DNA from: Acidobacteriota bacterium
Lineage (GTDB): Bacteria; Acidobacteriota; Vicinamibacteria; Vicinamibacterales; UBA2999
Reading direction: 5' to 3'
DNA length: 64,000 nucleotides
Assembly: GCA_031376505.1 (NCBI GenBank)
Contig: JANMDX010000256.1
Location: 8,682 to 72,681 of the forward strand
The position numbers and the translations under genes are program-made. Each line of letters opens with the position of its first letter. Position 1 is the first letter of the stretch. Below the pieces are notes generated by a model. That model was given only the letters and a program-made list of their open reading frames with translations, searched no databases and was not told where the DNA came from. Positions 1 through 64,000 of this stretch are shown here, one piece after another.

Positions 1-1
1 G

Positions 2-643
2 GAGCAGCAGGCCCGCGACGAGCGGCGCCGCAAGAAGCAGATCGCGGTGGGCAACACCGAAACCGCTGGCGTCGAACCCGAGGCGCTCGGCGACGTGCTG
101 CGCCAACAATCCGAGCCCGAGTTCGTGTCGGCGGCCTACTTCCTGAAGTTCAAGTTCGACCCGGGCCGCTACGCGCTGGCCGGTAAGGAGCAGATCGACG
201 GCCGCGAGGTGCTGCGGGTCGAGTACTACCCGACCCGGTTGTTCGACGACCACGACTTCGACGAGGCGCGCGACCAACGCCGCGCTGACACGCCTTCGAG
301 CCGGCGCGAGCGCCGTCGGGAGCACGAGGACGCCGACGAGCGCTTCGACCGCCAGATGAACAAGGTGGCGCTCGTCACGCTGTGGGTACTGCGCGAAGAA
401 CGCCAGATCCTCCGTTACGTGTTCGACAATGTGGACATGGGCTTCCTTCCTGGCCGCAGCGTGCTGCGGGTTGACGGCCTGACGGCGTCGATGCAGATGG
501 GCGAGGCGTTCCCTGGCGTGTGGCTGCCCAAGACGGTGAACGCGCGCATGCGCTTCGGTCTGGCCGCCGGTCCCGTGGACGCGGCGTATGACATCGAATA
601 CTTCGACTACAAGCAGGCGGGCGTCACGGTGAAGGTACGATGA
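2..643 (+). CDS. Hypothetical protein, 5'-truncated by the window edge
   Basis: The reading frame is open from position 2; the listed ORF 47..643 is only its first in-window Met. The stop overlaps the ATG of the next gene (ATGA at 640-643). It contains a strongly charged D/E/R insert (SSRRERRREHEDADERFDRQ). No family was recognised with confidence. Confidence 0.5.
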   Translation, partial: EQQARDERRRKKQIAVGNTETAGVEPEALGDVLRQQSEPEFVSAAYFLKFKFDPGRYALAGKEQIDGREVLRVEYYPTRLFDDHDFDEARDQRRADTPSSRRERRREHEDADERFDRQMNKVALVTLWVLREERQILRYVFDNVDMGFLPGRSVLRVDGLTASMQMGEAFPGVWLPKTVNARMRFGLAAGPVDAAYDIEYFDYKQAGVTVKVR

Positions 644-1881
644 GCGCGGCGGTCGTCGCATGGGTGCTCGTTGCAGCGACCGCGACCGCTGGGGCCACCC
701 AGCCTGCCGATCCGCCCATCGTGGAGATTCGCGTGCACGGCAACCACGCGACGCCCGATGCCGACGTGCTGAACGTGAGCGGCCTGAAGGTTGGCGATGC
801 GGCGAGTGACGCGAACCTGGAGGCGGCGAAGGCCCGGTTGGATGCCAACGGACGCTTCGCCACGGTCGCGGTGCGCCGGCTCGCCCGGTCCATCGACGAT
901 CCGAGCGACATCATGGTCATGCTGCTCGTGGAGGAGGTGGCCGGCGCCAGCCAGGACCTGCCCCGTCCCGGCTGGCTGAGACAGGCTGGCGCCGGCCTGA
1001 TGTGGCAACCGGTGGTGCGCTACGAGGAAGGGTATGGCTTCACCTACGGGCTCCAGCCCGCCCTGGCGGACCTCTTCGGCCGCGACAGCCGCGTGCTGGT
1101 GCCGCTCACGTGGGGCGGCGAACGCCGTGCCGGTCTCGAGCTGCGTCGTGGCGTTGCGGGACCCGTCGTGTCGCGAGTCGTCGCCACGGCCGACGTCCAC
1201 CGCACCGAGCATCCGGCCTTCGACGTCGTCGAGCAGCGGACCAGCGTGCGGGTGCGCGCCGAGCGATCTCTTGGTTCGAGCCTGCGTGTGGGTGCGGCTG
1301 CCGGTCACGACCGCGTGCGCTTTGGCGACGAGCGAGGCGAGGTGACCAGCTACGCGGCCGATCTGGTGGTCGACACGCGGCTCGACCCCGCGTTTCCTCG
1401 CAACGCCGTGTGGGGACGAGCGGAACTCGCGCGCCTCGACGTGGCGACCGGCGTGCGGCGCCGGCACACGGTCGATGCACATGTGGCCGTCGGCCTCATG
1501 GCGGGGTCGGCGCTGACGGTCAGCACGTTCCAGATGTCGGCCAGCGGCGCGCTGCCCGCCTACGAGCAAGCCTTCATCGGAGGCGGTCCGTCGTTGCGCG
1601 GTTACCGGCGCGGCTACCGGGTGTCGGACAACGCGGCGGGCGTCTCGGCGTCGTGGGCGATGCCTGTCGGCTCGCCGCTCGACGTGGCCCGCACGGGCGT
1701 GCGCGTGTTCGCCGACTGGGCCGGGGTGTACGACGCCGGTACGTCCTGGCGGGACGCTGAATACGACCGCGGTATCGGCGCAGGCGTGTTCGCGCAGGCC
1801 GCCGCCTTCACTACCGGTGTCGACTTGGCCCGGGGCAACGGGCGCTGGCGGCTGCACTTCCGGATGGGCACGAAGTTCTAG
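640..1881 (+). CDS. Omp85/D15 surface-antigen family outer-membrane protein (single POTRA + beta-barrel)
   Basis: Signal peptide (MSAAVVAWVLVAATATAGA). One POTRA-like segment (IVEIRVHGNHATPDADVLNVSGLKVGD...RLDANGRFATVAV). The remainder is Gly/aromatic-rich and ends in a terminal Phe (HFRMGTKF). At 413 aa it is too short to be BamA proper. Confidence 0.7.
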   Translation: MSAAVVAWVLVAATATAGATQPADPPIVEIRVHGNHATPDADVLNVSGLKVGDAASDANLEAAKARLDANGRFATVAVRRLARSIDDPSDIMVMLLVEEVAGASQDLPRPGWLRQAGAGLMWQPVVRYEEGYGFTYGLQPALADLFGRDSRVLVPLTWGGERRAGLELRRGVAGPVVSRVVATADVHRTEHPAFDVVEQRTSVRVRAERSLGSSLRVGAAAGHDRVRFGDERGEVTSYAADLVVDTRLDPAFPRNAVWGRAELARLDVATGVRRRHTVDAHVAVGLMAGSALTVSTFQMSASGALPAYEQAFIGGGPSLRGYRRGYRVSDNAAGVSASWAMPVGSPLDVARTGVRVFADWAGVYDAGTSWRDAEYDRGIGAGVFAQAAAFTTGVDLARGNGRWRLHFRMGTKF

Positions 1882-1893
1882 GGGCCCCGGCCC

Positions 1894-2739
1894 CTAGTAG
1901 TCCCTGCTCGTCAGCACGTACTCTCGAATCGCCTGCGCCAGGCCGGCCTCGTCGTTCGACGCGGCGATCGGCAGGCCCAACGCCAGCAGCTCGGGTTCGG
2001 CGTTGCCCATCACGACGCCGGTACCCGCCCATTGCAGCATGTCCACGTCGTTGTGGTTGTCGCCGATGGCGAACACGTGGGACTGCGACACGCCGAAGTG
2101 GGCCGCCACCTGCGCGAGCGCGCCGCCCTTGGTGGCACCAAGGGCATTGACGTCAACGAGCGTGAAGTCACGTGCAGGATAGGCGGTCACCGACACCGAC
2201 GCGCCCTCGGTCACGCCCTCGGCGCCAAGCGCCTCGATGAGCGACGCCATGGCCACGGAGGGTCCATTGAACGCCACCTGCACCGGGTCGTGGTCCTCGC
2301 AGGCAGACTCCAGATCGTCTACGGTCTGCACCAGGTGCCGGATCTTCTTGTAGTAGCCGCGGCGGTTGGGATGATCCCACGAGAGCGTGTCGACCATCGT
2401 CTGTCCCGCCCCGTCGCGGTCAAACTGCACGAGCGTCGAACTGCGCCAGGCACGCGTGCCTGCAAGCACGCGACGGGCCGTGGCACGCGGCAGGTGGCGG
2501 GTCGCCAGCGTGGGCCCGCCGCGCACGCGCGCGACGGCCCCGTTGTACGCCACGACCGTGAGTGGGTCGGGCAGGCCAATCACCGCGGGCAACGCGAACG
2601 GATAGCTGCGACCGGTGATGACGACCAGGTGAATCCCCCGCGCGGCAGCCTCATGAAGCGCCGCGAGGTTCGGTTCTGGTACGTCACCATGACGATTGAG
2701 AAGCGTCCCGTCGACGTCGAGGGCGATGAGTCGAGTCAC
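1894..2739 (-). CDS. Cof-type HAD-IIB family hydrolase/phosphatase
   Basis: DxDGT motif at the N-terminus (IALDVDGTLL) and GDxxND near the C-terminus (AIGDNHNDVDM). The GTG start overlaps the stop of the upstream gene (GTGA). Confidence 0.85.
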   Translation of the reverse strand: MTRLIALDVDGTLLNRHGDVPEPNLAALHEAAARGIHLVVITGRSYPFALPAVIGLPDPLTVVAYNGAVARVRGGPTLATRHLPRATARRVLAGTRAWRSSTLVQFDRDGAGQTMVDTLSWDHPNRRGYYKKIRHLVQTVDDLESACEDHDPVQVAFNGPSVAMASLIEALGAEGVTEGASVSVTAYPARDFTLVDVNALGATKGGALAQVAAHFGVSQSHVFAIGDNHNDVDMLQWAGTGVVMGNAEPELLALGLPIAASNDEAGLAQAIREYVLTSRDY

Positions 2740-3170
2740 CCGGTGATGCGCTTCACGAATGCGTCGTATGCCTCTGGGTTCTTGGCTTTCATGTGGGCGG
2801 CGTACTCCAGCCCGACGCGCTCGAGGTTGGCCATGTACGACGGGTCCTTGTACCCATCACGAATCCCTGCCAGCACGGGCCGCATCCGCTCGAACACGAG
2901 GAGCAGCTCGCGGCCACTCTGGAAAAACAGGTCCTGGTTGAGCACTCCTGTCACGACAAACGACGCCACCATGTCCCAATAGGAGATGACCATCCGGTAC
3001 GACGCGTTCTCGCCGCTGCCAGGCGGCACCAGCGTCGCCAGCTCTTCCCATGTCTTTGGGCGGAAGTGCGCGGTAAACCACGCGCGCGCTTCGCGCATGC
3101 GGTCTTCGCGGCGCATTTCGTAGAGACGCAGTATCAGATTCGCGTCGTCGTAGGTCGGTCGAGCGGTCAT
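2736..3170 (-). CDS. Conserved-looking hypothetical protein (144 aa)
   Basis: Only the last 144 codons of track ORF 2736..4442 have protein-like composition (MTARPTYDDANLILRLYEMRREDRMREARAWF...). ATG is at 3168-3170. The upstream part of that ORF is antisense to sucA. Confidence 0.6.
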   Translation of the reverse strand: MTARPTYDDANLILRLYEMRREDRMREARAWFTAHFRPKTWEELATLVPPGSGENASYRMVISYWDMVASFVVTGVLNQDLFFQSGRELLLVFERMRPVLAGIRDGYKDPSYMANLERVGLEYAAHMKAKNPEAYDAFVKRITG

Positions 3171-3221
3171 CACGGTTCGCCCCCAGGGAAATGAAACAGC
3201 CTGCACTACAATCATTGAGCC

Positions 3222-6029
3222 ATGAATTCGTGGGACCAGTTTACCGGGGCCAACGCCGGGTACGTACTCGAACTCTTCGAACGCTACCAACAGGATCCGA
3301 TGTCGGTCGACAGCGACACACGCGCGGCGTTCCTCGCGTGGACTCCGCCGGTCGTGGGCGCACCCGTCGCGACCGCGGCCGCGAATGCGACCGATACGGC
3401 GGCGGCCATTGCCGCGGTCACACTCGCCGAATCTATCCGGCGCTACGGCCACCTTGCGGCGACCCTGGACCCTATCGGCTACCACCGGCCGGTCGGCGAT
3501 CCCTCGCTGCACCCGCACGCGCACGGCCTCACCACCGACGCCCTGCGCGCACTGCCGGCGAGCATTATCGGCGGGCCCGTCGCGGCCGGCGCCGCAAGCG
3601 CGTTCGAGGCTGTCGAACGGTTGCGGGAGGTCTACTGTGCCACGAGCGGCCACGACTTCGCCCAGGTCTTCGTGCCCGACGAGCGCGTGTGGCTGCGCCA
3701 GTCGGTCGAAGCACGACGTTTCCGTCCGCCGGCCGATCCGATCGAGAACCGCGAACTGCTCAACCGGATTACCCAGGTCGAAGTGTTCGAGCGTTTCCTG
3801 CAGCGCACATTCCCCGGCAAGACGCGCTTCTCGATCGAAGGGCTCGATCTGATGATTCCCGTGCTCGATGAGATCATCGCCGACGCGGCCGCCTCGGGCG
3901 TGCGCCACGTGATGATCGCCATGGCGCACCGCGGACGGCTCAACGTGCTCGCGCACGTGATGCGAAAGCCCTACGCGCAGATCCTCGCGGAGTTCAAAGA
4001 CCCGCTCTTCTCGCGCAGCAGCCGGATCGACCTCGGCTGGATGGGCGACGTGAAGTACCACGCCGGTGCCCGTGTGGAAGATCCCGATCGTCCCACGACC
4101 CTCGTGATCACGATGCCGCCCAACCCCAGCCATCTCGAAGCGGTCGATCCCGTGCTCGTGGGCATGACGCGGGCCGCCGCCACTTCGGTCGACGCGCCCG
4201 GCGCGCCACGGCTGCGCACCAATGAGGTGCTCGGTATCCTGATTCACGGCGACGCCGCCTTCCCCGGCCAGGGCATCGTGGCGGAGACCCTGAATCTCTC
4301 GCGGCTCACCGGCTGGGACGTCGGCGGCACGATTCACATCATCGCGAACAACCAGCTGGGCTTCACGGCCGAGCCGCACGAGTCGTTCTCGACCAGCTAC
4401 GCAAGCGGCCTCGCACGCGGCTTCAAGGTGCCCATCGTGCACGTCAACGCCGACGATCCGGTCGCGTCAATCGAAGCGGCGCGGTTGGCGTGGGCCTATC
4501 GCGAGCGGTTCGGCCTGGATTTCCTGATCGACCTCGTGGGCTATCGCCGCCACGGCCACAACGAGGGCGACGAAGCGGCGTTCACGCAGCCGTTGCTCTA
4601 CCAGCGCGTAGCCGAGCATCCCACGGTGCGGCAGCAGTATGCCGCGGCGCTCGTTGCGGCCGGCGCCCTGCCTGCGGCAGCGCCCGACGAACTCGTGGCC
4701 GCTCATGCCGCGCTCATGGAAGGGGCCTACGCAAACCTCCAGCCAGAGGCCCACTACGTGCCCGAGGTGCCGGTCGTGCCGCCAAGCGGCGCCGCGGCGC
4801 GGGTGGTCACGGCGGTGCCGCTCGCGCGGCTCGTGGCGCTCAACGAAGCACTGGCCCAGGTGCCAAGCGGCTTCACGGTGCACAAGAAGCTCGAACGCGG
4901 GCGCGAGCGCAAGAAAGCCATGCTGGCTGCGCCGGCCGAACGGACCATCGACTGGGCCGCCGCCGAAGAACTGGCGATGGCCTCGGTGCTGGCCGACGGC
5001 ATCGCCATTCGCTTCACCGGCGAAGACGTCGAGCGCGGCACGTTCAGCCACCGCCATGCGGTACTGCACGACGCCGTGACGGGCGAGCGTCATACCCCGC
5101 TGCAGGCGCTGCCGCAGGCCACGGCGGCCTTCGAGATCCACAACAGCGCGCTCTCGGAGCTGGCCGTGATCGGCTTCGAACTGGGCTACAACCTGCAGGA
5201 GCCCCGACGGCTCGTAGTGTGGGAGGCACAGTACGGCGACTTCATCAACGGCGCGCAGACGATCCTCGACGAGTACCTGATGTCGGGTCGGGCGAAGTGG
5301 GGCATGGCGCCCTCGCTCGTGCTGCTGCTGCCGCATGGCTACGAAGGACAGGGCCCGGATCACTCGAGCGCTCGCGTAGAGCGCTTTCTGCAGCTGGCCG
5401 CCGACCTCAACGTGCGCATCGTCAACTGCACGACGGCCGCGCAGTACTTCCACGTGCTGCGCCGCCAGGCGTTGCTGCTCGGCACCGACCCGCTGCCGCT
5501 CATCGTGCTCACGCCAAAGAGTCTGCTGCGCCACCCGCTCGTGGCATCGGCGGCGCAGGACCTGGCCGAGGGCGGGTTCCAGAAGGTGATCCAGGACGAG
5601 CAGGCCGTCGCGAGCCCCTCGAAGGTGCGGCGCGTGGTCGTCTGCAGCGGCAAGGTCTATGTCGACCTGGTCGGCAGCGAGCAGCGCAAGAACGACACCA
5701 GCGTGGCGCTTGTGCGCCTCGAGCAGCTCTATCCGTTCCCCTCCGAGCAGTTGCGGGACGCGCTCGAGCGGTACTCCAGGCTGCAAGAGGTGTGCTGGGT
5801 GCAGGAAGAGCCCGAGAACATGGGCGCATGGGATTCTGTGCGGCCAGAGTTGGAGCAGCTGATCGCCGGGCGCTGGCCGCTGCGGTACGTGGGGCGGGTG
5901 CGCAACTCGAGCCCGTCGGAAGGCTCGGCGGCGTGGCACCACGTCAATCAGCGTGCGGTCGTCGCGCAGGCGTTTGAAGAGAAGGCGGACGTCGGCGCGG
6001 CCAATCGAGTGATGTCCAAGCAGGTGTAA
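3222..6029 (+). CDS. sucA: 2-oxoglutarate dehydrogenase E1 component
   Basis: 935 aa with the typical N-terminus [22 protein letters not shown] and a ThDP-enzyme core ([19 protein letters not shown]; [12 protein letters not shown]). Immediately followed by the E2 gene. Confidence 0.95.
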
Positions 6030-6076
6030 TTGCGCAGCGGCTAGCGACTAGCAGCTGGCGGCGAAGGGATGCGACA

Positions 6077-7273
6077 GTGAACATCGTAGTGCCGGAACTC
6101 GGTGAGTCGGTGGTTGAGGCCCGCATCGCGCGGTGGCTCAAGAACGAAGGCGATCAGGTGGCGCTCGGCGAGCCGCTGGTGGAGCTCGAGACCGAGAAAA
6201 TCGACCTCGAGGTGAGCGCCGATCGGGCCGGCGTGCTGACCAGCATCAAGCATCAAAACGGCGCCGACGTGAAGGTTGGCGAAGTACTGGCCGTGCTCGA
6301 TCCGTCCCAGGCCGCAGCCGTGCCCGCGGTGGTCACGCCCATCGCGGTGCCGGCTTCCGAGGCTTCCGCGGCCTCGAGTACCCCGAAGGCCACGCCCACG
6401 GCCAAGAATGTGGCGCGCGAGCACGACGTGAAGCTGGAGGCAGTGCCGGCCAGCGGTCCCCGCGTGACCAAGCAGGACGTCCGCGAGTTCGTGTCGGGGT
6501 CGACACCCGCCCCATCCGCGCCGGCCAAGGCCGCTCCGGCGCCGCGGCCCGCGGCGCCGCGGGCGGCCGGTGAGCGCGTCGAAGAGCGCGTGCGTATGAC
6601 GAAGCGCCGGTCCACGATTGCCCGCCGGCTGGTCGAGGCGCAGCGCACGGCGGCCATGCTGACGACGTTCAACGAAGTGGACATGAGCGCCGTCATGGCC
6701 CTGCGCGAGCGCCGCAAGGAGGGCTTCCAGAAGAAGTTCGGCGTCGGCCTCGGCATCGCGTCCTTCTTCGTGAAGGCGGCGGTCGGCGCGCTCAAGGCAT
6801 TCCCTGAACTGAACGCCGAGATTCAGGGCGATGAAGTCGTCTACAAGCGGTACTACGACATTGGCGTGGCGGTCGGCGCCGAGGGCGGCCTGGTCGTGCC
6901 GGTGCTGCGCAACACCGACCAGATGTCGTTTGCCGGGGTGGAACTCGGCATCCGCGATTTCGCGGCGCGCGCGGGCAACGGCACCCTCACGCTCGAAGAC
7001 TTGAAGGGCGGCACCTTCACCATCACCAACGGCGGGGTCTTCGGATCGATGATGAGCACGCCGATCCTGAATCCACCGCAAGTGGGCATTCTGGGGCTGC
7101 ACAAGATCGCCGATCGCGCCATGGCCGTGAACGGTGAAGTCGTGATCCGCCCGATGATGTACCTGGCCCTCAGCTACGACCACCGTCTGGTCGATGGCCG
7201 CGAGGCCGTGCAGTTCCTCGTGAAGATCAAGGAATACATCGAAGATCCCGCCTGGTTGCTGGTCGAAGGCTGA
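6077..7273 (+). CDS. sucB: Dihydrolipoyllysine-residue succinyltransferase (2-oxoglutarate dehydrogenase E2)
   Basis: Lipoyl domain with the lipoyl-Lys motif ([12 protein letters not shown]), an Ala/Pro-rich linker, and a catalytic domain with the active-site SYDHRLVDG. Confidence 0.95.
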
Positions 7274-7293
7274 GGTCAGTTGCAGTAAGATTG

Positions 7294-7315
7294 CCGGGCC
7301 TCCCCAGAGGTCCGG
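7294..7315 (+). terminator. Possible stem-loop after sucB (no U-tract)
   Basis: CCGGGCCTC-CCCA-GAGGTCCGG forms a 9-bp stem including one G-U pair. It lies 20 nt after the sucB stop and 4 nt before the next start. No T-run follows, so its function is uncertain. Confidence 0.3.
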
Positions 7316-7318
7316 ACC

Positions 7319-7891
7319 GTGGAATCACCTAGCGCAACCATCCTGCTCCATGCGTGGCGGGGCGGCGAGGCAACCGCTCTCGATCGCCTGCTGCCGCTCG
7401 TCTACGACGAGCTTGCCCGCATTGCCCGCGGCGCGCTGCGGTCGGAGCGCCCGGACCACACGCTGCAGACTCGCGCACTCGTCCACGAAGCCTATTTGCG
7501 GCTCATCGACGCCGACGTCTCGTGGCAGGACAAGGCGCATTTCATGGCCGTGGCCGCACGTACGATGCGGCGCGTGCTGGTGGACCATGCGCGCAGCCGG
7601 CGCCGGCAGAAACGCGGCGGGGGCGCCGTGAAAGTGGAGCTCGAAGACGTGGCCGCAGTCATCGCGGCGCCCTCGGTGGACGTCCTCGACCTGCACGACG
7701 TGCTCGAGCGGCTGGCCGAGTTCGACGCACGCAAGGCCAGCATCGTCGAGCTGCACTTCTTCGGCGGGCTGAGCTACGACGAAACCGCGGAAGCCGTGGG
7801 CGTGTCGGCGGCGACCGTGGACCGCGAGCTGCGGATGGCCAAGGCGTGGCTCCGCCACGAGCTCACGATACGCGGCAGCGCCGTCGAGTAG
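7319..7891 (+). CDS. ECF-type RNA polymerase sigma factor (kinase-associated subgroup)
   Basis: Region 2 (HEAYLRL) and region 4 HTH (SYDETAEAVGVSAATVDRELRMAKAWL). The N-terminus LLHAWRGGEATALDRLLPLVYDEL is typical of ECF sigmas that are genomically paired with Ser/Thr kinases. Confidence 0.9.
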   Translation: MESPSATILLHAWRGGEATALDRLLPLVYDELARIARGALRSERPDHTLQTRALVHEAYLRLIDADVSWQDKAHFMAVAARTMRRVLVDHARSRRRQKRGGGAVKVELEDVAAVIAAPSVDVLDLHDVLERLAEFDARKASIVELHFFGGLSYDETAEAVGVSAATVDRELRMAKAWLRHELTIRGSAVE

Positions 7892-7924
7892 CCGCGACGC
7901 CTTCGGGCGGAAGGGAGTGGTCGT

Positions 7925-10804
7925 ATGACCCCCGAACGTTGGGCGGCCGCACAGGCGTTATTCGAGGCGGCCCTAGCCTGCCCCGACGACGCCCGGGCCG
8001 CGCTCGTGGATCGCGAGGCCTCCGACCGCGAGCTAGCCGAGCTTGTGCACGGCCTGATTGCTGCTGACATCGAAGAACACGCGGGACGACCCCTCGTCGG
8101 GGTCATCAGCGATGCGGTCGCCGAGGCCACCACCACCCCGCGCCCGCCGCTCGAGCGCCTGGGGCCTTACAAGCTCGTGAAGATGCTGGGCGAAGGGGGC
8201 ATGGGCGCCGTCTACCTGGCGGAACGCGATGACGACGAGTTCCTGCAGCAAGTGGCGATCAAGGTGGTGCGCGGGCTGCTCGATCCGGAGCGCGTGCGCC
8301 AGTTCCGCGCCGAGCGCCAGATCCTGGCGTGGCTCGAACACCCGAATATCGCCCGCCTGCTCGACGGCGGCACGACACCAGAGGGCCTCCCCTACCTGGT
8401 CATGGAGCAGGTGGAAGGCGTGCCGATCGATCAGCACTGCGACACGCAGCAACTGTCGGTCGAGGATCGGCTGCGGCTGTTCTTGGAGGTCTGTGATGCG
8501 GTCAGCCACGCGCACCGCAGCCTGATCGTGCACCGCGACATCAAGCCCAGCAACATCATGGTGACCGCCGAGGGCGTGCCCAAGCTGCTCGACTTCGGCA
8601 TCGCGCGCCTCACGCTTGAAGGCGCGCCGGATGCGCCGGCCCCGCCCCAGGGGCGGATGCTGACCCCCGACTACGCCAGTCCGGAGGTCGTGCGCGGCGA
8701 ACACGTCACCACGTCGGCCGACGTGTATGCGCTCGGCGTGCTGCTCTACGAGCTCATGACGGGTGCCCGCCCTCATCGCTTTGCAACGATGACGAGCGCG
8801 GAGATCGAGCGCGTGGTGTGTCACGTGACGCCGAGCCGCCCGAGCGTCGCGGCCGTCGAGCCCATGCCGCGCGCTTCGGAGCCGGCTGAGCGGGCCCGGG
8901 TGCGGCGGTTGACGCCGAGCCGACTCAGTGCGCGGCTGGCAGGCGACCTCGACGCCGTCATCGGCATGGCGCTGCACAAGCAGCAGGCCGAACGGTATCC
9001 GTCGGTCGAAGCACTGGCCGCGGACCTCCGGCGTCACCTCGATCACCGCCCCGTGCGGGCCCGCGAGGCCACCTGGAGGTACGTGGCCGCGCGCTTCGGG
9101 TCGCGCCACCGCTTCGGCGTGGGCGCGGCGGCGTTGCTGCTGCTGGTCGTCGGCACGGCGGCCGTCGGCTTCTCAGTGCAAGCCGCCCGGCTGGCCGAAG
9201 AACGTGACCGGACCGCGCGCGAGCGCGATACGGCGCAGCAGGTGGTCTCGTTCCTGACGGGCCTGTTCGTCGTCTCTGACCCCGATCGGACCGGAGCTGA
9301 GCCCATCACGGCGCGGGAGCTGCTCGACCGTGGCGCCGAGCGCCTCGACACGGAACTGGCGGGGCAGCCGGTCGTGCAGGCCCGTCTGCTCGGCACCATC
9401 GGCACCGTCTACGGCAGCCTGGGCATCTACGATCGGTCGGCGGCCCTGCTCGAACGTGGGCTCGAGCTGCGCCGCTCGACGCTCGGGCGAGACCACGAAG
9501 AGACTGCGACGTCCATGGAGGAGCTGGCGGAGGCCTACCGCGAGCTAGCGCGCCTCGAGGAAGCCGAGACGCTGCACCGCGAGGCGCTGGCGTTGAAGCG
9601 GCGGGTCGGGGCCTCGCCTTCGTCGGTGGCCTCATCGCTCAACAACCTGGGGCTCACTCTGAGCGAGCGTGGACGCTACGGCGATGCCGAGCCCCTGCTG
9701 CGCGAGGCCATCGAGACCTGGCGCGCTCACGATGGGCCGACGGCCGAGGTCGTGGCCGTGGGCCTGAACAACCTCGCGTCGATTGTGCGCCAGCAGGGGC
9801 GGCTCGACGACGCGGTGCCGATGCTGGAACAAGCGATCGCCATCCGGCGGCAGCGGCACGGCAACGGACACCCGGCCCTGGCGCAGGTGCTCGGCCATCT
9901 GGGTCAGGTGTTCAACGCGAAGGGCGAATTCAACAAGGCCGAGCCGCTCTTGCGCGAGGCCCTGGCCATTCGCCGACGCGCGTACGGCGACGACCACCCC
10001 GATACCCTCACCGCCCTGAACAACCTCACGTCGCTCCTGCACGACCAAGGCGACCTGGCTGCGGCCGAGCCGTTGTACCGGGCGGCGCTGGCGAGCGTCG
10101 GCAAGCGGTTGGGCACGACACACCCAGACTACGCCGTGCAGCTCAGCAATCTCGCGACCCTGCTCGAGGACGAGTGCCGATACGACGAGGCCGAGCGTCT
10201 CTATCGGGAGTCGCTCGCGGTACGGCAGCTCGCCTACGGCGCCGAACATGCGGCCGTCGCTCGCGTGCAGCACCACCTCGGGCGCGTGCTGCTCAAGATG
10301 GGGCGCACGGGCGAAGCTGATCCGTTGCTACACGCGGCGCTTGCGGTACGACGCAGGACACTGCCTGCCGGGCACTACGAAATTGCCCTCAGCATGGCCG
10401 TGCTCGGGGAGGCCGCGGCGGCCGATGGACGGCCCACCGAAGGAGTCCGGTTGCTGCAGGAGGCGCTCGAGCTGCAGCGCGCAAGTCTCGGCTCGGGCCA
10501 TCCGGCGGTGGCAGACTCCCTACTGGCGCTGTCGGCGCTCAAGCGCCAACTGCGCAATCCTGCCGCCGCGGTAGACCTGGCCACGGAGGCGATGGCCATC
10601 CGCACTGCGAAACTGCCAGAGGGACACTGGAAGCTGGCCACTGCCAAGATCGAGCTGGCGGCTGTCTTCGTCGCACTGGGCCGGATTCAAGACGCACAGC
10701 CGCTCTTGACTCAGGCTGTGGCGGTGCTGACGGCCCGGCTCGGCGAACACGACCCGAGGGCCGCCGAGGCTCGCAGGCTGCTGAGTGCGGCGGGCCACGG
10801 CTGA
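7925..10804 (+). CDS. Ser/Thr protein kinase with one TM segment and a long TPR array
   Basis: Hanks motifs: GEGGMGAVYLA, VAIK, HRDIKPSN, LLDFGIA, YASPEV. TM segment GVGAAALLLLVVGTAAVGF. The C-terminal roughly 500 aa carries repeated TPR-like units (NNLG/NNLA...Y.EAL). Confidence 0.9.
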   Translation: MTPERWAAAQALFEAALACPDDARAALVDREASDRELAELVHGLIAADIEEHAGRPLVGVISDAVAEATTTPRPPLERLGPYKLVKMLGEGGMGAVYLAERDDDEFLQQVAIKVVRGLLDPERVRQFRAERQILAWLEHPNIARLLDGGTTPEGLPYLVMEQVEGVPIDQHCDTQQLSVEDRLRLFLEVCDAVSHAHRSLIVHRDIKPSNIMVTAEGVPKLLDFGIARLTLEGAPDAPAPPQGRMLTPDYASPEVVRGEHVTTSADVYALGVLLYELMTGARPHRFATMTSAEIERVVCHVTPSRPSVAAVEPMPRASEPAERARVRRLTPSRLSARLAGDLDAVIGMALHKQQAERYPSVEALAADLRRHLDHRPVRAREATWRYVAARFGSRHRFGVGAAALLLLVVGTAAVGFSVQAARLAEERDRTARERDTAQQVVSFLTGLFVVSDPDRTGAEPITARELLDRGAERLDTELAGQPVVQARLLGTIGTVYGSLGIYDRSAALLERGLELRRSTLGRDHEETATSMEELAEAYRELARLEEAETLHREALALKRRVGASPSSVASSLNNLGLTLSERGRYGDAEPLLREAIETWRAHDGPTAEVVAVGLNNLASIVRQQGRLDDAVPMLEQAIAIRRQRHGNGHPALAQVLGHLGQVFNAKGEFNKAEPLLREALAIRRRAYGDDHPDTLTALNNLTSLLHDQGDLAAAEPLYRAALASVGKRLGTTHPDYAVQLSNLATLLEDECRYDEAERLYRESLAVRQLAYGAEHAAVARVQHHLGRVLLKMGRTGEADPLLHAALAVRRRTLPAGHYEIALSMAVLGEAAAADGRPTEGVRLLQEALELQRASLGSGHPAVADSLLALSALKRQLRNPAAAVDLATEAMAIRTAKLPEGHWKLATAKIELAAVFVALGRIQDAQPLLTQAVAVLTARLGEHDPRAAEARRLLSAAGHG

Positions 10805-11146
10805 CCGGGGCCGGACGACGCCGAGGGCAAGACTCGCTGATTGGCGCTTCAGAAGCCAGGAAACCGCAGCAGTCAATTCCCCGTTCTAGTAGACTATTGT
10901 TGTCGTCCCTGCGCACCTTTCGGAGGCTGCGGCGGGTCGAAAATTGGCAGTTCTCGCAGGGTTGGAAGCCCCCCCCAGGCGCCTGGCCCTCAGGGAACTG
11001 CCGAAGCCGGCGGTTGAGGTGCTTACGGCCTGAGTCTTGCTTAAGGCAAGGCTGGGCCCGACATTTCACCTGCTGGCGAAGGCCAAGCAGCCCCAGAAGC
11101 TCTCTGCCATGAGCGTCTGGTCACTGGGCCGATACGAGGACGACCG

Positions 11147-12217
11147 ATGTTGGCCGCAACTGCCGAAGCACAACTGATTGGGGATAGCCCCGCCGTCGCC
11201 GATCTCCGCACGGACATCGAGCGCACGGCACGGTCCGACGCCAAGGTGCTCATCACCGGGGAGAGCGGCGTGGGCAAGGAGCTGGTCGCACGGTCCGTAC
11301 ACGCCCACAGCTCGCGGGCGTCGAAGCCGTTTGTGGCGGTCAACTGCGCGGGCCTGCCGGAGACACTGCTCGAATCGGAACTGTTCGGGCACGTCAAGGG
11401 CAGCTTCACGGGCGCCTACCGTGACAAGCAAGGCAAGCTTGAAATGGCCGACGGCGGCACGCTCTTTCTCGATGAAGTCGGCGAGATGACCCTGCGCATG
11501 CAGGGCCTGCTGCTGCGTTTCCTCGAAACCGGCGAGTTGCAGAAGGTCGGCGCCGACCGGGTGCGCGCTACCGTCAGCATCCGCGTCATCGCCGCGACCA
11601 ATCGCAACCTGCGCGAGCTCATCGCGCAGCAGGCGTTCCGCGAAGACTTGTTCTACCGGCTCAACGTGATTCACCTGCTGGTGCCGCCCCTACGCGAGCG
11701 ACGCACCGACATTCCCGACCTCGTGCAGCGCTTTCTGCTGCGCAGCAGCGCGACTGGCCACTACGCGATGCGGTCGGTATCGCCAGAGGCCATGGACGCT
11801 CTGTGCAAGTACTCCTGGCCCGGCAACGTGCGCGAACTGCAGAACCTCGTCGAGCGGCTCGTCGTGACCTGCCAGCGCGAGATCGCGCTGCCCGACGACC
11901 TCCCGCCGGAGATCCGGCTGCTGCCCTTCGGCGCTTATCGGCCGCGGCGCGAACGCCGGCGCACGGTGTCCGACGAGCTGTACCAGAAGCTCGTCGACAC
12001 CGGCGAGTCGTTCTGGACGCTCGTCTATCCGCTCTACATGCAGCGTGAGATCACCAGAGGCCATCTGCGCGACCTCGTGCGGAAGGGCCTTCAGGAGGCC
12101 CGCGGCAACTATCGGATCGTCGTGCGCATCTTCAATATGCCGACGGGCGACTACAAACGGTTCCTCAACTTCCTGCGCACTCACGAGTGCCAGGTCTCGT
12201 TCAAGGAGTTCCGATGA
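11147..12217 (+). CDS. Sigma-54-dependent transcriptional activator without receiver/sensor domain (paralog 1)
   Basis: The AAA+ domain starts about 10 residues from the N-terminus: Walker A GESGVGKE, Walker [10 protein letters not shown], sigma-54 contact loop [26 protein letters not shown]-terminal HTH-like tail [25 protein letters not shown]. Confidence 0.9.
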   Translation: MLAATAEAQLIGDSPAVADLRTDIERTARSDAKVLITGESGVGKELVARSVHAHSSRASKPFVAVNCAGLPETLLESELFGHVKGSFTGAYRDKQGKLEMADGGTLFLDEVGEMTLRMQGLLLRFLETGELQKVGADRVRATVSIRVIAATNRNLRELIAQQAFREDLFYRLNVIHLLVPPLRERRTDIPDLVQRFLLRSSATGHYAMRSVSPEAMDALCKYSWPGNVRELQNLVERLVVTCQREIALPDDLPPEIRLLPFGAYRPRRERRRTVSDELYQKLVDTGESFWTLVYPLYMQREITRGHLRDLVRKGLQEARGNYRIVVRIFNMPTGDYKRFLNFLRTHECQVSFKEFR

Positions 12218-12855
12218 CGGCCCCCATGTTCGCAATCCTGTCGCTGTGCGCGTCGGTGTCCGTGTCGGCGCAGTCGAGCGGAGCACCAGTGCCCCGCCAG
12301 CCGGCGCCCGCGACGGCGGCCGCCCAGAAGCCGCCGGCAGTGCCGGACATACCTGACGGCGTCACGCCGCCGTCCGACTACGTGATCGGAGCCGAAGACG
12401 TGCTCGACATCATCGTCTGGCGCGAAAAAGACCTTTCGGCCGAAGTCATGGTGCGCCCCGACGGGCTGGTCTCACTGCCGCTGCTGAACGACGTGCAGGC
12501 CGGCGGACTCTCGGTGGAGCAGTTCCGCGAGCGCGTCGCCACCGCGGTCGCCAAGTTTGTCGAGTCACCGAGCGTGACGGTGATCGTGAAGACGATCAAC
12601 AGCCGCAAGGTGTACGTCATGGGCGAAGTCATGAAGCCCGGCCCCTATCCTCTGACCGCGCCAACCACCGTGCTGCAGTTGCTCGCAGCCGCGGGCGGAC
12701 CGACGCCGTTTGCGGACGTGAAAGACATCAGCATCGTGCGCACCGTCGGGGCCAAGACCGTGCGTCTGCCCTTCAACTACAAGGAAGTGGCACGCGGCCG
12801 GAAGATCGAGCAGAACGTGCTGCTTCGTCCCGGCGACACGGTGATTATCCCATGA
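12214..12855 (+). CDS. Polysaccharide export protein (Wza/EpsE-like, periplasmic/OM)
   Basis: Signal peptide MTAPMFAILSLCASVSVSAQ. Poly_export-type motif (YVIGAEDVLDIIVWREKDLSAEVMVRPDGLVSLPLLNDVQAGGLS) followed by an SLBB-like part. The ATG at 12214 overlaps the previous stop (ATGA). Confidence 0.9.
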   Translation: MTAPMFAILSLCASVSVSAQSSGAPVPRQPAPATAAAQKPPAVPDIPDGVTPPSDYVIGAEDVLDIIVWREKDLSAEVMVRPDGLVSLPLLNDVQAGGLSVEQFRERVATAVAKFVESPSVTVIVKTINSRKVYVMGEVMKPGPYPLTAPTTVLQLLAAAGGPTPFADVKDISIVRTVGAKTVRLPFNYKEVARGRKIEQNVLLRPGDTVIIP

Positions 12856-14132
12856 CGTCTTGTCGAGGCCTGATCGGTTTGGCGATCGTTGGATGCAGCC
12901 TCGCGATCGCGGACGCCGAAGCACAAACCGCGCGGCCGCCATCGTCAGGCCTTCAGGCCACTGGAAACATCTACGGCGGGTACGACGCCCCCCTCTTCGA
13001 CAACACCTCCACCAACGCCTTCAATCCCACGGGTCAGGGATTCGCTGGCGGAGATGTGAATCTAGACTACTTCCGGCCGGGCCGCCGGGTGTCGCTGGGG
13101 ACTGCGGTGATGGCGTCGAATCGGTACTACCCCGACTCCACGCCGTCGACGGCACCTTCGTACGTCGCGTCGCTCTCGCTCAGTTCTGTGAGTCGAGGAC
13201 GCTGGTCCTGGGTACTCGGACAGTACGCACAGTACGCTCCACTGTCGGCCGCCACGCTGTTTGCCGGCGGAGCGGCGAACCCGTCGCTGGGTGGCACTCT
13301 GAGCGGGGCGATTCTGGCTGGATCCACGAATTTTCAGATCTCGACCATTCGCCAGGTGGATATCAATACCGCGGCCAACGTGGCCTACTCCGTCAGCCGC
13401 CGGACGCAGGTGTCGCTGGCTACCATCGTCGGAACTCAGCTGCAAATCGACTCCACGCAGCCGAACGCGGTTCGGTATGACGGGCGCGTACGACTCTCAC
13501 GAGAAGTGACACGCAACATGCGGGCCTATGTCGGGTACGGACTGGCTGAGGTGCGCGTCCCGGCCCGGGGCGCGGCCCCAAGCTTCGCGACGCGGATTGA
13601 TGGCTACGACTTTGGAATCGACTTCTCGCGGCCGTTCCAACTGACACGAAACACGACCATCGGCATTCGAACGGGCGTCGTCAAGGTGCCCAATGCCGGC
13701 CGGTCTGAATTCACGGCGGTCGGGGCCGCAACCCTCGACTACAAGGTGACGGGCAGCTGGAGCGCCCAGCTCGCCGCCACTCGCGATGCGCGTTTCGTGC
13801 AGGCGTATCGAAACGCCGTGGTGTTCTCCGGCGTTTCGCTGTCAGTCGGCGGGCAGCTCGCGACCCGCCTGGGCGCCGCGCTAAACGCCAATTACTCATC
13901 GGGGCGCATCAACATCGCGCCCGCGCCTGTCGAATTCGACTCGGCCTCGACCTCCGCGCGGTTGCGATACGACGTCACGCGGACGGCTGGACTGTTCGCG
14001 GAATACAACCTGTTCCGGTCGCGCTTCGACGCGAGCAGCTCGCTATCTGGATACCCGACCGGGGCGTTCGGACGCCACGGTGTGCGCGCTGGACTGTCCC
14101 TTGGGGTCAGCCCGTTCAGTAGACGACCCTAG
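12852..14132 (+). CDS. Putative outer-membrane beta-barrel protein of the EPS locus
   Basis: Signal peptide (MTSCRGLIGLAIVGCSLAIADAEA). Alternating, Gly/Ser/Thr/Tyr-rich composition typical of OM barrels. Its position between the exporter and chain-length genes matches PEP-CTERM loci. ATGA overlap with the previous gene. Confidence 0.6.
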   Translation: MTSCRGLIGLAIVGCSLAIADAEAQTARPPSSGLQATGNIYGGYDAPLFDNTSTNAFNPTGQGFAGGDVNLDYFRPGRRVSLGTAVMASNRYYPDSTPSTAPSYVASLSLSSVSRGRWSWVLGQYAQYAPLSAATLFAGGAANPSLGGTLSGAILAGSTNFQISTIRQVDINTAANVAYSVSRRTQVSLATIVGTQLQIDSTQPNAVRYDGRVRLSREVTRNMRAYVGYGLAEVRVPARGAAPSFATRIDGYDFGIDFSRPFQLTRNTTIGIRTGVVKVPNAGRSEFTAVGAATLDYKVTGSWSAQLAATRDARFVQAYRNAVVFSGVSLSVGGQLATRLGAALNANYSSGRINIAPAPVEFDSASTSARLRYDVTRTAGLFAEYNLFRSRFDASSSLSGYPTGAFGRHGVRAGLSLGVSPFSRRP

Positions 14133-14150
14133 GTTTCGGAGACGACTGCC

Positions 14151-15719
14151 ATGCTGCCCGGAAAACACTATAAGTTCGACGATGTCGCCAGAATCGCCTG
14201 GCGAGGCAAGTGGCTGGTGATCGCGCCGGCCATCGTGACGTCGGTGCTGGCCGCGACCTACTTGCGCTTCGTGCCCGACGTCTACCGCGCCGATACGACG
14301 ATTCTGGTGGTGGCGCAACGCGTGCCGGACATCTACGTGAAGTCCACCGTCACGTCGAACATCCAACTCCGCCTGCAGTCCATCAGCCCGCAAATCCTCA
14401 GCCGCTCGCGGCTCGAACCCATCCTCTTGGATCTCAACCTGTATCCCGACCGCCGTCAGCGTGAACCGATGGAGGACGTGATCGCCTACATGCGCAGGCA
14501 GGTCGAAGTCATCACGTTGCGCGGCGACGCGTTCATGGTGGCTTACCAGTCCGAGAGCCCCGTGCTCGCGCAGCAGGTCACCGAACGTCTGGCCTCGCTC
14601 TTCATCGAGGAGAACCTGCGCGATCGCGAAGTGCAAGCGGAGCAGACAGGGCAGTTTCTCGAGTCGCAGCTGATCGACGCGCGCAAGCGGCTGATTGAGC
14701 ACGAGAAGCGACTCGAGGGGTTCCGAATGCGGAACGCTGACAGCCTGCCTGCTCAGGCGCAGAACAACTTCCAGGCCGTGCAAACGCTGCAGATGGAGGC
14801 GCAGGGCATCACCGACTCGCTCGAGCGTGACCGCGACCGCCGCCTGATCATCGAGCGATCGCTTGCCGACATCGGCGCCGTCCCCGACGACGCCCAGGGC
14901 AGTACTGCTCCGGTCGATCCCGGTGGCAGTGCCTCGACGGGGCCGGCCGCCACGGAGCTGGCCACTGCGAGGGAGGCACTGCGCAACTTGCGGACGCGGC
15001 TGAAGCCGGAGCACCCCGACGTGATCCGCGGCGAGCGCATCGTCGTGGAACTGGAGCAGAAGGCGCGCCAGGAGCAGGCGGCCATGGCGGCGGCCGCCGC
15101 CGGCGCGTCACCCACATCGACCTCCGTGCCCATGTCCGCCTCGGAGCGCCGCGCGCGAGCGCTTCGCGACGAGATGACCCAGATCTCCGCGACCATCCGC
15201 ACCAAGGAGGTCCGCCTCGCGAAGCTCCAGGACGAGCTGGCCAACTACCGGAGCCGGCTCGATGCGGCGCCGGCTCGAGAGTCGGAAATGACCGAATTGA
15301 TGCGCGACTACGGTACGCTCCAGTCCACGTATCAGAACCTTCTCGCCAAGCGCGAGGAGTCGAAGATCGCGACCAACGTCGAACGCCGTCAGATCGGCGA
15401 GCAGTTTCGGGTGCTCGACCCGCCGCGGCGGCCCGAGCGTCCCTACTCGCCCAATCGGCCGCTGGTGCAGGCCGCAGGTACTCTGCTCGGTCTGCTCCTG
15501 GGACTCGGCGTGATCGTGCTGCTCGAAATCCGTGACCAGACGTTGCACAAGGAAGCCGACGTGCTCGAGACCCTCGACCTTCCCGTCCTCGCCACCGTGC
15601 CGCGCATGCGCAACGCCGACGAGCGCCGCACGCATCTTCGGCAAGTGTTGGGATTGTCAGGCGCCGCCGTGGGCGGCATCGGCGTAGCGATCGCCATTGC
15701 CTGGAGCTGGCTCCGCTAA
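14151..15719 (+). CDS. Polysaccharide chain-length determinant protein (Wzz/EpsF-like)
   Basis: N-terminal TM (WLVIAPAIVTSVLAATYL), Wzz motif region, a long coiled-coil periplasmic part, and a C-terminal TM (LLGLLLGLGVIVLL). GGAGA Shine-Dalgarno sequence upstream. Confidence 0.85.
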   Translation: MLPGKHYKFDDVARIAWRGKWLVIAPAIVTSVLAATYLRFVPDVYRADTTILVVAQRVPDIYVKSTVTSNIQLRLQSISPQILSRSRLEPILLDLNLYPDRRQREPMEDVIAYMRRQVEVITLRGDAFMVAYQSESPVLAQQVTERLASLFIEENLRDREVQAEQTGQFLESQLIDARKRLIEHEKRLEGFRMRNADSLPAQAQNNFQAVQTLQMEAQGITDSLERDRDRRLIIERSLADIGAVPDDAQGSTAPVDPGGSASTGPAATELATAREALRNLRTRLKPEHPDVIRGERIVVELEQKARQEQAAMAAAAAGASPTSTSVPMSASERRARALRDEMTQISATIRTKEVRLAKLQDELANYRSRLDAAPARESEMTELMRDYGTLQSTYQNLLAKREESKIATNVERRQIGEQFRVLDPPRRPERPYSPNRPLVQAAGTLLGLLLGLGVIVLLEIRDQTLHKEADVLETLDLPVLATVPRMRNADERRTHLRQVLGLSGAAVGGIGVAIAIAWSWLR

Positions 15720-15733
15720 GCAACGCCACCACC

Positions 15734-16789
15734 ATGTATCACGAGTATTACGGGCTGACGGAACGCCCCTTCGACCTCACGCCGAACGCGAGATACCTGT
15801 ACCTCACGCCGATGCACCGCGAGGCGCTGGCGGCCGTTCAGTACGGCATTACGTCTCGACGCGGCATCATCGTCGTCACGGGCGAGGCTGGTACCGGCAA
15901 GACGACCATCGTGCGCGCGGCGCTGCGGGCCCTGCGAGGCGAGAACGTCCGACAGACGTACCTGAACAACCCGACGCTCACCCGCGACGAGTTCCTCCAG
16001 TTCCTCACGAAGGCATTCCGGCTCGGCGCCGACGCGGCCGAATCGAAGACCGACCTGCTCTCGAAGCTGACCGCCAGTCTGGCCAAGTCTCATGCGGCCG
16101 GGCAGGTGACGGCGCTTGTCGTCGACGAAGCGCAGAGCCTTCCGCACGAACTGCTCGAGGAGATCCGCCTGCTTGCAAACATCGAGACGTCGACGGCCAA
16201 GCTCCTGCAGGTCGTGCTCGTAGGACAGCCCGAGCTGGCCGATCGGCTCAACGACACGTCGTTGCGTCAGTTGAAACAGCGCGTCGCCATCCGCGCGACA
16301 CTGCGGCCACTCGACCTCCGCGCCACGGCGGCCCTTATCGCAGGCCGGATCCGGGTCGCTGGGGGGAATCCTCCCGAGGTCTTCACGCCTGCAGCGGTTG
16401 AGCTGGTCTACCGATACTCTGGAGGAGTGGCTCGCACGATCAACGTCATCTGTGACAACGCGCTCTTGAGCGGGTTTGCCGCGGAACAGCGGCCTGTGGG
16501 GCCGGTCATCGTCGAAGAAGTGTCCCGCGACTTCGATCTGGTTGCCAAAGCCGCGCCGGAGCGGCCCCAGTCGCGGACGCCGCAATCGGCTGACGCACCG
16601 CGTCCCACACTTGGCACCAGACCAGAGGGCGCGGCGGTGCCCGCGCGGCCGGCCGACGGGTCGGGTGGCCCCCCGGCGCCAGCGCTGACGGCCGGAGGGG
16701 CAATGATCGCGCCTGACGACGCCGGTTCGCGCGATCTCTTTACCAGCTTCGGCAAGCGCCGGTGGTTTTCGTTCAGGAAGAAATCATGA
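15734..16789 (+). CDS. ExeA-like AAA ATPase (putative secretion ATPase of PEP-CTERM loci)
   Basis: MYHEYYGLTERPFDLTPNARYLYLTPMHREAL, then Walker A GEAGTGKTT and Walker B LVVDEAQ. Low-complexity Pro/Ala tail. Confidence 0.85.
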   Translation: MYHEYYGLTERPFDLTPNARYLYLTPMHREALAAVQYGITSRRGIIVVTGEAGTGKTTIVRAALRALRGENVRQTYLNNPTLTRDEFLQFLTKAFRLGADAAESKTDLLSKLTASLAKSHAAGQVTALVVDEAQSLPHELLEEIRLLANIETSTAKLLQVVLVGQPELADRLNDTSLRQLKQRVAIRATLRPLDLRATAALIAGRIRVAGGNPPEVFTPAAVELVYRYSGGVARTINVICDNALLSGFAAEQRPVGPVIVEEVSRDFDLVAKAAPERPQSRTPQSADAPRPTLGTRPEGAAVPARPADGSGGPPAPALTAGGAMIAPDDAGSRDLFTSFGKRRWFSFRKKS

Positions 16790-17655
16790 GTCGTTTTGGA
16801 AAGGCCCTCGATCGCGCCAACAACGGACCCTTGGCGTCCCCAACGACGGCGCTTGCGCCCAGCGAGGCGCCGGACGCGTCGTTGTTCGACGCCGCGTGGG
16901 ACGTCACTGAGCCCGCGCCAGCCTCGGCCCGTCGAGTCACGCCGCCGGCGGCACCTGCAGTAGGGCCTGTGGGCATCAATTTCCATCCAGCGCTGGCGGA
17001 GAAGGTGGTCGCGGCCAACGGGGCGCCCACGGTGGCCCTGGAGCAATACCGGCGGCTCGCCGGCCGCCTGCACCAATGGCAACTGGACCACGAGGGCAAG
17101 CTCATCATGATCGTGAGCGCGGTGGCCGGCGAAGGCAAGACGTTGACATCGGTCAACCTCGCGCTGACGCTGAGTGGCTCGTACCAGCGGCGTGTGCTGC
17201 TCATCGACTGCGATTTGCGTCGGCCCACCGTGCACGCGGCGTTTCAGATTCCAAGCTCGCCAGGAGTGGCCGATATCGTTACGCGCGACGAGATACCCGT
17301 CGTGCGCGTGAGCGAGCGTCTCTCGGTCGTGCCGGCGGGGCACATGGACGGCGATCCCATGGGGGTGCTCACGTCCGACGCCATGACGGCCCTGCTCGTG
17401 CAGGCGCGGCGCGAGTACGACTGGGTGTTGCTCGACACCGCGCCGCTCGCGGCGCTGCCCGATGCGAATCTTCTGGCGGATCACGTGGACGGCGCAGTGC
17501 TGGTCGTGTCGGCAGGACGCACGGAATTCGCCCTCGTCGAGACGGCCGTGAAGGTGATCGGCCGCGAACGTCTGCTCGGTGTGGTGCTGAACGGCGTGGA
17601 TCCCAGGGACATGACCACGGCGAACTATCACGCCGACTACTACGGGAGGCGGTAG
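16786..17655 (+). CDS. Bacterial tyrosine (BY) kinase, CpsD/EpsG-like
   Basis: Walker A AVAGEGKT, Walker A' LLIDCDLRRP, Walker B VLLDTAP, and a C-terminal Tyr cluster (NYHADYYG). The ATG at 16786 overlaps the previous stop (ATGA). Confidence 0.85.
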   Translation: MSRFGKALDRANNGPLASPTTALAPSEAPDASLFDAAWDVTEPAPASARRVTPPAAPAVGPVGINFHPALAEKVVAANGAPTVALEQYRRLAGRLHQWQLDHEGKLIMIVSAVAGEGKTLTSVNLALTLSGSYQRRVLLIDCDLRRPTVHAAFQIPSSPGVADIVTRDEIPVVRVSERLSVVPAGHMDGDPMGVLTSDAMTALLVQARREYDWVLLDTAPLAALPDANLLADHVDGAVLVVSAGRTEFALVETAVKVIGRERLLGVVLNGVDPRDMTTANYHADYYGRR

Positions 17656-17682
17656 CACCCGCGCCGCCGGGTCCATTCACGC

Positions 17683-19071
17683 ATGACAGGTCAACTAAGC
17701 ACCAGGACGCCGTTCCTGATGCTGCTCGAGACGGTGATGATCGTGCTCGCGGTGGCGCTCGCGGCCGCGATCCGTCTGGGCGGGGCAGCTGCCGTCGATG
17801 TGCTGACGACGCCGCTTGGGCTGGCACGCGCTGGCGTCGTTGCGGCCACGTGCCAGCTCTGTCTGTTCTTTGCCGACATGTACGACCTTCGGGTGGTGGC
17901 TGACCGTCGCGAGCTGTTCGTGCGGCTGCTCAGGTCGCTGGCCGCCACCGCCGGTATTCTGGCGGTCGTCTACTACTGGTTCCCCCTGCTCATCGTGGGC
18001 CGGGGCGTGTTCCTGCTCACCACCGCGTTTGTCATCATCGCCATTCTGCTGTCGCGCGTCGGGTTCACGTGGGCCACCGCGCAGGTGCGGCCCGGAGAAC
18101 GCCTGCTGCTGATCGGCACGACCCCGGCGGCCGTCGCGCTGGCGCAGGAGATCCACGAGCGGCAGGCGGAGCTCGGCGTCGAGATCGTGGGGTTCGTCGA
18201 CTCGGATCCCGCCAAGGTCGGCGCGGTGCTCTTCAATCCCGGGATCATCGGCACCATCGAGGACATTCCGCACATCGTCAAGAGCCGCGAGGTCGACCGT
18301 GTGGTGGTGAGCCTCATCGACGCGCGCGGACGCCTGAACATGGACAAGCTGCTCGAGATCAAGCTGAGCGGCGTCACCTTCGATCATCTCGCCACGGTCT
18401 ACGAGGAGTACACCGGAAAGATCGCCGTCGAGAACCTGCGCCCGAGCTGGATGATCTTCTCCGAGGGCTTCCGCAAATCGCGCGTGCAGGTGGTGACCAA
18501 GCGCGCGCTTGACCTCGTGGCGTCGTCGCTCGGACTGTTGCTGGCGGCGCCCATCGCGCTCGTGGTCATGGCGCTCATCAAGCTCACGTCGCAGGGGCCG
18601 GTGTTCTATCGGCAGGAGCGCGTCGGCCAGCACGGGCGTACCTTCACCGTCTTGAAGTTCCGCTCGATGCGGGTGGACGCGGAGGAGACGACGGGCCCGG
18701 TCTGGGCACAGAAGAACGATACGCGGGCCACTCGGGTAGGCCGCGTCCTCCGGCGCACGCGCCTCGATGAAATACCGCAGCTCTGGAACGCCCTGCGCGG
18801 TGACATGAGCATGGTGGGCCCGCGGCCCGAACGTCCGGGCTTCGTGGCCGACCTCACGAAGCAGATCCCGTTTTACGGCCAGCGGCACGTCGTCAAGCCG
18901 GGCGTCACCGGGTGGGCCCAGGTGCGCTACACCTACGGCGCGAGCACGGAAGATGCTCTTCAGAAGCTGCAGTACGACCTCTACTACATCAAGAACATGT
19001 CGGTGGCTCTCGACATCTTCGTCATGGTCCAGACGGTGAAGACCGTGCTGCTGCGCCGAGGGGCGTCATGA
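17683..19071 (+). CDS. Undecaprenyl-phosphate sugar phosphotransferase (WbaP/EpsB-like priming transferase)
   Basis: Multiple N-terminal TM helices and a central Rossmann-like segment. C-terminal bacterial sugar-transferase domain (KRALDLVASS...GPVFYRQERVG..G..F...KFRSM...DEIPQLWNALRGDMSMVGPRP). Confidence 0.9.
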   Translation: MTGQLSTRTPFLMLLETVMIVLAVALAAAIRLGGAAAVDVLTTPLGLARAGVVAATCQLCLFFADMYDLRVVADRRELFVRLLRSLAATAGILAVVYYWFPLLIVGRGVFLLTTAFVIIAILLSRVGFTWATAQVRPGERLLLIGTTPAAVALAQEIHERQAELGVEIVGFVDSDPAKVGAVLFNPGIIGTIEDIPHIVKSREVDRVVVSLIDARGRLNMDKLLEIKLSGVTFDHLATVYEEYTGKIAVENLRPSWMIFSEGFRKSRVQVVTKRALDLVASSLGLLLAAPIALVVMALIKLTSQGPVFYRQERVGQHGRTFTVLKFRSMRVDAEETTGPVWAQKNDTRATRVGRVLRRTRLDEIPQLWNALRGDMSMVGPRPERPGFVADLTKQIPFYGQRHVVKPGVTGWAQVRYTYGASTEDALQKLQYDLYYIKNMSVALDIFVMVQTVKTVLLRRGAS

Positions 19072-19973
19072 GTAGGCCGCCGGCAGGGGCCGCCGGCATC
19101 CAGAACGCGATGACGATCGATGTGGAAGATTACTTTCACGTCAGCAACTTTGAAGGGGTCGTCGCGCGCGAGTCGTGGGCGTCGCGCGAGAGTCGCGTAG
19201 AGGCGAACACCGACCGGCTGCTCGAGTTGTTCGACGGCGCGGGCGTGCACGCGACGTTCTTCGTACTGGCCTGGGTGGCGGAACGAACGCCGGCCCTCGT
19301 GCGTCGGATCAGCGACGGCGGACACGAGGTCGCGTCACACGGCTACGCGCATCGCTTGATCTACGACCAGACGCCTGACGATTTTCGAGACGATGTGCGC
19401 GTCGCCAAGCGGACGCTCGAGGACACGTCCGGCCAGCCCGTGGACGGGTATCGCGCGCCGAGCTTCTCGGTCACCGCGCGGTCGCTCTGGGCGCTCGATG
19501 TGCTCATCGAGGAAGGCTACAAGTACGACTCCAGCATCTTTCCGATCCATCACGACCGGTACGGGATTCCCGACGCGGAACGCCATGCGGGGATCGTGCG
19601 ACGGCCGTCCGGGTCGATCATCGAGGTGCCGGCCTCGACAGTACGAGTGGGAGGCATGAACTTCCCCATCGGCGGCGGCGGCTACTTCCGCATGTTGCCC
19701 TACCAGTGGACACGGTGGGGCATCCAGCGGGTAAATGACACCGAAGCCGCGCCCACGGTGTTCTACCTGCACCCCTGGGAGATCGATCCCGGCCAACCGC
19801 GCCTGGCGGGCAGCTGGCTTGGACGGCTGCGTCACTATCGCAATCTGCACGCTACCGAGGCGCGGCTGGAACGGCTCCTGCGCGACTTCCCGTTTGGCAC
19901 GATGCGGTCGCTCATCGACGGTGCGCCTTTGCCGGATCTGACGGTCGGCGCGCAGCTTCCGGCATCGAGGTGA
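19068..19973 (+). CDS. Polysaccharide deacetylase family protein (PEP-CTERM-locus type)
   Basis: MTIDVEDYFHVSNFEG..., ATFFVLAWVAER, EVASHGYAH: NodB-type motifs. The ATG at 19068 overlaps the previous stop (ATGA). Confidence 0.9.
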   Translation: MSRPPAGAAGIQNAMTIDVEDYFHVSNFEGVVARESWASRESRVEANTDRLLELFDGAGVHATFFVLAWVAERTPALVRRISDGGHEVASHGYAHRLIYDQTPDDFRDDVRVAKRTLEDTSGQPVDGYRAPSFSVTARSLWALDVLIEEGYKYDSSIFPIHHDRYGIPDAERHAGIVRRPSGSIIEVPASTVRVGGMNFPIGGGGYFRMLPYQWTRWGIQRVNDTEAAPTVFYLHPWEIDPGQPRLAGSWLGRLRHYRNLHATEARLERLLRDFPFGTMRSLIDGAPLPDLTVGAQLPASR

Positions 19974-21037
19974 CGGTCGTGAGCGCCATAGAACGAGGCC
20001 GACGTGCCAGCGCGCCACTCACGGTCGTGCCCTGGCAGGACGAGGCGGCGTGGAATGGGTATGTCGACGGACACCCCGACGCCTCCGGCTACCACCTCTG
20101 GCGGTGGCGCGTAATCTTCGACCAGGTCTTCGGGCACCGCACGTCCTACGCGGCAGCGATGCGCGACGGGCGCATTGTGGGCGTGCTTCCACTGGTGCTG
20201 TTCGCCTCGCGCGTGTTCGGACGATTCGTGGTGTCGCTGCCATTTGTGAACTACGGAGGGGTCGTGGCCGATGACGACGAGGCGGCTGCCCGACTGGTCG
20301 AATACGCTGGCGCCTATACCCGCGAGCAGGGCGCCTCGCATCTCGAGCTTCGGCACGACCGTCGCCGGTTCCCGCAGCTGACGCCCAAGGCGCACAAGGT
20401 CGCGATGACCCTGCCGCTGCCCACCGATGCCGACGCGCTGTGGGCGGCGCTCGATCGCAAGGTGCGCAACCAGGTACGAAAGGCCGAGAAGAGCGAGCTC
20501 ACGACCGAGGTGGGAGGCCGCGACCTCGTGGGCGAGTTCTACCACGTGTTCTGCCGAAACATGCGCGATCTGGGCACGCCGGTCTACTCGTCGCGCCTCT
20601 TCGAGGCCGTGCTCGATACGTTCCCGGATCGCACGCGAGTGATCGTGGTACGACACGGTGGCGCCCCCGTGGCTGCCGGCCTTACGTGGCGGTGGCGCAC
20701 TCGGACCGAAGTGCCGTGGGCGTCATCGCTGCGCGAGTTCAACGCGATGTCGGCCAATAACCTGCTGTACTGGACAATCTTGAAGCACGCGATCGCCGAC
20801 GGCAGCACCGTGATGGATCTCGGGCGATCCACGCCGAACGAAGGCACGTTCCATTTCAAGAAGCAGTGGGGCGCGCTGGCTTCGCCGCTCTGTTGGGAGT
20901 ACGACGTGGCGTCGGGCACGCTACCGGATCAGAGCCCGAAGAACCCGAAGTTCCAGCTCGCGATTCGGGCGTGGCAGCGCCTGCCGCTGGCGGTGGCAAA
21001 CGTGGTGGGGCCGCGGATTGTCAGATCGATTCCGTGA
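19970..21037 (+). CDS. FemAB-like / GNAT-fold protein associated with PEP-CTERM EPS loci
   Basis: Size and motifs (HLWRWRVIFDQVFGHR..., NNLLYWTILKHAIADG, FHFKKQWGA) fit the FemAB-related family that follows the deacetylase in such loci. The GTG start overlaps the previous stop (GTGA). Confidence 0.8.
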   Translation: MTVVSAIERGRRASAPLTVVPWQDEAAWNGYVDGHPDASGYHLWRWRVIFDQVFGHRTSYAAAMRDGRIVGVLPLVLFASRVFGRFVVSLPFVNYGGVVADDDEAAARLVEYAGAYTREQGASHLELRHDRRRFPQLTPKAHKVAMTLPLPTDADALWAALDRKVRNQVRKAEKSELTTEVGGRDLVGEFYHVFCRNMRDLGTPVYSSRLFEAVLDTFPDRTRVIVVRHGGAPVAAGLTWRWRTRTEVPWASSLREFNAMSANNLLYWTILKHAIADGSTVMDLGRSTPNEGTFHFKKQWGALASPLCWEYDVASGTLPDQSPKNPKFQLAIRAWQRLPLAVANVVGPRIVRSIP

Positions 21038-21092
21038 GCCGGGCCCAGCTCCGCTTGGCTTCGCGCAGTTGTTGTTGCGTAGTGGGAAACCG

Positions 21093-22163
21093 ATGATGCA
21101 GGCTCGTGACCAGTTGCCTCGCGCTCCAATCCGTTCCCTTGACTTCCTCAGAAGCTGGGCTATTGCTTCTGTGGTGCTGGCGCATGCGTGCCTGGCATAT
21201 GGCGTGGGCCCGGCGCTCGCGCCATTGCAGCTGGGCGGGACCGGAGTCGACTTGTTCTTTCTCCTGAGCGGATGGTTACTGGGCTCGCAACTCTTGCGCG
21301 AGCTCAAGGCGACTGGGTCTATTCGACTGACCCGGTTCTGGTCCCGCCGTTGGATGCGAACGCTGCCCGCATACTATGCGCTGCTGCTCGTGACATTCGC
21401 GGAGCAGATCGTCGTCAAGGGCAACTACGACTTGAACTGGTCGTACCTGTGGTTTGGGCAGAACTATTTCGGTGATCTGACATATCTCTACGTCAGCTGG
21501 TCGCTGTGCGTCGAAGAGCACTTCTACCTGGCGATCGCGCCGTTCCTCGTCTTCGCCTTCTCGCTAGGCGCATGGGGCGCCGTCGTGGGTGCCGCCGCAC
21601 TGTTCACGCCGTTCACGCTTCGCACGCTGGGGCTCTACGGCGATCTCGTGCAGACCCATGTGAGGTTCGACGCGTGTCTGGCTGGCGTCGCGTTGGCGGC
21701 GATCCCGGTCCTTCTTCCGAACGCCTGGCGCAGAATATCGGCGCTGGCAACACCAATCGGCGGGGCCGGGGCGCTGCTCTTTGGGTGGTTCGTCTGGGCG
21801 CGATGGAATCCAGAATATGCAATTCCACTCGATGAGCCGACGCTCTGCATTCTGATGTACGGCAGCGTGCTATTGATGGCGGTGTCAAGCGAGCAGTGGC
21901 AGAAAAGGCTCTACGTCCCTGGCTCCGCGTATCTTGCCAAGCGAGCGTACTCGGTGTATCTGTTACACCCAGAGAGTCTGGCGCTGATGAGGCACCTCAA
22001 CGTGCCTTCGTTTCCGCTGTTCCTGTTGCTGTCGTGGGCGGTGACACTGATCGCAGCAGAGGTTCTGTATCGGGCCGTTGAACTCCCAATCATGAATGCC
22101 CGCGAACGATACCGATTTTCTGCGACACACCATGTCGCAGCAGTCGAACCTGCCAGTCTCTAG
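21093..22163 (+). CDS. Acyltransferase family 3 membrane protein (O-acyltransferase)
   Basis: IRSLDFLRSWAIASVVLAH..., GVDLFFLLSGWLL, SWSLCVEEHFY: Acyl_transf_3 hallmarks with about 10 TM helices. The start is placed at ATG 21093, but the track ORF starts at 21018, so it is uncertain. Confidence 0.8.
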   Translation: MMQARDQLPRAPIRSLDFLRSWAIASVVLAHACLAYGVGPALAPLQLGGTGVDLFFLLSGWLLGSQLLRELKATGSIRLTRFWSRRWMRTLPAYYALLLVTFAEQIVVKGNYDLNWSYLWFGQNYFGDLTYLYVSWSLCVEEHFYLAIAPFLVFAFSLGAWGAVVGAAALFTPFTLRTLGLYGDLVQTHVRFDACLAGVALAAIPVLLPNAWRRISALATPIGGAGALLFGWFVWARWNPEYAIPLDEPTLCILMYGSVLLMAVSSEQWQKRLYVPGSAYLAKRAYSVYLLHPESLALMRHLNVPSFPLFLLLSWAVTLIAAEVLYRAVELPIMNARERYRFSATHHVAAVEPASL

Positions 22164-22178
22164 CCCACCGGCGGCGGG

Positions 22179-24200
22179 CTACGGGACGACTACGTGAATG
22201 TCACTGCTGGGTGCGCTGGATCCCGACGCGTTCGTCGCTCGAACACGGATCCAGTAGCTGCCAGGCGGCACCGCGCCGGCGGCGAAGCTCATCCCCTGCA
22301 CCGTCAGTGTGCCGTAGTCGCTCAGGCCAGACTGCGAGCCCACCTCGAGTCGAAAGCTCGAGGCTTGCGGCCCGTCGTTGCTGGCATGCCATGTCAACGT
22401 CACGCTGCGTGAAGTACCGACCGTGGCCTGAAGATCGGTTGGATAATTCGGCGGGTTCCCGGAACCACCGCCAACGATCACCTGCACCTCGTTCGAGGCC
22501 GGACTCGTTCCCGTGCGGCCCACCGAGCGAAGCCTGAAGTAGTACTGCCCCGCCGGCAGGTTCGAGGCAACGTAGCCGCCGAGTGTGCCGAGCGATGCGC
22601 CCGAGACGTAATCCGACAGGCCCGGCGCACTACCCGCTTCGACCAGAACATCGCTCACGTTCGGATCGGTCGTCGGGTCCCAGTTCAGCGCCACGGTGGT
22701 GCCGCTGGCCGTGACGCGAAAATTCGCTGGCGCGGCCACCGTGCTCCCTGCCCCGAGCGTGACGACCAATTCTCGCGACTCGCCGCTACTGCCATCGGCG
22801 TAGCTGGCCCGCAGGCGCACGTAGAATGTCCCGCTCGCCTGGATCGGCAGTGTAAGGCTCTGTAGGGACGCCGACAGCGACAGGACGCCGACGTTGGACG
22901 ATGCCGGCGACGTGCCCGCCTCGAGCAGGTACCCGACCAGGCCAGCCACAGGCGGAGCGGTCCATGAAAATGACAGTGAGGATGGACCGACCTGCGCCGA
23001 GAAGCCGAGGGGGCCTTGGGGCTGCAGGACGGCGTTGGTAATCTCGTAGACGTGCACGGTGGGCGTCGCGCCCGCCGTGTCGCCGGTGACATAGAGCCGG
23101 CGGGTCGCCGGGTCGTAGGTGGCGCCGCGAATCGTGGCACTGCCCGCGTTGTCCATGTCGGTCAGGGTCCACGTCGCATACGGCCGCACGTCCCACGGCT
23201 GCTTGGCGCCCTGCTTCACCGCCAGCAAGTCATTGGCATCGTAGGCCCACACCTGATGCCGATACGGATACCCGTGTGCGCCCTTGTCGCTGCTGGTCGG
23301 GTCGTAGCACCAGAGGTCGCCGGCCGGATTGGGCGTCATGTGCAACGCTTGATTCGTCGTGCCGGCGCCGTAGCAGAACGCGCCGCCCTGGCGGCCGACG
23401 AACAACACGGACCGCGTACCCGCAGGAAACGCGACGCCGCCCACCTTCGTCGAGCCGTTGTAGAGGGGCCCCGGACCCTCATACGTACCAATCGTCTGAT
23501 GCGCCTGGGGATAACCGACCAGCATCGTGGCCGGCACCGACGGTTGCGTGCCCAACTGGTCGGGATCAAAGACGCTCACCGACGGGCCATAGCTTGACCG
23601 CGAGATGATCGCAATGCAGCACTGCCCCGTCAGCGCCGGCCCGCCGAGCAGCGTGCGCCACTCGGTCGGAACGACGCCCATGTAGCCCGCCACCAGCCCC
23701 GGCTGCTCCGTGCCCACCTTGTAAGGGCCGGACGCCGTGTCAATCGCCGCGCCCACGAAGTGACTGCTCGTGGCCGTGCCGCCGCCGTCGTAATACGCAT
23801 ACCCCGACAGAATCACGCGGCCGTTCCAGGCCAGCACGCCGCCGAGCAGCTTGGCGTTGGGGTCGTTGGGGTTGATGGCATTCAGGTTCGGGACCCCCCG
23901 GCACGGCTCGAGCTGGGTGGCCACCCCGCCGATGGCGGGAATCCGCACCCGCACCACGGCGGCGCCATAGACGCAGCCGTAGTACAGCGACGTGCCGTCG
24001 GCGCCCATGCTGAGGGCCGTCCCGCCGTAGGTCAGCAGCGTGCCGTTACCGTCATCACTCGGCAGCGTGAACTGCCCCTGATAGGCGAAGTTACCGGCCT
24101 GGACGAGGTGCTGTTGTGGCGCGGTCTGCGCAGTTGCCGTCACTGCCGACGCCAGGCACAACACCACGAAGCTGAGAACGATGAGGCGACGCGTCAGCAT
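22179..24200 (-). CDS. Secreted protein: unknown ~370-aa N-domain + three FN3-like modules (paralog 1)
   Basis: Signal peptide MLTRRLIVLSFVVLCLASAVTATAQ. The N-domain is near-identical to that of 24450..26861. Three ~90-aa modules end in Y/F-x-R-[LV]-R-A..N..G.S motifs (FN3-like). No PEP-CTERM tail. Confidence 0.8.
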   Translation of the reverse strand: MLTRRLIVLSFVVLCLASAVTATAQTAPQQHLVQAGNFAYQGQFTLPSDDGNGTLLTYGGTALSMGADGTSLYYGCVYGAAVVRVRIPAIGGVATQLEPCRGVPNLNAINPNDPNAKLLGGVLAWNGRVILSGYAYYDGGGTATSSHFVGAAIDTASGPYKVGTEQPGLVAGYMGVVPTEWRTLLGGPALTGQCCIAIISRSSYGPSVSVFDPDQLGTQPSVPATMLVGYPQAHQTIGTYEGPGPLYNGSTKVGGVAFPAGTRSVLFVGRQGGAFCYGAGTTNQALHMTPNPAGDLWCYDPTSSDKGAHGYPYRHQVWAYDANDLLAVKQGAKQPWDVRPYATWTLTDMDNAGSATIRGATYDPATRRLYVTGDTAGATPTVHVYEITNAVLQPQGPLGFSAQVGPSSLSFSWTAPPVAGLVGYLLEAGTSPASSNVGVLSLSASLQSLTLPIQASGTFYVRLRASYADGSSGESRELVVTLGAGSTVAAPANFRVTASGTTVALNWDPTTDPNVSDVLVEAGSAPGLSDYVSGASLGTLGGYVASNLPAGQYYFRLRSVGRTGTSPASNEVQVIVGGGSGNPPNYPTDLQATVGTSRSVTLTWHASNDGPQASSFRLEVGSQSGLSDYGTLTVQGMSFAAGAVPPGSYWIRVRATNASGSSAPSSDIHVVVP
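23022..24128 (-). repeat. Copy A of a ~1.1-kb near-identical direct duplication (N-domain coding segment)
   Basis: The DNA aligns by eye with 25671..26789 with only scattered substitutions, e.g. ...GTAGACGTGCACGGTGGGCGTCGCGCCCGCCGTGTCGCC... is present in both. Confidence 0.85.
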
Positions 24201-24262
24201 GCAAAGGGCTCCCCGGCTCGTAAAGTATAGGGGCCCTGAGATTCGAGCCTCAATGCTTTACA

Positions 24263-24277
24263 GCATAAACAAGGCCA
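24263..24277 (-). promoter_or_regulatory. Candidate sigma-54 (-24/-12) promoter for 22179..24200
   Basis: The minus strand reads TGGCCTTGTTTATGC, with GG and GC at the canonical 10-nt separation. It lies about 63 nt upstream of ATG 24200. The -12 element is ATGC rather than TTGC. Confidence 0.45.
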
Positions 24278-24449
24278 CACTGGCGCGCCGAAGGAAACCC
24301 GGTCTCTGTATGCGTGTTTTGGTTTAATTTTGGACTGTTTCGTCTATTTTTCGTCAGGCAGCCAGCGAGCCGACCGCTACCGTCCGTTTCAATTCTAGAC
24401 AGCAGCAGTCGGAATTTGCTCGGTTGCGCCTGCTCCAGACACTCCGTGG

Positions 24450-26861
24450 CTACTGGACCTGTACTCTGACTTCGTTCGAGGCACGGCCCACGCCGCAGCC
24501 GTTCATTGGACGGACCCGGACGAAATAGACCCCAGGCGGCACGTCATTCAGGAATGACCCGCTGCGCGCCATTGAGGCCTTCCCGAAGTTGGCCGCACCA
24601 GACGCCGAGCCCGCTTCGATGAGGTAGCTCACCGGAGCCAATTGGTCATCCGCTTTCGCTGTGTCGGGGTCGAGCGGCGTCCATCCCAGGCTCACCCGCC
24701 GTCCAGTCACGACCGACTTGAGCTTGGTGCGGAAGCGAGGCGTGACGCAGGTATCGCCGCCCACGTCGAAGCGAAGGTCGGTGGTCTCGCTCGGACCGAC
24801 ATCCGACAACACCGTCACCCGCGCAAAGTAGCTGCCCTTCGGTAGCCGGCTCGACGACGTCGTCGTGTCCGCGGTCAGCGTCTGCACGTCGCTTGCGCCC
24901 ACCGTCGTACCGACCGCCACCGAGTAGCTCGAGCCGCTGCAGCCATCGGCGTCGGACCAGGTCAGGTTCACGAGTCCGCTCAAGGAGGTCGCAGACAGCC
25001 CCGACACGCGGCGCGGCTTGGTCGAGCAGCCCACCGACACGACCACTTCCTTGGAGGCCGCGCTGGTGCCGTTGGCATTCTTCGCTCTGACCCGCACGTA
25101 GTACTTGCCGATGCCCACGTTCGGCACCGACACCGTCGTAACAAGCCCGACCGGAGTGGAGTACACGGTCTGTCCTGGTGCCACGCCGGCCTCGACCAGG
25201 TAGCTCGTCGCGATCCCGCCGGTCAGCGGCGGCGACCAACGGAGCGACACGGTCGACTGCTTCACCGCCCCGTAGACCCCAACCGGCGCCCCAGGCAACG
25301 CCGCCGGTGTGACGCACCCTTCGTCTACCAGACCGTCGTTGTCGTTGTCGATGTTGTCGCCGCAGATCTCCACCTTGACCTGCACGCAGTTCTCGTCGAT
25401 CAAGCCGTCGCCGTCGTTGTCGATGAGGTCACCGCACACCTCCACGGTCAGCGTGACGCAGTTTTCGTCGATGAGGCCGTCGCCATCGTTGTCGAGACCA
25501 TCGCCGCAGACCTCAACCACAATCGGCGTGCAGCCCTCGTCAACCAGGCCATCCAGATCGTTGTCAATGCCGTCACCACACACCTCGGCGACCGGCGTCG
25601 GCGCGCAGCCCTCGTCAATCAGGCCATCGCCGTCGTTATCAATGCCGTCACCACACACCTCGGTCGGGGCCGTGGGCTGCAGTACGGCGTTGGTGATCTC
25701 GTAGACGTGCACGGTGGGCGTCGCGCCCGCCGTGTCGCCAGTGACGTAGAGCCGTCGCGTCGCCGCGTCGTAGGTGGCGCCGCGAATCGTGGCGCTGCCC
25801 GCATTGTCCATCTCGGTCAGGGTCCACGTCGCATACGGCCGCACGTCCCACGGCTGCTTGAGGCCCTGCTTCACCGCCAGCAGGTCGACGGCGTCATACG
25901 CCCACACCTGATGCCGATACGGGTACCCATGCCCGCCCTTATCGCTGTTGGTCGGGTCGTAGCACCAGAGGTCGCCGGCCGGATTGGGCGTCATGTGCAA
26001 CGCTTGATTCGTCGTACCGGCGCCGTAGCAGAACGCGCCGCCCTGCCGGCCGACGAACAACACGGACCGCGTACCCGCCGGAAACGCCACGCCGCCCATC
26101 TTCGTCGAGCCGTTGTAGCCTCCCGCCCCAGACCCTTCGTACGTGCCAATCGTCTGATGCGCCTGGGGATAGCCGACCAGCATCGTGGCCGGCACCGACG
26201 ACTGCGTGCCCAGGTGGTCGGGGTTGAAGACGCTCACCGAGGGGCCGTAGCTCGACCGCGAGATGATCGCAATGCAGCACTGCCCCGTCAGCGCCGGCCC
26301 GCCGAGCAGCGTGCGCCACTCGGCCGGAATCACGCCCATGTAGCCCGCCACCAGCCCCGGCTGCTCGGTGCCCACCTTGTAGGGACCGGACGCCGTGTCG
26401 ATTGCCGCGCCCACGAAGTGACTGGTCGTCGCCGTGCCGCCGCCGTCGTAATACGCATACCCCGACAGAATCACGCGGCCGTTCCATGCCAGCACGCCGC
26501 CGAGCAGCTTGGCGTTGGGATCGTTGGGGTTGATGGCATTCAGGTTCGGGACGCCCCGGCACGGATCGATCTGGGTGGCCACCCCGCCCATCGTGGGAAT
26601 CCGCACCCGTACCACGGCGGCGCCATAGACGCAGCCGTAGTACAGCGACGTGCCGTCGCCGCCGATCCCTAGTGCGTTAGCACCCCAGGTCGTCTGGACG
26701 CCCGCGGAATCCTTGTCGGGCAGCGTGAACTTGCCCTGATAGGCGAAGTTGCCAGCCTGCACCAACGGCAGTTGTTGCGGAGGCGTCTGCGCGGCCACTG
26801 AAGCTGCCGCGGCGAGACTCAGAAGGGCGACGAGAAGGGCTGTGGCTGACCGTGAATGCAT
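24450..26861 (-). CDS. Secreted protein: same unknown N-domain + five Cys/Asp-rich repeats + three FN3-like modules (paralog 2)
   Basis: Start placed at ATG 26861 (MHSRSATALLVALLSLAAAASVAAQ is a signal peptide). The longer track ORF (to 26969) would run across the promoter motif. No PEP-CTERM tail. Confidence 0.8.
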   Translation of the reverse strand: MHSRSATALLVALLSLAAAASVAAQTPPQQLPLVQAGNFAYQGKFTLPDKDSAGVQTTWGANALGIGGDGTSLYYGCVYGAAVVRVRIPTMGGVATQIDPCRGVPNLNAINPNDPNAKLLGGVLAWNGRVILSGYAYYDGGGTATTSHFVGAAIDTASGPYKVGTEQPGLVAGYMGVIPAEWRTLLGGPALTGQCCIAIISRSSYGPSVSVFNPDHLGTQSSVPATMLVGYPQAHQTIGTYEGSGAGGYNGSTKMGGVAFPAGTRSVLFVGRQGGAFCYGAGTTNQALHMTPNPAGDLWCYDPTNSDKGGHGYPYRHQVWAYDAVDLLAVKQGLKQPWDVRPYATWTLTEMDNAGSATIRGATYDAATRRLYVTGDTAGATPTVHVYEITNAVLQPTAPTEVCGDGIDNDGDGLIDEGCAPTPVAEVCGDGIDNDLDGLVDEGCTPIVVEVCGDGLDNDGDGLIDENCVTLTVEVCGDLIDNDGDGLIDENCVQVKVEICGDNIDNDNDGLVDEGCVTPAALPGAPVGVYGAVKQSTVSLRWSPPLTGGIATSYLVEAGVAPGQTVYSTPVGLVTTVSVPNVGIGKYYVRVRAKNANGTSAASKEVVVSVGCSTKPRRVSGLSATSLSGLVNLTWSDADGCSGSSYSVAVGTTVGASDVQTLTADTTTSSSRLPKGSYFARVTVLSDVGPSETTDLRFDVGGDTCVTPRFRTKLKSVVTGRRVSLGWTPLDPDTAKADDQLAPVSYLIEAGSASGAANFGKASMARSGSFLNDVPPGVYFVRVRPMNGCGVGRASNEVRVQVQ
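25314..25661 (-). repeat. Five in-frame 72-bp (24-aa) tandem coding repeats, E-[VI]-C-G-D-x-[IL]-D-N-D-x-D-G-L-[IV]-D-E-[GN]-C
   Basis: EVCGDGIDNDGDGLIDEGCAPTPVA / EVCGDGIDNDLDGLVDEGCTPIVV / EVCGDGLDNDGDGLIDENCVTLTV / EVCGDLIDNDGDGLIDENCVQVKV / EICGDNIDNDNDGLVDEGCVTPAA. Confidence 0.9.
25671..26789 (-). repeat. Copy B of the ~1.1-kb near-identical direct duplication
   Basis: See 23022..24128. Same orientation, about 2.65 kb apart. Confidence 0.85.
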
Positions 26862-26952
26862 GGTGTCCCCGATGCTGATGATTCGTGTGCGGTGAGCCAC
26901 GTGCAGTCGGGGGAACTGCGTGGGCAATGACTCCTTCACGCCCGCCGTAAGA

Positions 26953-26967
26953 GCAAGTGGTGTGCCC
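26953..26967 (-). promoter_or_regulatory. Candidate sigma-54 (-24/-12) promoter for 24450..26861
   Basis: The minus strand reads GGGCACACCACTTGC (then TC): GGCAC-N5-TTGCT with canonical spacing, about 92 nt upstream of ATG 26861. Confidence 0.6.
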
Positions 26968-27169
26968 ACGTCGGGGGACGGCCGCTAAGTGATTGCGCGC
27001 GCAGGCACTTGCGCCGCTCCCGCGGCACAAGCTCAGCCGGCACGCCACAACCGATCTCGACCCGGGACTGACGAGACTGTCAGTGAGGGTGGCGGGGCGA
27101 ACGCCGTACGCGCCGGCGCAGCGCGCGCGGAATCACGTGAGTACGGCGATCGGATTTGTAATCGGGTGG

Positions 27170-29080
<1,911 letters not shown>

Positions 29081-29121
29081 TGCCGTCTACCCCAGTGCTC
29101 TTGACGACCAGCTCATATCCG

Positions 29122-30267
29122 TCATTGTAGCTGTGCGGGCGGCGCGGCCGCGTCCGCGTCCGGCTCGGACTCGCCGCGGTAAACCGCCGCGTACCGGCGC
29201 ACCATCTCGTCGATCGTGAAGTGGCGCAACAGTCGCTGGCGGCCGGCGCAGCCCCAGGTGCGCGCGCGAGCCGGGTCTCCCGCGACGTCGAGCAGGGCCG
29301 CGGCCAGGCCCTCGGCACTGCGCGCGGGCGTGAGGCGCCCGGTCTCGCCGTCGACGACCACCTCGGGTGTGCCCCCCACCCTGGTCGCCACGACCGGCAG
29401 TGCGGCCGCCATCGCTTCGAGCAGCGTCAGGGAGATGCCTTCGCTCGTGGAGCTGTTGGCAAACACGTCCATGCCGGCGATGATCGCCCGGGCGTCGTCA
29501 CGATGCCCCAGGAACTGCACGCGCCCCGTGGCGCCGTGCGCCTGCACGGCGCGCTCAAGAGCGGAACGCTCCGGTCCGTCGCCCACGACGAACAGCCGCA
29601 CCCGCGGATTCACCTGCCCGGCCTCGGCGACGGCCGCGACGAGCGTGCCGAGGTCCTTGACCAGGTCGAGACGGGCGACAGTGCCAACGACACAGTCCTC
29701 GTCGGCCACTCCCAGGGCGACGCGCGCGGCCGCACGTGCGGCCGCCGTCGGCGGCTGCCCTGGGTCGATCCCGTTCCAGATCACCCGCATCCGGCTCGGC
29801 ACGCCCTCCTTCAGCAGGTGGGCCCGCAAGTCGTGCGACACCGAGAACAGCTGCGGCGCGCCAGCCATCAGCAGTGCGTTGGCAAGCCGGCGCTTGGCAG
29901 ACGGCGGCGCATCAGAGAGCCGGCCATGCTCGGTATAGATCGCGCGGGTGCCCCCGGCAATCAGCGTGGCGAGCCGCCCGTACACAAACGGCGAATAGTG
30001 GTGGCAATGGAGCACGTCGGCACGCATGCTCCGGGCAATGGCAGCGAGCGCGAATGGCAGACGCGCGTCAAAACCTGGCCGCCGCCCGAGCACGTGGACT
30101 GGCACGCCGAGCGCGGTCACGCGGCCAGCCCAGGCGCCCGCTGCGTCAAGGCAGCAGACCGCCATCGACATCTGGGCGTGCAGCCGCCGGACCATCTCGA
30201 TCACAAGGCGTTCAGTGCCGCCAGGATCCAGCTGCAGAACGACCTGCAGCACGCGGAGCGGCCTCAC
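29122..30267 (-). CDS. Glycosyltransferase family 4 (PEP-CTERM/EpsH-associated sugar transferase type)
   Basis: VRPLRVLQVVLQLDPGGTERLV N-terminus and a C-terminal GT1/GT4 E-x7-E region (STSEGISLTLLEAMAAALPVVATRVGGTPEVV). The GTG at 30267 overlaps the upstream stop (GTGA). The track ORF extension to 30453 is rejected. Confidence 0.85.
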   Translation of the reverse strand: MRPLRVLQVVLQLDPGGTERLVIEMVRRLHAQMSMAVCCLDAAGAWAGRVTALGVPVHVLGRRPGFDARLPFALAAIARSMRADVLHCHHYSPFVYGRLATLIAGGTRAIYTEHGRLSDAPPSAKRRLANALLMAGAPQLFSVSHDLRAHLLKEGVPSRMRVIWNGIDPGQPPTAAARAAARVALGVADEDCVVGTVARLDLVKDLGTLVAAVAEAGQVNPRVRLFVVGDGPERSALERAVQAHGATGRVQFLGHRDDARAIIAGMDVFANSSTSEGISLTLLEAMAAALPVVATRVGGTPEVVVDGETGRLTPARSAEGLAAALLDVAGDPARARTWGCAGRQRLLRHFTIDEMVRRYAAVYRGESEPDADAAAPPAQLQ

Positions 30268-31613
30268 GCGATGGCTTTGCGGCGCGGGGCCGGCATGACC
30301 GGTGTCGCGCTCTTCGACTTGGCGTGCGCGGACGCTAGCGCGGCCGTCCGAGAGCGAAATTCCCTCTGAAACGCCGCCAAGCCGGCAAATGTCAGCCAGG
30401 TCAGTTCGTTGTTCGCGGCGGCAATAAAGGCACCGCCGACGATGAAGGCGCACATGGACGCAACCGCGGCTGTGGCCGTAGTCACATAGTAATTCCGCTC
30501 CTCGTCAGTAAGGCCCTCTAGCTTTGCCGCAACAATCCGGATGCGTAACCCCGTGAAGATAGAATAGGCAAACGCCGCGATCCATAGCAGAAAACCGGCG
30601 TAGCCTGCCTCAGCGAGCACCTGCAGGTGACTGCTGTGGACCGCTCGGTGGCTGCCCCACAGACCGCCGGAATCATCGTAGTCGTCATACGCATCGTCGT
30701 ACCTGCGCACGCCGACGCCGAGGGGGTTTGCCTGGACCATCTTGAGCGCGATCCGCCAGAAATGCAGCCGGCTGATCGCAGAACCTTCGCCCACTTCCTG
30801 GTAGGTGCTAATGGTCTCGATCCGCTTCAGGTAGCCCTCGGGCATCGGCGCGAAGTTGTAGGTCAGGACTGCCGCCAAGCCAAGGCCGATCGTCCACAAG
30901 ATCGGCCGACGCTGGAGCAGCGCCAGAATCACCGCGAGCGCGACCAAGGCCAGCAGCCCGGCGCGGGAATTCGTGGCGATCACCGTGAGCACGCTCAGAG
31001 GAATGGCCGCAAGAAAACCCAACTTTATGAACCTCAGCCCGGGCAAGTCGGACAGCAACGTGGTGCCGGCACTGGCCATGAACGGAATCGACATGTTGAT
31101 CGCCAAGGCGTAGGCGTTGTTGTCCACGAATGTGCCGGACTGGCCTTCTGCAAAGCTTACGCCTCCGCCCACCAGTGCCACGACGCCGGCTTTCGCGGAG
31201 TAGAAGGCAAACGAGCCCGCCATGACGGCGAAATACTGGGAGATCTGTTGGCGAGACTTGAGGATCGTCACGGCCAGCATGGACACCGCGATCACACGGG
31301 CGAACTGGTCGACGAAGCTCCAATCCACCCTCAGATAGCTCGTCTCATGCGCGAGGAGGGTCACCGCCAGGAACAGCCAGCTCAGAATACTGAGCGGATG
31401 GGTAAAGTTCGGAAGAATGCCTGACAGCAGCGACGGGACGAGCAGCAGCAGGCCCGACACCAGCGACAGGTGATAGGGATACAGGTACCACCAGATCCAA
31501 TCGAGCGGGCGGAACAGCGTGAACCAGACGTACTGGAGCAGGGCGATGTGCCGGCTGAAGAGCGAGCCGGCAAAACCACACGCAATCAGAATGACGATTA
31601 AGAGGGAGCGCAT
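30264..31613 (-). CDS. O-antigen ligase/polymerase-like membrane protein (Wzy_C family)
   Basis: About 12 TM helices with a central periplasmic loop segment (TNSRAGLLALVALAV...) as in the O-antigen ligase family. Such a gene is a regular member of exosortase EPS loci. Confidence 0.8.
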   Translation of the reverse strand: MRSLLIVILIACGFAGSLFSRHIALLQYVWFTLFRPLDWIWWYLYPYHLSLVSGLLLLVPSLLSGILPNFTHPLSILSWLFLAVTLLAHETSYLRVDWSFVDQFARVIAVSMLAVTILKSRQQISQYFAVMAGSFAFYSAKAGVVALVGGGVSFAEGQSGTFVDNNAYALAINMSIPFMASAGTTLLSDLPGLRFIKLGFLAAIPLSVLTVIATNSRAGLLALVALAVILALLQRRPILWTIGLGLAAVLTYNFAPMPEGYLKRIETISTYQEVGEGSAISRLHFWRIALKMVQANPLGVGVRRYDDAYDDYDDSGGLWGSHRAVHSSHLQVLAEAGYAGFLLWIAAFAYSIFTGLRIRIVAAKLEGLTDEERNYYVTTATAAVASMCAFIVGGAFIAAANNELTWLTFAGLAAFQREFRSRTAALASAHAKSKSATPVMPAPRRKAIA

Positions 31614-31737
31614 CGTGCGGTTCGCAGGCCGAGATACGAATTCAGGTTACCACAGCGGTCTCGACCGGAGACGCAGGGACAGGCCGGGCGACGGCCGCGC
31701 GTGCGGCGGCACGCCACCACGAGCAGGCAGTTCTTGC

Positions 31738-34299
31738 TCAGAGAGCCCAGAGAAGTAGCGCGACAGTCGCGACGCCAACAGCCGAGACGACCAGGCGCCA
31801 CAGTCGCCTCACCGCAATCGCCCGCTGCGGTACGAACCTCGACGGGGCCGGCCACGACGTGGCTTCCGGCTGGTAGAGCGGCAGGCGCACGACGCAGTCT
31901 TCAAACCATGGCCGCGAGAAGCCATACGACAACAAGAGCACAACCGGCCTGGTACGGGTTCGCGTGGGCATTGCCGCCAGCATCTCGAGCGGGCGGCGGT
32001 GGAACCCGCCCGCGCAATCGAGAAAGCGCCGGCGTTCGAGGTCGGTCCCCGCATAGACCGCAGCCAGGTCGAAGACTTCCGACTTCCGGACATCCTGAGC
32101 GGCCCACGTCTCGGTCGGGAATTCGAGACGCTCTGGATGCTCGAGATACAGATGCTCGTGGTCGGCCATCCAGCGCGCGTAGTGCAGTAGCACGGTGCGC
32201 GCGTAATCCCAGCGCCCGTCGCAGCGGCCAAGTTCTTGGCGCGTCGACAAGTAGCGGCCGAGTGCCTGAAGAAGCACGGTATAGGACCAGCGCCGTTCGG
32301 CATCGAGCAGTGCCAGCGCGTCGAGGTCATCGCGGGGATGCACGACTCGCCGCACGAGCTCGTCGGCCTTTGCGATGAAGCGCTCGTCACGAATCAGCCG
32401 GTGCGCGTCAAGCAGCGTGAGAATCGCATTGGCGGCCCCGCGGCCAGGTCCGTGGTAGTCGCCAGACACGGTGGCGCTGGCACCGCCCGTCGGCGATGAA
32501 CACAACCAGGGCAGTGGCCAGCGGGCGCGGCGGCCGTCATCCATCGCAATCACCCAGTTGGCCAGGCTCAGCACCGCGTCGCGGCTGGTGGGATCGCCGG
32601 TCAGAAAATAGTGCAGGAGCAGGCCATGTGAATAGCAGTGCTCATTGGACGGCCCTCCACCGTCGAGCCCGGCATCCCGAGGATACGTGCGGTGGGTTGA
32701 CCGGCCGGCAGCGGTGTAGTGGGCGGTGTGCCAGAACAGCCCGCCGTTGTAAGCCGCGCGGTCCTGGGACGTCCAGTAGACGTCGATGTGCGAGACGTGC
32801 CTGGCCAGGTCGCGCGCCAACTGCCACCAGCGGTGATCATCGTGCCGCAAGGCCTGCAACGCGAGTCCGTACACCGCATCGTACTGATTGTTGTAGTGCG
32901 AGACGATCTGGCGGCCTGGCTCCGGCCCGTTCTCGTGATCCGCATACAGCTCGCCGTAGTGCCGCCATCCGTACTCGTCGATCCGCTCGCGCTTGGCGGC
33001 AAAGGTGTCGGCGCCGTCTAGCGCCGCGCCAATCAGGCGCTCATACACTGCATTCTCGCCCGGGCGAGCCAGCTCCAGGCCGGGCACGAGTTCGGCGGCG
33101 GCGACCGCCTGCACCTCGGGCAGGACGCTCGCGGGAGCGCGACGCCACTCGAGTGGCAGGTCGGTGACGCCATCCAGTCCCCAGCCGATCCAGAACTCGT
33201 AGTCGCAGCGCTCTCCGCCCTGGAGCTCGTGCGGATCGCGACCCGCCGGCAAACACGATACGTCCAGAGTGCCATCGGCGTGCACGTCCAGGGCCTTGGG
33301 GAACACCTCCCAGAAGCGTTCGGCCGCAACGCAGAGCATGCCGCTCGAACCCTCGGCCACCAGCACCGGATTTGCGCGCAGCCCTGCGACGCCGGCGGCA
33401 CCGGCCCGCCCGGTATACCCGCGATGGTCGAGGCTCACGTTGCCGTCGCAATTGAGGTGCGCGGGACTCTTCCAGTGTTCGCCGCCGCTCGAGTGTTGTG
33501 TCACCGCGAACGGCAAGGCGACCTCAGACAGGGGCGCGTCGTGTTCGAGCGACGCGCGGCACGTGTGAAGCGCCAGGGGGAGCGGCACACGAACGACGGC
33601 GTCGCGCAGCAGCACCGACCCCGCATCGCCCAGCTCCCAGAGCCCGCCGGGATGCAGGGCAGCCTTCGGGTTGTGCAGGCAGAGCTCCACGCCCATGACC
33701 GGCAGGCCGGCCAGGAACGTGAGCCGTAGACTCAGATTGAGCTGCACGCCCTCTGGACCCGACGCGTCCCCGTCGACGCGCAGCACGACCCGGAGTGGAC
33801 CGGTCACCTCGGCTTCAATGGCAGCGAGGCGCACGGGAATCGACCGCCCTTCTGCGTCGCGCAGCAGCACGGACGCACGCGGCGCGTCGATCACCGGCCG
33901 CCCCTCGTCGAGCACGGCCGTGAACGGATGGCCGAGGTCCAGATCCAGGTCGATCTGGCTTGAGCCGCTCGTGACCGACGCCCGACGCGCTGACAGGCTG
34001 AGGGCGACCGGATACGGCGCCACAGGTCCTGCGAGATCGTCGCGCACGAGAATCTCGGCGCCTCCAGGCGGCAGGTCGACGCGCGTGTCGAGCAGGGCCC
34101 AACGCACGCTGCCATCGGACCAGTGTTCGAGCGCGCGGGCCTGCGTGGGCAGCGCCTCGCCTGCCACCGCCACGAGCGTGGCGACGTCGCGCACGCGGCC
34201 GCGGGGTAGGGGCACGCCGACAGTAATCGGCTCGCCTCGCCTCGGCACGGCCGATGTGGGCCGCGCCGTCAAGCGGCCCAGCACACCGGGCGCCATCAT
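31738..34299 (-). CDS. Large three-domain protein, tentatively PcRGLX/YetA-like (polysaccharide lyase-like alpha/alpha toroid), with C-terminal TM anchor
   Basis: The N-terminus EPITVGVPLPRGRVRDVATL...EHWSDGSVRWALLD resembles the RIFT-barrel start of that family. The centre has DEYGWRHYGELYADHE...HYNNQYD...GGLFWHTAHY. The C-terminus has the hydrophobic helix LWRLVVSAVGVATVALLLWAL. Start at the ATG pair 34296/34299. Confidence 0.6.
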   Translation of the reverse strand: MMAPGVLGRLTARPTSAVPRRGEPITVGVPLPRGRVRDVATLVAVAGEALPTQARALEHWSDGSVRWALLDTRVDLPPGGAEILVRDDLAGPVAPYPVALSLSARRASVTSGSSQIDLDLDLGHPFTAVLDEGRPVIDAPRASVLLRDAEGRSIPVRLAAIEAEVTGPLRVVLRVDGDASGPEGVQLNLSLRLTFLAGLPVMGVELCLHNPKAALHPGGLWELGDAGSVLLRDAVVRVPLPLALHTCRASLEHDAPLSEVALPFAVTQHSSGGEHWKSPAHLNCDGNVSLDHRGYTGRAGAAGVAGLRANPVLVAEGSSGMLCVAAERFWEVFPKALDVHADGTLDVSCLPAGRDPHELQGGERCDYEFWIGWGLDGVTDLPLEWRRAPASVLPEVQAVAAAELVPGLELARPGENAVYERLIGAALDGADTFAAKRERIDEYGWRHYGELYADHENGPEPGRQIVSHYNNQYDAVYGLALQALRHDDHRWWQLARDLARHVSHIDVYWTSQDRAAYNGGLFWHTAHYTAAGRSTHRTYPRDAGLDGGGPSNEHCYSHGLLLHYFLTGDPTSRDAVLSLANWVIAMDDGRRARWPLPWLCSSPTGGASATVSGDYHGPGRGAANAILTLLDAHRLIRDERFIAKADELVRRVVHPRDDLDALALLDAERRWSYTVLLQALGRYLSTRQELGRCDGRWDYARTVLLHYARWMADHEHLYLEHPERLEFPTETWAAQDVRKSEVFDLAAVYAGTDLERRRFLDCAGGFHRRPLEMLAAMPTRTRTRPVVLLLSYGFSRPWFEDCVVRLPLYQPEATSWPAPSRFVPQRAIAVRRLWRLVVSAVGVATVALLLWAL

Positions 34300-34570
34300 C
34301 GGCCGACGGGCGCAGCTGCTGGGCAGCGGAACGCGAGACTGTGACAGATGGCCGCCATGTGTGCTCGGGTGTGCAGCCGGCCGCGCGACACGCGCACGGC
34401 GACGAAATTGTGCGGCGTCGAGCCCGCAGGTGCCGGATGAATTGCGCAGCAAACCGCCGACAACGGCCCGATCGTTACGATATCATACAGCGTATTCTGT
34501 CGCTCACCATGTCAGGCCTCCCGATTCCGACGCCACATTTGCGTCGGTCCATTCCGCGGTCGAGGCGTTC

Positions 34571-35743
34571 GTGATTGCCAGCAGCCGGCCCGTCCGCGTG
34601 CTGGAACTGCGCAGTGTGCGTGGCACGGGCGGCGGTCCGGAGAAGACGATCCTGCTCGGCACCGCGCTGACCGACCGGCGCAGAGCCGAGATTACGGTCT
34701 GCTACATCCGCGACGTGCGCGACGGCGTATTCGGCATCGACGCGTGGTCGAGGTCGCTGGGCATCCCGTATGTCGAGGTGCCCGAGCGTCGTTCGATCGA
34801 CCCGACGGTACTACCGGCGCTCAGGCGCATCGTGCGCGACCGCCGGATCGACATCGTGCATGCGCACGAGTACAAGACTGATCTGCTGGGGTTGCTGCTG
34901 GCGCGGCTTGACGGCGTGATCCCGCTGGCCACCGCACACGGCTGGACGGGGCACTCCTGGAAAGAACGGCGCATCTACTATCCCGCCGACCGCTGGCTGC
35001 TGGCGCGATACACGCAGGTCATTGCGGTGTCCGAAGAGATCCGGCAGGTGCTCATCAGGTCTGGGGCGCGTCCCGAACGCGTGACGACCGTGCTGAATGC
35101 GATTGACCCCGCGCAGTTCCGGCGCAACTCCGCGCAGGAGCCCTCGGCCCGTGCGGCGCTCGGGCTGCCGGCCGACGCCGTGGTGTTCGGCGCCGTGGGA
35201 CGGGCCGAACCGCAGAAGCGGTTCGACCTGCTCATCGAGGCGTTTGCCGTAATTGCCCGCGACCGAGCTGGGGCCCAGCTGGTCATCGTGGGCGAGGGGT
35301 CGAGTCTAGCGGCTCTGCGGCAACAGGTTGAGCATCTGGGAGCGACCGGCGCCCGCGTGCACCTGCTGGGGCATCGCAACGACGTCCCGATGCTGCATCA
35401 TGCGTTCGACGTGTTCGTGCAGTCGTCCGACTACGAGGGCACGCCCAACGCTGTGCTCGAGGCAATGGCCCTCGGTACGCCCGTTGTCGCCACCCGAGCC
35501 GGTGGCACTGTCGAGATCGCCCACGACGGCCGGCACGGCTTGCTCGTGGACTGCGGAGATCTCGACGGACTGGCACGAGCGATGGCCGCACTGGCCGACG
35601 ACCCGGCGCGCGGACGCGCCCTGGCCAAGGCCGCTCGCCAGCGCGTCGAAACCGACCTGTCGTTTGCTCGACGGGTCGCGATGCTCGAAGACCTCTACGA
35701 ACGGCTCATGCACGACTGCGGCGCGAGGAACGCCCGGGCATGA
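34571..35743 (+). CDS. Glycosyltransferase family 4
   Basis: VRVLELRSVRGTGGGPEKTIL N-terminus and a C-terminal EGTPNAVLEAMALGTPVVATRAGGTVEI motif. GTG 34571 is the first plausible start. The upstream 300 codons of the track ORF are antisense to the neighbouring gene. Confidence 0.85.
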   Translation: MIASSRPVRVLELRSVRGTGGGPEKTILLGTALTDRRRAEITVCYIRDVRDGVFGIDAWSRSLGIPYVEVPERRSIDPTVLPALRRIVRDRRIDIVHAHEYKTDLLGLLLARLDGVIPLATAHGWTGHSWKERRIYYPADRWLLARYTQVIAVSEEIRQVLIRSGARPERVTTVLNAIDPAQFRRNSAQEPSARAALGLPADAVVFGAVGRAEPQKRFDLLIEAFAVIARDRAGAQLVIVGEGSSLAALRQQVEHLGATGARVHLLGHRNDVPMLHHAFDVFVQSSDYEGTPNAVLEAMALGTPVVATRAGGTVEIAHDGRHGLLVDCGDLDGLARAMAALADDPARGRALAKAARQRVETDLSFARRVAMLEDLYERLMHDCGARNARA

Positions 35744-36333
35744 GGGCGGCCAAGTCCCTGGCCCGCGGCTTGGCGGGTGTGTTGGTGCTGCCAGTGCGCG
35801 CGTCACTCGAGGTGCGGACCCTCGTCATCGGGCGCGATCGCGCCTTCCAGGCGTCGGCAGAGTGGCTGGCGCTCGTGCCGGGTCTGCTTGGACAGTACGT
35901 GCGGCGCGCCTTCCTGGCGGCGACCACGCGCGGATGCGGTCCCGACACGGTGATTGGGGCGGGCTGCGTGTTCTCGACGACTCGAGTACGCCTCGACGGC
36001 AACGCCTACCTCGGACCGCAGTGCAATCTGGGCTGGGTGCACGTGGAGCGCGATGTGCTGATTGCCGCTGGCGTGCAGATCCCGAGTGGACCCCATACGC
36101 ACGGCAGCGCGCGGCTCGACATCCCGATCCGGGATCAGCCAGGCACGCCCGTCTGCGTCCACGTTCGCGAAGGCGCCTGGATCGGCAACGGGGCGATCGT
36201 CCTGGCCGATGTGGGACGGCACGCCATCGTGGCCGCCGGCGCCGTCGTGACCAGGCCGGTGCCCGACTATGCCATTGTCGGCGGGGTGCCCGCGAAGCTG
36301 ATCCGGTCGCGACGCGACGAGGCCAGCTCGTGA
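35740..36333 (+). CDS. Hexapeptide-repeat (LbH) O-acetyltransferase
   Basis: Left-handed beta-helix repeats (IGAGCVF..., VHVREGAWIGNGAIVLADVGRHAIVAAGAVVTRPVPDYAIVGGVPAKLI). ATGA overlap with the previous gene. Confidence 0.85.
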   Translation: MRAAKSLARGLAGVLVLPVRASLEVRTLVIGRDRAFQASAEWLALVPGLLGQYVRRAFLAATTRGCGPDTVIGAGCVFSTTRVRLDGNAYLGPQCNLGWVHVERDVLIAAGVQIPSGPHTHGSARLDIPIRDQPGTPVCVHVREGAWIGNGAIVLADVGRHAIVAAGAVVTRPVPDYAIVGGVPAKLIRSRRDEASS

Positions 36334-37517
36334 GGGTGCTGTACCTCACGCACCGACTTCCATATGCACCTAACCGCGGAGATCGCATTCGCGCTTTTCA
36401 CTTGCTCGAAGGCCTGCGCCAGGCCTTCGAGGTCGAGGTGGTGTCGCTCGTGCACGACGACCAGGAAGCCTCGCACGCCAGCGATGTCGCGGCGCGTGGA
36501 ATGAGGGTGTCCACAGCGCCGGTCGCCGGAGTATCGCGCTGGCTGCGCGCGCCATTGGCCTTGCCAGGCACCGAGCCCCTCACGCACGTGCTGCTCGACG
36601 CGCCCGCAATCGACGCCCTGCTGCGGCGCGTCGTTGCGGCGCGACGTCCGTCGGTAGTGGTGGCGTTCTGCAGCGGCATGGCGAAGTTCGCGCTCCGCGA
36701 GCCGCTGGCGCAAATCCCGTACGTGCTCGACATGGTGGATGTCGACTCGCAGAAGTGGCAGCAGCTCGGCGAGGTGGCCCGGCCGCCCAAACGCTGGGTG
36801 TATCGCCGGGAAGCGCGGGTGTTGTCGGCCTTCGAAACGCACGCCACTGAACGAGCCGTGACCACTCTGGTCATCAACGAGAAGGAACGTGCGGTGCTGA
36901 GCGCCATGGCGCCGACCGCCGACGTACGCGTGCTGCCCAACGGCGTGGACGTGGACGACTTCAGGCCCACAGGCCAGGCGCCGCCCTCGCGCACGGTGGT
37001 ATTCTGCGGCGTCATGAACTACGCGCCCAATGAAGCGGGCGCGTCGTGGCTCGTCACAAAGGTATGGCCGTCGGTTGTGGCACGACACCCTGACGCGCAG
37101 CTCGAGATCGTCGGGAGCGAGCCGTCAGTGGCCGTACGCGCGCTGGCGGCGCCGGGCGTGACCGTGACCGGGAAGGTGCCCCATACGCGCGACTACCTGT
37201 GGCGAGCCGCTGTCTCGGTGGCCCCACTCCACACCGCGCGCGGCCTGCAGAACAAGGTGCTCGAAGCACTTGCGGCCGGAGTGCCAGTCGTGACGACGAC
37301 CGCGGTGCGCGAGGGGCTCCCCGACGGGGTCGGCCGAGGCTGCACCGTGGCGGATGCCGCCGACCAATTTGCGGCAAGTATCGTGCGCCTGCTTGACATG
37401 AGCCCCGACGAGCGGCGCTCGCTCGCCTCCAGCGTCGACCTGTCAGGCCTGTCGTGGCACGGGCCGCGAGCGCAGATGATCGACGTCGTGCGAAGCGCGG
37501 CCGGGATTCACGTGTGA
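36330..37517 (+). CDS. Glycosyltransferase (PEP-CTERM/EpsH-associated sugar transferase type)
   Basis: VRVLYLTHRLPYAPNRGDRIRAFHLL N-terminus characteristic of this family; C-terminal GLQNKVLEALAAGVPVVTT. The GTG at 36330 overlaps the previous stop (GTGA). Confidence 0.85.
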   Translation: MRVLYLTHRLPYAPNRGDRIRAFHLLEGLRQAFEVEVVSLVHDDQEASHASDVAARGMRVSTAPVAGVSRWLRAPLALPGTEPLTHVLLDAPAIDALLRRVVAARRPSVVVAFCSGMAKFALREPLAQIPYVLDMVDVDSQKWQQLGEVARPPKRWVYRREARVLSAFETHATERAVTTLVINEKERAVLSAMAPTADVRVLPNGVDVDDFRPTGQAPPSRTVVFCGVMNYAPNEAGASWLVTKVWPSVVARHPDAQLEIVGSEPSVAVRALAAPGVTVTGKVPHTRDYLWRAAVSVAPLHTARGLQNKVLEALAAGVPVVTTTAVREGLPDGVGRGCTVADAADQFAASIVRLLDMSPDERRSLASSVDLSGLSWHGPRAQMIDVVRSAAGIHV

Positions 37518-37535
37518 TCGGCGATGAACACTTCG

Positions 37536-39818
37536 CTACGGCAAGGCCGCCAGTTGCGCCACGGCGTCGGCCGCGCCAGGGAACTTGCGGTCGAGTGCCA
37601 ACGCCGCCTTGAGCGATGCCTTGGCGCGAGCTGGCTCGTTGTTCTTTGACAGCGCCAGCCCGAGCCGGTAGTGGTACTCGGGATTGTCTGGGGCGAACTT
37701 CACGGCGTCTTCGAAGGCAGCGACCGAGAAGCCGAAGAGGTTGCGCCGGTAGTAGATGAGCCCGAGCGTGTCGCTCACCTCTGGCGATTCCGGCGACCCC
37801 ACCTTCGCCGTCTGCGCGAGTTGCAGCGCCACGTCGAGGTTCTCGCCGTCTTCCACTTTCATCCACGCCAGGTTGTTGGCCGCGACCACGGCAGACGCAT
37901 CGACCCGGAGCACGGCTTCGTAGGCCTTCTTTGCCTCGTCGCGCCGGTTGGCCATGTGGTGCAGCACGGCCACGACGGTCTTGGGCCCGACTGCGGTCGG
38001 CTGCAGGGCGGCCAGCCGCTGGAACTCTCGCAGCGCGTCCTCGAGGCGCCGATCGGCCACGTAGAGCTGCCCGAGCATCGAGTACGCCTCGAGCAGCGCC
38101 GGGTCGGCCTCGATGGCGCGCTTCAACAATGCCTCGGCGGTCTTGAAGTCACGGGTCTCGCCGTAGGCGCGCGCGGCCAGCACGAGCGACTTCGCGTCGG
38201 TGGGCGCTTTTTCGAGTGCGGTGTTCGCCGCCGCGAGCGCGCCCGCCACATTGCCGGAGGCGAGGCGGCTCGCCACCAGACCTCCGAGGGCTTCGTAAGA
38301 CGACGGCTGGGACACGAGGGCGGCGGCAAAGCGCTGCTCCGCCGCTTTCGGGTCGCGCCGCACGAGGCGAATCTGCCCCTCGAGCAGCTGTACGCGGGGC
38401 TCGTTGGGCAACTGCGTGGCGACCGGTCGCAGTTCGTTGGCGGCGTTGTCGGCCTGACCGGCGCCCACGTACGCGCGCACGAGTGCCAGCCGCGCTTCCA
38501 GGTGATTGGGCGCGTTGCGCACAGCCTGTTGCGCAACATCGATGGCTTTTTCGTACTGGCGCTCGGCAAGGTGGATCCGCGACAACTCGACCTGCGCCGG
38601 CACGTAGTTGGGTTCGAGGCGCAACACCTCGAGCAGCGAGGCCCGCGCTTCGCCGGCGCGCCGCCGCTGCAGCAGCGCCTGCGCCAGCCAGAAGTGGCCG
38701 GCTTCGTACTTGCTGTCAACAGCGACCGATTGCTGCAGGTCGGTCAGCGCCTCGTCGATCTTGCCGGCATCGAGCCGGAAGCGGCCCCGAAGCGCGAGGG
38801 CCTTGGCCGAGCGCGGCTGGGCCTTCAACAGCTCGTCAAGGTGGGCGTGCGCGGCAGGCTGGCGGCCTGCCATGTAGTCGATGGTGGCAAGCCGCAACTT
38901 CGCGTCGGCGAACTGGCGGCGGTCGCCTGACATCTTCTGGAGCCGCTCGACAGCTTCCGTCTCGCGGTTGGTCGCGAGCAACACTTCCGTGAGCAGGAAG
39001 CCGGCAGTGGCATCGCCCAGATCGTCGGCGAGCGAACGCAGATGGGGTTCAGCCTTCGACGCCTGATTCAGATTGACGTACAGCGATGCCAGCGCCCGCA
39101 GCGCCAGCGCGTTCTTTGCGTCGAGCGCCAGCGCTGACGCAAAGGCCTTTTCCGCGCCGGCCATGTCGCCAGACTGGAGCCGGTAGCTGCCAAGCGCCAG
39201 GTGCGCCTCGGGCGAGGTCGGGTCGACGGCGATTGCCTGGGCGTAGGCGGCCTCGGCCTCGGGCAGGCGGCCGCGCACACTCTGAATCGCCGCAAGCGTA
39301 GCGTGCGTGAGCCCGCGGTTCGGATCGAACTCGATCGCCCTCTTCAGTGACTCGGCCGCCGCCTCGTAGTCCTTCATGCCGGCCAGCGCATTGCCGAGCA
39401 GCACGTGCGCGGCAGCGTTCTTGGGCTCTCGTTCGATGACCTTCCGAGCCCGGGCCCGGGCGTCTTCGTAACGGGTCGCAAGCAGAAGATACTGGCCGGC
39501 CATCAGCTGCACCTTCGGTTCGTCGGGCAGGAGGTCGGCAGCGCGCACGTACTCGGGATACGCGGCTTCAGGGTTTCTGGAGTTCGAATACGCCTCGCCA
39601 AGCTGGAAACGCGCGCGGCCAAACGCCGGATCGATCTGAATGGCGGAGCGATACTCGATGATCGCCTCGGGGTACTGGCGTTGGGCGGCATATGCGTCGC
39701 CGCGTGTGAGGTGCTGCTGCTTCTCTGTGGCCGGATCACTCGAACAGGCCGCCGAGTACGCCACGAGTGCGGCGATCGCCACGAAGCGTGGCGCGCAAGA
39801 CAGACTGCGGGAAGACAT
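37536..39818 (-). CDS. prsT: PEP-CTERM system TPR-repeat lipoprotein
   Basis: Lipoprotein signal (FVAIAALVAYSAAC). The whole protein is TPR repeats. It sits directly downstream of EpsI and the exosortase. Start at ATG 39818. Confidence 0.85.
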   Translation of the reverse strand: MSSRSLSCAPRFVAIAALVAYSAACSSDPATEKQQHLTRGDAYAAQRQYPEAIIEYRSAIQIDPAFGRARFQLGEAYSNSRNPEAAYPEYVRAADLLPDEPKVQLMAGQYLLLATRYEDARARARKVIEREPKNAAAHVLLGNALAGMKDYEAAAESLKRAIEFDPNRGLTHATLAAIQSVRGRLPEAEAAYAQAIAVDPTSPEAHLALGSYRLQSGDMAGAEKAFASALALDAKNALALRALASLYVNLNQASKAEPHLRSLADDLGDATAGFLLTEVLLATNRETEAVERLQKMSGDRRQFADAKLRLATIDYMAGRQPAAHAHLDELLKAQPRSAKALALRGRFRLDAGKIDEALTDLQQSVAVDSKYEAGHFWLAQALLQRRRAGEARASLLEVLRLEPNYVPAQVELSRIHLAERQYEKAIDVAQQAVRNAPNHLEARLALVRAYVGAGQADNAANELRPVATQLPNEPRVQLLEGQIRLVRRDPKAAEQRFAAALVSQPSSYEALGGLVASRLASGNVAGALAAANTALEKAPTDAKSLVLAARAYGETRDFKTAEALLKRAIEADPALLEAYSMLGQLYVADRRLEDALREFQRLAALQPTAVGPKTVVAVLHHMANRRDEAKKAYEAVLRVDASAVVAANNLAWMKVEDGENLDVALQLAQTAKVGSPESPEVSDTLGLIYYRRNLFGFSVAAFEDAVKFAPDNPEYHYRLGLALSKNNEPARAKASLKAALALDRKFPGAADAVAQLAALP

Positions 39819-39831
39819 GGCGGGTGGACTC

Positions 39832-40473
39832 CTATTCGGGAACGAACCGCGACAGCAACGGAAAGATATCGGCGGCAAGAGCTTCGGCACGGCGGCTCGC
39901 CGCGCTGGCGTCTTCGCCTCGGGCCACAGGGCTCAGCACGCGCACAAGCGCGCCGTCGGTGCGGTTGCGCTGGGCGGCATCCCACACGAGGTAGGCCTTG
40001 CTCCAGTACTCGCTCGCGACGGTGCGGCCGCGCCCTTGGTACCAATACAGCGCCACTTGCCGGTCTTCGCCCTTCTGGATCACATAACGATTCACCTCGA
40101 CCGCACCCGAAGAGCCGGCGGCAATCGTGGTGCGGCCCGCTTGCACCGGCACCCAGCCCGCGCCCGGCAGACAGTTCATCGGAGAGTGGATGGTGTCGCC
40201 CTGCCGCTGGCTGCGGTAGTACCCGACAAACAGGCCGACCTGCGCCCCGGGAGACGCGTACGCACGCAACAGATAGTCATCCACGCCGAGCACGCGCATC
40301 GTGTCGAAGTCGAGAGGAGCGGCGTCGGTGCCCGTCCAGCGGCCGATCGCCATTGGAAAATCCGCCAACGCGTCGCGAGGCGCGGTGGCATCGGCCCGTT
40401 CTGATGCAGCAAGCGCGGCCGCGGCCGCACTGAGCGTCAGGAAGACCACGAAGAGTCGGGTGGTTAACGTCAT
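39832..40473 (-). CDS. epsI: Exosortase-associated EpsI family protein
   Basis: Signal/anchor, then DFPMAIGRWTG...DDYLLRAY....VGLFVGYYRSQRQGDTIHSPMNCLPGAGW, the hallmark EpsI core. Confidence 0.85.
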   Translation of the reverse strand: MTLTTRLFVVFLTLSAAAAALAASERADATAPRDALADFPMAIGRWTGTDAAPLDFDTMRVLGVDDYLLRAYASPGAQVGLFVGYYRSQRQGDTIHSPMNCLPGAGWVPVQAGRTTIAAGSSGAVEVNRYVIQKGEDRQVALYWYQGRGRTVASEYWSKAYLVWDAAQRNRTDGALVRVLSPVARGEDASAASRRAEALAADIFPLLSRFVPE

Positions 40474-40477
40474 GCGG

Positions 40478-41371
40478 TCACACCGACGCGCTACTGGCGG
40501 GTACGCCGGAAGGCAGCACGGGGTCTGGCGTGATGCGATTCACAAGTTCGCGCAGCGCGAAGAGCAGGGCAAGGGCCGCTACGAACACGAGCCAGCCCGA
40601 GACCCCATGAAGAAATCCTTCAGCCACGTCGGCGCCGTAGCGATGGGCCGCGATCCCTGTGCCCGCGACGCGCAGGCCGTTGGTCAGCACGGCAATCGGC
40701 ACGGTCGAGACCGCGAGCAGGCAGCGCACCCAAAGCCGCGAGTCCATGAAGTAGGCATACACGACACTCAGCGTGAGCAGCGACACGAGCGAGCGGATGC
40801 CGCTGCACGCCTCGGCCACTTCGAGAGTGGTGTTGGCCAGGATCATCACGTTGCCTTCTCGTAGCACCGGCACGCCGAACGCCTCGAGGCCGGCCTGACC
40901 GACCTGTGAGGCCAGCAGCTGCAGCGGCAGCGCGACCTGGTTGAAGAGCAATGCCGGCAAGGGAATCATCAGCAGGAGGAAGGCCAGCGGAAACGCGAGC
41001 AGGCGCAGATGCGCCCATCCAAAAGCGAACAGCACCACACCCACAAGCACGCCCACCATCGCTACGCGCGTGAGGAACAGCTCGGCGCCAAGCGTGCCCG
41101 CCCCAAGCAGCAGCAGGCTGCCGACGACCACGGCGAAGCCAAGCGCACTGGGTCTCAACGCCGCCGCGGTAAGCGCCGCGCGGCGCTCCCATGCCAGGAA
41201 CAGCGCGACCGGCACGACCAGAAAGCCGTGGGAGTAGTTGTAGTCGGTGGACCAGTCGGCAACCAGATTGCGCGCGACGTCGAAGAACACGGCCGCAAAG
41301 GCAACGCCCGCCAGCACCGCCATGACGGCTGCGCGAGAGGGCGGCCCGGTGCGCAATGGGAGAATCGTCAC
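40478..41371 (-). CDS. Exosortase (EpsH/XrtA-like)
   Basis: DWSTDYNYSHGFLVVPVALFLAW, catalytic-Cys motif EACSGIRSL, NGLRV and HGVSGW motifs, 8 TM helices. The start is uncertain: GTG 41371 is chosen, with alternatives ATG 41323 and TTG 41449 (the latter would overlap the upstream hairpin tail). Confidence 0.9.
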   Translation of the reverse strand: MTILPLRTGPPSRAAVMAVLAGVAFAAVFFDVARNLVADWSTDYNYSHGFLVVPVALFLAWERRAALTAAALRPSALGFAVVVGSLLLLGAGTLGAELFLTRVAMVGVLVGVVLFAFGWAHLRLLAFPLAFLLLMIPLPALLFNQVALPLQLLASQVGQAGLEAFGVPVLREGNVMILANTTLEVAEACSGIRSLVSLLTLSVVYAYFMDSRLWVRCLLAVSTVPIAVLTNGLRVAGTGIAAHRYGADVAEGFLHGVSGWLVFVAALALLFALRELVNRITPDPVLPSGVPASSASV

Positions 41372-41440
41372 TCTCGAGGAAGTATCGGTCGGAACGAGGC
41401 GATTTCGTAGCGATGAATGGCGGCTCGCGGACGGCCGCGG

Positions 41441-41474
41441 AAATGACAACGGCGAGGCGCTGACGCGCCCCGCC
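41441..41474 (-). terminator. Stem-loop (possible attenuator/terminator) between the PEP-CTERM gene and the exosortase
   Basis: The minus-strand RNA forms GGCGGGGCGC-GUCA-GCGCCUCGCC, a 10-bp stem with one G-U pair, followed by GUUGUCAUUU. Confidence 0.4.
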
Positions 41475-41508
41475 GTGCGGAATCAACTGAAGTGGGAGCC
41501 GCCTGCAG

Positions 41509-42219
41509 CTAGGCGGTCTGAGCCGCGGCCCGACGGCGACGGCGACGAGCCGCCGCGGCGCCGGCCAGGCCAGTCGCGAGCAACACCATGCTGGCTGGTT
41601 CCGGCACGACGGTGGGCGCCGTGTTCACGAACGACTCGCTATTGCCTTCGCCGCCAATCGACTGCACGTGTGTGCCGATGCGCAGGTCGCCGGTCGACAG
41701 GCTGGTCAGCAGGCTGGCGAACGTGGAGCCCTGGTTGAGCGTGAAGATCAGCCTCAGCCACTCACCCGGGTTGACGCCGTTTGGCGATACCGGTGGCCGG
41801 GCGCCGACGCCGTCGGTGGCCCGGAACTGGATGCCGTTTCCGCCCGGCAGGTTCCGGTTACCGGCGAGCTCTCTGAAGCTCACGCCGCTTGACCCGTTCA
41901 TGCTGCTCAGCGCGATCAGCGTCGGATTGGGTTGGTCGAAATATATCTGGGTAATCGAGGACGCGCCCGGGCCCGTGTTGCTGAACAGGAACTCCACCGA
42001 GCCATTTCCCAGGTCGGTCAGTGCGGCACTGAGCTGCGACTGCCCGATGGCGCAGCTGGACGCGGCGTTGTTGGTCACGCACGAGAATCCGAGCGTGGCA
42101 GCCTCGGTCCGGGCCGTTCCGAGCGCAAACACCGTGGCAACCGCGGCGGCCGACAACGCAATCCGGGAAACTGACATTCGCATCACCAAGGCGCTCATCC
42201 TTTTCTCTACGGTAGCCAC
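41509..42219 (-). CDS. PEP-CTERM sorting-domain protein (putative exosortase substrate)
   Basis: C-terminus VVPEPASMVLLATGLAGAAAARRRRRRAAAQTA = PEP motif + TM helix + Arg cluster. N-terminal signal (…RIALSAAAVATVFALGTARTEA). The start is ambiguous: GTG 42219, or ATG 42198/42183/42177. Confidence 0.9.
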   Translation of the reverse strand: MATVEKRMSALVMRMSVSRIALSAAAVATVFALGTARTEAATLGFSCVTNNAASSCAIGQSQLSAALTDLGNGSVEFLFSNTGPGASSITQIYFDQPNPTLIALSSMNGSSGVSFRELAGNRNLPGGNGIQFRATDGVGARPPVSPNGVNPGEWLRLIFTLNQGSTFASLLTSLSTGDLRIGTHVQSIGGEGNSESFVNTAPTVVPEPASMVLLATGLAGAAAARRRRRRAAAQTA

Positions 42220-42274
42220 ACTTCACAGAGGAAGATCCGCCTGCGGTGCGGTGTCCGTTGACGCATATTGAACA

Positions 42275-42289
42275 GCAATAACGCTGCCA
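42275..42289 (-). promoter_or_regulatory. Candidate sigma-54 (-24/-12) promoter for the PEP-CTERM gene/exosortase operon
   Basis: The minus strand reads TGGCAGCGTTATTGC (TGGCA-N6-TTGC, canonical spacing). It lies 56 nt upstream of the first possible start codon. Confidence 0.65.
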
Positions 42290-42469
42290 ACTGTCCACGA
42301 CCGTGTACCTACGCGCCGTATTGAGGGTTTCCAGGCGATGGGTTCAAGGGGAGGGCCAGATGCAAGTCATGGTCGCGCATTTTGGGAAAAATAATCGTGC
42401 CCTGCGCAGACTAGTAAGGCTCGGCTGCCGCGGTTGGGCGCTCGGGCGCTTGACACCTCATGCCAGGTG

Positions 42470-42483
42470 CACGCAGCTGCGTG
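42470..42483. promoter_or_regulatory. 14-bp perfect palindrome CACGCAGCTGCGTG in the divergent control region
   Basis: Perfect dyad, about 180 bp upstream of the sigma-54 motif at 42275-42289 and about 130 bp upstream of the activator start at 42615. Confidence 0.3.
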
Positions 42484-42614
42484 GTTCAGGTCTTCCGTCC
42501 AGACTTTGTTCTGCTCTTTCCTGACAGATAGTCGCTCGATTCTTGTTCTTGTCCGCAAACTGCTGATATTCTGACGTGGTAGTGGTCCGTTCAGACTACG
42601 GGTCGACCAAATCA

Positions 42615-43775
42615 ATGCAGCCAGTCGACGCTCCCCGAGACATACCGGCGCCCCAGCCTCGCCAGCAGGTCCTGATTGGACGGAGCCAGGCTCTGAAGGT
42701 CGTACATCAGGAGATCGAGTACGCCGCGCGGTCCGACGCGAAGGTGCTTGTCACGGGGGCCAGTGGCGTGGGCAAGGAAGTGGTCGCGCACCTCATCCAC
42801 ACCCGCAGCCGGCGGCGCCACGCGCCGATGCTTACGATCAACTGTGCGGCCATGCCTGACTCGCTGCTCGAGTCCGAGCTCTTCGGACACGCCCGGGGTA
42901 GCTTCACCGACGCGTATCGCGACAAGCGCGGGCTCTTTGAAGCCGCCAATGGCGGCACGGTGTTCCTCGACGAAGTCGGCGAGATGTCACTCCGCATGCA
43001 GGCGTTGCTGCTCAGATTTCTCGAAACCGGGGAGATTCAGCGGGTGGGCGACGAGCGCAATCGCGCCAACGTCAACGTCCGCGTCGTGGCCGCGACGAAT
43101 CGGCGTCTGCCCGAACGCATCCAGAGCGGCGACTTCCGCGAAGACCTCTACTATCGGCTCAATGTGATTCACATCACGATTCCGCCGCTGCGCGAACGTC
43201 GCGACGACGTGGCGCCGCTGCTCGAGCACTTCCTGCGGCAATTCGCGGTCGAACACGGCGTGCCTCTGCCGGCAACCGCCGACGACGCGGTGACCGCGCT
43301 CGAAGCGTACGACTGGCCCGGCAACGTTCGAGAGCTCCGCAACATCGCCGAGCGTCTGACCTGCCGCTGCCCCGGCGGCGTGATTCGCATCGAAGATCTG
43401 CCGGCGGAAGTACGGGCTGTGGCTGTGCCTCCCGACGCGCCGGGGACGAAGCCAGGCGCGACCGCTCCGGCGCAAGCCTTGCTCGATCGGATCCTGCTCA
43501 GGGGTGAATCGTTCTGGGATGTGGCGTACGAACCGTTCATGGCCCGCGACTTGACGCGTGAGGACGTGCGGCACCTGGTGCGCGTGGGGCTCGAACAAAC
43601 CCGCGGGAACTACAAGGCGCTGGTGCAGCTGTTCAACATGGAACCGCAGGACTACAAGCGGTTCCTGAATTTCCTGCGCAAATACGGCTGCCACATGCCG
43701 TTCCAGCGATTCCGGATGGCGCCGGGTCGCGGCGACAGCGGCGCAGCCGGTTCGAGCGGTAAAGAGCCCGTCTGA
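42615..43775 (+). CDS. Sigma-54-dependent transcriptional activator without receiver/sensor domain (paralog 2)
   Basis: About 25 residues precede the AAA+ core: Walker A GASGVGKE, Walker [10 protein letters not shown], contact loop [26 protein letters not shown]-terminal tail [25 protein letters not shown] matches paralog 1. ATG 42615 is preferred over GTG 42576. Confidence 0.9.
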
Positions 43776-43787
43776 GCCGGCGCGCTC
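43772..43787. terminator. Small hairpin formed by two convergent stop codons
   Basis: CTGAGC-CGGC-GCTCAG: a 6-bp perfect stem that includes TGA of 42615..43775 and the reverse TGA of 43786..44445. No U-tract. Confidence 0.25.
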
Positions 43788-44445
43788 AGGCCGCCGACAC
43801 CGCGTCGACGTACGACTGCCAGCGCGGGTTGTCGGGCATCGCAAACGCGACCCCGCACGCCACGGGTTGCAATGGGTCGCCGCGATGAGCCCACACGCGC
43901 TGTCCGCGCAAGTCGATACCGAGCTCTGGGATGACGACGTGCACCGTGTCGCCCGGGGGCGACATGCCGAAGACCTCGAGACAGACGCCGCCGTAGCTCA
44001 CGTCGAGCAGCCGGCCCGGCAACCCTTCCACCACCGCTGCGACGTCGGAGGCCAGACGCTTCCGTGGCCACCGGCGCTTGGGCCGCGGGACCGCAAGGAG
44101 TTCTGCGATGGTCAACTCGAGATCGCGGGGCGTTACCGGCGAGAGAAGATACCGCGCACCGAGTCCGCCCGCTTCGACTTCAAGGACGTGATCCTGGCCA
44201 CCGATGACGATGGCCACGGTGCGAGGAAACTCGACGCGCGCCACCGCCACGAGATGCAAGCCGTTGTACGGGCCAAGGCGCACGTCGGTGACGAGTACTT
44301 CGGGGGGCGAGCCCTCTTCCAGAGTGCGTCGGGCGTCCGGGAAACTCGAACACGCACGCGCTGCGAAACCAGCACGCCTCAGGGCGGTCACGCGTCCCGA
44401 CAGAACGTGAGGATCAGCACTGACGACGAGGATGTCTGATGTCAT
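43786..44445 (-). CDS. Degenerate receiver (REC) domain + PilZ domain protein (copy 1)
   Basis: CheY-like fold (ILVVSADP...VLVTDVRLGPYNGLHLV...AIVIGGQD...YLLSPV). C-terminal PilZ motifs RRWPRKR (RxxxR) and DVSYGG (DxSxxG). Start at ATG 44445. Confidence 0.8.
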   Translation of the reverse strand: MTSDILVVSADPHVLSGRVTALRRAGFAARACSSFPDARRTLEEGSPPEVLVTDVRLGPYNGLHLVAVARVEFPRTVAIVIGGQDHVLEVEAGGLGARYLLSPVTPRDLELTIAELLAVPRPKRRWPRKRLASDVAAVVEGLPGRLLDVSYGGVCLEVFGMSPPGDTVHVVIPELGIDLRGQRVWAHRGDPLQPVACGVAFAMPDNPRWQSYVDAVSAA

Positions 44446-44471
44446 GCTCAAGGTTTGCCGAGTATGACATT

Positions 44472-44486
44472 GCAAACCATCGGCCA
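44472..44486 (-). promoter_or_regulatory. Candidate sigma-54 (-24/-12) promoter for REC-PilZ copy 1
   Basis: The minus strand reads TGGCCGATGGTTTGC (then AA) with canonical GG/GC spacing, 27 nt upstream of ATG 44445. The 7-bp inverted repeat GGTTTGC/GCAAACC (44452-44458 / 44472-44478) overlaps the -12 element. Confidence 0.5.
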
Positions 44487-44601
44487 AGCGTAAATCTGGC
44501 GTCTGCGCTCAATTCGCATGCCTGGCGCTGGGCCTGACCAGACTTCTGGCCCTTGTTCCAGGGACAAATCGAGGATGCCCCGGAACGAGTCCCTCGGCCA
44601 G

Positions 44602-45306
44602 TTAGGCAGGCAGCCCAGGCCCGCCCGAGAGCGGCAGGATGCCTGGGAGCAGTTCCAGACCGTCGACAAACGAGCGCCATCGAGCATCGACTGCGCTGTC
44701 GCGACGCAGAGCCAACCCGCAGGCAATGGGCTGGGCCCTACCGGGGCGTTTGGCCCACACCCGCTCGACCGGCACGGCAAGGCCCGTCGAGGGCACGGTC
44801 AGCTCGAGCGCGTCGGTCGGGATGTCGGCGCCAAAGAACTCGATGCCCGCGCCGCCGTAGCTCACGTCTACGATGCGTGCTTCGATACCAGATACAAACG
44901 TAGCGAGCTCGCGAACGGGGCGCTTGCGTGGCCAGCGGCGCTGGGGACGAGGGGCGGCCACGAGTTCGGCGAGCACGGCCGCAAGCCGGTCGGCCGCCAC
45001 CGGCTCGACCAGGTACCTGGCCCCAAGGTGATACGACTCGGCCTGCAGGGCGGAGTCTCTGGGCCCGACGACGAGACAGGTCGTCCTCGGGTGCTCCACC
45101 TGCGCAATGGCGACGAGATGGAGTCCGTTGTAGTCGCCAAGATGCACGTCGGTGACGATGGCGTGCGGCTCGAGCTCCGACAGCACCTGGCGCGCGTCGA
45201 GAAAGGTCTCGACCGGCATCACGGAGAATCCCGCATCCCGGAGGGCCTCGAGTCTTCCAGCTGAAGTGGAATCGTTGGCGCCTACGACGAGCACCGGCAT
45301 TTGCAT
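44602..45306 (-). CDS. Degenerate receiver (REC) domain + PilZ domain protein (copy 2)
   Basis: Paralog of 43786..44445 (VLVVGAND...AIVTDVHLGDYNGLHLV...YLVEPV; RRWPRKR; DVSYGG). The start is ambiguous: ATG 45306 or 45300, or GTG 45330. Confidence 0.8.
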   Translation of the reverse strand: MQMPVLVVGANDSTSAGRLEALRDAGFSVMPVETFLDARQVLSELEPHAIVTDVHLGDYNGLHLVAIAQVEHPRTTCLVVGPRDSALQAESYHLGARYLVEPVAADRLAAVLAELVAAPRPQRRWPRKRPVRELATFVSGIEARIVDVSYGGAGIEFFGADIPTDALELTVPSTGLAVPVERVWAKRPGRAQPIACGLALRRDSAVDARWRSFVDGLELLPGILPLSGGPGLPA

Positions 45307-45530
45307 AACGTCAGGTCCTTGAGTTGCCACGCTCCAAAACGTGCTTCAAAGATCGGGCCAAGACGAATTGCGCAAATTAAGGCCAAGACTTGATGGATTG
45401 CGGTGCATCCTGACGTGGGGCGTCAACATAATCGTAAAGGATCAAACCCCAAGCGTCGGTGAATTGACGGGTGCCCATGGCGCATGAATCGGGTGTTGCG
45501 CGCCGGTTGTCGACTGGTTCAGGATAGGCC

Positions 45531-46364
<834 letters not shown>

Positions 46365-46509
46365 GCGGGCCGGCGCGCGCCACAGCGCCTCGTTTGTCGC
46401 CGATCGCGGCGACGCCGCCCACCGGCTGGATCACGCGGCCGCGCGGCACCTGGCGGGCCCGTTCTCGCTGTCGCGAGCCGGACTGCAGCGGCTCGTCGGG
46501 CAGGGGCGC

Positions 46510-47376
46510 GTGCGGGTGAACGGCGTGGCGGCGGCCCGGCCGGCGCAGCGGGTCAACGCCGGCGATGTGGTGCAGGTGGACGTCCCGTCGGCTCCGCAAC
46601 GCCAGGCGCCCACGGCCGAGGCGCTGCCGCTGTCGATCCTGTACGAAGACACGTCCATCCTGGTGCTCGTCAAGCCGCCTGGCATGGTGGCCCACCCGTC
46701 GTCGGCCCACAGGTCGGGCACGCTACTGAACGCGCTGCTCTGGCATGCGGACCGCGACCCGGGGCAGGCGTCCAGCTGGCAACCCCGGTTGGTGCAACGC
46801 CTCGACAAGGACACGTCGGGTCTGCTCGTGGTCGCGAAATCGCCCGAGGCGCACGCCGCGTTGCAGGGGGAGCGTGCGCACTTCGTGAAAGAGTACTTGG
46901 CCATCGTGTGGGGGCGCCCGGTGCCCGCGCGGGGCGCGATTGACCATCGGCTCGGACGCGACCCCCTGGACCGGCGACGGGTGATGGTGCGCGACGGCGG
47001 CGCCACGGCCCTGACGCGTTATCGAGTCCTTGATCGCTCGCGCCGGCACGCGCGCGGGCTGAGCCTCGTGTGCTGCGAGCTCGTCACCGGACGCACCCAT
47101 CAACTGCGCGTGCACCTGGCAGCGCAGGGCTGGCCGATCGTCGGGGATCAGACCTACGGGGAGCCATCCCGCACGCGCATCGCAGACACGACGGTCGATC
47201 GCGCCGCGCGCGCGTTCGACCGTCAGGCGTTGCATGCGTGGCGTCTGCAGTTTGCGCACCCGCGATCGGGGCGCCTCATGCAGTTTGAAGCCCCAGTGCC
47301 CCCGGACATGGCCGCGCTCATGGCGACCGCGGCACTGGGACGCGGCCTGCCGCGGGTTCTCGCCCCGCGCGTATAA
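46510..47376 (+). CDS. RluA/RluD-family pseudouridine synthase (true start probably upstream of 46510)
   Basis: Catalytic motif HRLDKDTSGLLVVAK. GTG 46510 is the first canonical start, but the same frame upstream encodes the beginning of an S4 domain (HRLDHAAARHLAGPFSLSRAGLQRLVGQGRV). See the finding for 46351-46512. Confidence 0.85.
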   Translation: MRVNGVAAARPAQRVNAGDVVQVDVPSAPQRQAPTAEALPLSILYEDTSILVLVKPPGMVAHPSSAHRSGTLLNALLWHADRDPGQASSWQPRLVQRLDKDTSGLLVVAKSPEAHAALQGERAHFVKEYLAIVWGRPVPARGAIDHRLGRDPLDRRRVMVRDGGATALTRYRVLDRSRRHARGLSLVCCELVTGRTHQLRVHLAAQGWPIVGDQTYGEPSRTRIADTTVDRAARAFDRQALHAWRLQFAHPRSGRLMQFEAPVPPDMAALMATAALGRGLPRVLAPRV

Positions 47377-47408
47377 TCGGCGCGGCCGCGCGCGCGGCCG
47401 CCTGTCCA

Positions 47409-48473
47409 ATGACCCGCGACGACCTCACGCGCCGACTCGCGGCACAGCCCCGCACACCCCTGGCCGCGCTGCCGACGCCGCTCGAAGACGCGGTGCGCCT
47501 GCGTCATGCGCTCGGCGGACCGAAGCGCTGTCCGCGCATCCTCGTGAAACGCGACGACCTGACGGGGCTCGGGCTAGGTGGCAACAAGGCCCGCAAGCTC
47601 GAGTATCTGCTCGGCGATGCGCTGGCCAACGGGGCCACCGCGATCATCACCACCGGCGCCGTGCAGTCGAACCACGCGCGCATGACCGCGGCCGCCGCCG
47701 CCATGTGCGGTCTGGAATCGCACCTGGTGCTTACGGCGAGCAGCGCCGACCCGATCGACGAAGGCAATCTGCTGCTCGACCGCCTCTTTGGCGCTCATGT
47801 GTACTTCGTGCCGGCCGTGGATCCGATGCTGGCCGTTGGACATGACGAGGCGAAGGTGGCCGACGTGGCCGACGCCGTTCGCGCGCGCGGCGGGCGCCCC
47901 TATGTGATTCCAGTCGGCGGCTCGAGCGCGATCGGCGCGCTCGGGTACGTGGCCGGCACACTCGAACTCGCGCGTCAGCTCGACGCCCTCGAGGTTCGCC
48001 CCACTCGGCTGTACTTCGGCAGCGGGTCGCGCGGTACGCAAGCCGGGCTCACGCTGGGCGCCCACCTGGCGCAGACGTCGTACCGTCTGCACGGGATCGC
48101 GGTAAGCGCCGGCGAACCGGAGAAGATCGAGCGGGCACGGCGGGTGGCGCGCGAAACCGCGGCGCTGCTCGGAGCCGACGACTCGGTGACGGCCGTGGAG
48201 TTCTTCACCGATCAGCACCACATCGGCGAGGGCTACGGCCTGCCGACCCCCGAAGCGCTCGAGGCGATGCTCCTCGTGGCGCGGTCCGAAGCTCTTGTGC
48301 TGGATCCCACCTACACCGCAAAGGCGATGGCGGCTCTGGTGCACCACGTCCGGACCGGCGCGGTCGGCGCGGACGACGCCGTGGTGTTCCTGCACACGGG
48401 CGGAAGCCCAGCGGTCTTCGCGCAGACGGCCCGCGAGAAGCTGCACGCATCTCCCGGTTGGCAGATTCTGTAA
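47409..48473 (+). CDS. D-cysteine desulfhydrase / ACC deaminase family PLP enzyme
   Basis: PTPLE...KRDDLTGLGLGGNKARKLEYLLGDAL (PLP Lys), TTGAVQSNHAR, and a Gly-rich loop later. Confidence 0.9.
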   Translation: MTRDDLTRRLAAQPRTPLAALPTPLEDAVRLRHALGGPKRCPRILVKRDDLTGLGLGGNKARKLEYLLGDALANGATAIITTGAVQSNHARMTAAAAAMCGLESHLVLTASSADPIDEGNLLLDRLFGAHVYFVPAVDPMLAVGHDEAKVADVADAVRARGGRPYVIPVGGSSAIGALGYVAGTLELARQLDALEVRPTRLYFGSGSRGTQAGLTLGAHLAQTSYRLHGIAVSAGEPEKIERARRVARETAALLGADDSVTAVEFFTDQHHIGEGYGLPTPEALEAMLLVARSEALVLDPTYTAKAMAALVHHVRTGAVGADDAVVFLHTGGSPAVFAQTAREKLHASPGWQIL

Positions 48474-48732
48474 CAACTGCGTCATTCGAGGTGTGCAGAA
48501 ACTGAGCACCGTGTGCTGCAACGGCACACCTGAGTCTAAACTATTTATACACAAAGAGTTAGACGCAGGCGTTGACTCATAAGTGGCTCTTCGGTGTGTC
48601 GTACGCAACACCCGGCCGCTCCGCAACCGGCAGTTGACGCCGGCTGCAGCCATGTGCAGATTCGTATGGGTCTCGGCGGTTTTCCTAACGAACTCGCCTT
48701 GTCGTTCCCGTCGTCGAAGGCGCCCGCATTCT

Positions 48733-48747
48733 TGGCAGCGGCTTTGC
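48733..48747 (+). promoter_or_regulatory. Candidate sigma-54 (-24/-12) promoter immediately upstream of the S8 protease gene
   Basis: TGGCAGCGGCTTTGC (TGGCA-N6-TTGC). Only 13 nt separate the -12 GC from ATG 48761, implying a leaderless or near-leaderless mRNA if the motif is functional. Confidence 0.45.
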
Positions 48748-48760
48748 GAAGACGGATGGC

Positions 48761-50833
48761 ATGAACTCTCCGTCATCCGAACGCCGAACCGTCTGGACCC
48801 AGGCATCTATTCGGCGGCTGTCGCTCTGCGCGCTGCTGGTGGCTGTGGGCCTCGGTGCTTTCTCGACCGATGCATCCGCGCAGCGCCGCTTCAAGCCCAC
48901 TCGCTCCGACGAGGTCAAGTTCGACCGACTCCTGCAAGACGTCGCGGGCGACGACGACACCGTCCCGGTCATCGTTGAATTCAACGACGAGTCGGGCGCG
49001 GACCGACTCGTCGCGGCAAGCGGCGGCAACCAGGGCAAGCGCCTCGGCGGCATGCGCGGCCGCACGACCCGCATGTCAAAACGCATGCTGCGCCGGCTCG
49101 CGGCGAGCGGCGCGGTGAAGCGCGTGCACTACGACCGTCCGGTCGAGGCGCTGCTGGGCCGCACGGCTGCGACCATCGGCGCCCTCACGGTACAGCAGCG
49201 CATGGGCTACAGGGGCGCTGGTATCGGCGTGGCCGTCATTGACTCGGGCGTCACGCCCAACCACGACGATCTCCGGTATGCCGGCAGCACCACCCAGCGC
49301 GTCTCGAAGTTCGTGGATTTCGTGGGCACGGGCACGTCGGCCTACGACGACTGGGGTCATGGCACACACGTGGCGGGAATCATTGCCGGCAACGGCTATG
49401 ACAGCTACGGCGTGCGCACGGGCGTGGCGCCAGACGCCACGATCGTATCGCTGAAGGCGCTCGACGGCTACGGCCGGGGCCGCGTCAGCATGATCATCGC
49501 GGCGCTCGACTGGGCCGTGGCAAACCGCGCGGCCTACAACATCCGCGTGATCAACATGTCGCTCGGCGCGGGGGTGTTCGAGTCGTACAAGACCGACCCG
49601 CTCACGCTGGCCGCCAAGCGCGCCGTCGACGCGGGCATCGTGGTCGTGGCCGCGGCCGGCAACATCGGCAGGGACGCCAACGGCAACGCGCAGTATGGCG
49701 CCATCACGGCGCCGGGCAACGCGCCGTGGGTGCTCACGGTGGGTGCCGCCGACGGCAAGGGCAACCTGTTTCGCGGCGACGACGAGGTCGCCCCCTACAG
49801 CTCGCGCGGGCCCACCGCGCACGACTTCGCCGCCAAACCCGATCTGGTCGCGCCCGGCACGGGCGTGGCGTCGCTTGCGAGCCCAGGCAGCAAGATGTAC
49901 GTGGAGAAGCCACAGTTCCTGCTGGCCGGCAGCCGGTCCACGCAGTTCAAGCCGTACCTGACGTTGAGCGGCACGAGCATGGCCGCGCCGGCCGTGGCCG
50001 GCACGGTGGCCCTGATGCTGCAGGCCAATCCCAATCTGACACCGAACCTGGTGAAGGCGCTGCTGCAATACACGGCCCAAGCCAAGCAGGGCGTCGACCT
50101 GCTCACGCAGGGCGCCGGCTTCTTGAACGCGCGCGGCGCGGTCACGCTGGCTGAGTATTTTCGCACCGGCCGGCCGGGCAGCCGATATCCCCATTCGGGT
50201 TCGTGGAGCCGCCACATCGTATGGGGCAACCACGTCATCACGGGCGGCGTGATTGCACCCTTCGCCAATGCCTGGGCCACCAACATCGTGTGGGGCGAGA
50301 GCCAGACGTCGGCCGGCCAGAACATCGTGTGGGGTGAAGCCTGCGGCGGACCGTGCGCAAACGTCACCTGGGGCTCCAACATCGTGTGGGGCGAGAACAT
50401 CGTCTGGGGTGAAGACATCGTCTGGGGCCTCGACGACAACATCGTGTGGGGCGAGAACATCGCCTGGGGCATGGACGACAACATCGTCTGGGGTGAAAAC
50501 GTGGTGTGGGGAATGGACTGCGGCGCCGCCAATTGCGCCAACGTGGTCTGGGGACAGCACACCGGCGCGTCGGGCTTGAACGTCGTCTGGGGCATGGCCG
50601 AGGGCCTCAACGTGGTCTGGGGCAACAACATCGTCTGGGGCGAGAACATCGTGTGGGGTGAAAGCACCGACCCCGACGCCTCGTGGGGCAGTTCCGGCAC
50701 CGACGCAGCCGTCTACGGCGACGAATCAGCCGAGATTCTCGCCTTCGACCCCTTGGCCTGGGACGCCGCGAACAATCCCGACCTGCCGGATGCTCTGACG
50801 ACGGGCACGACCCCGAACGGAGGCAGCTTCTAA
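48761..50833 (+). CDS. Secreted S8 (subtilisin-family) serine peptidase with C-terminal VWG-repeat domain
   Basis: Signal peptide; I9-like propeptide (VPVIVEFND...); catalytic triad contexts VAVIDSGV (Asp), HGTHVAG (His), SGTSMAAP (Ser). Confidence 0.9.
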   Translation: MNSPSSERRTVWTQASIRRLSLCALLVAVGLGAFSTDASAQRRFKPTRSDEVKFDRLLQDVAGDDDTVPVIVEFNDESGADRLVAASGGNQGKRLGGMRGRTTRMSKRMLRRLAASGAVKRVHYDRPVEALLGRTAATIGALTVQQRMGYRGAGIGVAVIDSGVTPNHDDLRYAGSTTQRVSKFVDFVGTGTSAYDDWGHGTHVAGIIAGNGYDSYGVRTGVAPDATIVSLKALDGYGRGRVSMIIAALDWAVANRAAYNIRVINMSLGAGVFESYKTDPLTLAAKRAVDAGIVVVAAAGNIGRDANGNAQYGAITAPGNAPWVLTVGAADGKGNLFRGDDEVAPYSSRGPTAHDFAAKPDLVAPGTGVASLASPGSKMYVEKPQFLLAGSRSTQFKPYLTLSGTSMAAPAVAGTVALMLQANPNLTPNLVKALLQYTAQAKQGVDLLTQGAGFLNARGAVTLAEYFRTGRPGSRYPHSGSWSRHIVWGNHVITGGVIAPFANAWATNIVWGESQTSAGQNIVWGEACGGPCANVTWGSNIVWGENIVWGEDIVWGLDDNIVWGENIAWGMDDNIVWGENVVWGMDCGAANCANVVWGQHTGASGLNVVWGMAEGLNVVWGNNIVWGENIVWGESTDPDASWGSSGTDAAVYGDESAEILAFDPLAWDAANNPDLPDALTTGTTPNGGSF
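50213..50689 (+). repeat. About 16 irregularly spaced coding repeats with core N-[IV]-[VTA]-W-G
   Basis: HIVWG, NIVWGE, NIVWGE, NVTWG, NIVWGENIVWGEDIVWG, NIVWGENIAWG, NIVWGENVVWG, NVVWG, NVVWG, NVVWGNNIVWGENIVWGE. Confidence 0.85.
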
Positions 50834-51495
50834 TGGAGAAGATGCCGTACTCCGAAGCACTGCACGCGTCGCTGCCGGCCATGGAGTTCCCGGTCGCCCA
50901 CGACGTCGCCTCGACCGATTGGCGTCAACAGTTGCCAGTGCTGGCAGCCGGCGCGGTCACGCTGCGGGCGATGCGCATCGAAGACGCCGAGTCGCTCTGC
51001 CAACTGCTCACGACGGCGGAAGTGGCCCGCTTCGTCTCGCCGCCTCCCTCGACGGTTGAGGGGTTCCGCCGCTTCATCGCATGGGCGGGTCGCGAACAGG
51101 CCGCCGGCAAGTATGCGTGCTTCGCGGTGGTGCCAGCGGGCACTGACACGGCCGTGGGCCTCTTCCAGGTGCGCCAGCTCGACTCGGAGTTCCAGAATGC
51201 CGAGTGGGGTTTCGTGATCGGCTCGCCCTACTGGGGCACCGGCCTGTTTGCCGAGGGCGCACAACTGGTCGTCGACTTCGCGGTCGACACGATCGGCGTG
51301 AACCGTCTGGAAGCCCGGGCGGCCGTGCCAAACGGGCGAGGTAACGGCGCCCTGGCCAAAGTGGGCGCCGTGCGCGAGGCTCTGCTGCGCCAGTCGTTCG
51401 AGCGCAATGGACAGCGCTACGACCAGCACCTCTGGTCGATTCTGGCCTCGGACTGGCGCGCGGCGCGTCAGGTCACCTCCGCCTCCGTGCACTAG
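50833..51495 (+). CDS. GNAT-family N-acetyltransferase (RimJ/RimL-like)
   Basis: VTLRAMRIEDAESLCQLL..., FAVVP....VGLFQVR..., IGSPYWGTGLF, NRLEARAAV.N.RGNGALAKVGA. The ATG at 50833 overlaps the protease stop (TAATG). Confidence 0.8.
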   Translation: MEKMPYSEALHASLPAMEFPVAHDVASTDWRQQLPVLAAGAVTLRAMRIEDAESLCQLLTTAEVARFVSPPPSTVEGFRRFIAWAGREQAAGKYACFAVVPAGTDTAVGLFQVRQLDSEFQNAEWGFVIGSPYWGTGLFAEGAQLVVDFAVDTIGVNRLEARAAVPNGRGNGALAKVGAVREALLRQSFERNGQRYDQHLWSILASDWRAARQVTSASVH

Positions 51496-51523
51496 CCGTC
51501 GGTCGTCAATCAACGCCACGGAT

Positions 51524-51557
51524 CGGCCGTGCTGCATGGGCAGCACGGCCGTTTCTG
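51524..51557 (+). terminator. Rho-independent terminator after the GNAT gene
   Basis: Perfect 12-bp stem CGGCCGTGCTGC-ATGG-GCAGCACGGCCG followed by TTTCTG, 29 nt after the stop. Confidence 0.65.
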
Positions 51558-51652
51558 CGTACGAGGCGGTGCCCTCCGCGTCATCGTTTGTAACGGTGAC
51601 AGGCCCAGAGACAACTCGTTACGCGTCCGCGGTTGGTGACGGTCTCCTCGGT

Positions 51653-54022
51653 GTGGTCCAATGGAGGCTTCTCGTGGCCGTCCCATCCCGCGTTCTCCGT
51701 GTCTCTCTCGTGTGGTCCGCGCTGGCAAGCGTCGGCATGATGAGCGCGCAGATGGCATCGGCGCAAACGGTGGCCGAGAAAGCCAGCCCCGAGACCGCTC
51801 AGACCGAGATTCTGGTCCGCGACGGGACAGGCAAAGCCACCATCCGCGCCACGAGAATCGCCGAGAAAGACTTCACACTCGACGGGCGGCTCGACGAGGC
51901 GATCTATTCCTCGGTGGCTCCGCTCACCGGCTTTGTCCAGCAGGAACCCGACGAAGGCGCGCCCGCCACCGAGAAGACCGAAGCATGGATCTTCTTCGAC
52001 GACAAGAACGTCTACGTCGCCGCCCGCCTGTATGAATCCGAGCCTGGCCGGCGCGTGCAGAGCGAGATGCGGCGTGACTCATTCAACATCAGCAGCAACG
52101 ACCATGTGGCCGTGGTGTTCGACACGTTCAACGACGCGCGCAATGGCTTCGGCTTCGCGGCCAACCGCCTTGGCGGGATGTTCGACTGGGCGACCACCAA
52201 CGAGCAGCCCAGTCCCAACTGGAATGGGTTGTGGTCGTCGAAGGCCGAGGACTTCGACGGCGGCTGGACGATCGAGATGCGCGTGCCCTTCCGCTCGATC
52301 CGCTTCAAGGAAGGCAGCAACACGTGGGGCGTGAACATGCGCCGCATGGTCCGCTTCAAGAACGAAACGTCGTACCTGAACGCGGTGCCCCGGTCATGGG
52401 GACGCCGTGGCCTCAACAAACTCTCGAACGCCGCGTCCCTCGTAGGGCTGGCGACGCCGAAGCGTTCGATCAACCTTGACGTGAAGCCGTACGCGCTTGG
52501 CTCCGTGCTGACCAACCGCGCCGCAACGCCGGCATTCAACGACAAGGGCGACGCCAACTTCGGCGTGGACGCCAAGTGGGGCGTGACGCAGCAGTTCGTG
52601 GCCGACTTCACGTACAACACCGACTTCGCCCAGGTGGAGGACGACGACGCGCAGGTGAACCTCACGCGCTTCTCGCTGTTTTTTCCTGAGAAGCGCGAGT
52701 TCTTTCTCGAGGGCCAGGATGCGTTTGCGTTCGGCGGCGTCGGGGGCGGGGGTGGGGGCGGTGGTGGCGGGGGCGGTGGCGGGGGCGGCGGGGGTGGTGG
52801 CGGCGGCGGGGGTGGCGGCGGCGGGGGCGGAGCCAACAACCTGACGCCGATCTTGTTCTATAGCCGGCGGATCGGCCTCGGCGGCGGCACCGTCGTGCCG
52901 ATCATCGGCGGAGCCCGTGTGCTCGGCCGGAGCGGTGGCTGGCAGGTGGGCGCGTTGTCGATGGAAACCAACGACGTGCCGTCGGCCGGCGTGCCGCTGA
53001 CGAACTTTTCTGTGCTGCGCGTAAACCGCGACGTACTGCGCCGCAGCCGCATCGGCATGGTCGCCACGAGCCGGAACCCGTCGGCGGGGAACTCCGCCAA
53101 CAACTACTCAGCGGGCGTCGATGCCCAGTTCAACGTCAGAAGCAACGTCTTCATCAACACCTACTGGGCCCGCACGCAGACCAGCGGCAAGACCGGCAGT
53201 GAGCAGAGCTACCGCGGCCGCTTCGACTGGAACGGGGACCGGTACGGTGCCAACATGGAACACCTCTTCGTGGGCGAGGGGTTCAATCCCGAAGTGGGCT
53301 TCATGCGCCGGTCAGCGTTTCGCCGTTCCTTCGGCCAGATGCGGTTCAGCCCGCGCCCGAAGAACTTGCCTGGCGTGCGCAAGCTGTCCTATCAGGCCAG
53401 CGCCGACTACATCACGGCGGCGTCCAGCGGCCGAGTGGAGTCGGAGGAATACCAAGGCACCTTCAACGCCGAACTGAACAGCGGCGACTTCATCAGCGCG
53501 GAAGTGACCCAGGCCTACGAGGGGCTGTTGGCGCCATTCACGGTCGCCCCTGGCGTCGTCGTGCCGATCGGCGGATACCGCTTCACCCAGAACAAGGTGT
53601 CGTATTTCATGGGCGGCCAGCGGCGCATCAGTGGCGGGATCACCGCGCTCCGCGGCGGCTTCTACAACGGCACGCTCACGGAGATGACGTGGCGCGGACG
53701 CGTGGAGTTCACGTCGCAGATCTATGCCGAGCCGACACTTTCGTGGAACCGCGTGGAAGGCCCGTACGGCAACGGCAACAGCAATCTGGCGGGCACGCGA
53801 CTCACCTACACGGTGACACCCCGCATGTTCGCGGCCGCACTGGTGCAGTACCAGTCGCGCACCCAGTCGATGAGCACCAACCTGCGCTTCCGGTGGGAAT
53901 ATCAGCCGGGCAGCGAATTGTTCGTCGTCTACAGCGACGGACGCACGACGGCCAACCCCGGATACCCGGATCTCGAGAACCGCTCGGTCGTCGTGAAGCT
54001 GACGAAGCTGTTCCGCAGGTAG
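51653..54022 (+). CDS. CBM9-like + DUF5916-like outer-membrane/secreted protein
   Basis: DGRLDEAIYSSVAPLTGFVQQEPDEGAPATEKTEAWIFFDDKNVYVAARL...DHVAVVFDTFND.RNGFGF matches the CBM9-like N-domain of this family. The C-terminal half is beta-rich. Start set at GTG 51653, after the terminator (signal-like RLLVAVPSRVLRVSLVWSALASVGMMSAQMASA). The track start 51407 is rejected. Confidence 0.75.
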   Translation: MVQWRLLVAVPSRVLRVSLVWSALASVGMMSAQMASAQTVAEKASPETAQTEILVRDGTGKATIRATRIAEKDFTLDGRLDEAIYSSVAPLTGFVQQEPDEGAPATEKTEAWIFFDDKNVYVAARLYESEPGRRVQSEMRRDSFNISSNDHVAVVFDTFNDARNGFGFAANRLGGMFDWATTNEQPSPNWNGLWSSKAEDFDGGWTIEMRVPFRSIRFKEGSNTWGVNMRRMVRFKNETSYLNAVPRSWGRRGLNKLSNAASLVGLATPKRSINLDVKPYALGSVLTNRAATPAFNDKGDANFGVDAKWGVTQQFVADFTYNTDFAQVEDDDAQVNLTRFSLFFPEKREFFLEGQDAFAFGGVGGGGGGGGGGGGGGGGGGGGGGGGGGGGGGANNLTPILFYSRRIGLGGGTVVPIIGGARVLGRSGGWQVGALSMETNDVPSAGVPLTNFSVLRVNRDVLRRSRIGMVATSRNPSAGNSANNYSAGVDAQFNVRSNVFINTYWARTQTSGKTGSEQSYRGRFDWNGDRYGANMEHLFVGEGFNPEVGFMRRSAFRRSFGQMRFSPRPKNLPGVRKLSYQASADYITAASSGRVESEEYQGTFNAELNSGDFISAEVTQAYEGLLAPFTVAPGVVVPIGGYRFTQNKVSYFMGGQRRISGGITALRGGFYNGTLTEMTWRGRVEFTSQIYAEPTLSWNRVEGPYGNGNSNLAGTRLTYTVTPRMFAAALVQYQSRTQSMSTNLRFRWEYQPGSELFVVYSDGRTTANPGYPDLENRSVVVKLTKLFRR
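52742..52831 (+). repeat. 30 consecutive glycine codons (mixed GGC/GGG/GGT/GGA), G-run-rich DNA
   Basis: Read codon by codon in frame. Preceded by GGC GGC GTC and followed by GCC AAC AAC. Several G5 runs (GGGGGCGGGGGTGGGGGC...). Confidence 0.95.
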
Positions 54023-54085
54023 CTCGCCTCACGCGCGGCCGCCGCGCTGTTCCGCAGGTAGCTCGCCTCACACGCGGCCGCCGCG
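54008..54085. repeat. Tandem 39-bp duplication (2 copies, 1 mismatch) spanning the stop codon of 51653..54022
   Basis: CTGTTCCGCAGGTAGCTCGCCTCACGCGCGGCCGCCGCG / CTGTTCCGCAGGTAGCTCGCCTCACACGCGGCCGCCGCG. Confidence 0.95.
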
Positions 54086-54096
54086 CCGGGCGCCCC

Positions 54097-56499
54097 TCAG
54101 CCGCACACGTCGTGGAGCGCCTGTTCCAGCACGCCGAGCAGTACATCGGCGTGCGCGCGCGCAAAGGTCATCGGCGGCCGCAGCTTGATGACGTTCTCGT
54201 GCGGGCCGTCGGTGCCCATCAGCACGCCCAATTCGACGGCGCGCTGGACCACGGCCGAAGCGGTGGCGCCGTCGTGTGCCTTGGTGCGCCGGTCGGCCAC
54301 GAACTCGATGCCGAAGAACAGACCCCGCCCGCGCACGTCGCCGATGCGCGGAAAACGATCGACCAGGCGGCGGATGCCATGAAGGATGTAGTCGCCCTGC
54401 ACGCGGGCGTTCTCGAGCAGATGCTCCTGCTCCAGCACGTCGAGCACGGCCAGCCCCACGGCCGACGACACCGAGTTGCCTCCAAACGTGTTGAAGTACT
54501 CCATGCCGTTGGCAAACGCCTCGGCGAGCGCTTGTGTGGTGGCCACGACTGCCAAGGGATGCCCCGCACCCGCAGGCTTTCCCATCGTCACGATGTCGGG
54601 CACGACCTCATGCTCCGTGAAGGCCCACATGCTCGTGCCCACGCGCCCAAAACCCACCTGCACCTCGTCGGCGATGCAAAGGCCGCCGGCCGCGCGGACG
54701 GCTGCGTAGACCTCGCGCAGATAGCCGGACGGCAGGAACACCTGGCCGCCGACGCTCGGAATCGTCTCGGCGATGAACGCCGCAGGCGCCCAGCCCGTGG
54801 CGAGTGCTTCCGACAGCACACGGCGCGCCTTCGCCGCGAACCGCGCGCCCATCTCGAAGGCGGGCCAGTCGTCGGGCGCGCGATACGGTTCTGGTAGCGG
54901 TAGCTGGCACACGAAGTCGGGCCGGCCCTTGCCGCCCTTCGGCGTGTACTTGTAGGGACTGATCTCGATGAGCGCCTGCGTGTGGCCGTGGTACGCCCAG
55001 TCCAGTACCGCCATGCCGTGGCGACCCGTGGCCGTGCGCGCGATGCGCAGCGCCAGGTCGTTGGCCTCGCTGCCCGAGTTGCAGAAGAACAGGCAGTCGA
55101 GCCCGGCCGGTAGCGTGGCAGCCAGACGCTCGGCATAGCGCACGACGTTTTCGTGCAGATACCTCGTGTTGGTGTTGAGCACCGCGGCCTGGGTCGCAAG
55201 GGCCGCGACGACCTTTGGATGGCAGTGCCCGACATGTGCCACGTTGTTGAAGCAGTCGAGGTACTGGCGACCCTGCGCATCGATGAGCCACACGTCGTCG
55301 CCGCGTACGATGTGCAGCGGCGTGCGGTACGACAGGCTGAGATTCTTGCCCATGTGCACGCGCCGGGCAGCCAGCAGCGCGGTGGCGTCCCGGGACGGGG
55401 ACACCGGCAGCCCTTGCCGACACGAGCGCTTCAGGGCGTTTACAAACGAGACGCGGTCGGTCGATGCCATCCACCGTAGCAACTCCCACGCCGGAGCTTC
55501 GCTGACAAATAGATACGGGTCGTTCGAGGTCGCCTGCCGCATCGCCGACACGGTGACGCTGATGCACAGCCGTCCCGCGATCAGGTCGAAGAGCACGTCG
55601 AGCTCGGCGTCGAGCAGCGGCATCTCGGCGTGGTAACCGGCTACAACCGCCGAAGCTGCTTCTACAGGGGTGTGACTCCAATGGCCAGACTCGTGCGAAC
55701 GATCCGTGGCACCGGGGCCGGGCGCCGGCAGCATTGCGTAGGCGCACGCCACGGCGACCTCAGCCACGAGCGGCGCGAACACGGCGTCGCCCACGTCGAT
55801 GAGCCCGCTGACCCCGCCCGTCGCGGGGTCGACGAGCACGTTCCAGTCGTTGGCGTCGTTGTGGATCACCTGATGACGCAGGTGGGGCAAGGCCGGTACG
55901 ACCCGCGTGTCGAAGCCGTCGAGCAACGCGCTGACGAGGGCGCGCCGCTCCGGGTCGCGCACCGCGTCGAGCCTCGCGTGCGACCTCGGCACGGCCTGGA
56001 TGTGCCAATCGAAGTCCCGGAACGCGCCTGGATGGCCGAAGCTGGCGAGCGCGCGATCGAGACGGCCAAGGACGCGCCCAAGCCCCCGGAGCATGTCCGG
56101 AGTCTGCGCGACCTGCGCGAAGGGAGTGCCTGGCAGATAGCTGACCAGGCGCACGGCATGACGCTCGCCGGTGAGTCCTTCGACTTCACCGAAGTCGCGC
56201 CGGTCGGCGAGGGCGACGACCCGTGGCAGCGGCAGCGCCGGGTCGACGGCCTGTGCGTGGCGCAGCAGCGCCGTCTGAAACGCCATGGCAGTGGCCGGCT
56301 CGGCCGCATTCACGATCTTCAACGTGAACTCGCCGTGTGCGGCGCGCACGTGAAAGTTCTGGTCGCGCTCGCTGTCGAGCGGCGCCAACACGCCGTCGAT
56401 GCCGAAGTGCGACGCGAGCAGGGCGCGAGCCGCGGCTTCCGTGAAGCCCGGACGGGGGTGGTGAATCAGAGAAGCGGGAGGAGGCGGAGTCGAAGACAT
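54097..56499 (-). CDS. Fusion protein: aminoglycoside-phosphotransferase-like kinase domain + class-III aminotransferase-fold domain (AGXT2L/phospho-lyase-like)
   Basis: The N-half has the APH catalytic loop VIHNDANDWNVLV and GLIDVGDA. The C-half has class-III motifs and the PLP-Lys context DIVTMGKPAGAGHPLA. Start at ATG 56499 (MSSTPPPPASL). Confidence 0.85.
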   Translation of the reverse strand: MSSTPPPPASLIHHPRPGFTEAAARALLASHFGIDGVLAPLDSERDQNFHVRAAHGEFTLKIVNAAEPATAMAFQTALLRHAQAVDPALPLPRVVALADRRDFGEVEGLTGERHAVRLVSYLPGTPFAQVAQTPDMLRGLGRVLGRLDRALASFGHPGAFRDFDWHIQAVPRSHARLDAVRDPERRALVSALLDGFDTRVVPALPHLRHQVIHNDANDWNVLVDPATGGVSGLIDVGDAVFAPLVAEVAVACAYAMLPAPGPGATDRSHESGHWSHTPVEAASAVVAGYHAEMPLLDAELDVLFDLIAGRLCISVTVSAMRQATSNDPYLFVSEAPAWELLRWMASTDRVSFVNALKRSCRQGLPVSPSRDATALLAARRVHMGKNLSLSYRTPLHIVRGDDVWLIDAQGRQYLDCFNNVAHVGHCHPKVVAALATQAAVLNTNTRYLHENVVRYAERLAATLPAGLDCLFFCNSGSEANDLALRIARTATGRHGMAVLDWAYHGHTQALIEISPYKYTPKGGKGRPDFVCQLPLPEPYRAPDDWPAFEMGARFAAKARRVLSEALATGWAPAAFIAETIPSVGGQVFLPSGYLREVYAAVRAAGGLCIADEVQVGFGRVGTSMWAFTEHEVVPDIVTMGKPAGAGHPLAVVATTQALAEAFANGMEYFNTFGGNSVSSAVGLAVLDVLEQEHLLENARVQGDYILHGIRRLVDRFPRIGDVRGRGLFFGIEFVADRRTKAHDGATASAVVQRAVELGVLMGTDGPHENVIKLRPPMTFARAHADVLLGVLEQALHDVCG

Positions 56500-56512
56500 C
56501 GCTGATGACCGC

Positions 56513-57220
56513 CTAATACCGGATGTCGCGGCGGCCCACGCTCTGGCCAATGTGCCCAACCTTCTGCCCGAGCGTGAAGAACTCGCCGCAGCCGGCCGCC
56601 ATGCCGAAAAACGCCGCGGATTCAGGACGCAGCCGGCCGTCGGCGTCGCAGATGCCGTCGTGCACGGTCGTCGCCACGACCTCCGCCACAAACAGCGTGC
56701 GCATCGGCGGCACGCGCAGTGTGTGCAGCAGCCGGCATTCGAGTTGAATCGGCGCCTCGTTCACCGTGGGCGCATTCACGACCGCCGCCTGGCCGCGCGT
56801 GAAGCCCGACTTGGCGAACTTGTCGGCGGGCTTGCCCGAGCTGAAGTCGATGACGTCGAAGCCATGAATCATCGAGGCGGTCGGCACGTTGAGCACGAAC
56901 TCCTTGTGGAGCGCGATCAACCCGCCGGCGATGTGCTCGTCACCGGCCGCAACGCCGATTTGAGCGGGATCGCCGTTGACCACAAACGTCCAGAGCACCG
57001 ACAGCTCGTCGGGATCGCCGGGCTTCCCGCGCACGCTCGTGATGACGGCCTGCGACGGCGGCAGCATCGGGCCCGGCTTGGCCAGAGAGGCACGGGTGCG
57101 GCCGGCGGCCTGCTCGCCCGCCTCCCGGACGGCCGGCCCGGCGGCAAGGGCCGACCTGGCGGCGAGCAGAGCAAGGGCGGGTTGGGCAAGAAACACGCGG
57201 CGAGGCGGTAGATGGTCCAT
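56513..57220 (-). CDS. Flavin-reductase-like (FMN-binding split-barrel) protein with Tat-type signal
   Basis: N-terminus MDHLPPRRVFLAQPALALLAARSALAAGP (RR-x-F-L twin-arginine pattern). Core ...VITSVRGKPGDPDELSVLWTFVVNGDP....NVPT...; start at ATG 57220. Confidence 0.65.
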   Translation of the reverse strand: MDHLPPRRVFLAQPALALLAARSALAAGPAVREAGEQAAGRTRASLAKPGPMLPPSQAVITSVRGKPGDPDELSVLWTFVVNGDPAQIGVAAGDEHIAGGLIALHKEFVLNVPTASMIHGFDVIDFSSGKPADKFAKSGFTRGQAAVVNAPTVNEAPIQLECRLLHTLRVPPMRTLFVAEVVATTVHDGICDADGRLRPESAAFFGMAAGCGEFFTLGQKVGHIGQSVGRRDIRY

Positions 57221-57353
57221 GGGTCCCGGGGGTAAACGCGCGGGCGGAGGCGCGAGGAAGTATCGCATGGGCCAATGGGCACAACCTTTTCGTCATCGAA
57301 TCCGTCTATGTTGTCGATTAGCGAGAGAAGAGGCTATTTGAGAGCGAAAACAC

Positions 57354-57686
57354 ATGGGAACTGACAACGCCGTGATCAAAGGCACGCTCGACCTGCTCAT
57401 TCTGAAGGTCGTGTCGCTCGAGCCCATGCACGGCTGGGGCATCGCTCAGCGCATCCAGGCCAGGTCGGAAGATGCCTTGTCGGTGCAGCAAGGGTCGCTC
57501 TACGCCTCACTGCATCGGCTGACTCGCGAGGGGTGGCTCGAGTCGGCCTGGCGTGACACCGACCTCGGCCGTCGCGCGCGCTTCTACGCCCTCACGCCAG
57601 CGGGCCGCATCCAACTCAATGCCGAGATCGGGCACTGGATCCGGCTCTCGCGAGGCGTGGCCAGAATCGTCGACGCGACCGCCTGA
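57354..57686 (+). CDS. PadR-family transcriptional regulator
   Basis: GTLDLLILKVVSLEPMHGWGIAQRIQ...GSLYASLHRLTREGWLES.W......R.RFYALTPAGR. Confidence 0.9.
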   Translation: MGTDNAVIKGTLDLLILKVVSLEPMHGWGIAQRIQARSEDALSVQQGSLYASLHRLTREGWLESAWRDTDLGRRARFYALTPAGRIQLNAEIGHWIRLSRGVARIVDATA

Positions 57687-57714
57687 GGCGGCCGCCACGT
57701 TCACAGGAGTTGCG

Positions 57715-60339
57715 ATGTCCTTGAGATCGAATCTTTCGTTCCGGATTCGGGCACTGTTCCGAGGCAACCGCATGCGCCGTGAGCTCAGCGACGAGATGGC
57801 GTTCCACCAGGAGATGGAGGCGCGGCAACTCGTCGAGCGGGGCTGGCTGCCGGAGGCAGCAGTTACCGAAGCCCGGCGTCGCTTCGGTCACGAGGGGCAG
57901 GAGGCACAACGTGCGCGCGACAGCTGGGGCATCGGGGCCGTCGTCGATGCCGGCGGTGATGTGCGCGTGGCACTGCGGCAGCTGCGTCGGCGTCCGCTGT
58001 TCACAGTACTCGGCGTGGGCACGCTCGCCCTCGGCATTGGCGCCACCGTCGCGCTGTCGAGCGTCGTGATCGGGCTGCTCGTGCGTCCGATGCCGGTAGC
58101 CGACGAGGCGCGCGTGCAGGTCTTCTGGAGCGACTTCAACTGGCGCGGCGTGGAGTTCGACTTCGTGAAGCAACGCCAGCACGCGTTCTCGAGTCTGGCC
58201 GCCTACTCGAACGAAAGCTACACCCTGCGCGTGCACGACCAGAGTTCGACGGTGTTGGCCACGGTGGGCTCGGCCGAGCTCTTCGACGTCCTCGAGGCCA
58301 GGCCGCTCCTGGGTCGGGCCTTCCAGGCCGGCGACGACCGGCCAGGCGCGGCGCCGATAGCGGTGGTGAGCCACGGGTTCTGGCAGCAGGAACTCGGCGG
58401 CGATCCGGGTGCCGTCGGGCGTCGCATCGAGATCGACGGCGCGTCCGTCGAAGTCGTCGGCGTGATGCCGCGCGGCTTCTATTTCCCGTCGCCGGCGTTT
58501 CGTATCTGGCGGCCGCTGACGCTCGATCCCGCGACGGACAGCTATCAGGGCAACGGCTGGCTCGTGCTGGTGGGCCGCGAACGCGCCGGGCTCAGCCGCG
58601 GTGAGCTCGCCGCCGATGTGCAAGCCATCGCCGCGGCCCTGGGTGAGCGCTTTACCTACCCGGAAGCGTGGGACAAGACGCGTGGGGCGGCGGTGACGCC
58701 GCTGCGCGAGTACACGAGGGGGGCGATCAGGCCGGCCATGTTACTGCTGCAGACGGCGGTACTGCTGGTCCTCCTCATCGCGTGCGCCAACGTCGCTGCG
58801 CTCGTCCTGGCCCGGACGACCGACCGGCGAGAGGAACTAGCACTGCGCACGGCCCTTGGCGCCGGCCGTGGACGCCTGGTACGGCAGATCGTCACCGAGT
58901 CGGTCGTGATGTCGGTGATCGCTGGAGGCCTCGGGGCTGGACTCGCCGTGGCGGGATTCCGCACGCTGGTCGCGCGCCTCCCACTGACCGACGGCCTCGA
59001 GGACGCCCTGACGGTGGACTGGACGCTCTTCGCCTTGTCGGCAGGACTGTCGCTCGTGCTGGGCGTCGTGGTGGCATTGGCGCCCGTGCGTGGCCTCGTC
59101 GCCGGCCGCCGGCAAGGGCCAGGGGGCGAGCGCTCTGCTGGCGGTATCGCGGCGGCGGGTCCCCGTCGAGTACACAACACGCTCGTTGCGGCGGAAGTGG
59201 CTCTCGCGGTGCTGCTCATCGCCGGAGCCGCGATGTTCACGCGTTCGGTCAGCCGCCTCTATGCCATCGACGCCGGCTTCGACGCGGTCGATGTCGCGGC
59301 CATCGATCTGGTGGCGCCAACCCGCATCATGGCCGCCGCCGAGCGGGCGACGTTCTTCCGGGACACCATCGCGCGCGTGGCGGAGATGCCTGGTGTGCGG
59401 GCCGTGGGCCTGGTCACACGCCTGCCCTTGCGCGACGGCGGGTGGCAAGGCACGGTGACCATCGAGGACCGTACCGACTTGCGCGAAGGGCGCGAACCGA
59501 ACGCGCTGTACCGCGTCATCTCGCCCGGCTACCTGCAGGCCATGGGCATGACCCTGACTGACGGGCGTGCGTTTGCGGCCACTGATGGCCATGGAGCCCC
59601 GGCGGTGGGCATCGTGAGCGCTTCGTTTGCCAAAACGATGTGGCCTGACCGCAGTCCTGTGGGGCGCCGCGTACAACACACCTTCGACGACACACCCCGG
59701 TGGGTCACGATCGTCGGCGTGGTCGAGGAAGTGCGCATGACGCGCATGACCGGCGACAACCCGCTGGTGCTCTATGTGCCGCTCGCGCAATCGGACGCGC
59801 CGGAAGGCTCGGTGCTCGTGGTGAGAGGCGCAGGAACCGCCCCGCCGGTCTCCGCCGTACGTGCTGCCATCCACGACGTCGACGCACGCGTCGCCATCGG
59901 GCGAGTCACCACGCTCGATGCCGTGATCGCGGCAGCCGTGGCCGAACCGCTGCGCCTGCGCTTCTTCTTGTCGGTGCTCGGCGCGCTGGCGCTCGTGATC
60001 GGCGCAGTCGGAATCTACAGCGTGGTGTCGTACTCCGTGACCAGACGTCGTGCCGAGTTCGGCGTGCGTCTCGCACTCGGTGCGTCGCCTGGACGTATCC
60101 TCAGACACGTGATCGGCGGCGGCCTGATGCCGGTGGGCGTCGGCGTGGTGACCGGCATCGGAAGCGCGTTGGCGATCGGCTCAGCAATGAGCCGGTTCCT
60201 CTACGGCGTCGCCCCGACCGACCTCCCGAGTCTGATCGCCGCTGCTGCAACCCTGCTGGCCGCGGGCGCGCTGGCCGCGTCGATTCCGGCCGTGCGCGCG
60301 GGACGTACAGACCCGGTGCAGGCCCTGAGGGCGGACTGA
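57715..60339 (+). CDS. ADOP-family duplicated FtsX/MacB-type permease
   Basis: N-terminus MSLRSNLSFRIRALFRGNRMRRELSDEMAFHQEMEARQLVERG is typical of the acidobacterial duplicated orphan permease family. Two MacB_PCD + FtsX halves. AGGAG Shine-Dalgarno sequence 6 nt upstream of ATG 57715. Confidence 0.9.
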   Translation: MSLRSNLSFRIRALFRGNRMRRELSDEMAFHQEMEARQLVERGWLPEAAVTEARRRFGHEGQEAQRARDSWGIGAVVDAGGDVRVALRQLRRRPLFTVLGVGTLALGIGATVALSSVVIGLLVRPMPVADEARVQVFWSDFNWRGVEFDFVKQRQHAFSSLAAYSNESYTLRVHDQSSTVLATVGSAELFDVLEARPLLGRAFQAGDDRPGAAPIAVVSHGFWQQELGGDPGAVGRRIEIDGASVEVVGVMPRGFYFPSPAFRIWRPLTLDPATDSYQGNGWLVLVGRERAGLSRGELAADVQAIAAALGERFTYPEAWDKTRGAAVTPLREYTRGAIRPAMLLLQTAVLLVLLIACANVAALVLARTTDRREELALRTALGAGRGRLVRQIVTESVVMSVIAGGLGAGLAVAGFRTLVARLPLTDGLEDALTVDWTLFALSAGLSLVLGVVVALAPVRGLVAGRRQGPGGERSAGGIAAAGPRRVHNTLVAAEVALAVLLIAGAAMFTRSVSRLYAIDAGFDAVDVAAIDLVAPTRIMAAAERATFFRDTIARVAEMPGVRAVGLVTRLPLRDGGWQGTVTIEDRTDLREGREPNALYRVISPGYLQAMGMTLTDGRAFAATDGHGAPAVGIVSASFAKTMWPDRSPVGRRVQHTFDDTPRWVTIVGVVEEVRMTRMTGDNPLVLYVPLAQSDAPEGSVLVVRGAGTAPPVSAVRAAIHDVDARVAIGRVTTLDAVIAAAVAEPLRLRFFLSVLGALALVIGAVGIYSVVSYSVTRRRAEFGVRLALGASPGRILRHVIGGGLMPVGVGVVTGIGSALAIGSAMSRFLYGVAPTDLPSLIAAAATLLAAGALAASIPAVRAGRTDPVQALRAD

Positions 60340-60421
60340 CATCGGTGTCCAGCCGATGCCGACGCCGGGCTCGGCAGCCGGCTGCCAGCCGGCCTCTCGC
60401 GAGGGGCTGCGCTGTGGCTGC

Positions 60422-61540
60422 TCATCGTGAGAATCGTGCTTTGAGGCTCAAGAACGGCGTTTCGAGCCATCGATACGAAACGGCCGCGAACACGACAGTC
60501 AGGGCAAGCGCCGCACTGAACTGAAGAGCCATCGGCATCAGGGCGGGGCCAGGAGCCGCAAGATAGTTCCACGCCAGCGACAGCGCGAGCAGGTGAAACA
60601 CATACAGACCGTAGGATATTCGCCCGAGGTATACCGTCCATCCCCAGGGGCTCTCGCAGGCGAGCGCTGCGACAACCAACACACCCGAAGCCAACGTCGC
60701 GGCTGGGTACGTGAGCAGCACCCACGGCCCGTCCTGCGGCGCATAGCCGCACACGACGAACATGGCCAATGCCGTGGCCATCATGGCCCATCGCATCGGC
60801 AGTGACACGTGCGGTCTGCGCCCAGCCAACAGGGACGCCATGAGAGCCCCAGCGGCGATCGGATCCAACCGTGTGACCGGGTTGGTCCAAAGCCACCGGT
60901 CATCGGCCGCTGCACCGATCGCGACCACGAACGCTCGCGCCACTACGGAGACGAGAATCAATGAGAAGGCGATGGTGCGCAGATGCGCCATGAACCTGGA
61001 CAGGGTCAGCGGCCACAGCAGATAGAACTGCTCTTCCATCGAGACCGACCACAAAATGAAGGCCACGGTCTGGATCCCCCAGGGCCGCATGACGATCGCG
61101 ACGTTGGCCAGGAAGACACTGAAAGCCGCGAGATGGAATCTCGGGAACGACTGGTGCAAGACCAGCGGAACGATCCACGTCGCGGCCGCCAGGAACACGA
61201 AGTACAACGGCCAGATCCGCAGGATCCGGCGAATCCAGAAGGCCTTGACATCGATCGAGCCACACCGCCTGTGCTCGCGCAGCAGCAGTTCAGTGATGAG
61301 GTACGAGCTCAAGAAGTAGAACAAGTCGAGCCCGAACCGGCCACCGACTTTCAGCGCCGTGAGCGCAGCACCGATTCCTGCCGGTACCCCGGCTGCAGCC
61401 AGCGCCTCGTACTGGGGAAGTCCATGGGTACAAAACACCAGCAGAAAAGCGCCGAAGCGAAGCGCGTCGAGCTGCGGGTAGTAGAAGCGTGACGTGTCGC
61501 GAGGCAGCGGCGCGCCAGTGGCTGTCACGGTCTGCGTCAT
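60422..61540 (-). CDS. Acyltransferase family 3 membrane protein
   Basis: YYPQLDALRFGAFLLVFCTH, GLDLFYFLSSYLITELL, WSVSMEEQFYLLWP. Start at ATG 61540. Confidence 0.8.
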   Translation of the reverse strand: MTQTVTATGAPLPRDTSRFYYPQLDALRFGAFLLVFCTHGLPQYEALAAAGVPAGIGAALTALKVGGRFGLDLFYFLSSYLITELLLREHRRCGSIDVKAFWIRRILRIWPLYFVFLAAATWIVPLVLHQSFPRFHLAAFSVFLANVAIVMRPWGIQTVAFILWSVSMEEQFYLLWPLTLSRFMAHLRTIAFSLILVSVVARAFVVAIGAAADDRWLWTNPVTRLDPIAAGALMASLLAGRRPHVSLPMRWAMMATALAMFVVCGYAPQDGPWVLLTYPAATLASGVLVVAALACESPWGWTVYLGRISYGLYVFHLLALSLAWNYLAAPGPALMPMALQFSAALALTVVFAAVSYRWLETPFLSLKARFSR

Positions 61541-61833
61541 GTCCCGGGGTGTGTCGTGGATGGATGGAATGCACGCAGTGTGCGGGACGCCGGTGACCAG
61601 GACTGCGCCGATTCCCAGGCCGCAGGACACGGTCGAGTGGTCACAAGTAGACATCAGGAAAGTGACGAATCGCAAACAACCGGGCCGGGCCTGCTGGTGA
61701 CGGGAGCGCGATCACCCTGGGCACGACGGGGTCCTGTGGTATTGACTCGCTGCATGCGTCTTCCAGGATCTGCGCGGACCAGGGCGTTGCTCTCGACAGG
61801 AATCTGGCTCGACGCCGGAGGGCCGGGGCCGGC

Positions 61834-63435
61834 GTGCTAGGCTGGCGCGTGGTCAGTTTTCCGAGTCGGCAGAAGGCCAGTCTCATTGCCGCGTTGGTTC
61901 TGGGTGCGGCTTTGCGGATTCCAGGGGTGTTCTGGGGATGGAACTTCCCCCCGGGGTGGGCCGACCATCACATCGATGAGTTCACTCATCAGATCTATGC
62001 GGAGATGCTGATCGAACCGACCAGGCCTCCTCGATGGTCGCCAAATCCCTATCCCAGAGGCCTGGCCGCGCACGTCGCGCTGCCGTTTCTGGCCGTGCGC
62101 GCCGTTCAGGGCCAGCTTCGCGGCGAGTTACCCCCGGTTGTTCAGATCATCACAGCCGGCCGGGTCGTCGTGTGGCTGTACGGCACCGCGACGATCGGGA
62201 TCGTGTTCCTGTTGGCCAGACGCTTGTTTTCAGACAGCCGCGTGGCTCACCTGGCGGCATGGCTCTTCGCGCTGGCAGGGCTTCACGTCACGCAAAGCCA
62301 TTTCTTCGTGGCCGACGTGCCGGCGCTGTTCTGGTCGCTTGTGGGCACGCTCTTGCTGCTGCGGGAGATGCTGCGACGAGACGCGTCCGGTCATGTGTGG
62401 CTGAGCGCTGCCGCCTTCTCTTTCGGAGTGGCATTCGGCCTGAAACTGGTCGTCGCGACCCTGCCGTCTTTGGCGATCGTGGCGCTGTGGCGACCCGCCA
62501 GGATGGAACGGGCCATCATGGCCGCGGCGTTCTTCCTGTGCGGGCTGGTCATCGTCAACGCGGGAACCTACACCACACCTGAACTGCTCATGACGATGCT
62601 CAAGTCGGCGTCGTCCTGGGAGTTCAGCCGCGTCTTCAGCATGTTGGTGTACGCGATCCAGGGGCCAAGCCTGGCTGGCGGCGCGGTGCTGCTGCTCGGG
62701 ATGGCGGCGGTGATCCCGATGGCCCGTCGGCTGTTTGCGAAGCCCTGGACGGCCGACCGCACCGCTGTGGTTCTCTGCGTCATCCCGCCCCAGGTGATCC
62801 TGGCCGGGCTCGTCGTGTTCACGATGGACAATTTCCTGCGTCATGTGATTCCCTTCATCCCATGGCTCGTCCTGGCGGCCGCCTGGACCCTCGTTTCGCT
62901 CATCGACCAGGCGCGGCAAAGAGGGCTGCATGCGGCCTGGATCCTCGCGCCCGTCTTCGCGTATCAGCTGGCGTTCGTCGTAGACGGCGAGCGGTTCTTC
63001 ATCGACGAACCGCGGAACCACGCCGCGCAGTGGCTCCGTCAGAACGTGCCCTCACAAACAGAGATTTGGTGGGACGGCCATCAATTGATTTGGGACTACA
63101 AGGACATCGTGTTTCCGCGCGACGGCCGGCCTGAGGTGCTCGTCATCGAGATGCACCGCGCCAATGAATATTTGAGTGGCATGGGATGGAAGAACAACCT
63201 GCCCAGAGAGCGGCGGTTCGTATTCGGACCGAGATCCCAACGCACCGTGGATCAGCTCCAGGCGGTGTTTGAGGGTCGATCCGAGTACCGCGAGGTCGCC
63301 CGGTTCGAACCGCACTACGTCATGCCCGAATACCGGGTAGTGCAGACGCTGCTCGGGAATCGGTCCCGCAATTACCTCGCCGAGGTCGTGATATTCAAGA
63401 AAGCGCCGAGGATGAGCAGCCAACGCAGCGAATGA
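61834..63435 (+). CDS. GT-C fold glycosyltransferase (family 39/ArnT-PMT-like), tentative
   Basis: Multi-TM N-terminal two-thirds with an early loop motif (HIDEFTH), followed by a soluble C-terminal domain. GTG start. Confidence 0.6.
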   Translation: MLGWRVVSFPSRQKASLIAALVLGAALRIPGVFWGWNFPPGWADHHIDEFTHQIYAEMLIEPTRPPRWSPNPYPRGLAAHVALPFLAVRAVQGQLRGELPPVVQIITAGRVVVWLYGTATIGIVFLLARRLFSDSRVAHLAAWLFALAGLHVTQSHFFVADVPALFWSLVGTLLLLREMLRRDASGHVWLSAAAFSFGVAFGLKLVVATLPSLAIVALWRPARMERAIMAAAFFLCGLVIVNAGTYTTPELLMTMLKSASSWEFSRVFSMLVYAIQGPSLAGGAVLLLGMAAVIPMARRLFAKPWTADRTAVVLCVIPPQVILAGLVVFTMDNFLRHVIPFIPWLVLAAAWTLVSLIDQARQRGLHAAWILAPVFAYQLAFVVDGERFFIDEPRNHAAQWLRQNVPSQTEIWWDGHQLIWDYKDIVFPRDGRPEVLVIEMHRANEYLSGMGWKNNLPRERRFVFGPRSQRTVDQLQAVFEGRSEYREVARFEPHYVMPEYRVVQTLLGNRSRNYLAEVVIFKKAPRMSSQRSE

Positions 63436-64000
63436 CCTTCCTCCTGACTCTCGGCCTCATTCTTCTCACGTGGCTCGGGCTGGCGGCGGCACTGGCTGGC
63501 GTGGGCCTCGCATTTCAGCGGCAGTTCGGGATCCGGCGGATCACCGCCGATGGCGTGCTCGTCGCATTCTGGTTGGGATTCTGCGGCGCGATCCTGTTGC
63601 TGCAGATCTGGCACCTGGTATTTGCCGTGTCCTGGCAGCCGGGCGCCATTCTTGCCGTCGCAGGCCTCTATGGGTGGGGATCGAACCGGAAGGGCGTGCG
63701 CGATTGGCTGGCCTCGGTCGATTGGCGTTTGGCCTGGCCTGTACTTGTGGTTCTCGCCCTTGCCGCTGTCTGGACAGCGAACCGCGCCATGGGGCCGCAG
63801 AGCGCCTATGACAGCGGCGTGTATCACATTCAGGCCATGCGCTGGGTCCAGTCCTATCCAATCGTCCCGGGCCTCGGAAACCTGCACGGCCGACTGGCGT
63901 TCAACAGTGCGAGTTCGCTCTATGCCGCGATGCTGGCCATCGGCCCGTGGCACGACCGCGTCGAACACATTGCCAACGGCGCGCTCCTACTCGCGCTCTT
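63432..64000 (+). CDS. Integral membrane protein, 3'-truncated by the window edge
   Basis: Not in the ORF track because there is no in-window stop. The ATG at 63432 overlaps the previous stop (ATGA). The translation MTFLLTLGLILLTWLGLAAALAGVGLAF...GLGNLHGRLAFNSASSLYAAMLAIGPW is hydrophobic and helix-rich. Confidence 0.55.
   Translation, partial: MTFLLTLGLILLTWLGLAAALAGVGLAFQRQFGIRRITADGVLVAFWLGFCGAILLLQIWHLVFAVSWQPGAILAVAGLYGWGSNRKGVRDWLASVDWRLAWPVLVVLALAAVWTANRAMGPQSAYDSGVYHIQAMRWVQSYPIVPGLGNLHGRLAFNSASSLYAAMLAIGPWHDRVEHIANGALLLAL

Follow-up and report, generated by a model that had tools for sequence, protein, structure and literature searches.

Pseudo-receiver and PilZ proteins beside receiver-less sigma-54 activators in Vicinamibacteria: a candidate route for c-di-GMP input in trans

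Group 4 bEBPs such as PspF and HrpR/S are regulated in trans by protein binding (PMC7175178). Other EBP-type regulators, namely FleQ, VpsR, FlrA and EpsI/Nla24, bind c-di-GMP directly and act on exopolysaccharide or biofilm genes (PMC12564702, PMC6158489, PMC4877007). Sigma-54-dependent activation of PEP-CTERM genes located near exosortase, EpsI and PrsT has been described for the PrsK/PrsR pair (PMC1569441, PMC9850573). Finally, PixA of Myxococcus xanthus, an orphan protein without an adjacent kinase, combines PilZ with a receiver and binds c-di-GMP in vitro (PMC8316039).

The locus described here has a partial likeness to each of these systems. The window (the whole 64-kb stretch of acidobacterial DNA that was analyzed) encodes two sigma-54 activators, EBP-A and EBP-B, and two small proteins, RP1 and RP2, in which a receiver fold is followed by a PilZ domain. 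As in the PspF/PspA and HrpR-HrpS/HrpV systems, the activators consist of AAA+ and DNA-binding parts only, and the candidate regulator, RP1, is a separately encoded small protein, as are PspA and HrpV. The pspA gene is itself PspF-dependent, and RP1 likewise appears to be under sigma-54 control. EBP-A and EBP-B also resemble hrpR-hrpS in being paralogous activators that stand in tandem in many genomes. In contrast to PspA and HrpV, to which they are unrelated, the RP proteins are built of a receiver fold and PilZ, the proposed signal is c-di-GMP, and the interaction with the activator is one that we infer.

With FleQ, VpsR, FlrA and EpsI/Nla24, the locus would share the coupling of c-di-GMP to an EBP-type regulator of exopolysaccharide or biofilm genes. 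In those proteins, however, c-di-GMP acts on the AAA+ or degenerate N-terminal domain of the activator, whereas a separate PilZ adaptor is proposed here. Like PixA, RP1 and RP2 unite PilZ and a receiver in one small protein with no kinase alongside, but PixA differs in its N-terminal PilZ domain (the order is receiver and then PilZ in RP1 and RP2), in its canonical and genetically phospho-responsive receiver, which is degenerate in RP1 and RP2, and in its role in motility and polarity with no linkage to a sigma-54 activator. As with PrsK/PrsR, a PEP-CTERM gene with a sigma-54 promoter is found beside exosortase, EpsI and PrsT genes; unlike PrsR, however, EBP-A and EBP-B have no receiver and match only the AAA+ part of the PrsR model TIGR02915 (270.2 bits for EBP-A/EBP-B vs a cut-off of 502.6; positions 139-384 of 445), and no PrsK-like kinase was found in the window.

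The Cle proteins of Caulobacter are CheY-like c-di-GMP effectors in which a short, Arg-rich C-terminal extension binds c-di-GMP, and their target is the flagellar motor. They resemble the RP proteins in being receiver-fold adaptors set by c-di-GMP and not solely by phosphorylation, but they have no PilZ barrel and address the flagellar motor. Literature searches of incomplete coverage, on REC-PilZ (CheY-PilZ) proteins and on receivers acting in trans on EBPs, did not turn up the present arrangement.

Receiver and PilZ halves of RP1 and RP2

RP1 (43786..44445, 219 aa) and RP2 (44602..45306, 234 aa) are encoded by adjacent genes, both on the minus strand, and are 46% identical over 219 residues (E 1e-60). 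The open reading frame listed for RP1 (43786-44487) opens at TTG 44487. We place the true start at ATG 44445, because the orthologs are all 218-221 aa long and begin with MTSDILVV and because a conserved sigma-54 promoter falls within the extended frame. For RP2, listed as 44602-45330, the probable start is ATG 45306. The family of RP-type receivers is restricted to Vicinamibacteria.

The Pfam Response_reg model (PF00072) matched RP1 with 26.9 bits (E 5.9e-06) and RP2 with 27.5 bits (E 3.9e-06), both below the gathering cut-off of 30.2 bits, and it matched 24 of 24 homologs at E <= 0.01. An AlphaFold2 model (pLDDT 88.8) displayed the five strands and five helices of a receiver fold in the expected order, and Foldseek matched it to solved receivers at a target-normalised TM of 0.85-0.9. 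Residues were assigned from alignments to solved receivers together with the Pfam register, and the assignments made in a first-pass annotation of this DNA were verified in this way. The acidic pair after strand 1, reported there as lost, is S-A in RP1 and G-A in RP2. The Lys after strand 5 is indeed replaced, by Ser in RP1 and Glu in RP2. Gly takes the place of the Thr after strand 4 in RP1, as previously read, and also in RP2, where the position had been left open; Gly is found here throughout the family. Phosphorylation and switching depend on the acidic pair, Thr and Lys, all of which are replaced in both paralogs and in their orthologs. With the receiver fold seen in the model, these replacements support the earlier view that RP1 and RP2 are probable pseudo-receivers.

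The phospho-acceptor Asp at the end of strand 3 is retained (TDVRLG in RP1, TDVHLG in RP2), in agreement with the first reading of its context, and both the residue and its context are invariant across the 24-sequence alignment; the RP2 orthologs of loci L005 and L007 have Glu or Gly at this position. Since most RP1 and RP2 sequences retain Asp, some phospho-chemistry is conceivable. It is very unlikely, though, that an orphan histidine kinase phosphorylates RP1 and RP2 as genuine response regulators, with PilZ as a second input, as proposed for PixA. The invariant Asp would suit such a role, and so would the existence of canonical family members (L057/L059 with PilZ, L083/L084 without it) and the example of PixA, a c-di-GMP-binding protein whose receiver is functional (PMC8316039). 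Against it stand the replaced acidic pair, Thr and Lys, the relatives in which even the Asp is swapped for Glu, Gly, Ala, Thr or Gln, and the window, in which no histidine-kinase gene was found.

The C-terminal half was less readily recognized by profile than by motif and fold. The Pfam PilZ model (PF07238) picked up RP1 at 21.1 bits (E 4e-4), vs a gathering cut-off of 22.5, and gave no match to RP2 at E <= 0.1; 10 of the 24 homologs matched at E <= 0.01. Both c-di-GMP-binding signatures on which the first reading of a PilZ domain had relied are present. The RxxxR motif is RRWPRKR in RP1 and RP2, the (D/N)xSxxG motif is DVSYGG, and both are invariant or nearly so in the 24 homologs: R124, R125, W126, P127 and R128 do not vary in the 24-sequence alignment, and the second motif is found in nearly all 118 family sequences. 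Comparison of this half with PDB chains by sequence alone gave nothing significant (Alg44, E 0.4), so a fold search was needed, and since full-length Foldseek returned receiver matches only, the PilZ half was modelled separately. The resulting model (pLDDT 87) has the six-strand beta-barrel PilZ fold. Of its 39 best Foldseek matches in the PDB, almost all were PilZ domains, with query-normalised TM values of 0.43-0.70, and they included BcsA, VCA0042, PP4397, YcgR, Alg44, MotI, MapZ, PlzA and MrkH.

Linkage of receiver-like proteins to the activators

EBP-B (42576..43775, plus strand) is a sigma-54 activator with an AAA+ domain, a lid and a C-terminal HTH-like region and without a sensor or receiver domain. 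Its probable start is ATG 42615, the 386-aa protein P0121 is 100% identical to it, and its gene ends only 10 bp from the RP1 stop codon. The second sensor-less activator, EBP-A (11147..12217, plus strand), is 52% identical to EBP-B and heads an EPS export and biosynthesis operon at the opposite end of the exosortase island. Sigma54_activat matches in the two activators (E 9e-67 and 6e-68) begin at residues 33 and 10, and the open frames leave no room for an N-terminal receiver. The homologs of EBP-B are all 360-410 aa long, none matches Response_reg (PF00072), and the activators immediately adjoining RP-family genes are all receiver-less. In the L1 loop, the GAFTGA motif reads GSFTGA in EBP-A and GSFTDA in EBP-B; the latter form retains Phe and Thr, has Asp at position 5 and is shared by EBP-B orthologs. 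The probable target operon (37536..42219, minus strand) comprises genes for a PEP-CTERM protein (41509-42219), an XrtA-like exosortase (40478-41449), EpsI (39832-40473) and a PrsT-like TPR lipoprotein (37536-39890), all on the minus strand.

Co-occurrence of the gene pair with the activator family, raised as a check in the first-pass annotation, was found in both directions. Every RP1 ortholog with 56-96% identity and sufficient flanking sequence (L001-L027) had an EBP-B ortholog directly downstream in tail-to-tail orientation. The flanks of this pair varied, with FKBP and RP2 or sugar-biosynthesis genes on one side and PEP-CTERM and exosortase genes or EBP-A on the other. In L004, L010, L014-17, L024 and L027, EBP-A and EBP-B form a tandem with EBP-A immediately upstream, and the module of EBP-A, EBP-B, RP1 and RP2 remains complete, the exosortase and EPS genes being located elsewhere. 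In the loci compared, the RP module appears to be linked to the activator and not to exosortase genes. The proposal of a c-di-GMP switch for the exosortase island is partly supported.

In the reverse direction, a receiver of the same subfamily, recognized by the signature RLGxxNGL[HQ]L, was located within 1.6 kb of seven out of seven EBP-B homologs (61-65% identity) that had been picked solely for their long contigs. Four of the seven neighbors were canonical single-domain receivers starting at or within a few bases of the activator stop codon, which the receiver start overlaps in L084 and L087. Three loci contained degenerate receiver-only proteins, one of them a tandem pair. The RP1 receiver is 30-45% identical to the activator-adjacent receivers (E 1e-10 to 1e-25), as opposed to E 1e-3 for a same-phylum NtrC-like receiver and E 3.3 for E. 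coli CheY. Judged by sequence, the activator-adjacent receivers form a subfamily distinct from ordinary receivers, and the constant companion of the activator appears to be a receiver-like domain and not PilZ. The earlier suggestion that the RP proteins are the missing inputs of the activators therefore gains strong comparative evidence from linkage in both directions, from a distinct receiver subfamily and from the GGDEF and HD-GYP genes in several of these clusters (described below). The part of it that specified a REC-PilZ protein as the partner needs amending, since a receiver-like domain is always present, whereas the proteins next to EBP-B homologs may lack PilZ, and some of them are fully canonical.

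Some points weigh against a partnership. The data derive from a single class of Acidobacteriota, so these counts are inflated by shared ancestry. The RP1 and EBP-B genes run toward each other and are not co-transcribed. No activator occurs within 10 kb of many distant paralogs (28-42% identical, about 45 loci), and the family therefore works in other contexts too.

Enzymes of c-di-GMP metabolism accompany some of these genes. In L083, L084, L087 and the P0235 locus, the activator-receiver pair has a GGDEF or GAF-GGDEF gene upstream and an HD-GYP gene downstream, the latter convergent to the receiver in L083, L084 and L087. In one paralog group, an operon of HD-GYP, PilZ-DUF6982 and REC-PilZ genes is conserved in about 20 loci. 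The operon and the convergent HD-GYP genes, together with the fact that HD-GYP proteins of the RpfG type usually have their own receiver, could indicate that the RP family regulates c-di-GMP turnover by partnering with GGDEF cyclases or with HD-GYP phosphodiesterases, the latter perhaps through product feedback, and that the activator linkage is secondary. We consider this improbable: no GGDEF, EAL or HD-GYP gene was found in the 64-kb window, RP1 and RP2 have none next to them in L001-L027, nor do the receiver-only relatives of L076, L085, L086 and L088, and the invariant neighbor is EBP-B.

Sigma-54 promoters and upstream blocks

A sigma-54-type promoter with canonical -24/-12 spacing, TGGCCGATGGTTTGCA, precedes RP1 (44471..44486, minus strand). 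The pattern TGG[CT]-N7-TTGC was found 5' of RP1 in 28 of 28 orthologous loci, 24 of which have the strict TGGC form, at a background rate of 0.66% per 130 nt; the spacer varies between loci and the -24 and -12 elements are constant. About 55 nt upstream of the -24 element lies the block AAGTCTGG (44538..44545, minus strand), whose AGTCT-G is invariant upstream of RP1 in a 19-locus alignment. The window contains only two exact copies of AAGTCTGG, both in the intergenic DNA of this cluster. The other copy (42499..42506, minus strand) is located in the EBP-B/PEP-CTERM intergenic region, as is a second AGTCTG copy (42407-42412, minus strand). An alignment of 7 loci shows both preserved 5' of TGGCAGCGTTATTGCT (42274..42289, minus strand), the sigma-54 promoter of the PEP-CTERM protein gene; this promoter is conserved in every locus that bears a PEP-CTERM gene. 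The AAGTCTGG block, common to the RP1 and PEP-CTERM promoter regions, is a candidate activator-binding site. It carries weight because it is invariant across loci; in the window by itself it is not significantly enriched (29 matches vs 28 expected, up to one mismatch allowed).

The sigma-54-like element 5' of RP2, TGGCCCGATCTTTGA (45346..45360, minus strand), has a non-canonical -12 element, TTGA instead of TTGC. In 21 of 23 loci, a TGGC-N7-TTG[A/G/T] element stands at the same position, and its -12 part is never TTGC (background, 2.1%). Two further candidates were discarded: AAGTCTTG, a sequence 5' of RP2 similar to AAGTCTGG, because it is conserved among close relatives only, and AAGTCTGG-N9-GC 5' of RP1 as a second sigma-54 promoter, because its GG-to-GC spacing is one base too short. 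No sigma-70-like promoters or intrinsic terminators were found in 42150-45600, and no Rfam families, c-di-GMP riboswitches included, in the window.

With its conserved sigma-54 promoter, RP1 is at once a candidate input and a target of the system, and feedback is thereby implied. The same promoter would be equally expected if RP1 were merely a member of the regulon. RP1 and RP2 might then be output effectors of the sigma-54/EBP regulon that act post-translationally on EPS, exosortase or other envelope machinery, the linkage to EBP-B reflecting co-regulation only. This account, which we regard as rather unlikely, is consistent with the promoter and with the upstream motif that it has in common with the PEP-CTERM promoter. 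It also fits the frequent gating of polysaccharide synthases by PilZ proteins (BcsA, Alg44, YcgR-type adaptors), BcsA and Alg44 being among the top Foldseek matches, and the frequent position of activator-less paralogs next to a PEP-CTERM protein gene. Synthase gating, however, fails to explain why the module stays by the activators in the tandem loci where exosortase and EPS genes lie elsewhere, why PilZ-less, receiver-only relatives hold the same position next to EBP-B homologs, and why canonical relatives abut the activator stop codon. These features are therefore counted against it.

Proposed mechanism and its meaning

We lean, by a little, toward a role of RP1 and RP2 as c-di-GMP receptors that serve as the detached regulatory domain of the receiver-less activator EBP-B and probably of EBP-A. 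The receiver-like domain would contact the AAA+ activator in trans, as PspA does with PspF and HrpV with HrpS. Phosphorylation would be the input in relatives with a canonical receiver. In the RP1/RP2 lineage, the active-site residues would have been lost and PilZ fused, and from these two changes we propose that c-di-GMP has become the input. The activator would then drive transcription of the PEP-CTERM/exosortase operon and of RP1 from their sigma-54 promoters, generating feedback. In the direction that we prefer, RP inhibits the activator and c-di-GMP lifts the inhibition, so that high c-di-GMP would turn on surface polymer genes. We infer all four of these elements: c-di-GMP binding, activator contact, the sign of regulation and the pairing of activators with RP proteins.

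More broadly, Vicinamibacteria may possess an unrecognised class of split EBP systems in which a separate receiver polypeptide acts in trans, with one lineage having swapped phosphorylation for c-di-GMP by way of a degenerate receiver and PilZ; we judge the chances of this to be about even. If true, the locus would represent a new c-di-GMP route to sigma-54 transcription, in that known cases bind the messenger at the activator itself and a dedicated PilZ adaptor would do so here. It would mark the first instance in which a PilZ adaptor controls a sigma-54 activator and the first natural NtrC-type regulatory domain acting as a separate subunit. The receivers would form an evolutionary series, from canonical to pseudo-receiver to pseudo-receiver with PilZ, in which two-component input was replaced by second-messenger input. 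Canonical, degenerate and PilZ-fused receivers beside orthologous activators offer a comparative series for the control of AAA+ proteins by receivers. Soil Acidobacteriota are abundant and poorly studied, and the arrangement suggests how their exosortase/PEP-CTERM surface systems may be switched without the usual PrsK/PrsR pair.

Domain structure of RP1 and RP2

RP1 and RP2, adjacent paralogs that combine a degenerate receiver with a PilZ domain, lie on the minus strand of the window at 43786-44445 and 44602-45306, respectively. The window has a G+C content of ~67%, and its nearest relatives are metagenome-assembled genomes of Vicinamibacterales (Acidobacteriota). The two proteins share 46% identity (E 1e-60). 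RP2 has 234 aa. We placed the start of RP1 at ATG 44445 (219 aa) rather than at the TTG of the listed ORF (43786-44487), on two grounds: its homologs are all 218-221 aa long with the N-terminus MTSDILVV, and the extension contains a conserved promoter.

Pfam Response_reg matched both proteins (E ~5e-6) and Pfam PilZ matched RP1 (E 4e-4), each scoring slightly under the gathering score; among 24 homologs, Response_reg matched all and PilZ matched 10. The AlphaFold2 model of RP1 (pLDDT 88.8) has three parts: a whole receiver fold (residues 1-118), a linker of low confidence containing RRWPRKR, and a barrel of six strands with a helix at the C-terminal end. In Foldseek searches, the N-terminal half matched solved receivers with target-normalised TM scores of 0.85-0.9, with NtrC1 receivers among the closest in sequence (27-28% identity). 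For the C-terminal half, modeled separately (pLDDT 87), nearly all of the best 39 PDB matches were PilZ domains, including c-di-GMP complexes (BcsA, VCA0042, PP4397, YcgR, Alg44, MapZ, and PlzA). We regard the domain identities as close to certain.

Receiver residues were assigned by mapping on solved receivers and the Pfam register. The acidic pair reads S-A in RP1 and G-A in RP2, the Thr position is Gly in both, and the Lys position is Ser and Glu, respectively. The phospho-acceptor Asp is kept in both paralogs and replaced by Glu or Gly in two RP2 orthologs. These assignments agree with those of the first-pass annotation and hold in the HMM alignments it proposed, despite the sub-gathering scores; the position it had left open, the Thr equivalent of RP2, is filled by a Gly that is invariant across the RP family. 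The PilZ signatures it had named, RRWPR and DVSYGG, are invariant in A2, the 24-sequence alignment of RP1 and RP2 homologs. RP1 and RP2 are pseudo-receivers fused to a PilZ domain apparently competent for c-di-GMP binding, and such binding is predicted with good confidence. The kept Asp is what true phospho-receivers would carry; with the other active-site positions replaced, that alternative is highly improbable.

Linkage of the receiver family to sigma-54 activators

EBP-B (42576-43775, plus strand), one of two sigma-54 activators in the window that lack a sensor domain, consists of AAA+, lid, and C-terminal HTH-like regions. It is convergent with RP1, tail to tail, with stop codons 10 bp apart (43775-43786). 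No terminator-like hairpin was detected, and 3'-end overlap of the two transcripts is probable. On the far side, divergent from EBP-B, are genes for a PEP-CTERM protein, an XrtA-like exosortase, EpsI, and a PrsT-like TPR protein. The next ~30 kb carry EPS genes up to EBP-A (11147-12217), the other sensor-less activator. EBP-A shares 52% identity with EBP-B and is the leading gene of a Poly_export/Wzz/sugar-transferase operon. Directly upstream of EBP-A are an ECF sigma factor (PF07638 type) and then a Ser/Thr kinase with TPR repeats (7319-10804, plus strand); the same pair precedes EBP-A in L001 (17019-20517), a relative of 75% identity, and may form a further input layer to the regulatory module. 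No Rfam matches were found in the window. A DUF5916/CBM9-like protein of 871 aa (51407-54022, plus strand) contains an unbroken run of ~30 glycines.

A family-alignment scan of the genome collection yielded 79 loci, with few exceptions from Vicinamibacterales or Acidobacteriota, on which the window proteins were placed by tblastn. In L001-L027, each RP1 ortholog (56-96% identity) with enough flank had a convergent EBP-B ortholog immediately downstream. The upstream side of RP1 varied, being occupied by RP2 and an FKBP gene or, at single-RP loci (L002, L003, L025), by sugar-nucleotide genes. Past EBP-B lay either the PEP-CTERM/exosortase/EpsI/PrsT set or, at loci whose EPS island is elsewhere (L004, L010, L014-17, L024, L027), EBP-A in direct tandem. 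Since the flanks vary and the EBP-B/RP1 pair is constant, the conserved unit comprises EBP-(A)-B and RP1(-RP2) rather than RP and exosortase.

In the reverse direction, an EBP-B search provided seven homologs of 61-65% identity, taken solely for their long available sequence, and their neighbors were inspected. All seven had a small receiver protein with the family signature RLGxxNGL[HQ]L at a distance of <=1.6 kb. In L083, L084, L087, and the locus of P0235, this was a canonical receiver of 120-125 aa with the DDD, Asp, Thr, and Lys residues all present. It started at the activator stop codon or a few bases off, with overlap in L084 and L087. GGDEF or GAF-GGDEF was found upstream in three of these four loci and convergent HD-GYP downstream in three; the order GGDEF (or GAF-GGDEF), receiver-less activator, canonical receiver, and convergent HD-GYP spans 4143-7895 in L083, 3691-8043 in L084, and 426-3421 in L087. 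PEP-CTERM and TPR genes occur near these three clusters. The neighbors in L085, L086, and L088 were degenerate receiver-only proteins with Asp changed to Glu or Gln, and in L088 two of them stand in tandem, convergent with the activator, in the same layout as RP2-RP1. Further receiver-only pseudo-receivers lie beside receiver-less activators in L064, L066, L068, L076, and L081.

Every activator directly adjoining an RP-family gene was receiver-less. The sigma-54-contacting L1 loop reads GSFTDA, not GAFTGA, in all EBP-B orthologs (L001-L027, L064-L070, L081), and GSFTGA in EBP-A. Identity between the RP1 receiver and the activator-adjacent receivers is 30-45% (E 1e-10 to 1e-25), as opposed to E values of 1e-3 for a same-phylum NtrC-type receiver and 3.3 for E. 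coli CheY. Collectively, the findings at these loci define a distinct receiver subfamily that accompanies one activator family, whether operonic, convergent, or divergent to it (three orientations), a pattern for which inherited synteny by itself can hardly account. The first-pass annotation had placed the RP pair beside a sensor-less activator and proposed a link to the exosortase island. The former association, including the co-occurrence it proposed to examine, was recovered both forward (L001-L027) and in reverse (7/7 homologs); the latter was not constant, as exosortase and EPS genes lie elsewhere in several loci.

At E <= 1e-3, a profile of the PilZ half retrieved no more than 466 clusters from 1.84 billion representative proteins; the majority are 215-240 aa long with PilZ at about residues 120-220, the architecture of RP1 and RP2. 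One paralog group, with the motifs LLIADVRLGPFNGLQL, RRWER, and DVSYGG, has no activator nearby, and thus some RP-family members work without one. Its conserved operon encodes HD-GYP (HD_5), PilZ-DUF6982, and, last, a REC-PilZ protein distantly paralogous to RP1 and RP2 (about 7300-10660 in L031, L032, L034, L037, L038, L042, L043, L048, L049, L051, L053, L056, and L074). A PEP-CTERM protein gene often adjoins it, convergent downstream. The operon context ties the RP family to c-di-GMP signaling. It would also suit regulation of c-di-GMP turnover enzymes by RP1 and RP2; the 64-kb window encodes no histidine kinase, GGDEF, EAL, or HD-GYP proteins, and we consider this role improbable.

Sigma-54 promoters and shared upstream blocks

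The canonical sigma-54 element of RP1, TGGCCGATGGTTTGCA, lies at 44471-44486 (minus strand), ~25 nt upstream of the start codon. TGG[CT]-N7-TTGC was found at the same place in 28/28 orthologous loci (24 in the strict TGGC form), compared to a background rate of 0.66% per 130-nt window. When 19 loci were aligned, TGGC and TTGC did not vary, unlike the spacer. About 55 nt upstream of this promoter is an invariant block, AAGTCTGG, of which two conserved copies precede the PEP-CTERM gene's own conserved sigma-54 promoter (42274-42289). The latter agrees with the RpoN dependence of PEP-CTERM genes (PMC1569441, PMC9850573). We infer that AAGTCTGG is a candidate activator-binding site common to both promoters. 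Given the conserved element and the common block, RP1 very likely relies on sigma-54 polymerase for its transcription and shares its regulation with the PEP-CTERM operon. Such co-regulation would also be expected if RP1 and RP2 were regulon members only, gating the EPS or exosortase machinery; the constant pairing with EBP-B points elsewhere, and we judge this unlikely. Upstream of RP2, TGGC-N7-TTG[A/G/T] is conserved in 21 of 23 loci, none of which has TTGC.

Other conserved elements were observed. A canonical sigma-54-type element, TGGCAGCGGCTTTGCG (48733-48748, plus strand), kept at the same place in ~20 related loci, lies just upstream of a subtilase (Peptidase_S8) ORF (48761-50833), in which translation probably begins further downstream than 48761. 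This peptidase, with many NIVWGE-type repeats at its end, may be a member of the same sigma-54 regulon. The FKBP/RP2 intergenic region (45400-45480, minus strand) contains a block, TTTACGATTGTGTTGACGC, and an inverted pair, GCGTCAA...GACGC / TTGACGC, both conserved in all related loci; they look like a candidate binding site of another regulator or a divergent FKBP promoter. In one clade (L001, e.g., at 16750, minus strand; L019, L020, L022, L023), the sigma-54-type element TGGCCC(T/C)(C/T)NTTTTGCT precedes EBP-A, which suggests autoregulation or a cascade between both activators in that clade. For EBP-A of the window itself, we saw no canonical counterpart upstream.

A candidate split enhancer-binding-protein system

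The best-supported reading is a split enhancer-binding-protein system, in which the trans factor of EBP-A and EBP-B would be the receiver module itself. In the canonical-receiver relatives, phosphorylation presumably serves as the input. In the window's lineage, the receiver active site has decayed and PilZ has been added, making c-di-GMP the likely input. Receiver-less AAA+ activators, such as PspF, truncated NtrC1, and truncated DctD, are usually constitutively active, and matrix production is usually promoted by c-di-GMP. For these reasons, our guess as to sign is that RP inhibits and c-di-GMP removes the inhibition. Sigma-54 control of RP1 would then provide pspA-like negative feedback. 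The two RPs and two activators may form one-to-one pairs or mixed complexes, as HrpR and HrpS do; EBP-B, with its GSFTDA loop, may be an activator by itself or may need to share a mixed ring with EBP-A, in the HrpR/HrpS manner. We consider a functional partnership of the RPs with the activators reasonably probable, and lean slightly towards the whole statement of domains, c-di-GMP binding, and activator partnership.

EBP-A and EBP-B have the architecture of group 4 activators (PspF, HrpR/S), which are controlled by protein binding in trans (PMC7175178). PspF/PspA and HrpRS/HrpV are the closest functional analogues, although RP is unrelated to PspA or HrpV. In FleQ, VpsR, FlrA, and EpsI/Nla24, c-di-GMP binds the EBP-type regulator directly with no PilZ adaptor, unlike in our proposal. 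PixA of M. xanthus also combines PilZ and a receiver, but has the reversed domain order, a canonical receiver, a motility role, and no activator link. PrsK/PrsR is the standard PEP-CTERM regulator; EBP-A and EBP-B fail the PrsR model, and the kinase is absent from the window. The first-pass annotation was not aware of any earlier account of its arrangement; our literature search, of incomplete coverage, likewise turned up no sigma-54 activator described as having a receiver-PilZ partner or, indeed, any receiver in trans. Resting on comparative genomics in one bacterial class, the proposed RP/activator association would hold real interest for research on two-component systems, sigma-54, and c-di-GMP.
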